DNA of 45,673 nucleotides, counting the filler, from Streblomastix strix (Eukaryota): the NCBI GenBank assembly GCA_008636045.1. It is 2 parts of 2 records of this genome, joined end to end, with 100 filler letters (N's around TTAATTAATTAA, not from the genome) between each part and the next. Parts side by side here need not be neighbours in the genome. Positions count along the whole stretch, not along the records: positions 22,897 to 45,673 come from SNRW01000308.1; 1 more part is not named here. One strand, 5' to 3'. Of this stretch, positions 1 to 45,673 are shown one piece after another. A model generated the notes under the pieces. It did no database searches. It was not told the DNA's origin and saw only the letters and a program-made list of their open reading frames with translations. Position 1 is the first letter of the stretch; each line of letters opens with the position of its first letter. The translations under genes and the position numbers were made by a program.

Positions 1-169
1 ATTCCATTTATTCGTGTCAATTAAGAAGAATATTGATGGTTTCTTCAATGATTTCACCAACGAATTCATAAACAAATATATATTTTTGTTCAAAATTCAA
101 TGAATTCATCAATAAATTTTAGGTTTCAGATTATAAAATTCATCAACCGACTCCTTCAACTTCACAATG

Positions 170-433
170 TAGTTATGAGAATATGGAGAGTGCCATACGT
201 TCAAAAATCAACATCATTAATTGATTCATTAATCAACTTCATTAATCAATTCATTAATTAACTTCAATATTTTCAAACAATAATTTTAATCAAGTGAATA
301 TTTTTATTTTACATTATTTTAATATCATTATTTATTATTATTATTCATTTTTATTATTTTATAATCATTATTTTAATTTAACATTATTTATTTTATTTTT
401 GTATGTGGAGCACTCTCCATATTCTCATAACTA
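170..433. repeat. Perfect 24-bp inverted repeat (170-193 / 410-433) abutting the left end of element 1
   Basis: tagttatgagaatatggagagtgc (170-193) is the exact reverse complement of gcactctccatattctcataacta (410-433). The TIR match starts at 436. Confidence 0.9.
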
Positions 434-435
434 TT

Positions 436-884
436 CGCCTTTGTTCGAAAATATTATTGTATTTGTTAAATCATCAGTTAAAAAAAAGAACTTGCGTGGT
501 TTTTTATAAATACTAATTCCTTTTGAAGTTATTGCATAAATAACTATTATATACTACTACTTGCTTTGCAAAGTCATAGACTAATATGTGCAAAATAAAT
601 AATAAATATCAACACCCTTATATAAAATAATTAAAATAAATAAATAACGGTTAAAAAAAGCTTTTTAAAAAAATATCTCCAAAAAGCCCCCCACATGAAT
701 TTGTAATAATATACAACAACAAATAATGGATACACATAATTTTAGTAATAATTTTAGCATGGAGATTTAACAAAAAATGTCATAGCCACGGACCGTTCCG
801 GGTGTTCCAGGTGTTTCGAGTAAAAAAATTGCTATAAAAAAGTGTGGCCAATCGGATAAACTGACCAAAAAATTTTTTTTTCTT
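436..884 (+). repeat. Left terminal inverted repeat of element 1 (outer ~125 bp missing)
   Basis: Reverse complement of 20845-21288, roughly 95% identical by eye, with mostly transition differences. Confidence 0.95.
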
Positions 885-1094
885 TCTCATAAGTTTGTAT
901 TATATTTTTTAACTACCATAATAAGGCTCTAATTATTTTATTGTACTTTTTATATTGCAAATTATACCATGTAAAGCTTCAACTTATATTTTCTTTAGCT
1001 CTATGTTAAAGTCTTTTATTTCTTTATTTAGTTGTTCGTACATTTGTTGTAGTTTAGGTTCTTAATCTTTTAAATGTTTATAAAGTTCTTCCAT
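780..1094 (-). CDS. Small coiled-coil hypothetical protein (MEELYKHLKDQEPKLQQMYEQL...), reading into the TIR
   Basis: Open in code 6 (104 aa). The 23 bp ending at its ATGG are identical to those of the HNH gene. The true 3' end is uncertain. Confidence 0.45.
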
Positions 1095-1122
1095 TTTTAT
1101 AATTAGTTAAAAATAATTATTA

Positions 1123-1792
1123 TCAATTATATAGGTCATACTCGCTAAATTTTTATTCTTGTTAATAATTTTATTCTATAGGCTCTTGTTGAATCTCTTG
1201 TTATTCCTCCTATTTTTCAGGTGTTTATTTTGGTTGTTTATAACGTTTTACTTTTTTTACTTGTATTTCCCTATTTATTTTATGGCATCTTAATGCTATT
1301 GCTTTATAAATGTGTTTTCAGTTCTTAAACGTATTAATTCTTCCAAAATCAAGCTATGGATTTGTATAGTTGATTTATAGCTATTTTGATGCTTTTATAA
1401 CTCTTTTATGTGGTTGTTTAGCCTCACGCTATTGCTTTATCGGCCTTTCGGGTCTTTCGCTTTGGCTAATTGTTTCATCATCGCTTTCGTTCATATCTTC
1501 TTAAATATCTCTGTGTCTTTCCTCCTATTATTCATAATTTATAAAATCTTTTTCTTCATCCACAACCTATTTTTAAACAGACAATTTTGATGGTTTTTTC
1601 TTTGTTTCTTTCCCCTCCTCGAGCTTATAGCAATAGCTTATTTTACTAAGTTTATGTCAATTTTCGCAGTTGCTTTTTGCCGTCTTTATATATCTTTATT
1701 TACTTGTTAATCTAAACAACATAACCTTTATCAAAGTATTCAATATTTGTTCCATTTTCTATCAAATTCTTAAGAACATGCGATAATTCCAT
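1123..1792 (-). pseudogene. Conserved element hypothetical protein A, with a +1 frameshift near 1345
   Basis: MELSHVLKNLIENGT...PQLD/LEELIRLRTEN...SEYDLYN*. Homologous to 41509-42065 (PQIDLEELIKLRTEN...NEFELY*). Length is 3n+1. Confidence 0.75.
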
Positions 1793-1816
1793 TTTAATAT
1801 TTTAAAAATTAATAAA
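1793..1816. promoter_or_regulatory. 24-bp bidirectional intergenic spacer, putative promoter
   Basis: Separates divergent ATGs and is nearly identical to the 24-bp divergent spacer at 6468-6491. Confidence 0.45.
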
Positions 1817-2511
1817 ATGATTAAGGGTATTGAAAGAAACGAAGTAAGAATGTCGAAGAATAAAAAATAAATGTCGGATATCAAGAAAAAAGATCTTACA
1901 GATGAGGATAAAATTAGACTCTAACTAATCGATGAAGCAATTAATCGTATAAAAATGATGCCTACGGACTAAGAAACAGCACAATAAAAACCTATAGAAA
2001 ATTAGAATGAAAACATACCACATAAAAAGTATAACATAAATAGATATAAAGAAGTTGATAGAACAACCGCATAAGTATTAACGGAAGAGGCAATATAATA
2101 GTTAGCAGAAGAATAGTCAAAAAGTGTATACCTATCACATCCTAATCTCATAGTATAAAAGTTTGTGATTGATGTTATTTGGCGCACCATTACTCACAGA
2201 TAACGAGGAGACGATTTTTGTTTTTTCATCTGAAAATTTTATAAAATTTTGGGCACTAATCACGCAGAATGATGAGAATGATGTTGAAATCGTTCTAGAG
2301 GAAGCAATTATATAACCACATACTTGCATACCTAAAAAGTACAAGAAAAAGGACTTGATTAGAGTATAAGATATTTTAATAAAAAAATGTATCTGTAAAA
2401 GTGTTGGATAATGTGCTATATAACTCTATTGAAAAACTTTATCGAGTGAATTGCGACTTCATCCGTTTAAGCGAAGCACCAGAGATAGAAATAACAGAAA
2501 ATGATTTTTGA
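1817..2511 (+). pseudogene. Conserved element hypothetical protein B, with two +1 homopolymer frameshifts (~2218, ~2385)
   Basis: Aligns with the intact homolog at 42097-42843 (EDKIRLQLID, YLSHxNL, ENDxEIVLEE, VLYNSIEKLYRVNCDF). Confidence 0.8.
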
Positions 2512-2561
2512 AAATATTTATAACCATATTTATTTTTTTAATATTTTTATTATCTATAAAA

Positions 2562-2978
2562 ATGGACCAGCTAGAAATTGTTTTAAGAGGCAAATTGTTG
2601 GTACATCCTCAAAATATGCCGAAAGAAATATACGTAGAACCAATTTATTAATGCAGTGATGATTTTTACCAACGAACATTAAGTAAAAATAATAAGCCAT
2701 ATTATAAGTTGTTAAAACGATATGGAAAATAACCTGATAAATACCCACAAACAGTAAATATAATGATTGAAAAGCGGAACAATAAACATATCGACGATAT
2801 AATTAAAGAATATACAAAACAAATGAAGGTCTTATGTGATAACAGGGATTTTGGGGTAAAATACCGAGAATTAAAAGAAGATGCAGAATAAATGTAATTT
2901 TAAACAAAATATAATAAATACGGATAATGTGGTGTCAAATGTCTTGTTAATTGTATTGATTACTATGTTAATAAATGA
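2562..2978 (+). CDS. Conserved element hypothetical protein C (138 aa)
   Basis: Intact in code 6. Homolog at 42891-43337 (VEPIYQCxDDFYQ, KLLKRY, PQTV, VKYRELKE). Confidence 0.8.
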
Positions 2979-3003
2979 TATGATTTATTTTTGGATTATA
3001 AAA

Positions 3004-4051
3004 ATGAATAATTAACCAATTAGCGATTTATCATTACTTGACGACGAAGATTTAATAAATCAAAAAGAGGAATAAAAAAGGTTAAAAAAAATATATGCAG
3101 AATAACAAAATTAAACTAGATAAAAAAATATTCCATTACAAATTATAGGCAACGAAATTATTAAATACTTTAATTATTTTAGTTAATTTTTTTAAGAATT
3201 CAATTGAATATGTTAATCTACGAACTAGTCAAATAATAGACGGAGTAAAAACCTTTTTATAGCCTATTGTTGCTTAAAAATTCATTAAAAATAAAGATAT
3301 ATGCAACCAAATTTTACTCGCTAATGGAGATACAACTGATATAGCTGATTTTTTGCCTATATAATATCCTCACGCGTTTGGGTAAATGACTATAGAACCG
3401 AATGATGACATACGTAATTAAGGCATACGGATAATGAAAAATTAAGCAAATTGGGACAGTTTTATACTCACTGGCTGTAATGCTGACCCCACAAATAGAG
3501 ATGTAGTATGGAAAATGGGATCAACTTCATCATAACTTAGGATTTAAAAATAAGAGGATGAGGCATATGATTATAAAGGTATAATTATTGGTTTTGATTG
3601 CACCACATTAAAATTCAACAATTAAATTGTAGCTCTTATACCTACCCCTCCTATTGATTATGCAATTTAATAGTCATTAGGTATTGGCGTATTTGATTCT
3701 TTTACTTAGGGGTAAGTAATGTTACAAAATAACCGTGTATATATTTCTATAGCAATAACTCACTCAGACCCTAATACTTATTGGAATACTGGATATACTA
3801 TATTTTCTGTTATGAATGATGCAGCAAAACCAAAATTTAGTGGATCACCTCGTACTTTGCCCCTTAATGCAGTTATGTACGTAACAAAATAATCTTATAA
3901 TCCAGTGGTATGGACTAATGCAGTTGCCATTGATTGTTATGTTGATGTTGATGGGCATATTAAAATTAATGCTATATGTTAGTTTTATTTACCTGGTGAT
4001 TTTTGTGTATAGTTTTGCGATTCATATGTTGTTTATAATTAATCAGCTTGA
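3004..4051 (+). pseudogene. Putative fibre / receptor-binding protein 1 (frameshift in T-run near 3190)
   Basis: N-terminal coiled coil, tail-fibre-like QIIDGVKTF...NQILLANGDT motif, and a beta-rich C-terminus shared with 43358-44110. Function is inferred. Confidence 0.6.
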
Positions 4052-4069
4052 AATTTTAAAAATAAATAA

Positions 4070-4210
4070 ATGGAAGGATTTAATGAAAGCATTAGTACGT
4101 AGTCCATCATTTATTCCCTTGAATAATTAAATATAAATTGGCATGCAATCTTTAAGGCTATTTGGGAGGCAGCAATCAAATATGCTTGTGAATCGAAAAT
4201 TTGCCGGTGA
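4070..4210 (+). CDS. 46-aa protein with an amphipathic segment (INWHAIFKAIWEAAIKY)
   Basis: Clean ATG-TGA ORF. The 20 bp ending at its ATGG are identical to those of 6492-6698. Confidence 0.5.
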
Positions 4211-4235
4211 AAAATTTAATTTTATTTTTATATAA

Positions 4236-4376
4236 ATGATTTGGGAAATAATAACTAGTATATCATTAATGGTTATAGCTTGTAATGATTTGCTTGGTTG
4301 TATATTAGTAACAGCATAAATAAAAATGGATAGCGAAGAAATTATCGAAGAGGTTAGGAATTCAATATATGGATGA
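4236..4376 (+). CDS. 46-aa small membrane protein (MIWEIITSISLMVIACNDLL...)
   Basis: Hydrophobic N-terminus. Same-length homolog at 44105-44245 with the same stop position. Confidence 0.75.
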
Positions 4377-4478
4377 GTCAGGGCTGCAAAGCAGGCCGCA
4401 AGGAATAATAAACAAAAATAATGAAAAACTAATTATTTTTACCCACTAATCATTACGGACCCCTTACCATGTCTTTGC

Positions 4479-6467
4479 TCAACCGCTTCTAATTGATGAA
4501 CCGCCTATCTCTCCTATAACATCCATGCTTAATACTTATGGGTCTGGGTTATCATCAAATGTTATGCGAATAAATGCATCACACAAATAGTGCATAATTG
4601 GTGTTAGTGCTACCTGATGTGGATCTGGGTAGCTTCGCATTACAATAAATTGCTTAAAATCATTCTAGTTCATTGATGGATTTAATTATGTGGTATCTAT
4701 AATTTCTTTAGTCAAATTTCCTTTTAAAAATTACTTATATATTTGTCCTAGCAGCTATTTTTGAAGAGTTATAACTTCGCATAAATGAGTCATCAGTTGC
4801 CATTTTCCATTCCAGCATATACTTATTTGGGTTTAATGTTTTTGCGGCTTTACTTCCATTATATAATGTTGTATTATAAAATATATTAGCATTAGCTCCT
4901 ACGTTACCTCCAGCGTCAACATATCCATAAAAATTGTTTTTATCATCAACATTTACATTTTCAAAAGTAAGTGAATCGTATAGGTCTGATGGAGCACTTA
5001 CAACATCTTAATCGACAAAACAATCAAACATTTAGCTATTAGTTGTTTGGGTTAAAGCTTTATACGATTATGGTATTAAATTCTTTTAATCATCAACTAA
5101 ATTAAAGTTACAAAATAGAATAGGAAAAAACCAAGTAGGATCTTGTGGCATAGCAAATGTCTTGAATAGTTCCTTTATATTATCAAATGACATTATACTT
5201 TACATACTACCAGAAACAGCCTAAAAACCACTGAAGGGAAAATTTGAAGATTAAGACCTTATAACTTATGTTGGGAAATTTATTATTCTTTATGCTTGTA
5301 TCATCTAAATAATTGCATCTTCATTTTCTATATTAAAAAGTACATTTTATATTTCTAGCTCTTTAAATTTGGCATCTGATATTTAACTAATGGATTTTTA
5401 TGGTACTGTTGCATTATTCGCAACATTTTACATATTTACGAGCCTAACAGCATATTATTCATATGATAGTGGAGCCGCATTATTATCACTTAATAAATAA
5501 ACAACGTCTGGTTTCTCTGGTGGAATCATCGCATATGCCAAATGACGGTTTTTAATAGTATCTGATTTATTTAGCCCCACAATTTTTAAATCCTAAAGGA
5601 AATACTACACCCATAGTTATAAGTATAATGATGTATAGTTTCTTGTCAGTACGGGGAATGAGTTAAAAATTGGGTTAAATTAGATCAAATCTAATACACC
5701 GCTAAAAGTTATATCATGTTCTATTCAATAATAATATGGTGTTCTTTGTTATCCTGCTGCTGCTGTAGCTTATAAATCTATTTCACAAAATGATATATCC
5801 AAGAAAATACCGCAATGACGTTTACCAGCAATGACACTCTCGAATGGTGAGATACTGACGCTATTATTAGTGCATAAATCTGTTAATGAATTTGAACAAA
5901 TAACTGCTTACTCTCTCGCATATATTGCTGTATTCCATAAGTTTTAAGCATCTTGTAATATTGCAAACTAATTAAAGGATCCGCAAGCCGTGGAGAAACC
6001 AAGACAAAACTTCAGGTGTTCGCTTTTTCTTCACCATCAGCAGTTTTTCCATAATATTTTTATTCACCTTATGTCATAATCATAGGGTCTGCAGTGAGGT
6101 CATTATTTGCATTAAAATTAACCCTTGCTCTTAATTCGTCGTCGTCACTTCCTGAATCTTCACACCTATTTAGTTACATGGCTAATATATTTGCTGGGAT
6201 TGTTATAGTTCAATTTATTTTGCAGGTTTATACCATTGTACAAGTTGCTGTACCTCTAGCAGCCAATGGCGCACGTGTATATCTAACACCTGATGATGTA
6301 AGTTAATTTACTGGCTAGTCAAAAAATTATTGTTTAGAAATTGCGAAGGATTAGGCATGAATTGATAGTATTTTTAACTCCTCACCAAGTTGCATGTATC
6401 CACTAATATAATCGGAGTGTTGCATTTTGGATAGTCTTTAAAGGTATTCAGATGCTGAGAGTGACAT
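4479..6467 (-). pseudogene. Putative major capsid protein (double jelly-roll), disrupted
   Basis: ~660 codons, beta-strand-rich (MSLSASEYLQRL...FIRITFDDNPDPQVLSMDVIGEIGGSSIRSG*). Internal TGAs and frameshifts (~6020, ~4728). The MCP call rests on size, composition and context, not on a diagnostic motif. Confidence 0.6.
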
Positions 6468-6491
6468 TTTAATATTTTTAAAAATAAATAA
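6468..6491. promoter_or_regulatory. 24-bp bidirectional spacer between the putative MCP and the amphipathic protein
   Basis: tttaatatttttaaaaataaataa versus tttaatattttaaaaattaataaa at 1793-1816. Confidence 0.45.
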
Positions 6492-6698
6492 ATGGGATTT
6501 TTCAGTGGTATAGCAAACATTGGAAGTAAAATTTTGGGAGATATTAAACATGCAGCTTAATGGGTAGCACCAACTCTTCATAAGGTACTATCAACAATAT
6601 CAGGCCCCGTAGGAATGATACACCCAGGAATTTGTGGAGCATTAGGTGCTGGGGCTAACCTTGCAGGAGCCGTGTATCGACTTGTAAATAAGCGTTGA
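6492..6698 (+). CDS. 68-aa Gly/Ala-rich amphipathic-helix protein, candidate membrane-penetration protein
   Basis: MGFFSGIANIGSKILGDIKHAAQWVAPTLHKVLSTISGPVGMIHPGICGALGAGANLAGAVYRLVNKR*. Intact and head-to-head with the putative MCP. Confidence 0.75.
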
Positions 6699-6828
6699 AA
6701 CAGAGCTCCGAAGGAGGCCGCCATAATTAGTCATAAACATTAGTCTCTGACATTTTTTTATCAAAAAAGTGGTTGCGGTTCGTTCCACACCTTTGATACT
6801 TTGCATTCCTTATTTTATTTTTATTAAA

Positions 6829-8553
6829 ATGATTACCTAAATTAATCCATTAACACAGCAACAAATCCGAACAGTTCGTTAGCTTATCACTAATGATATA
6901 GCGTATTATATACAGTACTAGAAAAGGGGAAGCTCTAGCGGTGGAATGTTGCAAAATGATGAGTATTAACTGTTCATAGATAATGATAACGCACTAGTAT
7001 ATGCAGCTAATAATTAAATAGTTGATGGTTATGCAGCTGATTATGCACTCAAAATAGCACCAAATGGATTATTGACAATAAAGAATTTAAAGGTAAAAAA
7101 CTTTGATTTTGTTGCATAAATTAATCAATTAATTAATGAAGTAAATTAACTGTAGTCGTCAATAGTAGGGGTAGAGTAAGATATTGATGGATTAAAAAAT
7201 GATGTATTAACTATATAGTAAGAACTAGCGTGATAAACACATTTCTGAGGCTATTATTTGTTGAATAGTGCTATATAAAATTTGCTTAATTCGGCAAATG
7301 GAGACTTTGCATTTAGTGCAGAAAGTGGAACTGTATGGATGTATGAAACTGATTGGTGTAACAGTGGTGATGTGGTCCCTGATTAGGTAACCCCTGCCAG
7401 TGATGCAATATCATCAAATTCTAATGGAAATGGAAGTGCAGGAACTAGTAATGAATATGCATGAGGAGACCATTAACATCTTTTGTAAGTTTCCACGGTT
7501 TTACCTGCAAAAGATACTGCAAATGGTGAGGCAGGAGTTGCTACCACTTATGCCAGATCTAACCATACACATCATGTAAATCTAAATAATGATGTACCAC
7601 TAAAAGATATGGGAAGTGGAACAGCAGATACGGCAAATATTTATGCTAATGCAACACATTAACATTCATTAAATGTTAATCCAACAACTGCAAATGTTCC
7701 ACTGGTAAATGCTACTGCTGCGGCTAATGGTACAAGTGATTTTTTAGTAGAAATGACTATGTCCATCCATAGTAATTAACTTATAACGGAAATATTACCG
7801 CAACTAAATTTAATAAAACAGGCGAATTGGCTTTGGAAGTACTTTGCTCTAATGGTGATTCAATAAACGGAGTGGTTGATATAGCATCTGATTAATCCAT
7901 TACTGATGCAAAACCATTTAATAATATATTTTAAATAGTTCCTATTGGTAATGGAGTAGTTGATACTGGAACAGATTAAATAATTATGAGTATAAAAACA
8001 TTTGAAAAAGTTGTATAAATTAATCCAAATGGTGATAATTTTAATGATGGAGTAAGAATATCACGATCGGCTAATAGTGATTATTGTGGAATTTATTTAA
8101 GTTATAATCCTCAATCAACAACGGGAACATTAACGGATTAGTGGAGTATGGTAAATACCCCTACTGGTGAATTAAGGATAAGAGTTAATACGTAAATAAA
8201 TCAGAATTACGGACTAATGATATCCGCCGATGGAAACACGTTAAATTTTTATGGTAAAATGAATTCAGGTAATTTATAAATTAACCCTTCAGCTACTAAA
8301 TATGATGATGGATTGAGAATATCAAGAACAATAAATAACACAGGTGGATATTCAATTTTCTTAGGACGTAGTAGATCATCCACTGTTGGAAAAATTGATA
8401 ATTAATAGTAAATATTTACACCACCAAATACCGCTATATCTAACCCTTAATGTTTTGTTATAGCGATTGTAAGCTGATTCAGGTGATACAGCCAGAGGTT
8501 TATAAATTAGTGCAGATGGAAATACTTTAACATTCAATGGTAGAACATTATGA
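6829..8553 (+). pseudogene. Long phage-tail-fibre-like protein 2 with internal repeats, disrupted
   Basis: Coiled coil, four ~31-aa repeats ending YARxDHxH-like, then two modules ending GLxISADGNTLxF. In-frame TGA at 7231, 7246 and 7462; frameshifts near 7741 and 8474. Confidence 0.7.
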
Positions 8554-8595
8554 TTTTCTTAGTTTATGCTAATGCAACAATTTATTTTTAAATAA

Positions 8596-9050
8596 ATGGC
8601 CACATGCAAAGACCCTATAAATAGCTCTTTAATGATGTAATTAAGTAAAATTTTGAAAGTGATGATTCAATAAAAGCAACAATTGACGCACTACAAAAAT
8701 TGTTAGTAAAAGATAAAGAAATAATACTGCACCCATTACTCTAAGAACTAACAAGAATAAATAAGTAGTTCATGAATTAATAAAACAAATTACAACAAAT
8801 AAAGCAGTATGTTGATGCAGAAGATTATAAAAATAAACTGTTCAACGAGTAAGAAAAATATTACAAAAATAAGTATAATTTTATTAAAGAACAACTAGAT
8901 TAAAACAATTAGCCATAGCAAATAAAGATATACATTATATCTGATGCAAATGAACAGGAAAAATAAATATATAATGATTTTGTTAATGAAACATAAAATA
9001 GTGGTTTGGTCAATTATTATTAGATGAATTTAACCGCATCAATAAATTGA
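8596..9050 (+). pseudogene. Hypothetical helical protein, frameshift near the start
   Basis: Long open frame to TGA 9048-9050. The ATG at 8596 is offset by one base. Confidence 0.5.
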
Positions 9051-9278
9051 AGTATTATATATATTCTATTATTTACACTGTTTTATCCTGCAAAGATTCT
9101 AAAAAACAATAATGACTTTTAAATTAATGGTAAATTTATTTTTCTTGATAATTCATGTAATTATTTTCAATTAATGCTTCAAATATTTTGAATATCTCAT
9201 AGTCCGTAACGTTATATTATAGGCCAATGTTTGTAGCTAATTTATATATAGAATCCATTTTATTTACATACAAAATAA

Positions 9279-10295
9279 TCAATTTCTCAATATTTCATAC
9301 TTGCTGAAAAACTTGTTTAAAATAATAAATTCATATTTTTATAATGTGGAATATAGCAGTAAAAACTCTTCAAAATCAAGGTTTTATATAGTATTTTCTT
9401 CATATACTTGTTTTAAATCACTCTCTCCAAGATTAGCGCCTATTGTTATTACATGGGATAATATCCTTGCAGTTTTAAACAAATAACTTGGACGTTAAGC
9501 TATAAAAAATATCGTATTTTTCGAATGTCGAGAGTCTGAAACCAAATGGGTAGTTGATTTAGTCAGTGAAGAATTAAAACGTTAGATATCGGCATTACTT
9601 CCAATATCATCAAAAAGCATTAATGTATTTAACAATTATGCTTTAAAAAGTACTGGTATTTTCATTATTTTTATATCAGCTGTTTGTTTATCATCTATCA
9701 CCTTCATTTTCTTTTCATAGCTAATATTTTTAATAAGTGCTGGAATATCAAAACGTAATATTTTAAATGGCTAGCTATATTTATTTATTGTTTCTATATC
9801 ATATTATTTGAATAAATCAGCTATTCGTTTTAAATAATCTTGTGGCTTTTCATTTGCTTTAGCTTCATTTTATTATATTATTTTTTCTTCGACTCTTTTT
9901 ATAAAATCACTAATATATTCGAAACCTTACTCATGCAATTTATACCAAGTATGCATCTCCTTAGTTGAATTTTTTATTTCATCAAATTCTAGTAAAAACA
10001 ACATTGCTTCCCCATATGTTATATTGGTTAATTATATGTTTTTACTGTTAGGATTTAATGTTATTGTCTCATCAACACCATAATTTGAAAAGTATAATAT
10101 GTATGGATTAATTACTTTTTAGTATATTACTATTAGCTTAGATATTAACGTTGTTTTACCTGAACTAACAGTTCCAACTATATAATGGTTTCCATTAATG
10201 AGGAATAAGGAGTTTTTAGTTAGTGGTCCTGTTTTATAGTCGTTAAGTAGATCCTAGTTTGAAAATGTTATGTTTTGTATATCATGTAGTGTCAT
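9279..10295 (-). CDS. A32/FtsK-HerA-type genome packaging ATPase (338 aa)
   Basis: Walker A YIVGTVSSGKTT, Walker B LMLFDDIG, Arg-finger SDSRHSK and FFIAQR. Intact in code 6. Confidence 0.9.
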
Positions 10296-10518
10296 GTTTT
10301 TAAAAATAATATAATGAATATACTTAGTTTGTTTATGTATCTAATGAATTACATATATTTTGGAGTTATTTTTTATTATATCTGTTTGGTCTGAATCTAT
10401 TCCTGAGCAATTAACCGATATCGTTAATTTAATTAAAAAATTATGGGGCTATTTTGATATAACACCTGTACCTCTAAATATAACGGTTTATGTTATATTA
10501 TTTTTTTATAAAAGAAAA

Positions 10519-10677
10519 ATGGAGCACTAGCTCGGAGACAAACAACAGCCTAAAATACATTCGTCATAGCTAACCGTTGAATAAATAAAACAATTTTTGA
10601 ATGATGCAATTTAATAAAAAGACTTGGAATTAGCGTAGCATTTTCGTTATATTTTATACCTTAAACTATTAAATTGA
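10519..10677 (+). CDS. 52-aa hypothetical protein
   Basis: Clean ORF MEHQLGDKQQ...QFLNDAIQQKDLELAQHFRYILYLKLLN* with an A-rich start context. Confidence 0.5.
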
Positions 10678-10733
10678 CCATAAAAATAAATGGTATGATT
10701 TTTATTTTCTATTTTTTTTAACTAATTATAAAA

Positions 10734-11303
10734 ATGGCTGAAATAAACGAATGGTAAATACTAGTTGTTGATAATGATTACGAAATCATGACTGAAGAAC
10801 CACACGTTATAAGACGAATTAGAGACTAATTTATTCCAAAAATTTGCGTCAATGGTCATGGTTATTAATAAATAAGATTAAGCGGATAATCAAAATAATA
10901 TCACCGTGTTTTAGCATAATAGTTTATACCAAATCCTAATAACTTACCTTAAATCGACCACAAAGACCGTAACCCTTTAAGTAATAGTTTGGCAAATCTC
11001 TGGTGGGTAACTTCTTCTGTTAACTTGAAAAATTGGTCATTTTATAAAGATATCGTTTTTGAGTATGTCCCTTAACTAACTGATGATGCAATAGTTGTGA
11101 ATGAGTATGGAAAATAACACTATGAATTCTTATAGTTCGATAATGATAATTTTTATTTCTATACAGATACAGTAAATAGATAATTGCTTATTAATGAAAA
11201 TAAAAATAATGGTATTTAGTTTGTATACGCTTATGATACAACTAATACCAGAAGGGCAATTTATCTCAATAAATTTAAGCAATTATACAATATACAATTT
11301 TGA
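10734..11303 (+). CDS. HNH homing-type endonuclease (HNH_3-like, 189 aa)
   Basis: HRVLAQQFIPNPNNLPQIDHKDRNPLSNSLANLWWVTSSVN. Open frame. Confidence 0.9.
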
Positions 11304-11322
11304 AAAATAAATTATTTTTGCC

Positions 11323-14300
11323 TCATTATACCATATAATCACTTGCTTTCAAACCAAATATAAATGGGCAAGAACTTTAATCACTTAGTACCACCATTTT
11401 TGTATGGCAGCCTGTTATTCTATTCCTTTCAGTAGATAACTTACTCATCTAATAATTCTTTCATCCGAGCCTCATATTCGTACATTTTGTAATTGTTCCG
11501 TTGGTTATATTATCCATTATTTAGTCTTTAGTTATTTTATTAGCATTTTGATTTACCCCTTTTAATTTTATTTTTTCTTTATCGCCAACTTTAATATAGT
11601 AATTTTTAGGTGCCAATGCAACTATTTCTGTACATTCACTTTCAATAGCCAAACCGAGTATCTTTTTCTCGTCCAACAAATCACCTTCAATTGTGGGGAA
11701 AAAATACTTAACATTTTCGTCACAAAACTATTAATTTTTTTATAACATGTTTAAACAATTATTTATGACCTGCATCCTCATCACTACTGACCGCCCAATA
11801 TGCTGAATCAGTCTCTCCTTCTACAATATGCAACTTGTCCATATACAAACACTTGCGCATGAAATTGTAAATGAAATTTAAGTACCAATATTTGGCATTG
11901 TCTAATACGAAATAAGCAACTTATAAAGAAGTTTTACATGCGCATGTCTCTGGATTCATATATATGGCATAAACATCATCGGCTAGTTTCTAATCATTAA
12001 TAAAAGTATTCGACAAATGAGCTTAAAGTGCTCGTTTTTCACTTATTATTTTTATCTTTGTATATTTCTCAGTGTTCATGCAATCACTTCCGTACGAGCT
12101 ATTCATATTGATTTTACAAAATTGTTCTAATCCTATTTACCCTTCAATTTTGGCCTAAATTCTTTGGCTTGTAAATTCTTTCACAAACCCATTGAACTTG
12201 TCATGTTTATCAAACAAAAGCAACTGTTTAACATCATCAATTATATAATGGCAGTTATCGATTAAAAACCATAAATAATAACTTGAAAAAGACATGTAGC
12301 CGTCCATAGTAGATAACAAATTGGTTAGCTTCCGCTACTTTTGATCTGTTTTAATTCCGCTATCTTTCATATGCTCGTACATGTATTTACCTATTGTTTC
12401 TACATTGGTCATAAGTTCATAATTCCTTAAAATTGATGGGAAATTAATAAAATCGTTCAAATAATTCTCATCAATATGTCCCTTTATTTCTACTATAAAT
12501 TATTGTCACCATTTATTAAATCTATTTTGGTTATTTATTATATTAATTATTTTTTGTTTATTTTCATCAGAATTATTCAATATTTTACCAACAACAGACC
12601 CATGCATATGCATCTTACCACCGGTATATTTAATAAATTTATGAGGTTCTGATGACATGACACTGGGATATAAAGAGTTGAAATCTATTCCTATTATATG
12701 TGTTATTTTATGGTCAGATGTTAAAAAGGTTACTGTTTTTGTCTCTTTATTATACCAAAATTTCTTTATATAGTCTTACCCTGCAATATTAACCCTATGC
12801 ATCACGTTAGAAAAGCCACCAGTTATGCCTTACCTGATTAGTTTATAAATATCAATGTCTGTTAAATTTGTTGGTAAGTGGTTGAAGCTGCAAAATCTTC
12901 CTAATTATATGAATAGTTTTTGGATGCTTTTGTCTTTATTCGAGCAAAAGGTGTTACAATACAAACAACACGGTGGTACGTTATCTTTTGAATGACCCTT
13001 TTTATTATCGATTCTATCAAATGTTGGCTTTTTATTTAGAGTGAATTCGTCGCTACAAATCGCACATTTGTTTTCATGAAATAGTTGTTTGAAATATTCG
13101 AAATCTGACTCTAAAACATTATTGGTTATATCTATTTTTTGTTGCAAATCCTACATTTTATAATAATATGCTTTACTATTCCAATATTTTTATTATAAAA
13201 CGAATTAAGGTGATTTATCGACTAATTTTGGATAATAACCATTTACATTAAACACTTTATAAGCTAGTGCATATTTAGTTGAATTTGCTCATGCAGCTAT
13301 TGACATAAAACTAAACATATCGATGACGAACTTCATCTACATTTGAATCAAAGCATCAATCGGTTCTTCCATTATTTTGGTATCCTGTTCATTTTAATTT
13401 TAAAGGAATTCCCATCTGTTTTTGAATAGCTTTGCATCTAAAACATATTAGTCATATTCTACTTACTTCATTGATGTATTTTTCAGTGTTGAATTGAATG
13501 ATTCAATTAGAAGTGGTTCTGATTAGTTTAAAATTTCTTTATAGTTACCAGTGTTTATAAATTCATAAGGAAATACACCTTTTAAACTATTGACTTTATA
13601 ATTAAAAGTTTATGCAAATTCTTTTAAAGTAATTGGTACGTAATAAATCAATAAATCAATAAATTTAAGCTTGACGTCCAAGTGCTTATGTTAAACAACA
13701 ATTTGCTTGGCTACTCCTGAACTGCCAATATAACTCTTTATTTCCCAGTCAGCGCATTATAAATTCCTGAATATTGTCGAAAAATCAAATTTTGAACTAT
13801 TAATTCCAATTACTGGTTCCTCCACATTATATTGCATGTTTTTATCTATAGTACCTGAGGAGGTGTCATATTGATTATCTTACTATATGATTACTGCCTC
13901 ATTGAACACCTGCTTTAACCATTGTGTTATAAAATCATCTCCATTTCGCAAATCGGAATATATTGTGTGAATGTCTTGTTTATTTTTAATAGTACAAGCA
14001 ACAGATAAAGGCACTAGTTCGGATATCTATTTGCTTGATTTACCAAATTATTTATTAACAATTTTTTTAACTGTTTCCAAGTCATATGTTATATAATATT
14101 ATGTAGGTTTAAACTCTTTTTATCTTCCATATGCCAAAAGGTATTAGTATGTTTTGTTTTATGTGATATATGGGCAAAACGGTTTTTATATCTAATCCAA
14201 TTAAATAGTCTTGACCAGTTTATCACCATTTTATTCGCACAATTTAGTATGTTTTTCATAGTCTCTTAGGAAATTTTTGCTTTTAGTATCAAACACTTTT

Positions 14301-15887
14301 GACTTGCAAAATAGACAAAATTTTAAACCAGTTAGTGCTTCCTTATTTGCTATAGCAAATGCGTGTTGCGCAAGTATTCCGTCAATTTCTTCCTAAACAA
14401 TTAGTATATCAACGGTTTGTACTTCCTGTTGCTCATTAGTTTCAATGTCTCCGTCTTGTTCCTGTTCCTCATCAACATATTTAATTATATCACCCAAATA
14501 ATAAACTTTGTGCTCATCATCATAAAAGTATATATTCTAATTAATCATAAACTTTTGTATTATAATTTAGGAGTATTTCATAAAGTCTAAACCTTCAAAT
14601 GTTTTTAAAAATTCAGTCATTTATCTACTTTTTGCATCGAATGGTAGATCTAATACCTTAACAAGATACTAACTGTTAATGCTTATAATTGAGTCCTATT
14701 TGTATCGTTTCTAATCGGTATCATGATTTAATGCTTTGGCTAGAGCTTCCATATAACACATATTATTTTCTCCATTATTTTTTTATAAAACTTTCTTGTG
14801 TCCATCCCAGTGTTTTTAAATCAATTCTTTGATACTTGACCCAACTACTACCTTTTACAATTTAAATATTTTAATCATCATCGAATAAATTGCTATTTGA
14901 CGTTCTTTTGTACTATCCAGATTATAATTTTACATGTCAATAATCTCCGTCTTTATATATTGTTTGTATTCATCAATATCGTCATGTGTTTATATATTCT
15001 TTGGTGTATATGTTTAGGTTCTTGCTTCTCGTGGCAATAAATGTTTATAACTAACAACTTTCTAACCATTTTTATCATGATCTAATTCTTCCACTATAAT
15101 ACCAAAATTGAATAGTATTTTTAATGCTCTATGATATTATTTGTTATAAATTGAATCAACAAATTCCTCTATTTTTTCCCAAGAATCTATGTAATTTTTA
15201 TAATATATTGGACTTATGCTATCGTCTGATATAATTTCCTTTTCACGTTAAAACCCTTACCTTGCACGTTTAACCTATTATTCAAATTTTTCATTATCAA
15301 TTGGTGGAAATAATGACAATGTTTCTGTCTCATTTTCAATTTAATTAAATTAATACCCTTCATTTTTTCTAATTTTTTCATATATTTCTTTGTTCTATTA
15401 TTAGCTTGTCAAATATAATGGAAGAATAAAATGGTCATACATTTCTTTAAAATTATCTGGTTTTGTAAATTTCTTTGACTCTTATAATAGCATCAAATCA
15501 TGTTCTTCATTCATTATTCGTATTGCTTATTCGGCTTATTATCTTTAGTAATCAGTCCAAAATACATCTGCTTCTTGTTGTTCTCTTTCTCTTCTATATT
15601 CTTATAAATTTTATTCATATTATTCATTTCTATGAACCGTTTTTTTAATTTAATAACGTTATAATCTAGCTTATTATATTCGTTATTCATATGCGTTTCT
15701 GCGGGCAACATGTTCCGTTATAAATTAGCTGAGTTTATTATAATTATTTTTTTCCTTAATCATAATGTTGAAAAGATAAATAACCTTACAATTTTTATCT
15801 TTATTGTGGAACTTTTAGTTTTTCATCGAAATTAGGCTAATTAATTTATATTAATTATATAAGTTATTATTTACGGATTGGGGCCAT
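11323..15887 (-). pseudogene. polB: Protein-primed family B DNA polymerase with an inserted endonuclease VII-like domain, disrupted
   Basis: ExoI YDLET, ExoII NSSKFD, KGVFPYE, motif A DFNSLYP (~12670-12690), motif B KINMNSSYG (~12090-12118), motif C EGETDS (~11805-11822), APKNY. CAIC...DRIDNKKGHSKDN...CLYCN insert at ~12950-13075. In-frame TGA at 13289-13291 and frameshifts. Confidence 0.93.
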
Positions 15888-15941
15888 TTATTTAAAATTA
15901 AAATATATAAAAATAATTTTGGAAAGAGAAAAAAATATGAT

Positions 15942-16265
15942 TCAAAGGGTTATTTAATGTTCATCAATATCGTCATCAAACTCCTGCTATAATTATGGAT
16001 ACGCATTATATAAATTGTTTATTGTTTCCAGGTTGTTTTCCATTATTTTTTTATAATGTTTTATCTGTTCTTTAGCATTATACACCACTTCATCAATTGT
16101 ATAACTAATAGTATGCAAATTAACTCCTATTGTTCCTTCACATTATTTAGTATAATTTGATGGATTTTATAGTTGCATTTCAAACCTTTTTATGTCCTAT
16201 AATGCTGTACTATAATGCAGCATTGATAATTCAAATGTCGTCAAAAATTTATTTTATTTATCCAT
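15942..16265 (-). CDS. Hypothetical protein (107 aa)
   Basis: Intact ORF. The 21 bp ending at its ATGG are identical to those of polB. Confidence 0.6.
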
Positions 16266-16287
16266 TTATTTAAAATTAAAATTATAA

Positions 16288-17757
16288 TCGTTGATACTCT
16301 ATTTCTAGTAGTATATTATTGTATATATCCATAAATTGCATAGGTATTTTTCTGCCAAAATTGTCATATAAAGTGAATACCAAAGACTTATTTTATCCTA
16401 TCAATCACTATTAAGACATCATGTTTTACCCCCATAATACCGGAGCATCAACCAAGTTTTATTTAAAGCACACATTTGAAAACCCATTACCGCCAATTGA
16501 CTGTAAAGTAATGCCTTAAAACTAGTTTGAAACACTAATTATTAACATCTGCGGATATTCAAGAAAATTACCAATATATGGGCAAAAAATTGGTAAATCA
16601 GTTTCTATACTTTAATTATCAAATTTTGTTTAGTAAAACCATATATCTAGGTCTATTTACTTTATAGCAGATGATAAATTTATTAGTTGATTAGCCCCAT
16701 TTTCATTAAGTCCATCATATAAATCTTAAGCACCAGCTAGTTATACATACAAAAAAGGCGATAAAATTATTCTATTAGCAAACCAGTAAGTGTGTAATGT
16801 CTTAACGTAATCGCTTATAATCTCTGGGATAAACTAGCCATAAAAACTAATTCTACCAAATAAATTATAAATTATTTTCCATAAAGTAATATAAAGTGCT
16901 GGTAATGAACAAATTAATCTTATAGGAAACGTATTTAAATTATTAATAATATACTGCATTGTTTGTTGCTATACATTAATGGGTTATATATCTGATGACG
17001 TAAAAGTTCCATTAAGGTTTATATCTACTTACTTGCCAAATAAATATCTAATTGTTAGACCATTTTATGCTCCAAATTGCTTTGGTTCTATAGATATCAT
17101 ATAGTTAGTTGTTGTAAGACAATATAATCGAATTAACCCCATAGCTCGATATGCTACATTAGCGGTTGTGTCTAGTATCCAGTAGTGATATAAAAGTGCA
17201 TCAATCCTTAAATTTATGTAATTATTTGCTGAGCTAACAACATCCTACCCATAATTTATATTTAACTAGTAAGCTCTATTTTATAGTTTCTATGTGTGCT
17301 AATTCAGACCATTATTAAAACATATTGCTCCACTATTCAACGTTATTTATGTACTAAAATGCTTCTACATTGTATTAACAAAGCTTTATATATTGGCTAA
17401 TCGAAGAGCTAATACTGTAGGCATATATTTATATCCTTATGCAATTTAGTCGCTTGTAAAACAGTTATCAATGGCTATATTCATGTTTAATCTTATAGAA
17501 GGTAATTTGTCTAAAAGTTATAGCTTAAAAGTATCATTTGATATATTTGTTTGCTGGTATATTTTCATCATATCCGAAGACACAATGTTATGCAATATTT
17601 CGATATAATCACTATTTAAATAAAATATTAAATTAATTGGTATATTATTAATGCTATTAACTTGAAAGCTTTAGCAACCACTTGGTATTGTAGTGTCCCA
17701 CTGTACAAAATCCTTATCAGAGTCAGAGATAATAATTTGCAAACTTATACTACTCAT
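16288..17757 (-). CDS. Putative minor capsid (penton-like) protein, ~490 codons
   Basis: Beta-rich. The C-terminal VFTLYDNFGRKIPMQF...NILLEIEYQ resembles penton C-termini. The expected stop reads CGA, so the 3' end is inferred. The internal frame was not fully verified. Confidence 0.5.
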
Positions 17758-17777
17758 TTTAATATCAAAAAATAATG

Positions 17778-18034
17778 TCAAGAGCAACATCACGAAGTTA
17801 AATATTCAAATAACTTCATAACAGCATTTTGGCTATTTTCTTATGCTATATCTACTATTTTTTTAACTAGTCCATTTTCAACCGTTTATTAAATTATCGT
17901 AATAAAAAACGTAGTTCTATTTCTGGTGGTGCTTTTGTTGCTACGGATACTAATGAACTTAGAAACTTTGCATATACCATATACTCATCACAAGTTATTT
18001 TCAACATTTTACGGGGAGGCGTTAATTATGCCAT
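17778..18034 (-). pseudogene. Small hypothetical protein (MAQLTPPRKMLKITCDEY...), frameshifted
   Basis: Plausible helical ORF with a 1-bp loss in a homopolymer near 17862. Confidence 0.45.
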
Positions 18035-18204
18035 ATTTAATAAAAATAAAACAAACAAATCAATTATTTTTAAAGGTTGAAAATTATGAAGTAATGTGCA
18101 AGATACTTGAAATTATAATGATTATTTCACAAAATATGTGTTGTTATGCCATTTGTTTGTTAATAAAAATATAAATAAGAATACATAATTTTAAACAAAA
18201 TAAA

Positions 18205-19291
18205 ATGCCACCAAAGAGAGAATAGAAAGCATAGAAAGTTTAAAAGGTTGCATCAGTCAAACAAAAACCAAAACCTAAAACAAGTGTTAGTGAATTTATT
18301 GAATCAAAAAGCCGAATATACATAATGGTTAATAAGTTAAACCTAACAATGTAAGTAAAATACCATATATATTAGATGTGTTAAAACTATTGGAAGCTGT
18401 TAAAAAAACTAGGTCCAGGTTGTAGTAAATAACGATAGGATTATATTATTTAAGTAAGATAGTATGACCCTAATATTACCCATGGAGATGTAGAAGCAGC
18501 TTTTGAAGGTATGAAAGATGCGACAAGAAGGCAAAGACATTTTGATGGTATTGATCCAAATGACTTAAAACAATATTATAGGGATTTAGATGAACATATA
18601 CGAGGTGTTCATGATCCATTATAAGGTGTTTATAGAAACGAAGCCATGAGTGATTAGTCCCTAAGTATAAATGCTAGAGCAAATGAACTGGCAAATGATA
18701 TAGGAATCCATGCGCTTCTTTAACCATCATTACGTGCAACAGCACCTCCAAAAGGTATTCATAAAGAGGATGAACTGATGAATTTTATGTTTGGCTTTCA
18801 TTAAGAAAAGGAAAAGAAAAAGGTAAAGGAAAAAGACAATATTTATTAAAATCAAAGTCTTGATAATACATAAGATGCTTTTGAATACTAAATATAAAAT
18901 TTTACAGATTAATAACAGCAAATAAGTCCAACAAATGAGTTGCAATAATATTAGAGAGAAAAATAACTTGAAGGATAAATTTTATAGCAAGATAACGCAC
19001 AAATGCAAAAGACCGTAGAATATTTTACAAACGGAATAAATTTGTAATCTGCCCCTGTAAATCAATATTATAGCAAAACACCATATACTACAAAAAAGAC
19101 TGGATATTATATGAATGAAGGGGGACAATTATATTTACAAACAAAGAAGGATTTTATACGGAAAGAAGACAGAATGAATAGGCCACCAAAACATAATAAT
19201 TATATACCAACAATCTAGTTATAAAAAGTCTTTAGATGCATAAAAATATTTAAAAAATAAATATGGTAAAAATTAGAAAAAAAAGTCATGA
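18205..19291 (+). pseudogene. Hypothetical protein with a basic N-terminus (MPPKREQKAQKVQKVASVKQKPKPK), possible core/DNA-binding protein
   Basis: About 360 codons with at least one frameshift (length 3n+1). Function is inferred from the basic termini only. Confidence 0.55.
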
Positions 19292-19603
19292 TAAAGATAC
19301 TTGTGGTGCTTCATTTTTAAATAAATCGTTAGTTTTTATAATAACATTTTGTTTTATTTTCTTTTGTATCATATAGTTTATTTTTATAACATCTTCGTTA
19401 TCTAATATTATTTTACCTAATAATTTTATAACTTATATTTGTAGAGTAGAAGCTTATAGGTTAAACTTTTTTAAATCCTCGCTTTTTCTAGCTTTATATT
19501 CTTTTCATTATTATCTTGCAACATTTTTTGCTTAATCTTCTGTTTAATATTTTTTAGGTCTTCCAGCTTGTAAAGTTTGTTTTACAATTTTTATATCTTC
19601 CAT
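19286..19603 (-). pseudogene. Small basic protein with an AT-hook-like GRPKKY motif; nonsense at codon 33
   Basis: MEDIKIVKQTLQAGRPKKYQTEDQAKNVARQQ*KEYKARK. TGA at 19505-19507; the frame is otherwise open. Confidence 0.65.
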
Positions 19604-19627
19604 TTAATATACTAATAAAAAAATAAA

Positions 19628-20839
19628 TCAAAATAATTAAAATGTTCTATTGTATTTTTCAGGTAATACATCAATTTTGTCAGCAACTTTATGCGTATAA
19701 TATACTGGAACTTCAACTGTTTTTATATCTTTATATGGTTTTAGCAACTCACATATAACATTGCCATGCTAATATTTTATAAATGTTGCTACCTCATTAA
19801 ACTACCTTCTTTTCTTTTAAAATCCATGAGGTGTTTTTGATAGATCCAAATGTATCATTATTATATTACCTTTTGTTAAATCTAGTTGTTTATTTTTGTT
19901 ATATAAGTCCTTTATATTTTTTAACTACTCCATTTTCTTACGTATAAATATACCTTCTAAATCCTCATTATCATTAACTTATGAAGGACTAAATGATTAT
20001 TTTTAAAGCTTTAAAACATTATGTTTTGTGTTGTTATATCCGTCAACTACTTGCTATATTTATTTGTTATTAGCCATTAGCTAAGGGTCATTTTCAAATG
20101 CGTTTTTTATTGTTCTTACTACTGAATCAACAACCCGATTTTTATTTATGAAAGGTGAAGAATTAAAAAAATATTTTATATTATTTTATTTTAAAAACTC
20201 CTTAATTTGTTTGCTACCTAAAGCCGCTTCACCATCAGAACGTATGTTATTAACATTTTAGTCTTTGATAAGCTACTTTATACATCTTAGTAGTTCGTTT
20301 GCTGTTTTATCCTTTAAAGGAAATACAACTAAAAATTTGGTATTAATATTGATGGAAAACAAATATTACTACACAATTTTATTAACTGTTTGGTGCATTA
20401 CAAAAATTATATCAATTTCCCAGCTCCCAAGCTCTGGTGAAAAATATGGCCTTTAGAATTTTTTTAACGGCTTTATTTTTATGTCTTATATTACATCATT
20501 TTTGTTTTAAATTTTTCTACAAAATATATTTGTTATTCGCTAAGGTTATTATTCTTGTTTTGGCTTTGCTTATGTCTTTGTTGTTTGTTTTATTCTTTCA
20601 GCGTGATATTTCGTGAAATTATCCAAATAAATTTTATACCATTATGATTTAGTTTTATTTTCAAATAATTCTTACAAATTGTTCATATTAAATTGTTTTT
20701 TAAAATGAAAATTTAAATTTCTTATAAAATCCTATAGTTTTATTTTATCGACTTTGAAAGCCTTATCATCAATAAATTTTATTTTTTATTAAAACATTTA
20801 TTATGTATTAAATTATTTTATCCCAATTATATAAGCCAT
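19628..20839 (-). CDS. Retroviral-like (rve) integrase, 403 aa
   Basis: WEIDIIF (D1), FSININTKF...PLKDKT, IRSDGEAA (D2), NKNRVVDSVVRTIK (third acidic residue), YNNTKH. Open frame starting next to the inner edge of the right TIR. Confidence 0.88.
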
Positions 20840-20844
20840 TCATC

Positions 20845-21413
20845 AAGAAAAAATTTTTGGTCAGTTTGTCCGATTAGCCACACTTTTTTATGGCAATTTT
20901 TTACCCGAAACACCTGGAACACTTGGTCCAGTTCGTGGCTATGACATTTTTTGTTAAATCTCCATGCTAAAATTATTACTAAAATTATGTGTATACATTA
21001 TTTGTTGTTGTATATTATTACAAATTCATGTGGGGGGCTTTTTGGAGATATTTTTTTAAAAAGCTTTTTTTAACCGTTATTTATTTATTTTAATTATTTT
21101 ATATAAGGGTGTTGATATTCATTATTTATTTTGCACATATTAGTCTACGACTTTGCAAAGCAAGTAGTAGTATACAATGGTTATTTATGCAATAACTTCA
21201 AAAGGAATTAGTATTTATAAAAAACCACGCAAGTTCTTTTTTTTAACTGATGGTTTAACAAATATAATAATATTTTCGAACAAAGGCGTTAGCCAGCTGT
21301 GAAAAAAATTTATAAATTGTAAGGCCAAAAGCTTAAAAAATGATGAAGTGGATACTTTTTATAAAACTGAATACTTTTTGAAGTTAGGGAATAAATCCCC
21401 ATTATATACTACT
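20845..21413 (-). repeat. Right TIR of element 1, including a terminal imperfect hairpin (21166-21413)
   Basis: 20845-21288 matches the left TIR. 21292-21413 is an imperfect reverse complement of 21166-21287, with apex GGC-GTTA-GCC. Confidence 0.88.
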
Positions 21414-21729
21414 AATATTAAATATCGTATCTTATTAGTTGCCCATAGAAAAATAAATGTAATTTTGCCGATTATTATTTATTCATTCATTTAATGTTAT
21501 ATTTATTTCTAGAATATATTCTACCCAATTATTTTCTTAGAAATTCAACTTAATACCAATAAAATATATAATAAATAACGAACAATATTTTCATTTCATA
21601 TTTTTTATTTTTTATTTTCTTTTTTTAATTTATTTTTATTTTATTGTACTATATTTTATTTTTTCTACTTATTTTATTCATGCAACATTATAGAACCATA
21701 TATATACATTAGCACGATCATATATTTAA

Positions 21730-22506
21730 ATGGGAAACAATTTAGAAAGTATTAATAAATATTTTATTAGATTTTTTTTGATATTATTTACTTTTCTAAA
21801 TTTATAATAATATAAAATAGGATAAAAAAGTAAAGATGCTGAAATAATTATAACTTCATTTGTGGCTTCAAATGAACACGTCAAAAAAACAAAATTTACT
21901 AGGAAGAAAAATTAATAATAATCAGAATCGTCCACTTCACAATCATCTGTTAATAACTCTCTTAAATTCGTTGAAGAACATTTTTAGAGTAATGAATTTA
22001 AAAAATTAATCTAAATTCCAAATCTCCTCCATTCACTATCAGCACTTTCATTATACAAACTCGGTATTCATTCAAAAGAAGAAGAAGATCTATAGAGATT
22101 TACAATTAGAAATAGCAGTATACGATGTCTTATGTTTATTCATTTCTATGTAGATGAATAAGATCAAACAGAACTTGTCAATGTTGGATATGGAAGAGTG
22201 ATGTCTTTTTCAATTTGCACAGCTGGAGGCGTTGCTGAAGAACAAGATGCGGAGATATTCATTGAATTGGATCACTTCTAATTTTTCCTCAGATAACTGC
22301 ATGAAGGTAAAACTAATGATTAGTAACCATCTTTCCAACCACTTCCATTACTTGTTCGAAGGACCGAAGAATAAATAGAAGAAGAAGGAGCAATTGAAGA
22401 ATTAGAAGCGTAAATGGAAAATAGAGGATTTTATTTAAGTAGTATAAGGAAATGGGCAAATAGGGCCAAAGCAAAGACACTGAACCACTTCATTCACAGA
22501 AAATGA
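21730..22506 (+). CDS. Host hypothetical protein (234 aa) with one 72-nt GT-AG intron (21749-21820)
   Basis: The spliced frame is open: MGNNLERQKSKDAE...GYGRVMSFSICTAGG...PSFQPLPLL...EEQIEEEGAIEELEAQM...HFIHRK*. It resembles, from recollection only, an expanded oxymonad hypothetical family. Confidence 0.75.
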
Positions 22507-22796
22507 AAATGGCCAGTTTTATACGTTCTATTTTGTCTATTTCATATGAACTACATTAAGCAAAATTAATATTATGTGGTTTGAACTACTTTAAATTTAT
22601 GTAATAATTATTAATTCCCCCTTCATTTCGATATTAATCCATGAAAAAAGTAATTTTTTGCAAATAATTTTTTTTTTTCATTTTTTATTTTTATAAATTA
22701 AACAAATATAATAAATATTAAAATATTCATTTATTTGCCTATTTTAAATTTTATATATTTTGACACAATTAGTATCATTAATCAAGAAATTCCGAA

Positions 22797-22896
22797 NNNN
22801 NNNNNNNNNNNNNNNNNNNNNNNNNNNNNNNNNNNNNNNNTTAATTAATTAANNNNNNNNNNNNNNNNNNNNNNNNNNNNNNNNNNNNNNNNNNNN
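22797..22896. other. Artificial contig linker (44 N + TTAATTAATTAA + 44 N)
   Basis: Symmetric N runs around a six-frame stop spacer. Sequences on either side need not be adjacent in the genome. Confidence 0.97.
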
Positions 22897-22898
22897 TT

Positions 22899-25800
22899 CT
22901 ATTAGAACGTGCTTTGTATGACTTCAACAAGGAGAAAAATATTTGTGATATTGTAACGCAGTATTCTGATATTTCAGTTGATTAATAAGAATAAAGATTG
23001 AGAATGCGATATGGGATGGAATGGATACCATCACTTGATGCAATTCAGCGTATTCCGAGTACTGATGAAATGCTTTAGATAGAAAATTCACTTTATGCAG
23101 CTATCTGCGATGCTAATGGATATTCTGCACAAATTTGTGGACCACTAGTATCAGTAAATGACGATTAATAAAGATTAATAATAGGACTGATTAAAGATTT
23201 TGTTCATGGAATGGGAAGAAATATGTATACATTCCAATGCACAGAATTGACCGACATGACTGATATTGAGAAATTTCTACTCTTCTCATTAGTTGATTCG
23301 CATTTTGTACTTCTAACAGGATTGGAACTTTTAAGTGGGCTTGTTCGTCGATCACTGGTTGGATTTCTGAAGTTGATATGGGAATGGAGAATGAATCACT
23401 CAGATCCTCGAGCTACAGGAACAGAAGTGTTTAATTTGGAAGGAATAAGAACTAGAATCCGAATGCCTTTAAAAGAATGGGGCATTTTTGGGATCTTTGT
23501 GATTGGGATGCAATCGTAAGAAGGCCGGACTGATTTTTTTGAGGTTCCTGATGATATGGAAGGAATATTCAGAGTCATTAATGCACTTCGACTAAATGTT
23601 TCTAATTGCATGTCTGCACTTCTCTGTTCAGAAGGATTTAATAAATTTTCTCTCTTATGTGTAAAGATTGAACATTTCCTATAAGCATTCTAGGGTGCAA
23701 TGAGTTATGAATTCAAATAATATGATTAATAAATATCTAAGAAGGTTGAATCACTTCCATTTTTGAAGAAAATTTCACGTTCTTGTGGATAAATACTTAG
23801 ACAACTAATATCATCCATTGGTTCAAATTTAATTGCAACAGCAGCTGTGGCTTCAGCATCAGCAGCTGCAGAAGCTGCATTAGCATCTGTTGGAAAATCA
23901 ACTAGATAAACTGATGATAGTTTGAGTCATTAACCATCAATAATGCTAGGAAAGAATGATTTTAGAGATTTAGGATATAAAGGAATAAGAGGAAGTGAAG
24001 ATAGTAGTAATAAAATGAGATCTATAATAGAAAGTAATGTTGGAGAAAAGAGTGAAAGTAGTAGTGATAATTAGAGGAATGAATAAAAAAGAAGATATTT
24101 GAGTCGAATTGATACATCATAGATTGTTGGGATTATGGGAGAATATGAAGAAGTTATTTGGCTTTAGGAATAGATAATGATGAGTCCAATAGATTATTCA
24201 TAAGAAACAGTATTTCATGGAGAAGAGTTGGAAGAATTAGCATGTCGAATAGGACTATGGAATGCTATTTCTGATCTATACAACACAATCACGCCATTAT
24301 CACTAATTGATCCAGTACATACATCTCATCCACGCTCAGAGGAATCTAAACATATTTTACCTCCTTTATTAGATTCAATCAGATCTTTACTAGATTCGAC
24401 ATTTCCAAAAAGCTAATAATATTTCTCTTAAACAGAATCGATATAAGTTATTGAGTAGATGATGAACTCAGTGAACCAAGGAGGAATGAATCTGAAACAT
24501 GTTTCAATGAAAGCAGCTGCAAATCTTGCATCAATCAGTGCTTAATAAATTGGATTAGGAGATGATATTATTGGAGTTGGATAATAAGAAGAAGAAATTG
24601 GAGGAGAAATGGAGATATTGGAAATGTTAAATAAAGAAAATAGAAATAATAGAAAAGGAGAAGAAAATGAAAATGCAAAATGGAGTGATTTGACAAAAGC
24701 AATAAGTGGGAAAGGGGGGAAAGGGAATAATTATGTTATTGATAATGTTATGATTTAAAAATGTGAATAAGTTCTTTAAGCTTTAGAAGAGAGTTGGATG
24801 GTTGTATTGAGTGGTCCTCCTGGATGTGGGAAAACATCTGTACTCTAAGTTGTTCGTGATATGTTTGAAAGGAAAATATCAAGATATAAAAAACCTCGAA
24901 TAGTTAAAGTTAATCCTTCAATGTCATTTGTGGGTGATTTGATTATGTACAGGTATAGAGTTGAAAGATCAAAGAAGATAATTTCATAGATTAAAAAAGA
25001 GAATAAAAGTGGAATTAATAATGAAGAAGAATAAATCCCAGAATCTGAAGGTGAAAATAAAGATGCTTAAGATGGTTTAGAAGATGAAGAAAATATGAGA
25101 AAACTATTATTTGGAGGCAATGGAGAAAAATAAAGATAGAAATTTGTTATTATGTTAGGGTTAATGAATATAATAAAGAATGCTCTTTGGAAGAATGAAG
25201 TGAAATAGAGGATGAAATTAATAGAAAGATAATAACGTTAATTTCGATAATAACGGCATGGGAAAAAGAAGTAAAGAGAATATATTGAAAAGATTGAGTT
25301 GCAAAAGGGAGTTATTGAAGGAATTGATGGAGCCTTGAATGGAGAAGGAAGCTAATTTGAAGTTCCTATATGGTTGGTGCTGAGTTTTACACATAGTGCA
25401 GCTATCAAATCTTTTTCACAGCTTTTTCCTTATCTTTTCTCATGTAATATTTAAGAAGAAGGATTACACATTGAAATAAACTACTCTCACAAAGAAAGAT
25501 AAATTTTACCCATAAATTCTAGAATTATTATTGAACTAAACATGGGATTAACTGAATTGCCTTCATCTGCACTTCAATTTGATCCAATTATAAATATTCA
25601 TTTCCAGACATAGACAATTATTGGATGGGTTTTGGAAAAATTTGTAGAATAAAGTCGAAAATAACGACTGATTCCAAATGAATTCATTGAGGCATGTATA
25701 TTAATACTACGAAATACACTAATTAAATGTTTTGGATTCTTAAATATGCAAACATTTTCTATATTGCATTCTTCTCAATCGCAAATTCCAACAACTGGAC

Positions 25801-28800
25801 TAATAAAAACAACTGTAATGTTATTTATATCACTTGTAAAAATTCACAAAAAATATTTTCATTCAGGATTAGGGATGGAAATTCTTTATTTATATATAAT
25901 TTATTCAGTGATTTGGGGTTGTGCTGGTCATCTTCAAAACAATCATCCAAGTCGTGGACTTTTTAAGACCTGGATAAAATAATGGGAAAAATTAAATCCA
26001 TCTCAGATTAAAAGGTTGAATAATGATTAAGATATGGATGAAAATTTAGATCCACAAACTCGATAACTGATTGATCCACCAGAAACGAAATATTCACAAT
26101 TTCAAATTAAAGCTGAAATGACGAGAGAATAATTTGATGAGTGGTTTCGAGGAGCATTTGAAGGAGAAGTTGAATTTGAAAAAAGAGGAACAATATTCGA
26201 ATATTATGTAGATCCAATTCGAAGACAAATGACGCATATCTCTTAGTTAGGAAAAATGAAAGTGCCAATTCCATTAATTTAATCTAACTAGTTACTGCCA
26301 GATATAATGGAAAATTATGGACCATTTAATTAGGTTAAGTTACCTGTTGCACTGGGAATGTTCTCAGACAAACCAGTTATTTTACTTGATGATGTTGCAG
26401 TAGATGGTACATCTGTTGCAGACGCACTTGGAACATTAGCTCCAAGTGTAATGAAAGAAATATATCCTTATAATTCTGCATGGATGAAAAGGTGCGAGAA
26501 GAAAGATCATCCTCCTGTTATAATGTATATATCATAACACACAAGATCTGCATTTCCATTACATTCATTCTCGCAACAATTTAAAATGCTTGGAATCAGG
26601 CGATGTGCAGAGAAATGCCCATTATGCTGCCATGTTGTGCATATCATTGACGATCGAGATATTAACAACTCAGAAAGAAGATAGATATCTGAAAAGAAGT
26701 TAAGTTCACACACAGCAGCTGCAGATCATATGTTTGAAATGGCTTCAGATGGTCAAATTATAAATGGGTTATTAGAATACAAGAAGATGCTTAAACAAGT
26801 TCCATTTATTTTTGAAGTAGGAGAAGATCTTTTCTTCTCATAAACAAACAGCGTTCGAATGACAAATTACAGTTTATTACTTTGCCTTCCAAAAGCTTCT
26901 ATTGATGATTATATATAAATAGGAAGAAACATTTGGAAGAAATTTTTGCAACTCAGAACGAAGGAAATATTGGAATATGTTGGAAGATCGAAACTAATTT
27001 ATGATTCAGATATGATTACTCAACCAGATAAGAAAAATAAATTAAATAGAAATGAAGGGTTGAATAAGAGAAATGTTGGAATCAATGTTGAAAATGATTA
27101 AATCAAACTTAAAAAGGATGAGTTTATCAAACATTTAATGTCATTTTACATGGGAAATATCCTTCCAGCTACAATTCATTTGTAGATTGTTCTATTAAAT
27201 GCGAAACATGGACATGCTATACCAGAATTAAAATAATTCATTAAAATTTTATAGAGAATATGTGATTCACCATTGAGTGTGTTGAATAATAATGTATTAC
27301 TTGGATGGTTATGGTTGTGGGAGGTTGAGCGAGAATATGAATAATTGCAGAGGACATCTCGATTGGCATTGATAATATGCAAGATATGTGTATAAATTCA
27401 TTCATTTCACTTCTCTACTAAGAACTTATCCCCAATTGCAACATCAAAAATATCAAATTTAATAATTAAAGAAGCACAAAATTAAGAAAAGAAGGATTAG
27501 GAGAATAAATTGAAAGAGATTTAAATTGATGGATAAGATTTCAATAAAGTTAATTTGAAATCTATAAAGCCAGGAGAAAAGAAAACAGTAAAATTTGACA
27601 AAGTAGAAAATTAAAAAACTTAAAAAAATGATAATTTGTAAGTGATTGAAACTACTGATCTTTAACATCATTTCAATCTTCGATATTGCTTCGCTCCTTT
27701 TACTCAAATCCATAAACTTCTTCCATTTGTCACTGACACACAAGAACATCCTATAACAACAGTCATGCACAATGCGATCTGTCCTGTAATTGATTCTTCA
27801 TGCGATATCAATGTCTACTCCAGATACATTGTTGCCAAATTATGCTACAGTGAGTAATACTCTGTACAATTTCTAAAGTTTACTGAATCACTTTGGTGCA
27901 ATAAAGAACCTCTAATGATCTTTGAATAAGATGTTTCAGTTACACCAATATATATAAGAGCAGCATGTTATCTTCTAAATATGGGCTATGAATTAACACA
28001 AATTCCAACATCTGAGGAGTAACTTCGACCATTCCTTGATTAACTAGCTCTTTTCATTGTTGATATTGGATTAACAGAAGAAATTATTGTAGAGACTAGA
28101 AAATAAAAATTCTAAGAAATAATGACTGAACGAAGTAGAAATTTTAGATCTGAATTTCCTACTTAACGAGGAAGTTCTAAAAATAGTTAATTTAATTCAA
28201 GAAACAATTCACCATTTTAACAATCGGCTACATTATAGTAATTGCCAAGTCTAATTTCATAAATTGGGTATTAAAACGAATACTATACAAGTGAAAAAGG
28301 AGATTTGCAGAGAGAAAAAGTTAGTATTCAAAAGACTTTCACAGATAAAATGGCAAAATCCGAGACGAATTTATTTAATTTCTTCGATTAGCGATTTAAT
28401 TAAACAAGTACTCCACAATTATTCACATTTCAACCAGATATATTGAGTTTGGAGACATCTGAAAAGAAAGATAAAATAAAACGGCAATAAGAACAAAAAT
28501 ACCGATTAGCAAGACAGAAAAGAAAAGCAGGATTGAAATTGAAAAAGTTTTTTGTAACAATATATGGATCATCTCCGAACCAACCAAAGTTTCTGAATCA
28601 TCTGTTAAACACGTTATTTATTGAATCACTCTTTATTTAATCTGTAAAAAGTGATAAAATAAAACCGATTAGTAAGAAGAATGCTCAAAAGTTTCAACTT
28701 GACTCAACATAAGCATATTTCAATTACTTGCTTGGTAGAGTTGCTTATGGATTTCAACGTCGATTTGGTTTGAAATATCTGACAAAATATCAAGCTATAG

Positions 28801-31800
28801 AAACAATGCGGATGGTTCGTGAAACTGGCCGTTATGTTTGTATAATTGGAAATATGGAACAAGTAGGAAATAACGATTTTATAAAACTTTATCTCTCACA
28901 TAGCGTTCATCTCCATATTGTACCGTTGGAAGAACAAGGGCTTACTGATATTGCATTAAGAATACTTCGACCAATGTTTGCACTTATTCCATCATTCATT
29001 AGTATTGAAGAAGATTTCTTTCATCATACTTAACAATTAGCTGGATCTTACAATACAAATGTAAGTGGTTTAGATGGATTGAATTTATTATCAGATTAAA
29101 AAAATAAAGAAAATAATAATAATTCATTGACCAGCTTGCTTGAAGCTACTAGTAAAGTTCTTGCAAAGATTCATTTAGGCGCATTAGGAATATCTCAAAA
29201 TGTTGGAGCAGAAACAACTGTATGGGGATATTTAGATGAAGACAGACTTCTTGGATCATTTCATCTTCCATTGCCTTCATTATAACAATATATTGAAGCA
29301 TTAGAATATGTAGGAAGGTTTTTGTATTTTCGTGTAAGATTTATTAAAAAAAGAATTGCTCTTTCATCATCAGTTATGAACAAGATTTCTGATAATTAAA
29401 GATCTTTAGAATTTTTACGTTAAGGTATTTAATAAGCAAATATTCTTACTGAAGATAAGATTGAAACGAAGAGTTTACAAGAAAGAGTATTAAGTTTGAG
29501 AAGAACAATATCATTGAAAGAATAAGAAAAACATGGTTTGGAAGAATAACTTCAAAAAGCTGTTGAAGAAGCTCAACATGATATTTTATTACGAGGAATT
29601 GGAAAAGAAAATTAAATGAAACTAAGTGAAATTATCAACAATATTGGTTATTGTATGGATTTACTTCATGATTTGCGAGCCACAGGAGCTGAAGCTTTCT
29701 AAGGTGTAGGATAATAACAACATTTTGCAAAGCTTCAAAATCTATTATGTTAATTTGTTTAATCTGGACATGGATTCTCTAATAAAAGAGGATAAATTGA
29801 GTCAATTAGAATCTTGCCATTATCTCAAGGAAATGATTAATATCCGAAATAATCTGTAGCTCGTACAGGATTGGGAATTGAATAGAAATTGAATGATCTA
29901 AAACCTCTGTGGCATATCGATATTACAATGGTTAGTTAAGATATTGCAAATAATATTATGAATACATTAAATACTGAGATCTAACATGAAGATTTGGCAT
30001 TTTATCCAGCAACTTAAAGCATCTTACTTCAGTGGTTGAGAGGAATGTGTGGAGTAGTGAAGATGTTTGAAGGTATTGATATTAACCATGGACTCGGGAA
30101 AATAATTAGAAAACACATTAAAGCTGTGATGTTAGATGCTCGTCTTGAGAGAATATAATTTGTTTAAAAAGCGTTGGAAGAAGATTTAGATATTACTTAA
30201 AAAGCACTAAAAATTGCAGAAGAAAGTAGATAAAATGCAGAAAGTGCAGTTCTTCGTGGACATGTTATCTTAACTTAAGCAGAAGAATTAGCTATTAGGA
30301 CATCAGTTATATATGAGCACATGAATTTAAAGAATTAAGCTTCAACAATTGATCTTCATACTGCAATTGGAGATTCGATATTAGCAACATCAACATTGGT
30401 ATATGGAGATCGTTTTTTCACTGAAGGAAGAAGATTATTCCTTGACAGATGCGTAGTTGCAGAAATCAGATAAGCATTATTACCACTTAGTCAAAATTCA
30501 GACCCGTTGGGAATGTTTGCAGATACGTGTGTAGAGAATTTGTCTTAATTTATGAAACGATGGGACAATGGAATTTATGAGACATTTTTCGAATAAGAAA
30601 AACCATCATAACACACTTCAAAAGGAAATGAAGGAAGTGATGAAGAATAACCCTCTGATAGTTATTCATCATCTGAAAAAGATTATGATTAATCTGAATA
30701 ATTGAAAGTAATTCCTTAAAAAGGACACCAATTTATTTCCAAAGGAATGAATAAAGGAAAGAACGAAAACGTCAATTTAAATTAAGGAAATTTATTGCAA
30801 AGTAATGAAAAACAAGATTAATAAAACATGAATAGACTTTAACATGGAAGACCTCGACCTCATAAAAAGATATTTAATAATTAAATTCTTGAATCAAATT
30901 CTGCATCTAATCCATCTACAATCTCAACAAATTCGATTTTTGAAGTAAAAGAAGAATCATCAGGAATCTATAAAGATAAACGAAACCAAAATGAATAATA
31001 AAAGCAACAATTATCATAATTGACTAACGCTTCAATCTCTTAAGATGAATAAAAAGATAATAAAGTTATTGAAAAAAAAGTGATCAAATAAATATCTTTA
31101 TATAAGAAATCCTCTTGGATTAAACAACGAAAAGTTTAATTATAAAGAATAGGAACAAATATTAGATAAAGTTTTGCAATTTTTAATAAAGATGGCAGTG
31201 AAGAATTTATTTATATGAACCATTACCTGAAAACATTATAGACTCATGGTTTACATATGTTGTTATTACGAGAATCAGAATTATATGATACTACTGTATA
31301 ACTGGAATATTTTGCTGATACATTTGGATAGAGTTCTTCATTATATTAGAGAATAATGAGAAAATATACTACTTTGGTTCGTGCTATTGCATCAGCAAAA
31401 ATGTTTGGATCTAAAAATCAAAATGCAAGTACAGGTGCTTAAGATGAAAGTAATGAAATAAAGAATAATAGGTAAAAACAGTTTGATATTGAAATTAAGA
31501 GTATAGGAGATAATAAATTAGGATGGTGGAACGATAATTAGCATTTAAAAGGGTTTATTAATCATTTATTAGGATAAGAAGAATTTGAATCAGAATTTGA
31601 AGATGCAGGGAATGCATTTTAAGAAAATTAAGAAATTGGATAACTATCAGAAATAGGAAATGATTAGAATGAAGGAAAGAATAGATAATAAGGTGTAAAT
31701 ATATCTGAAATTGGAGGATAAGGAGATATTATAGTTAATTTGCAAGATAATGGAGTATTATAGAGATTAAAGCAACCTCACACATAAATCGGAATAAGTG

Positions 31801-34800
31801 GATCGTAGAGGAAAACAATTGAACTCTTTACACATATTTTATTTTCTTCTGGTTTTTTCTATCTTAATTATAATTTAAACTATTTAAGATTTATGCCTGG
31901 ATTTAGTGATGCAGAAGAATTTGCTATTCAATATCAAAGTGGAATGTAATAAAATTAAGAATAGGATGAGTTTAGTGGATAAATAAACTAAAAAGATATA
32001 AAAATAGATTATTTTCATGAATTATTTGACTAGAAAGAACAAATATAAAATTCTAAATACAGATAATCATTTATTTAACCAGTTTAGAATGAACTGCGAC
32101 ACAAAGTTCGCTCTCATTTGAGATAAGAAAAATTAAAATCAGATATATCAATTAATTAGTATTAATAACCAAATACATCTGAGGGAGATGAAATTAAACA
32201 AAATATTGATTAGAAAGACAATAAAAAGTATGATGAATTAATATAATAAGAAAATATATTAAAATAAATAGTAGAAACTAAGGAATCATAAAATAAAATA
32301 TAAATATAAATAGATTAATTAAATAACAATATCCAAATAAATGAACAGCAAAGAACATAATTCAAAAACACAGACATTGCAAATAAATAAGCATTATTAA
32401 GTATTGAAGCAGGAGCTGCTTAAGGTTTGACCAATAAATGGACTTTTCCAGATCAATTCGCAAGTTATGTTCGATGCCCACTGATTATTGATCCTTTTGA
32501 AGTTATTACTTGCTAAGATGAAAGAATTTTAGGTGGAAGATCAAATAGTTTATATTAAATATATGGAATAGATTCTCCTTCAAATTCTGCATTTGTAATA
32601 TCGCTTGCAGATCCCTAAGCTTATATAAAAATTGTTAATGCTTTACTAATAATATCTTCTTCATAAATTTAATAAACGATTGATGATTCTGAATAAAAAA
32701 ATAATTAGAGAAGTATAGATTAAGAAAAAGTTATATATAAAGTATTTTAAAGATATATTTAATAATAACCATTAAATAATAATGATGCATAATTTATTAA
32801 AAAATAATGCGAATAAGGGAAGCGAGTATGTTTAATTTTGAAAGATGCATGCGATTAAACAATTGACAATAGAATTCTTCATTTACTTGAAACATTTAAT
32901 TTCAGAAAGTTTGGATTTTAAGAAAAGAAAGATCTTTATCTTGAATCATCAATGAAATAGAAGAAGAAGAAGAAGAAAATAATTATTGGAAAGAAAAAGG
33001 AGAAAGCAGGATATAAAAGCCGAAAATCATCCGAAACTGGAGTTTCTAATAAAGATGCAATGGTTATAGACTAGAATGATAATAAGAACTTAACAAATGA
33101 AACAAAATAAAAAGAGATTAGTACATCTGATTTATTAGATCAACAGCTGCATACAAGTATTATGTAACAAAATTACTTTAAATTATAAAATAAAGTATCT
33201 GAGGAAGTAAATAAATCTATGAAACATTTGGGATATGGATTACAAAAAGTTAAAAAAGAAGGAATTTTTTAATTATCTCCTTTCAAATTAAAATTATTAG
33301 ATTGTGGTTTAATGAAAAATGTGAAACGAGGATATTAGAAAAGGAAGTAAGATAAAAAAAGATAAGAAGCTGAGAATATGTTATTGAATAAAAAGAGTGC
33401 TATAAACAATAGCGGCGAAGGTCAAAGTGCAGAAATTGGTAATAAAACTGCAGGTGCAATATAAACTATATCTAAAGACAAAGAAGATTATTATATTGAT
33501 AAAAGTGATGCTAGTTATACAAATGAAAGTGAGACGAATAATATGAAATAAAAAGATGAAAATGAATTAAGTTTAGATGAAGAATCAGAATTCGAAATAG
33601 ATAATGAGTTTGAAACCGAGTCAGAAACAATAGAATCTGTTGAGAGTTATGGAGCTGAACAAGATTTTGAAGAATTCTTTAAAGAAATTGAAAATAAACC
33701 CACTTAAAGAATAAAGACAAACATAAATTCATAAGGAAATAAAATAATTGAAGATGAATAGTTGAGCATATTTGATATTTTTGAGGTTGAATGGCTTCCA
33801 GAAATATTACTACCAAGATTGATGGATATAATCTTGATTGCACATGTAGGAGTTGGATTGACTTTCTCAGGATATTGGCGTGTTTGTACATCTCCTTTCG
33901 TATTGAGACCTTCTTTGGAAGTATTCAGTATGTGGTTATCTCCTCAAATTGGTGAAATTGTATCTGAACATGTAAAAACATATACAGCGCCTGAATTATT
34001 TGATGAAAATGTTAAATCATTATATCCCGAAATTGCAATACCATAAGAATTGGAAAAAAGAAGAGATGAATCATATGTTGATACTCTTGTTTTGGCTGGG
34101 AATCGTTGGATAAGATCTGCAGTTCCATTCAGCAAGTTGGATTATGTCTAAGATATTGAACATTCCGAAACTCTAAGAGAATAAATATAAAAATTTACTG
34201 GAATATCACATTATAAATCAAACCTTGAAAATGTTTATCACCAGCCAACAATAAAATCTTCCCAAACAGACTCTGTAATGGATGAAAATCTATTTTTATT
34301 TGAAGATTAAATTTATGGAATTAATTCTCGAGAATCTCAAACCAACCTTCCATAAGAAAACTATGATACGGTTAAAAGAAACTAACTTGATATAAAACGA
34401 TTAGAAAAGGAATAATTTGGTATAAATAAATTTTCTCAAGAAGAAGCTTCTGCATAGCTTGCAACATTAATTGTATGGTTGCCACAAAACGAAGTTGAAT
34501 ATAAGAAATAATCTCGAATTATTGGTATATTAGCACTAAGATCACGAGAATGCAAATCTTTATTGATTAATGTTCTGAATTGGCTAAACTTTTGTTTACT
34601 ATGGGAAGCTGAATAAGTGAGAGTACTAACAGATAATTTGGCAATAATTGGAGTAGCTTTAATCCGAATGGTTGGCTAACCATTTGGAGAAGGATCACCA
34701 CGAGGATGGATTTATATGAAGTTCCATTCAGTAATCTAACGATTAGTTGAACTTGTCTAATATATACTACATGTTGATGCAAAATAGAACAAACATGGAC

Positions 34801-37800
34801 GTGGAGTTGGATTGGAGATGAGCGCAACAGCATAAGAGATTATTATTGATAATTCACCAAAAGCTCAATACATTGCACCTAAATTACCATCATTTTTAAA
34901 ACCAGAAGAATAGAAATTACAATTGAGAGCTGTTCATCATACTTTGATTAGAATGCATCAAACAGCTGACACAAAATCATCTCCTATTGGAATCACATCA
35001 GAAGTTAATAATTCAATCATTTAACTTGTTGGATCAAAATATCTTGCTTGCGTTTAATAAACTGCATCATCAGATGCAGATTATATATCACAACTATTTT
35101 TCGTTACATTAAGCATGGCAAATCTAAATGGGAAAGGATTAAGTCCACTGGAGATGAATATTCTGATTCAACATAGTACATTCCTCATTCATTCTATCTA
35201 AAACAATATTTACAATGGACATTTGGAATAGTCCAATTTAGAATCTCCTGGATATATGTTCTCTTCAATATTATCTCACTTTCTCCCATTAGAAACTATT
35301 TCACTTCGATGCCAAGGATTAATACCAATGAATCCTGTATCAGGATGGTTAGCTCATGCAATGTGGGAGAATATCTTCACTCTTGCTGCTGTATGTAAAG
35401 TATTTCGCCCATTTATTCTGGATCTTGATCCTTTTGCATAAAATGTGTTTAATGTTATTGATTAACTTCCTCGAAGCGATGTAAACACCCAACAAATGAT
35501 ATTGCAAGCATTGAGATAAACAGCTGTTGCAAAAGAAGAAGGAAATAAGGATATGAGAAACGATGAACTAAATGAAGGAGGAAAGGGAAAGTCAATACTC
35601 AGTACTATGTAATACACAAGTGAATGGATGACTAATTAACATTAATTTGATTAATATATAATAAAAGAATTCAATCGAAAGAGATCAATATCTATTACAG
35701 ACTAAATATCATAGTGGAGAATGGGATTTGAAGAGAATGGAATTGGAGTAGGAAAAGGAAGTGGAGTTGGATTGATGCCATTCAAAGGATCAGAAAGAAG
35801 TGATTCAGATCAAAAAGCCAAAGTTGATAAGAGAGATAAATCATTTAAGAGCACAGATTTTAGCCTCAATTCACCATACACGATGATGACAAACATAGAA
35901 TCACTCGCTTCTTCTTTATTAGGTGGTATTGCTATTAATAATTAAGATAATAATATATTGACAGGAATTGGATTTGGGAATATGTACATGTAAGGAAAGG
36001 AATAAAGTAGAGATCAGATGAGAGGATAAAGTGGTAAGAATATTAAAGGTAAACGAGAAAGAATTGAAGATAAAATAAATGATAATCATTTAGAGATTGA
36101 AGTGGGACAATTAACATCCACCTAGAAAAGATGGGAGGAATGGTTCAACGATTCACAAACAGAACAACTTGAATTGCCGAACAGAGATATGCAGAATTTA
36201 AATATGTTCTAGCGAGTTATTTTAATATATGCTATAAGACCTTTCCGCGTAAAGAATGCAATGTAACTTGCAATTGCATCTAACTAACTTTTTGGTATAG
36301 ATGGAGCATATTATAAAGTTTCATTACCATCATAAACGGTGCAACACAATTCAACGCAGCAGTATTCATTATTAGTGCGCCCAAGTTCATATTTTTATTG
36401 TGGATAAATTTCTCTTGAAACTTATTTAAGTGGAGATCAATTAAAAAGATTTGTTGAAGTAAAAAAGAAAGCTGAAAAGGATAATATTTAGAATTCTCTA
36501 AAAAAATTAGAGAGTACTTAAACGATTGATTCATTGAGTGAAGCAGTGAACTTCTAAAACGCAGGCACCAAAATAATCGATCAAATTACAGAAACATCCT
36601 CAAACACTAAAATGAATCAGCAAATCATACTTTTAGCCACATAAGGATCAACAAATATGATGCCAATAAATGAACAAATGATAATAGAAGACATTGTAAA
36701 CTTTGGAGAGTTGAAGAATGTTCAAGTGCAGTAGATTAAAATACCAGATCTATATCGATCTACACGTGCAGAATTAGAAACTCCAAATATTTATAAAAAA
36801 ACGCACGGACTTAAACGGTAAATGTCAAACGAACTATATAAAGATATCAGTAAAGCGAGTTTAAATTTAGAAAGAAAAGAAAAAGAAATAAAACAACTGA
36901 AATAAAAAGGTGATATTTGGAGTTTGATTTGGTTAAAAGTGGAAAATATCTTAGAGAAAGCCTTAATGTACAATCATTGGGTGACATTAGATGGTATTGA
37001 TGTTAGTAATGAAACATTTGTTCGACGTCTTTCAACTTGGTGCGTATAGAATCTTAATTCTGAAACAAGAAGATATTTAATTTAAAATGCAGAAATGCAA
37101 ATTTCCCCTAGTGATGGATCATCACTTGGAAATTTAGCAACAGAAACGCCAATACGAGGATCAATTACATCATAAAATTAATATAATTTTGATTCTCCAT
37201 CTCATTCTCTATCAAAATAACTAAGTTCATCATCATAAATTACAGCATTATTACAAATATAATCTTCATCAAAAACGCTACCCAGTATTGCAAGTACTTC
37301 TCTTATTCATCCTTTATTAACAAATGTAGAATCACTTGCTTCAATTGAGTAAATCTAAGAAGTTAAATTTAATTCAGGTTAATAAATAGTTGAGAGGTAA
37401 CCTTTTGTTCTTTGGATTGTTTTACCCGAGAGTGCATGTCAATCTGCATCATCCTCTGTACATAAATTTAGTTTAGATTTTTTGTAAATAGCAAAAACAT
37501 TCATGATTCGAGTGCCATGCACATTTAGTGGAGTTATGTTACAATCTCTTTTGAAAAGTGTGGAAATCTGTGGAAATGATAAGATGTATGACGTAGCTCG
37601 ATATTATGAACCAACAGCAACAAAAGAATCATTGACGAACAGACAGATTGTACATTTATTGTTTGTACTGATTACAATATATTCACTTGTCACTGAATAC
37701 TATCGAACAAGAGCTTCCATCATGGAATCGAGATTAATTCGAGTTTCATCTCTTTCAGCAATACGACTTGTGAACTTTATATTGTCTCCGCCTGCCATTT

Positions 37801-40679
37801 CAAAAGTTCGCGCACAATTTGGATTGCCTTAAGCATAACGACCCCCAATACTAGAGACATGGAATTGGGTGAAAATTTAAACGAGTCTTGTACTTAGATT
37901 ATTTCCATCATTAATAGGAGTGATTGACCACCGAATTCCACGATATCTTCTATCATAATTATTAAACGCAGATACATTCAGTACCGATTTTGCTCCAAAT
38001 ATATTTCCATTCATTCCAAATCCAACTCAAGAAACATACTTTTCTGAATATCCCCAATATTTAAATGCATTTTTGAAGTCATCGCATCAAGCCTCACTAA
38101 TGGCAAGGAGATAAGATATAAGCAGTGGGAAGAAAGAATCATTTGTAGAGAGCTGCATGCGATATTCAATTGGAAGCTAAGACTTTCTTCAGCCATTCTT
38201 CATTTCACCTTCTGGTATTCTATATGACATTACTGGAACAAGGACATGGGCACCTATGTCAGATTAAGGAGTATTATTCTAGCGATTACGAGTATTATTT
38301 GCATCAGAGAAATTCCCTCTTTAAGCTTCATGCAAAATGGCGCTTGTCTCATCATGGGGACCATACTTACATCCTGCAATAATAATCAGACAATGTGAAG
38401 AAATTAAAGAACTATTGAAGAAATAGATGTTCAATTTAGAATCATTAACGCAGGCATGTTCTCTAATTTGCAATGGCGAACACAGGATTCCTCCAACAGT
38501 TAATGCTCTTCTACGTGAAACTAACTTGATCAATATAGTTGTTTCTAAAGTTTATAACTTTTTAGATAACGTCCCACAGTTCATGACACAAATAACGTCA
38601 CAAGGACTTAATCACAATGCAAACAAGGATGACAATGATTTTCGAAGTGGAATGCTACATGGAGATATTAACAATAAATATCGGAATTAAAATAAAACTC
38701 TGTCATATGAAGATGAAACATCAGGATGGGAATATTTCACACACTCCGACACTAGTCAAGAAATGAATATTGGACTCAGGAACTATTCAAACTCATTTGT
38801 TAGAACTTGGAAAGCATTATAGTAAGGATAAGTACCAGAAGAATGGATTGGAATATCAATTGGTTATTTATCAGTAGGAATATAAAAACGAGGAGGATAA
38901 TTACGATTACCTGTTCTGTTATTATGGTTAAACTTCATTCTTGGAGCAATTGAACAGATTCATAGATGTTTTTCATTTGTCCCATCAAGACATAGACTTG
39001 TAGGAATAACTGAAGCTCCATACTCTACATCTTTAATGCTTACAAGAGGAATAATCCACTTCACATAACCTCTAGCTATTGTAACACCACAACTCTTTCA
39101 ACCAGAAGCATTCATTACATTTGTAAGACAGGAAGCAGAATTGGCTATTAGTTTGGAAAGATAAATGCATAGTATATAGTAGCGTATGTAGATAATGGGT
39201 GGATTTGGCTCTAACTTCCATGAAGATGATGATGATGGAGTTGGATATGATGATATTGGAGGAGGTCATGTTAATGAAATTTATTAAGGACCAACTCATA
39301 CAGGCAAAAAGAGAGAATTAAAGAGTTACCCTTCTGTTGCACAATAATCCTAATATTTACAGAGAAGAAATACGGATAAAGATAATCAATCACTTATTGG
39401 ATAAAATTAGAATTTTTATAATAAATAAAGCTCGCCTGGAGGAATTTATGGATCGAATGCTATAATAGAAAGTACTCGAAGAATGTCATACTCACTTTCA
39501 AGAGGATAGAGCCTAAGTAAACTTGCATTGAATACGATTGTAGGATAATCATACAATCTTCAAAATGTTAATGTGGCGAGTGTTCGAAGAATGATTAATT
39601 AATATACCCATCCTTTTCTTTTGGCATATCACTTAATGAAACCTATTTCTCTATCTGATTTACATATACTTTATTTACCAAGTAATTTAAACTCGTTGGA
39701 TGATATTGGATTTTTGCAATCACCATCTCTTTACAATCGTGTACTGAGTCATATGTATATTGGTGGTTTATGGTTTTGGAGTCCAGCTGGAGTAGGTTTT
39801 GATCAGCACAAAGTTGAATTATTTACAAACGTGAATATTTAAGAAGTTGTTCTAAGATCAACAGCTGAATAAATTCCAAGTGAAAATATGGACAAAATTG
39901 GCGATTCTGGGAGAAGAATGAGTATGAATATGCATATTGCTGATTCTACTGGTGCACAAGTTGGAGGAACCAATAATATAAACAGTGATAATTATGCATT
40001 ATCGAATACTATGCAATTCGGTAGAAACATAAATATATCTTTCCTCGCCACCGATGACTTTAGTGGTGGTACAACTCATTAGACTGGTCGAGGATCATCA
40101 TAGACTTTGCTTTAAAGATAATCAACATTGGGGAACACAGGTACTTAAAAATCTCGCTCATTTGAGTTAAATTCCAAACTTTTGTTGGTAACACTTCCAA
40201 AAGAACCTTCACCGACAACCTCATAAATAGATTTTGTGCTGAAGAACGTAACTAAGAAATTATTAACTTTTGATGAGCCGTCGCGTATTGATTGCCTATA
40301 AGCAGAATCATCTAAGACATAAATTCCTATATATGGATTGCCTCTTTCACGTTCGATGGTCTGCATACGTGGCAGAGATGGATAGATGTACATGTGGAAT
40401 GAAAAAGATGGTGGATAATCTACATTAATTACAAATACTGTAGAGAGTTTGAAAGCTATTGATGAATCATTCCTTGAAAGTAACAAATTGGCTATCATAC
40501 CTTTGGGCATGATAGGATTAGGTCCTTAGCGAATAAACAGATTCGCTTCGATCATCACAAAAGACAATAGAAAAATGAAACCAACCCAACCCCTTTACGA
40601 TGTGAATATGATAGTTACTGCTTCACCAACAATGATTGATATGCGTCTTTCGAATACTTTTCTCTTAATGAGCAGATGA
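22899..40679 (+). CDS. Highly divergent dynein heavy chain-like protein, 5'-truncated, ~5,900 codons
   Basis: Ten + strand ORF-track fragments from 23211 to 39888 share one frame, which closes at TGA 40677. AAA1-like YGMEW..., MGRNMYTFQC, EGRT..EVPDDMEGIFR, LCSEGF; AAA2 KCEQVLQ...VVLSGPPGCGKT; stalk coiled coils; WEEW...LP...NMFQRVILIYAIRP. In-frame introns cannot be excluded. Confidence 0.82.
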
Positions 40680-41176
40680 TTCAATTGATTCACTTCAAGT
40701 ACACTGATTTAACTTTTCAATCTTTAAAATTGTATTTATCAACTAATTTTTTTTTTGAGATTTTAAAATAATTATTTTTATTCAATAATTTATTTAAATA
40801 TATTTATTTAATATCTTTTAGTAATAAAAACTTTATCTTATATCTAAACTATTTTTCATCAAGTTTTCTTTATAATAATAATAATCAAAAATCAAGTTAA
40901 ACTTTAAATTAAAGTCCTTTATTTGAATAATTAATTTTATTTTTATATTAAGACAGTTGCTCTTACTGAGTCAGTTTATTAAAATAATATAATTAATTTA
41001 CAGTTTTATTAAATCCAATTTTAGTAGTACCTTCTTCATCCTTAAATTTGATTACTCTTTTAGTAACTTTAATTGCTTCTTATTCATCAACATTGTCATA
41101 TAACTATAGTGCAACTGACGATAATTTACTGTTTCTTCTTAAATTAAATATTATTGAAATGAGTTTGAAAAACAAA

Positions 41177-41475
41177 AGAAGATATTATTGGCGAAATTGG
41201 CTCTATTTTTAAAATCGTGGACAAATCCAAATAATAAACGCGTCAGAATTAAGCTCGCCTGATACGTCTAAAATATCATACTAACCTTCAAAATTAGCTT
41301 GCAAATTGATCATCAATAATCATGGACTAATGCTTAAAAATAAACGTACAGGAATACAACGTTTCATCATAATAGTTTCTATACCCCAAAACAGCTCGCT
41401 TAATTCTGCTGGTTTATTCTTTACATTTGCCCTACTATTTTAGAAATATTGTCAATTTCGCCAATAATATCTTCT
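41177..41475. repeat. Imperfect palindrome at the left end of element 2
   Basis: Perfect 23-bp outer stem (41177-41199 / 41453-41475), imperfect pairing to 41254/41398, and apex taatcat-GGACTA-atgctta centred on the same axis. Confidence 0.85.
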
Positions 41476-41508
41476 CACTTGAGATGAAAACTAACCCAAA
41501 AATAATTC

Positions 41509-42065
41509 TCAATATAGCTCAAACTCATTAATATATCTTTCACTGACTTACTCTTAAATTGGTTATTCTTTTTCTATTGGTTCTTCTTTAATTATAGGCT
41601 CCTTAACTTGCATTGTAAATCTAACTCCAGATTGTTTCATTGATTTAAGTTTATTCTTATATTTATTAATTTACTTTTATGCTTCGATATGTTATTCCTT
41701 AATGAATTAATTTTCAGTTCGTAATTTAATTAGCTCTTCAAGATCAATCTATGGAGTAGTATATTTAATAATTGGTTATTTTTATATTGCTTTAACCTTC
41801 TTTTTAACGACTGGAACTTATACTTCTTATTTTTCTTCACTTTCATCTGATTCATCTTAAACATTAATCGTTCGTCTTATTGTTTTATTACCGACATTTA
41901 TGTTAGTATCTTATTTTATTATGCTTGTGTTTATATTTAAGGGTTCTTTTAACCATCTTCATTTATATTAATCTACTTTCCTATTTGCTTTAGATATCCA
42001 CCATTAAAGCTTTCAAAAGTTGTTCCATTTTCATTTAATTTTCTTAGGGCTTATGATTTATCCAT
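41509..42065 (-). pseudogene. Hypothetical protein A homolog (one frameshift)
   Basis: MDKSQALRKLNENGT...PQIDLEELIKLRTEN...NEFELY*. Length is 3n+2. Confidence 0.75.
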
Positions 42066-42096
42066 TTATCAATAATTAAAGTTTTAATTGATTGAA

Positions 42097-42843
42097 ATGA
42101 TTTCAAGTATTCAGAAGAATTAGCTCCGTATGAGTAAATCAAAGAGACAGATTGAAGATATGAAAAAATAGCTATCAGAAGAAGATAAAATAAGATTGCA
42201 ATTGATCGATAATGCTATCAGTAGGATTAAATCAATGCCTGCTATTGATGAAAGTACCAACTCCGTTGGCGACATAAATGCTAGCAAACCTAAAGAAAAT
42301 GCTATATAAATTGAGAATGAAATTATCACATCAACGCCTGATTAATTGATCCTAACAGAATAAAAAATTACTAAGTATAAGAGTAAATATAATAAAGATA
42401 AATATAAACAAGTAGATAGAACGACAGCATAAGTTGAACCAGATGAAGTAGTTAAAAATACTTATCTTTCCCACACTAATTTGCTGGTAATGAAATTCAT
42501 TATTGACAAATTATGGGCGAAAGTCAATACAAAAAAAAGAGGAGATGATTTTATACTTTCGTCAGATAATTTTATTAAACTTTGGTCATTAATTATTTAA
42601 GAGAATGAAAATGATATTGAAATTGTATTAGAAGAACCTTTGGTAAGATCCCGTTCATATATAGGTAAACCATATAAAAAGAAAGATATAGTTAGAGTAA
42701 TTGATATTTTAATTAAGAATGTATCAGTTAAAGTTATTGATAATGTCCTATATAATTCTATTGAGAAACTGTATCGAGTTAACTGTGATTTTGTTCGTTT
42801 ATCTGATGCTCCTACATCAGAGATAACAAAAGATGATTTCTGA
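42097..42843 (+). CDS. Hypothetical protein B homolog (248 aa, intact)
   Basis: Open in code 6, includes ORF-track fragment 42640-42843, and aligns with 1817-2511. Confidence 0.85.
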
Positions 42844-42890
42844 TATTTATTTTATCTATAACTTTTTAATTATTTTTACCAATAATATAA

Positions 42891-43337
42891 ATATTCCAAT
42901 CTGAAATCATTAAAGATGGAATAATTGTTCATCCTTATATTAATATAACAAAGGAAATTAACGTCGAACCAATATACTAATGTGGTGACGATTTTTATTA
43001 ATGTACTATGAACAAATGGAATAAACACTATTTTAAGTTATTAAAGCGATATGATAATAATCCAACTATTATTCCTTAAACAGTTTATATATTGATTGAG
43101 AATAGAAATAATACACATATTGATGGGTTAATTTAACAATATACTTAATAGATAAAGGAACTTAAAGATCTAACATCTCAATAATATCCTAATATTAGAC
43201 ATTTCACTGATTAGAAAGCAGTCAAGTATCGTGAACTGAAAGAAGCTATTGTTTAGATGTAATCTATAAAATAAAATTAGTACGGCTAGTTCAGTATTAA
43301 ATGTGAAGTTAATTGTATAAATAATTTTTTTGATTGA
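42891..43337 (+). pseudogene. Hypothetical protein C homolog; expected start reads ATA
   Basis: Open frame aligning with 2562-2978, with no ATG at the equivalent position. Confidence 0.7.
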
Positions 43338-43357
43338 TCCAATTTATTTTTATCTAA

Positions 43358-44110
43358 ATGGAATCATTAATCGAACCTTCTGAAGAGGAGCTAATTAATA
43401 TACAAAAATAACTGTAAGAGATATAATAAAAATAAGAGGAAGTAAAGTAATTAGAAAATCTATAAAAATAATTAACCTCTTTCATCGATACAGAGATTAT
43501 TAAACTGTTTACTTATTTCAGCTAATACATGAAAACTAAGGATGTTGATTTATCTCACATGTTAACATTAAATATTGATCAAACAGTAGCAGGATACAAA
43601 TAATTCGTACAATCAATCGTTGCAGATTAATTTATAAAAATTAATGGAACATCAAACTAATTACTATTAGCTAATCGAGTTACTATTGATAAAGATAAGT
43701 TAGACTATTAACCTATTGAAGTTGCAACATAATAATTAATTGCATATGGAATGTATGAATAACAAATATGGGGTACATTAATGACTTAATATGGTAGAGT
43801 ATATATATCTCTGTAAATAACTCACTCTGATCCTAATACATTAACAGAATCAGGATATATTATGTTTTCAATTATTAATAATGCTATAAAACCTAAATTT
43901 ACAGGAACAACTAGAAACATACCTATAAATGCGGTTATGTTTCCGTAAAAGGGATAAGGTTATCCAATATTATGGAATAGAGCAATTCCTATTGATTGTT
44001 TTATTAATCCTAATGGTAATGTTATAATTAATACAATGTGTGAGCTTCATTTACCGGATGACATTTGTGTTTAGTTTTGTGATTCATATGCTATTAATAA
44101 TTATTCATGA
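43358..44110 (+). CDS. Putative fibre protein 1 homolog (250 aa), lacking the central module
   Basis: DQTVAGYKQF...NQLLLAN, RVYISLQITHSDPNT, KPKFTG, IDC, CVQFCDSY shared with 3004-4051. Confidence 0.75.
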
Positions 44111-44245
44111 ATATAATGAATTTATTAATTCATCACTAATTTCTTCATTATCTATTTTTACCTGTTATATTGTTTTTATACAACTTAATAGATGATTACA
44201 AGCTATAATCATTAATGAAATACTGCCAATAATTTCCTATATCAT
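44105..44245 (-). CDS. 46-aa small membrane protein homolog
   Basis: MIQEIIGSISLMIIACNHLLSCI...NSLYS*, aligning with 4236-4376. Confidence 0.75.
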
Positions 44246-44262
44246 TTAAATTAAAAATAAAT

Positions 44263-45294
44263 TCAATTACGCAATATTTCAAATCGTTATAACCACTTAT
44301 TGATTACAATAAGCTCATGTTTATTCAATGTATTATATAATATCATTAGCTCTTATTCTGATAGTGTGTTTATATTATTTTCATCATAAATCTATTTCAA
44401 ATCACTCTCACCAAGGTTAATTCCAAGCACTATCGCATGACATAATATTCGGGCTGTTTTAAACAAGTATTACATTCGTTATGCTACAAAGAATTAGGAA
44501 TTTTTAGAATGTCAACTATCACTGACGAGATGAGTAATTGTATGAGATAACTATGAAGTATATCTTTATATATCTGTGTTTGATCCAATATAATCAAAGA
44601 TTATTAACGAAGATAAGAATTTATCATTTTAAAGTATAGGTAATTTTAGTGTTTTAATTATTGATACTACATCTTCATCTATCTCTTATGTATCAATTAT
44701 TTTTAATCTACTTTCATAATTGACAATTTAAATTAACGGTGGGATAACGAATTACATTAATTTTATAGGTTAGTTATATTCGTTAATTGTTTCAATACAA
44801 TAGATTTTAAATTATTCCTTCATTTTAGTTATAAACTATTAATATATGTCATCCTTCTTTAACTCATTTGCTTCTATCATACTTTATTTACTATGTTTAA
44901 TATAATCGCTATTGTAATCAATATTCATTTGCTTTAATTTCCAATAGGTATATATCTCTTTAACCTTGTATTTAATTTCATCGAACTATGGTAAGAACAT
45001 CATTGCTTATTCGTAAGTTATATTATTAATTGATATATTTTTATCTTTCATATTTAACGCCATACTTTCATCAGGTCCCATATTTGAGAAGTATAATATA
45101 TAGGGGTTAATTACATGTTTATACAATACGATTAGTTTATTCATTAATGTTGTTTTACCACTTCCAACAGCTCCTACAATATAATGGTTTGTGTTAATTG
45201 GAAAGATTGAATTCTTCGCTACTGGTTTCGTTTTATATTCATCTAACATATTATATGTATCAAACTATATTTGCTTTATTTCAGATAGACTCAT
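44263..45294 (-). pseudogene. Packaging ATPase homolog with a nonsense codon at the arginine finger
   Basis: GAVGSGKTT and IIFDYIG. SDS*HSKN (TGA 44512-44514) where element 1 has CGA. Confidence 0.88.
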
Positions 45295-45673
45295 TTTAAT
45301 TGTTTTAATTAACTTTTAGATAATTAGGTATTAATAATGCTAAGCTAATTTAATATCTTTATTGTCAATCGCTAATTATACTAACTAATATATCTCGTCA
45401 ATCGTATATTAATTCCAATGTTGATCCTTTTCAATTAATATTTTACGATGATAGAAGAATTTCACAACATATATAGGGTGGAGAATTAATCCGTCCAAAC
45501 AGACTAGTCTAATAGAAGTATAAGTATGATTTATATTATATATATAATTTATATACATTTAATAGAATAAAGAAAATGTAACAATTAGAATTTTGTTTTT
45601 CTATTTATTTGATTAGAATTTTAAATTTTTATAAAAATTGGAGCAATTTTGCATAAAATTTAATTTCTTGTTA

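Follow-up and report, generated by a model that had tools for sequence, protein, structure and literature searches.

A probable decayed, integrated Maverick/Polinton copy from Streblomastix strix with TAA and TAG at glutamine positions

Tetrahymena thermophila, the host of the Tlr elements, reads TAA and TAG (TAR) as glutamine, and Tlr genes use the same code. That the endogenous viruses of Streblomastix strix also use a TAR = Gln code has been stated, in one sentence, by Bellas et al. 2023 (PMC10120064, available in part, as were the other papers compared below), who counted 820 S. strix capsid hits, all in one "Metamonada" cluster ~32% identical to Trichomonas capsids. The element analyzed here, element 1, occupies positions 436 to 21413 of the window (the whole 45,673-nucleotide stretch of DNA under study, filler included) and has in common with those elements the host label, TAR = Gln genes, a likely double-jelly-roll capsid, and high copy number. 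It differs in that its capsid family gave no Trichomonas match in our tests and has standard-code relatives in metagenomes. In addition, whereas the accessible part of PMC10120064 holds no gene-by-gene map of an S. strix element, element 1 is mapped gene by gene here. Since a virus in the host's code is already in print for S. strix, it will not surprise a specialist; what we add is the gene-level map, codon-level tests, and standard-code relatives outside the host.

Like Mavericks/Polintons (PMC4028283, PMC11071308, bioRxiv 2023.08.22.554363), which span 13 to 25 kb, element 1 has terminal inverted repeats, a protein-primed family B polymerase (pPolB), an rve integrase, an ATPase, and a capsid gene. 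Its pPolB carries a nuclease insert that may parallel the HNH domain of nematode and oomycete pPolB2; nothing on such an insert was found in the accessible part of PMC4642659. Unlike described Mavericks/Polintons, 74% of which encode a cysteine maturation protease (PMC4028283), element 1 yielded no protease and no readable target duplication, and it has a nonstandard code and fibre-like genes. The Tlr elements resemble it in having integrase, ATPase, and both a major and a minor capsid gene (in element 1 the minor one is a candidate) and no protease but carry a superfamily 1 helicase instead of pPolB (PMC4028283). Adintoviruses (PMC8502044) likewise combine pPolB, integrase, and capsid genes with small membrane-active accessory genes (of which element 1 has a candidate), but their hosts are animals and they encode an adenain protease, whereas element 1 belongs to a protist, judged by its homologs and code; no sequence-level match between the two was found. 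A giant virus whose genome reads best in code 6 (PMC13524828) also has genes that are open only with TAA/TAG as Gln, but it is a large Imitervirales genome, not a Polinton.

Structure and gene content of element 1

The window consists of two pieces, 1-22796 and 22897-45673, joined by an artificial spacer at 22797..22896 (N44-TTAATTAATTAA-N44), so it may be this joining alone that brings element 1 together with the host gene and element 2. Contigs of four runs from three studies covered all 30 window bins at ≥88%. Element 1 is a Maverick/Polinton copy whose length (~21 kb) and inverted repeat (436-880 versus 20845-21288, 95.5% over 445 bp) both fall within the size and repeat ranges of that group (13-25 kb, repeats of 100-1500 bp). 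The right repeat (20845..21413) is full length, with an outer 250 bp that forms an imperfect palindrome, and its end at 21413 reads AGTAGT inwards. The left repeat (436..880) lacks its outer ~125 bp, and this truncated end is abutted by a MITE-like element (170..433) with 42-nt inverted arms and TA at both ends; bin 1-664, which lies over the MITE-like element, had the highest summed contig depth of the 30 bins in all four runs. No target-site duplication of 5 to 8 bp was readable, the 6-mer after 21413 being absent beside the left end, whose outer part is lost.

The left arm begins with a decayed, coiled-coil-like gene on the minus strand (approximate limits, 858..1600), 74% identical over 31 aa to 41650-41742 in element 2. 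Three plus-strand genes follow, one with two frameshifts (1856..2511), one of 138 aa (2562..2978), and one that is beta-rich and labeled fibre-like by eye (3095..4051; no Pfam or PHROG match), with element 2 homologs at 42097-42843, 42900-43337, and 43358-44110, respectively. A small broken gene (4070..4376, plus) has an inverted homolog at 44105-44268 (73% nucleotide identity over 164 nt). The major capsid protein (MCP) gene, at 4479..6467 on the minus strand, is interrupted by two TGA codons (6210 and 5725) and two frameshifts (near 6030 and 4726). Beside it, a plus-strand gene of 68 aa (6492..6698) has an amphipathic N terminus (its first windows have a hydrophobic moment of 0.42-0.49) and 80-87% matches within two S. 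strix gene models; we infer that its product is a candidate membrane-active virion peptide. The long fibre-like gene with repeated motifs (6829..8553, plus) contains TGA at 7231, 7246, and 7462 and at least one frameshift, near 7745, and gave a weak PHROG tail-needle match (E 0.0075).

The packaging ATPase (9279..10295, minus) is an open frame with Walker A and B motifs recognized by eye and 31% identity to the ATPase of the metagenomic relative L002 over 285 columns; its orthologs lie near the capsid gene in L002 and in a second relative, L001. Its FtsK-type assignment is weak (E 0.05), and Pfam gave nothing significant for the element 1 protein and weak P-loop matches for the element 2 copy. 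An HNH endonuclease (10734..11303, plus) matches Pfam HNH_3 above the cutoff (E 2.6e-6) and a PHROG family (E 3.8e-16). The pPolB gene (11323..15763, minus) matches Pfam DNA_pol_B_2 at E 7e-6 (25.6 bits versus a cutoff of 25.8) and PHROG polymerases, and its endonuclease VII/HNH-like insert matches PHROG endonuclease VII (E 1.9e-11). It is broken by three TGA codons (13289, 12506, and 11461), one of which was compared against a homolog, and a frameshift near 11735. At the N terminus, where Maverick/Polinton pPolB carries terminal-protein and vOTU domains, a Cys and a His motif were recognized by eye, and the 824-aa piece matched no profile. The penton (minor capsid) candidate (16291..17757, minus; TGA at 16405) has nine S. 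strix homologs and an L002 ortholog near the MCP and ATPase genes (hhalign E 1.6e-6). It is followed by a gene with a basic N terminus (18205..19290, end approximate, plus; no significant profile match) and by the retroviral-type rve integrase (19628..20839, minus), an open frame of 403 codons whose Pfam rve match (E 3.9e-5) is below the cutoff. Two other long frames, of 869 codons (17542-20151) and 567 codons (16377-18080), were rejected as single genes, because most of their length runs antisense to the integrase and penton candidate genes. A Pfam scan of 35 frames turned up no maturation protease, though decay or divergence may conceal one.

The original prediction was of a near-complete virus with genes for replication, integration, and packaging. 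That gene set was confirmed by Pfam, PHROG, and motifs (pPolB, rve integrase, ATPase, HNH), and the element is near-complete in length and in its inventory of genes, but only in these respects: the capsid, polymerase, penton, and fibre genes are broken and the outer left end is absent. The breaks might instead be assembly or amplification artefacts in an intact provirus, given that such artefacts are described for other protists in the accessible part of PMC10120064 and that the MCP breaks at 5725 and near 6030 are covered by no exact-match contig. We consider this improbable: exact-match contigs, from a sample that is possibly the window's own source, bridge the TGA codons at 7246 and 7462, the extra base at 2215, 2381, 4726, and 11735 is missing from related contigs, the left end is lost beside the MITE-like element, and the two repeats have diverged by 19 substitutions in 444 columns (4.3%), 15 of them transitions.

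TAA and TAG as glutamine codons

Read with table 11, the whole window gives 12 open reading frames of ≥80 aa, the longest of 121 aa, so that standard-code annotation misses nearly all of its genes, as had been predicted; table 6 opens the viral genes as well as a host gene of 5,891 aa. An open table 6 frame nevertheless says little about function, since a single codon of the 64 ends it, and chance frames in shuffled sequence reached 659 codons. Nor did we accept the prediction that the genes end in TGA as a test of the code: it holds for 13 of 13 genes checked, but reading with table 6 guarantees it, making the argument circular and, alone, weak. Among codons of the Gln type, TAA/TAG account for 328 of 440 (75%) in 19 viral gene segments; the host gene's figure is 323 of 466 (69%).

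More direct evidence came from aligning element 1 with element 2 (778 columns), with Gln-type and stop codons masked during alignment. TAR was paired with CAR in 9 columns versus 0.94 expected and with TAR in 10 versus 1.9 expected (P ≤ 0.0002 in each case), and no enrichment was seen for TAR opposite codons for Lys, Glu, Tyr, Leu, or Ser. In controls, the synonymous exchange TTR-CTN was enriched 5.3-fold, whereas the nonsynonymous C/T exchanges His/Tyr and Pro/Ser were not. Of the 35 TAR sites in the MCP, 28 had Gln as the commonest residue of S. strix homologs, and 20 of 23 conserved-Gln columns carried TAR, a test that is partly circular because the homologs were themselves translated with TAR as Gln. 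In nine distant capsid homologs, Gln stood opposite TAR in 49 of 277 cells versus 13.6 expected (P ~1e-4) and was the commonest residue there. Against L002, the one relative of confirmed code, Gln stood opposite only 5 of 43 TAR columns (P = 0.02 over a background of 3.7%) and 1 of 12 CAR columns. Placement of TAR at Gln positions, set beforehand as a refuting check, was thus upheld by the TAR-CAR exchange and the distant homologs, and more weakly by L002 alone.

Could TAR have arisen by C-to-T drift in dead copies of a virus that, when active, used CAA/CAG only? Element 1 is decayed, most differences between its repeats are transitions, and 7 of the 35 MCP TAR sites are not Gln-majority. Yet repeats that differ by only 4.3% leave no room for decay to have made a 75% TAR share, TAR-TAR pairs are common to elements that are ~55% identical, and the nonsynonymous C/T controls were not enriched. 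A decay origin is therefore largely refuted, and we regard it as very improbable. The predicted adaptation of a virus lineage to this code accordingly stands, in that, within a host of the same code, the genes were written with TAR as Gln during the lineage's active period. We are confident that element 1, integrated, 21 kb long, and now decayed, is one copy of a multicopy Maverick/Polinton family, likely from the oxymonad gut protist Streblomastix, with TAA/TAG at Gln positions; only a host with such a code would read its genes in full.

The capsid family and its relatives

A search with a piece of the capsid protein gave 268 matches, and among the matches listed, 120 of 120 were S. strix proteins; five S. 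strix capsid gene models of 652 aa, on different contigs, are 85-97% identical to one another. Fold tests were run on database homologs rather than on the broken element 1 gene. The homolog's model had a pLDDT of 52, and its gene model is fused to a small neighboring gene. Double-jelly-roll viruses made up 33 of the 35 matches listed against PDB structures (best E, 0.007), and the top six BFVD matches were capsid proteins (best E, 0.0014), with no Foldseek match at E ≤ 0.001. In the ESM Atlas, the homolog scored 0.95 with Capsid_N and Sputnik MCP clusters, and a Parabasalia-rich cluster ranked second (0.96). VIA gave a best Z of 5.8, below the tool's noise level, for residues 331-578 (the C-terminal half) only. 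Pfam found nothing significant in 52 family members, and PDB sequence searches gave nothing useful. Because three weak tests agree, the capsid candidate likely has a double-jelly-roll fold. The predicted virion proteins are to this extent borne out for the capsid but not for the penton, whose model (pLDDT, 30.6) is uninformative on fold; the L002 penton ortholog scored 0.91-0.92 with virus-rich clusters (148-162 shared features, V18-19 in 10% of one cluster).

Outside S. strix, the capsid family has metagenomic relatives with intact standard-code genes, L001 and L002 among them, and relatives lie on contigs of 20-22 kb. Under table 11, 15 open reading frames cover 91% of L002, and 10 of them end in TAA/TAG; read in the TAR = Gln code, these genes would be extended by 1-92 codons. 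No polymerase or integrase was seen in the part of L001 and L002 examined. The wider capsid family is thus not confined to the TAR = Gln code. A long 100/100 branch, of length 1.6 in one unrooted tree and 2.1 in another, sets the S. strix capsids apart as one clade, and since the outside relatives keep standard-code genes, recoding likely occurred on the stem of the S. strix clade, a direction that rests on parsimony because the trees are unrooted and, among the distant homologs, L002 alone has a confirmed code. A first metagenome scan with the S. strix capsid alignment found nothing, and capsid and polymerase queries found no relative in IMG/VR, where the search patterns assume the standard code, so that this blank is no evidence of absence.

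The capsid could belong to the Trichomonas-like "Metamonada" cluster already counted in S. strix. The shared host label and the second-ranked Parabasalia-rich cluster point that way, and our comparison rests on the best 120 of 268 sequence matches and the best 150 of 207 profile matches. Against it, four S. strix capsids named in the accessible part of the published supplement are absent among the 120 matches listed, DUF4106 (the Trichomonas capsid family) was matched by 0 of 52 members at E ≤ 1 (without a positive control), and a profile of the outside relatives had no named parabasalid among its 20 matches. Membership in that cluster is quite conceivable, if not what we expect. The new part of this work may be that the capsid family looks separate from the cluster counted in 2023, and we give about even chances to the fuller reading that S. 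strix carries a second, uncounted Polinton family that came in from a virus lineage of standard code, its recoding being independent of that in the Trichomonas-like family. If the family is separate, the viral share of the S. strix genome has been underestimated, and recoded and nonrecoded sister lineages would allow a look at the long-standing idea that alternative codes confine viruses or keep them away. Were there indeed two families, two virus lineages trapped by the same host code would form a natural ratchet test, with standard-code sister viruses on hand in metagenomes.

Element 2, virion formation, and host range

Element 2 (41500..45673) is divergent and partial, consisting of homologs of five left-arm genes and, immediately after them, the ATPase (44263-45294, with an in-frame TGA at 44512) before it exits the window. 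Its protein identity to element 1 is 47-83% by segment. The prediction of two divergent members in the window therefore held in that a related second element is present, but this one is partial and lies on a separate piece. Only element 2 adjoins the host gene, from which it is separated by ~800 bp on the same piece; that gene (23004..40679, plus) is dynein-heavy-chain-like (Pfam Dynein_AAA_lid, E 3.8e-7, above the cutoff), with 323 in-frame TAR among its 5,891 codons.

The part of element 2 inside the window contains no capsid gene, which, together with the lack of a maturation protease in the 35 frames scanned and the unproven penton fold, would suit a family that no longer makes virions, a self-synthesizing transposon tied to its host by inheritance and matching its code passively. 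Hundreds of capsid gene copies have been kept, however, some at full length, as have the ATPase, penton candidate, and fibre-like genes, and the relatives occur on 20-22 kb metagenome contigs; a transposon without virions thus seems to us rather unlikely. Active members would replicate as linear genomes, with protein-primed synthesis beginning at the repeats, integrate by means of the rve integrase, and probably use the ATPase to package DNA into double-jelly-roll capsids. Element 1 has decayed since then and could be mobile now only if intact siblings help it.

We propose that a standard-code ancestor entered a TAR = Gln host at the modest cost of C-terminal read-through in genes ending in TAA/TAG and that AT-biased synonymous drift then turned about three-quarters of its Gln codons into TAR. 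In a standard-code cell, such codons would halt translation within the first 30 codons, and the result would be an easy-in, hard-out ratchet on host range. Virome pipelines that use table 11 will miss TAR = Gln viruses. In 12 of 12 viral genes, the first TAR lies at codon 7 to 30, and from these early codons we infer a putative restriction of the virus by its host's code.

Genetic code of the viral and host genes

The window comprises two pieces of about 22.8 kb each, separated by an artificial spacer (22797–22896). Read with standard stops (table 11), it yields 12 ORFs of at least 80 aa, none exceeding 121 aa, in line with the original observation that standard-code annotation misses nearly all of the viral genes. 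Table 6 (TAA/TAG=Gln) opens a 5,891-codon frame (23004–40679, + strand) in which a dynein lid domain scores above the Pfam cutoff, and the host is therefore a eukaryote with TAA and TAG as sense codons. This host gene is intron free, dynein-heavy-chain-like and highly divergent; the lid is its sole domain past the cutoff, and its second half gave no Pfam match.

Across 19 viral segments, 328 of the 440 Gln-type codons are TAA or TAG (TAR; 75%); for the host gene the count is 323 of 466, figures that agree with the claim that the viral genes use the host's code. We then aligned element 1 (436–21413), a Maverick/Polinton copy, with element 2 (about 41500 to the window end), masking Gln-type codons for the alignment (778 columns; 5,000 shuffles). 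TAR stood opposite CAA or CAG in 9 columns (0.94 expected) and opposite TAR in 10 (1.9 expected), and in these columns TAR showed no enrichment against single-base neighbor codons of Lys, Glu, Tyr, Leu or Ser. Among the controls, synonymous Leu codons were enriched and His/Tyr and Pro/Ser were not. In the capsid gene (4479–6467, − strand), Gln was the commonest residue at 28 of 35 TAR sites among Streblomastix strix homologs, a partly circular comparison. With nine distant homologs, chosen by length and low score from 150 listed profile matches, Gln lay opposite TAR in 49 of 277 cells (13.6 expected), so that the predicted alignment of TAR with Gln held; the signal was weaker against the metagenomic locus L002 alone (5/43; p = 0.02). 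Decay does not account for the 75% TAR share, given a repeat divergence of about 4%.

Structure and decay of the two elements

Element 1 is bounded by inverted repeats (436–880 and 20845–21288; 95.5% identity over 445 bp) that enclose an rve integrase (Pfam E = 3.9e-5), a family B polymerase (11323–15763, − strand; E = 7e-6), an HNH gene (E = 2.6e-6), an ATPase (Walker motifs judged by eye), capsid and penton candidates, fiber-like genes and several genes without assigned function; no protease was found among 35 frames scanned with Pfam. Within the polymerase lies an endonuclease VII/HNH-like insert (12949–13189, − strand; PHROG E = 1.9e-11); one preprint (bioRxiv 2023.08.22.554363) describes an HNH insert in pPolB2 as unique to nematodes and oomycetes. 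Protein-primed replication, rve integration and ATPase packaging are established for Polintons (PMC11071308, PMC4028283); by analogy, this element family would replicate by protein priming, integrate through its rve enzyme and package through its ATPase.

The right end extends to 21413, its tip reading AGTAGT inwards, and the outer ~125 bp are absent from the left end, which adjoins a TA-flanked MITE-like element (170–433) that may have caused the deletion. Because the left end is truncated and abuts this element, a target duplication cannot be read. In all four runs, summed contig depth along the stretch peaks at the MITE-like element. The outer 250 bp of the right repeat (21165–21414) form an imperfect palindrome (70%), with a DNA fold of −40.9 kcal/mol, a value without a shuffle control, and this fold-back is possibly a replication origin structure. 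To the right of element 1, a 349-codon frame (21457–22506), the last 237 codons of which gave no Pfam match, may be a host gene fragment.

The capsid gene is broken by two in-frame TGA codons and two frameshifts relative to full-length homologs, the polymerase gene by three TGA codons and one frameshift, the long fiber-like gene (6829–8553, + strand) by three TGA codons and a frameshift and the penton candidate (16291–17757, − strand) by one TGA; the integrase, ATPase and HNH genes retain open frames. Such breaks can be artifacts, as a warning within PMC10120064 states, and no exact-match contigs cross two of the breaks in the capsid gene, at 5725 and close to 6030. However, the 4.3% divergence between the terminal repeats fits real ageing. 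Exact-match contigs span two of the fiber-gene TGA stops. Some doubt remains, but we conclude that element 1 is a real but decayed element. The proposed near-completeness applies to the length and the set of genes; the capsid, polymerase, penton and long fiber-like genes are broken and the left end is truncated.

Element 2 contains an ATPase homolog, interrupted by an in-frame TGA, as well as homologs of five left-arm genes, and no capsid block as far as the window reaches. Its segments are 47–83% identical to element 1, consistent with two divergent members, as proposed. Roughly 800 bp separate it from the host gene within a single piece, linking the family to the host genome. Between element 2 and the host gene is a short inverted-repeat element (41177–41475; 42-nt arms at 88%).

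Capsid and penton candidates

A model built from 52 capsid homologs, the top row of which is a gene model that also takes in the small neighboring gene, reached a pLDDT of 52. In Foldseek, no match to the homolog model reached E = 0.001, and 33 of 35 PDB entries among the matches listed were double-jelly-roll virus entries; the top six BFVD rows were capsid proteins, mavirus first. VIA placed a jelly roll at residues 331–578, with a Z of up to 5.8, below the tool's noise level, and in the ESM Atlas the homolog P0034 scored 0.95 for clusters of NCLDV and Sputnik capsids, and 0.96 for a cluster rich in Parabasalia. Together, these searches lend moderate support to the predicted jelly-roll fold.

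The penton structure model was unusable. An ortholog lies near the capsid and ATPase genes of L002 (E = 1.6e-6; alignment score 105 against a maximum of 78 in 300 shuffles); its Atlas neighbors are virus rich, with few shared features, and the element 1 gene stays a penton candidate. A small amphipathic gene (6492–6698, + strand) adjoins the capsid gene and is fused to it in the database models P0010 and P0051, so that some annotated capsids of the family are chimeric predictions.

Relatives and the predicted code barrier

A capsid-piece search gave 268 matches; all 120 among the matches listed were S. strix gene models (46–88% identity). A cluster of 29 members includes five of 652 aa that are 85–97% identical to each other, and some of the models bear the automatic name “Major capsid protein.” Contigs from four runs (three studies) cover all 30 bins of 1–19900 at 88% or above. 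The host is thus probably Streblomastix. Code adaptation of endogenous viruses is already in print for S. strix: Bellas et al. 2023 (PMC10120064) report that they use the host TAA/TAG=Gln table, suggest a long association and describe 820 capsid hits in a single cluster seeded from Trichomonas DUF4106-family capsids. A giant virus genome in code 6 is also reported (PMC13524828). The four S. strix capsids in the supplement rows examined of the 2023 set are, however, absent among our 120 listed matches; none of 52 family members matched DUF4106 (a search without a positive control), and no parabasalid appeared among 20 matches of the outside-relative profile. The window's capsid family is probably separate from the Trichomonas-like cluster.

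Searching 1.84 billion representatives with a profile yielded 207 matches; among the 150 listed, several full-length ones were metagenomic, three on 20–22 kb contigs. Two loci (L001, L002) and three proteins (P0214, P0232, P0236) represent a virus group with the same capsid type, standard-code or code-unverified, some on 20–22 kb contigs; IMG/VR scans did not find it. The capsid and ATPase of L002 match those of element 1. Three tandem L002 genes of about 200–220 aa (5380–7293), between ATPase and penton candidate, look paralogous by eye; the one scanned had no Pfam match. In two unrooted capsid trees (14 and 9 S. strix rows sampled), a long branch with full support separates the S. strix rows as a group from all others, outside rows also having long branches; on the simplest reading, recoding would have occurred on the stem of the S. 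strix clade.

Of the 17 L002 ORFs listed, two were set aside, one because it overlaps another in antisense and one because its frame has an open end; under table 11 the other 15 cover 91% of the locus, and 10 of the 15 end in TAA or TAG. In a TAR=Gln cell, these 10 genes would gain tails of 1–92 codons (seven of at most 14), and in a standard-code cell the window genes would stop at codons 7–30 in 12 of 12 cases; at the sequence level, the code barrier is thus asymmetric. Because of these early stops, we can soundly infer that the code would restrict the virus family to its host, as originally predicted.

What the first reader, a model, noticed from the sequence alone, without database searches (positions are those of the whole stretch)
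41177..41475. Independent ~300-nt terminal hairpin in element 2 starting 5'-AGAAGA
Seen: a perfect 23-bp outer stem, diverged pairing for ~55 more bp and an apex stem on the same axis, lying 34 bp from the stop of the first element gene. The sequence does not align with the element 1 hairpin. Inference: structure is conserved without sequence, and the perfect outer stem suggests selection on a protein-binding end. Diverged arms argue against an amplification chimera.
Basis: partly seen in the sequence, partly recalled or inferred. Interest (0 to 1): 0.7.

Follow-up and report, generated by a model that had tools for sequence, protein, structure and literature searches.

The report
Fold-back end of termite-gut protist Polinton
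A real 299-base DNA hairpin sits exactly where a decayed virus-like transposon (Polinton) of a termite-gut protist meets the broken polymerase gene of another such element, so it is likely the transposon's end and would likely help restart copying of its DNA, a feature only recently reported in related viruses.

Summary
The hairpin at 41177-41475 is real: a perfect 23-bp outer stem, arms significant for about 80 bp, z = -9.2. The inner 140 nt and the claimed apex stem are not above chance. The window reads in code 6 and matches Streblomastix strix proteins. The hairpin lies where related element 1 has its terminal repeat. Multi-copy DNA does extend left of 41177, but it is a broken piece of another Polinton's polymerase gene, and that gene does not resume beyond the hairpin. 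So 41177 is a junction between two elements and probably element 2's left tip. Element 1 carries an unrelated 248-nt fold-back in its own terminal repeat, ending in the canonical (AGT)2 motif, and its polymerase has a terminal-protein-like fold. Best reading: a terminal fold-back that rebuilds a double-stranded origin for protein-primed replication (0.4). Rivals: an independent mini-element (0.22), rolling-hairpin priming (0.15), a neutral by-product (0.13). The right end, target-site duplication and sister flanks could not be read. Terminal palindromes were reported in 2026 in Halocafeteria virophages and PLVs, mostly in elements without pPolB, so this is a new variant, not a new kind.

The parts
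41177..41475 (.). 299-nt imperfect palindrome starting 5'-AGAAGA and ending TCTTCT-3'; probable left terminal fold-back of Polinton element 2
41177..41199 (+). outer arm of the perfect 23-bp stem, starting with an (AGA)2 tandem motif; probable element tip
41453..41475 (-). inner copy of the 23-bp tip, inverted
41200..41256 (.). diverged arm, pairing with about 41396-41452 at about 76% identity
   Evidence: 0 of 500 shuffles; blastn 41177-41254 with 41398-41475, 83.5%
41257..41395 (.). spacer; on-axis pairing not above chance; weak 6/7-bp apex at 41317-41336
40711..41168 (-). relic of the N-terminal (terminal-protein) region of a pPolB gene from a different Polinton family, with a nonsense stop at 40885-40887; homology is solid to 41160 and plausible to about 41168 across a one-base frame change
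41509..42000 (-). element 2 gene 1 (unknown function; start approximate), homologous to element 1 gene at about 1150-1800; stop 33 nt from the hairpin
42097..44110 (+). element 2 genes 2-4, same order as element 1 genes at about 1860-4050
44105..44268 (-). inverted 164-bp relic matching element 1 4213-4376; the roughly 5 kb that element 1 has between gene 4 and the ATPase is absent here
44257..45654 (-). element 2 P-loop (packaging-type) ATPase, frameshifted, 52% identical to the element 1 ATPase; element 2 runs off the window end
21166..21413 (.). comparator: 248-nt full-length fold-back at element 1 right end, (AGT)2//(ACT)2 tips, on-axis apex GGC-GTTA-GCC
436..880 (.). comparator: element 1 left TIR (about 95% identical to 20845-21288); holds only the inner hairpin arm and stops in the apex loop
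171..432 (.). third, unrelated AG..CT palindrome (24-bp perfect stem counting the flanking T/A, AT-rich interior) capping the element 1 left TIR
11461..16093 (-). element 1 pPolB in pieces; LF/PAD-like terminal-protein fold at about 14845-15220; Cys and His at vOTU-like places (14767 and 14374 motifs, by eye); HNH-like Cys-rich insert near 12950-13070 (by eye, no Pfam hit)
19628..20839 (-). element 1 rve integrase next to the right TIR
   Evidence: Pfam rve E=3.9e-05, below the curated cut-off

Best explanation
The palindrome is likely the left end of a decayed Polinton-type endogenous virus of Streblomastix that probably inserted into another Polinton's polymerase gene, and it would likely serve as a fold-back replication origin. 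Shown: the palindrome, its place at the junction between a foreign pPolB relic and element 2's first gene, and a like fold-back inside the TIR of related element 1. Inferred: the tip motif is present twice, at 41177 and inverted at 41475, so a displaced single strand could fold at its own end into a short duplex identical to the normal double-stranded tip. The terminal protein and pPolB would start second-strand synthesis there, using the tandem (AGA)2 for jump-back initiation, with no need to pair the two ends of a 20-kb strand. Selection would then act on the first 15-25 bp of both arms and on the ability to pair, not on the sequence further in. That fits the identity gradient and the unrelated hairpin sequences of different families. 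I put the terminal position alone at about 0.7 and position plus this mechanism at 0.4.
For: Synteny with element 1's left end. Left flank is an internal pPolB fragment: 5 of 16 S. strix proteins tested hit 40708-41160, and 15 of the 16 hit element 1's pPolB. No continuation of that gene on the far side or inside the hairpin: in 18 frame tests the best was reached by 12 of 200 shuffles. No TSD of 2-9 bp around the hairpin. Element 1's right-end fold-back ends in the published (AGT)2//(ACT)2 motif (PMC8097293, passages), and its inner arm is part of both TIRs. A perfect 23-bp run is unlikely at the 76% identity of the next arm segment (0.76^23 = 0.002; similar for the other two palindromes; a post hoc estimate). 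Element 1's pPolB residues at about 14845-15220 match the little-finger/PAD domain of Y-family polymerases in all 50 entries listed (best Z 6.2, rmsd 3.1, 103 aligned), the signature of Polinton terminal proteins (10.1101/2024.03.18.585575, passages). Tandem end motifs are tied to jump-back protein priming, and panhandle origins are the standard though unproven model (PMC11886824, passages).
Against: Element 2's right end, its TSD and its own pPolB lie outside the window, so the mechanism is borrowed from element 1 (ATPases 52% identical). No contig shown spans the 41176|41177 junction (32 of 4893 pieces shown). The hairpin bin has the lowest depth in element 2 (143.6 in X1 against 464-90,712 in the other bins from 41470 on; 0 in X2 and X4), and abundant relatives leave the sequence at 41632, so most of the family does not share this hairpin. 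Whether they have their own was not visible. The shape (80-bp arms, unpaired spacer, perfect tips) is also that of a MITE. Only 33 nt separate hairpin and gene, whereas element 1 has about 320 bp more TIR and one more gene. The terminal-protein model has mean pLDDT 36.7 and Foldseek E of 0.03 or worse, and Z about 6 is middling. A folded 3' end could equally self-prime.
Confidence: 0.4

Rival explanations
1. The 299-mer is an independent non-autonomous element (a MITE, or a mini fold-back moved by Polinton integrase through its AG..CT ends). It landed near element 2's end or in the pPolB relic, and a later adjacent deletion brought the two flanks together.
For: TIR-plus-spacer shape with perfect tips and an unpaired interior. 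Low depth relative to element 2 genes but about six times the host level in X1, and present in X3, where host bins are 0-0.49 (depth is not copy number). The 171-432 palindrome looks MITE-like (TA..TA option, AT-rich interior) and sits in a hairpin apex, a known preferred target of one DDE transposase (RAG; PMC1618415, passages). Earlier AI notes describe fold-back mini-Polintons in other genomes (unchecked).
Against: No TSD at 2-9 bp. The two flanks belong to different elements, so a second event is needed. The position matches the expected terminus. Element 1's right hairpin is part of its TIR.
Confidence: 0.22
2. The palindrome is the terminus but works as a self-priming hairpin, as in parvoviruses. 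The folded 3' end primes synthesis, a nick at the base of the stem (perhaps by the HNH-like insert in pPolB) resolves it, and the hairpin flips each round, so both arms must keep the tip sequence.
For: A flush 3' fold-back is a perfect primer-template (geometry). Flip-flop would explain the perfect outer stem and tolerated inner mismatches (AAV model, PMC11575299, passages). The same model is proposed for Halocafeteria elements. HNH inserts are known in pPolB2 (PMC10748475, passages), and a Cys-rich HNH-like stretch is visible by eye in element 1.
Against: The family keeps a terminal-protein-like domain and tandem tip motifs. The HNH-like stretch has no Pfam hit. No HUH/Rep family among 22 ORFs scanned. 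The one comparison available, element 1's two inner arms, shows the same orientation, which is expected half the time under flip-flop.
Confidence: 0.15
3. The palindrome is the terminus but has no function of its own. It arose once by fold-back repair of a broken end and then decayed, and only the outer tip is under selection.
For: The interior no longer pairs. The Halocafeteria authors name accidental annealing as an alternative. Element 1's left TIR lacks the outer arm.
Against: The inner copy of the tip is as perfect as the outer, while the next 55 bp have lost about a quarter of their pairs. Three unrelated sequences show the same gradient.
Confidence: 0.13
4. An amplification or assembly artefact produced the inversion or the junction.
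For: The region is highly repetitive and fragmented in the Logan contigs, no shown contig spans the junction, and the window has N gaps at 22797-22895.
Against: The two halves differ by 36 substitutions plus indels, unlike a fresh inversion chimera. Hairpin-like sequence is also laid in run X3 of a second study. The host gene and pPolB relic lie on one contig piece, 39500-40983.
Confidence: 0.05
5. The palindrome acts as RNA, as a 3'-end or polyadenylation hairpin of gene 1, like the mimivirus hairpin rule.
For: It lies 33 nt after the gene 1 stop. The mimivirus rule exists (PMC4402537, search listing and abstract start only).
Against: Element 1's right hairpin lies upstream of the integrase gene, not downstream. 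No Rfam family reaches its gathering score. The polymerase-type tip motifs would be unexplained.
Confidence: 0.05

Closest known systems
Terminal palindromes of endogenous virophages (subtypes 1, 2, 5, 6) and PLV subtype 4 of Halocafeteria seosinensis (bioRxiv 10.64898/2026.07.28.741278; passages and section 7 read)
   Same: Palindrome at the tip of the terminal repeat of an rve-integrase, virus-like element of a protist; hairpin role in replication proposed, not shown.
   Different: There the illustrated palindromes are 52 nt, were found by a near-perfect screen (4 mismatches or fewer, gap 10 or less) and go preferentially with non-pPolB replication genes. Here they are 250-300 nt, imperfect, carry the tip motif on both arms and, in element 1, go with a pPolB that has a terminal-protein-like fold.
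Polinton/Maverick elements, Metamonada MCP group of S. strix (PMC10120064, PMC8097293, PMC10748475; passages)
   Same: pPolB, rve integrase, P-loop ATPase, TIRs, AG..CT tandem end motifs, host genetic code 6.
   Different: The word 'hairpin' does not occur in the main text of these three papers. (AGA)2 is not among the end motifs named in the passages read. The capsid fold could not be confirmed here.
Adenovirus and PRD1 panhandle origin (PMC11886824, passages)
   Same: Protein priming; a displaced strand rebuilds a duplex origin by pairing of inverted repeats.
   Different: There the two genome ends pair with each other; here one end could pair with itself over 300 nt.
AAV inverted terminal repeat and rolling-hairpin replication (PMC11575299, passages)
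   Same: Terminal palindrome whose folded 3' end could prime synthesis.
   Different: AAV has a T-shaped 125-nt palindrome, a Rep nickase and flip/flop forms; none of these is shown here.
MITEs (definition recalled)
   Same: About 300 bp, non-coding, terminal inverted repeats best at the tips.
   Different: No TSD and no continuous empty site around this copy.

Membership tests
Polinton/Maverick | protein-primed family B polymerase with N-terminal terminal protein | tested here: met
   Element 1 only: Pfam DNA_pol_B_2 E=7.4e-06, just under cut-off; LF/PAD-like fold, Z 6.2, from a low-confidence model. Element 2's own gene is outside the window.
Polinton/Maverick | rve-type integrase | tested here: met
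   Element 1 19628-20839, Pfam rve E=3.9e-05, below the curated cut-off; not in the visible part of element 2.
Polinton/Maverick | packaging ATPase | tested here: met
   Walker A ATPase in both elements, 52% identical; only weak generic P-loop Pfam hits.
Polinton/Maverick | [quoted passage not shown] | tested here: inconclusive
   Candidate 4663-5529 has 175 homologues, all 120 listed from S. strix; model pLDDT 41, no fold, PDB-sequence or Pfam match. The region is absent from element 2.
Polinton/Maverick | terminal inverted repeats at both ends | not testable with these tools
   Element 2's right end is beyond the window, no genome is held, and no sister locus was found. Element 1 has them.
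Polinton/Maverick | AG..CT tandem end motif | tested here: met
   Element 1 right end (AGT)2//(ACT)2 as published; element 2 has the variant (AGA)2.
Polinton/Maverick | 5-8 bp target-site duplication | not testable with these tools
   Element 2: second end missing. Element 1 read as 171-21413: 4 of 5 bases match, chance about 0.05 for one length, and 8 lengths were looked at.
MITE | short non-coding element with TIRs | tested here: met
   no coding-like codon profile in the hairpin
MITE | TSD flanking the element | tested here: not met
   No exact match at 2-9 bp.
MITE | flanks form one continuous empty site | tested here: not met
   Left flank is a pPolB relic, right flank is gene 1's 3' region; no continuation.
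MITE | many dispersed copies in unrelated flanks | tested here: inconclusive
   Depth above host level in the hairpin bin, but flanks of the copies are not shown.
Halocafeteria-type terminal palindrome | palindrome within the TIR, next to the TSD | tested here: inconclusive
   Within the TIR for element 1's right end; inferred for element 2; no TSD read.
Halocafeteria-type terminal palindrome | short near-perfect palindrome, preferentially in non-pPolB elements | tested here: not met
   299 nt, imperfect, 140-nt spacer; related element 1 encodes pPolB.
Parvovirus-type rolling hairpin end | flip and flop orientations among ends | tested here: inconclusive
   One comparison only (element 1 inner arms, same orientation).
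Parvovirus-type rolling hairpin end | HUH Rep nickase | tested here: inconclusive
   No such Pfam family among 22 ORFs scanned, many of them broken.

The most novel reading that the evidence does not exclude
Streblomastix Polintons keep protein priming but also use long terminal hairpins as interchangeable caps. The hairpins flip by rolling-hairpin resolution, perhaps nicked by the HNH-like insert in pPolB, and the integrase reads only the AG tip plus the structure. That would let element 1 move as one unit with two unrelated hairpins at its ends (171 and 21413, flanks matching at 4 of 5 bases), the left one joined exactly at the apex of the older hairpin.
Probability: 0.12. Interest if true: 0.8.

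Novelty: new variant of a known kind. Interest (0 to 1): 0.42.

Why it matters
How Polintons copy their ends has not been shown by experiment in the papers read here. If long fold-back ends occur in a family that also keeps a terminal protein, hairpin ends are not just a substitute for protein priming, as the Halocafeteria correlation suggests. S. strix holds many copies of these elements, so one genome-wide look at end orientation (fixed or flip/flop) and at TSDs would separate a local panhandle origin from rolling-hairpin replication. As it stands this is one copy in a decayed element, and the function is inferred.

Tried and rejected
No whole genome is held. DNA pattern scans for sisters gave only chance hits: 1 metagenome locus and 22 viral loci with one arm only; 24 viral loci with 10-11 bp stems and no similarity to the hairpin; 0 in genome contigs. 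The search for related loci found no relative for gene 2, integrase or ATPase in viral contigs or for the ATPase alignment in genome contigs. Word-based protein searches for the left-flank fragment found nothing; the full HMMER search did. No RNA holder was listed, which says nothing on expression. In one search none of the 15 joints shown (of 78) skips the hairpin; the rest were not visible. I first read the depth left of 41177 as element 2 extending further, or as its 'gene 0', and rejected this once the fragment proved to be mid-pPolB. A weak 7-residue match between P0124 and gene 1's tail (E=8) does not fit the spacing and was rejected. The capsid fold attempt failed. The Rfam scan gave one sub-threshold chance hit outside the hairpin. 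No earlier scan notes lie on this genome or on look-alike DNA. Kapitonov and Jurka 2006 is not held and is known here only through other papers. No wide VIA fold search was obtained.

Full report
Setting. The window has only 8 ORFs of 80 aa or more under the standard code but long ORFs under table 6, including a 5891-aa host gene at 23004-40679. The holders of the DNA are termite-gut metagenome runs. All 120 listed of 175 homologues of an element 1 protein are named Streblomastix strix. Bellas et al. report code-6 endogenous viruses of the Metamonada MCP group in this species (PMC10120064, passages). Element 1 (about 436-21413) has TIRs, an rve integrase, pPolB pieces, an ATPase and an HNH gene. 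Element 2 starts near 41177 and runs off the window.

The observation. The outer stem is exactly 23 perfect bp. The fold has z = -9.18, and -49.1 kcal/mol compares with a mean of -19.2 (sd 5.2) for 300 tiled 299-nt windows. Identity between the arms falls from the tip inward: 24/25, 20/26, 19/25, 16/30, 14/27, 12/24. Positions 0-23 and 23-80 beat all 500 shuffles; positions 80-149 do not (94 of 500). The apex pairing is 6 of 7 AT-rich bp and appears in neither fold. The gene 1 stop is at 41509-41511. The hairpin does not align with either element 1 palindrome.

Is 41177 the end of element 2? Element 2's genes follow the order of element 1's left end, so the hairpin lies where the TIR is expected. 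Laying Logan contigs (X1, X2 and X4 are one sample and may be the window's source, X3 is a second study) showed a single host contig piece ending at 40983. Summed depth in X1 jumps from 22.7 to 7987 in 40879-41075, falls to 143.6 inside the hairpin, and is mostly 5,000-90,000 over the genes. So repeated DNA does lie left of 41177. That stretch has a coding-like codon profile on the minus strand. A full HMMER search gave 2 hits (E 1.3e-16 and 1.4e-8), both S. strix proteins. One runs on into exonuclease motifs and aligns with element 1's pPolB at E 2e-44. Of 16 such proteins, 5 hit 40708-41160 across a nonsense stop, and 15 hit element 1's pPolB. The left flank is therefore a decayed internal piece of another Polinton's pPolB, cut off within 8-16 nt of the hairpin. 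Its upstream part is not found inside or beyond the hairpin, and no TSD of 2-9 bp surrounds the hairpin. The simplest history is that element 2 inserted into an older Polinton, with 41177 as its tip. This is an inference: the second end, the TSD and a contig across the junction were not seen. Abundant relatives diverge from element 2 at 41632 (loose ends in X2 and X4), so the hairpin sequence is specific to a small subfamily, though some hairpin-like sequence was laid in X1 (about six times host depth) and in X3.

The comparator. Element 1's right end is a 248-nt fold-back significant in all three segments (0 of 500 shuffles each), with a real on-axis apex. It ends in (ACT)2, the published Maverick end motif (PMC8097293, passages). 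Its inner arm is also in the left TIR, so it belongs to the terminal repeat. Each inner-arm copy differs from the outer arm at a different single base near the tip, which implies about 15 perfect bp when the element was active (inference). The left TIR stops inside the apex loop and is joined to a third, unrelated AG..CT palindrome at 171-432. All three palindromes pair best at their tips and share no sequence.

Mechanism. An AlphaFold model of element 1's pPolB N-terminal part is poor overall (pLDDT 36.7). Still, residues 61-185 match the little-finger/PAD domain of Y-family polymerases in the top 10 Foldseek rows (E 0.03-0.08) and in all 50 VIA rows (best Z 6.2, rmsd 3.1, 103 aligned). Krupovic et al. 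give this fold as the Polinton terminal protein, followed by a vOTU domain with Cys in a helix and His in a strand (10.1101/2024.03.18.585575, passages). A Cys and a His lie in such elements here (by eye). The family therefore likely keeps protein priming, and tandem tips suit jump-back initiation. With the tip present twice in inverted order, a displaced single strand can rebuild a duplex tip locally, a short-range form of the panhandle model (PMC11886824, passages). This explains why the inner copy of the tip is as well kept as the outer. The same geometry also allows 3'-OH self-priming with flip-flop as in AAV (PMC11575299, passages). pPolB2 enzymes can carry an HNH insert (PMC10748475, passages), and one is suggested by eye here but not by Pfam. 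Only orientation counts among sister ends can separate the two. None of these steps is shown.

Rivals. A MITE-like or Polinton-mobilised mini-element has the same shape and remains the main rival (0.22), but it needs a second deletion to explain the missing TSD and the unlike flanks. A neutral fold-back (0.13) does not explain the perfect inner tip. An artefact (0.05) is unlikely with 36 substitutions between the halves and signal in a second study. An RNA 3'-end role (0.05) does not fit element 1's right end.

Comparison and novelty. A full-text search for polinton, hairpin, terminal inverted repeat and palindrom gave 11 papers, and one for virophage, terminal, hairpin, palindrom and integrated gave 10. 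Judged from the listings, one describes terminal palindromes in such elements: the 2026 Halocafeteria preprint (passages and section 7 read). It finds them preferentially in non-pPolB elements and proposes hairpin priming. Only one held paper names both Streblomastix and polinton, and the word hairpin does not occur in it. Subscription journals and bioRxiv supplements were not searched. Earlier unchecked AI notes report similar ends in other genomes; they are leads, not support. Verdict: a real feature, probably a Polinton terminus, a new variant of a recently described kind, function inferred. Interest 0.42.

Noticed in passing
window 171-436 and 21166-21413: Element 1's left TIR breaks off inside the apex loop of the hairpin seen at its right end and is capped by an unrelated 262-nt AG..CT palindrome. 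The flanks of 171 and 21413 match at 4 of 5 bases. Either a nested insertion at a hairpin tip or a swapped terminal cap.
   Followed up: partly
window 40711-41168: Relic of the terminal-protein region of a third Polinton family's pPolB directly after the host gene's stop; the rest of that element is gone.
   Followed up: yes
window 12950-13070: Cys-x-x-Cys ... DRIDN ... CxxCN stretch inside element 1's pPolB, resembling the HNH insert of pPolB2; no Pfam hit.
   Followed up: partly
window 44105-44268: Element 2 lacks the roughly 5-kb block that holds element 1's capsid candidate and keeps an inverted 164-bp piece of its edge; it may be a capsid-less subfamily, since relatives are deep on both sides.
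   Followed up: no
window 4663-6500: Frameshifted candidate major capsid gene with 175 homologues, all 120 listed from S. strix; fold not resolved.
   Followed up: partly
window 10695-11303: HNH_3 endonuclease gene in element 1 between ATPase and pPolB (Pfam E=3e-06).
   Followed up: no
window 23004-40679: Single 5891-aa intron-free host ORF under code 6 with a Walker A motif near residue 600; not characterised.
   Followed up: no
window 22797-22895: Two runs of N around a short AT palindrome, between a host multigene-like ORF and the giant ORF.
   Followed up: no
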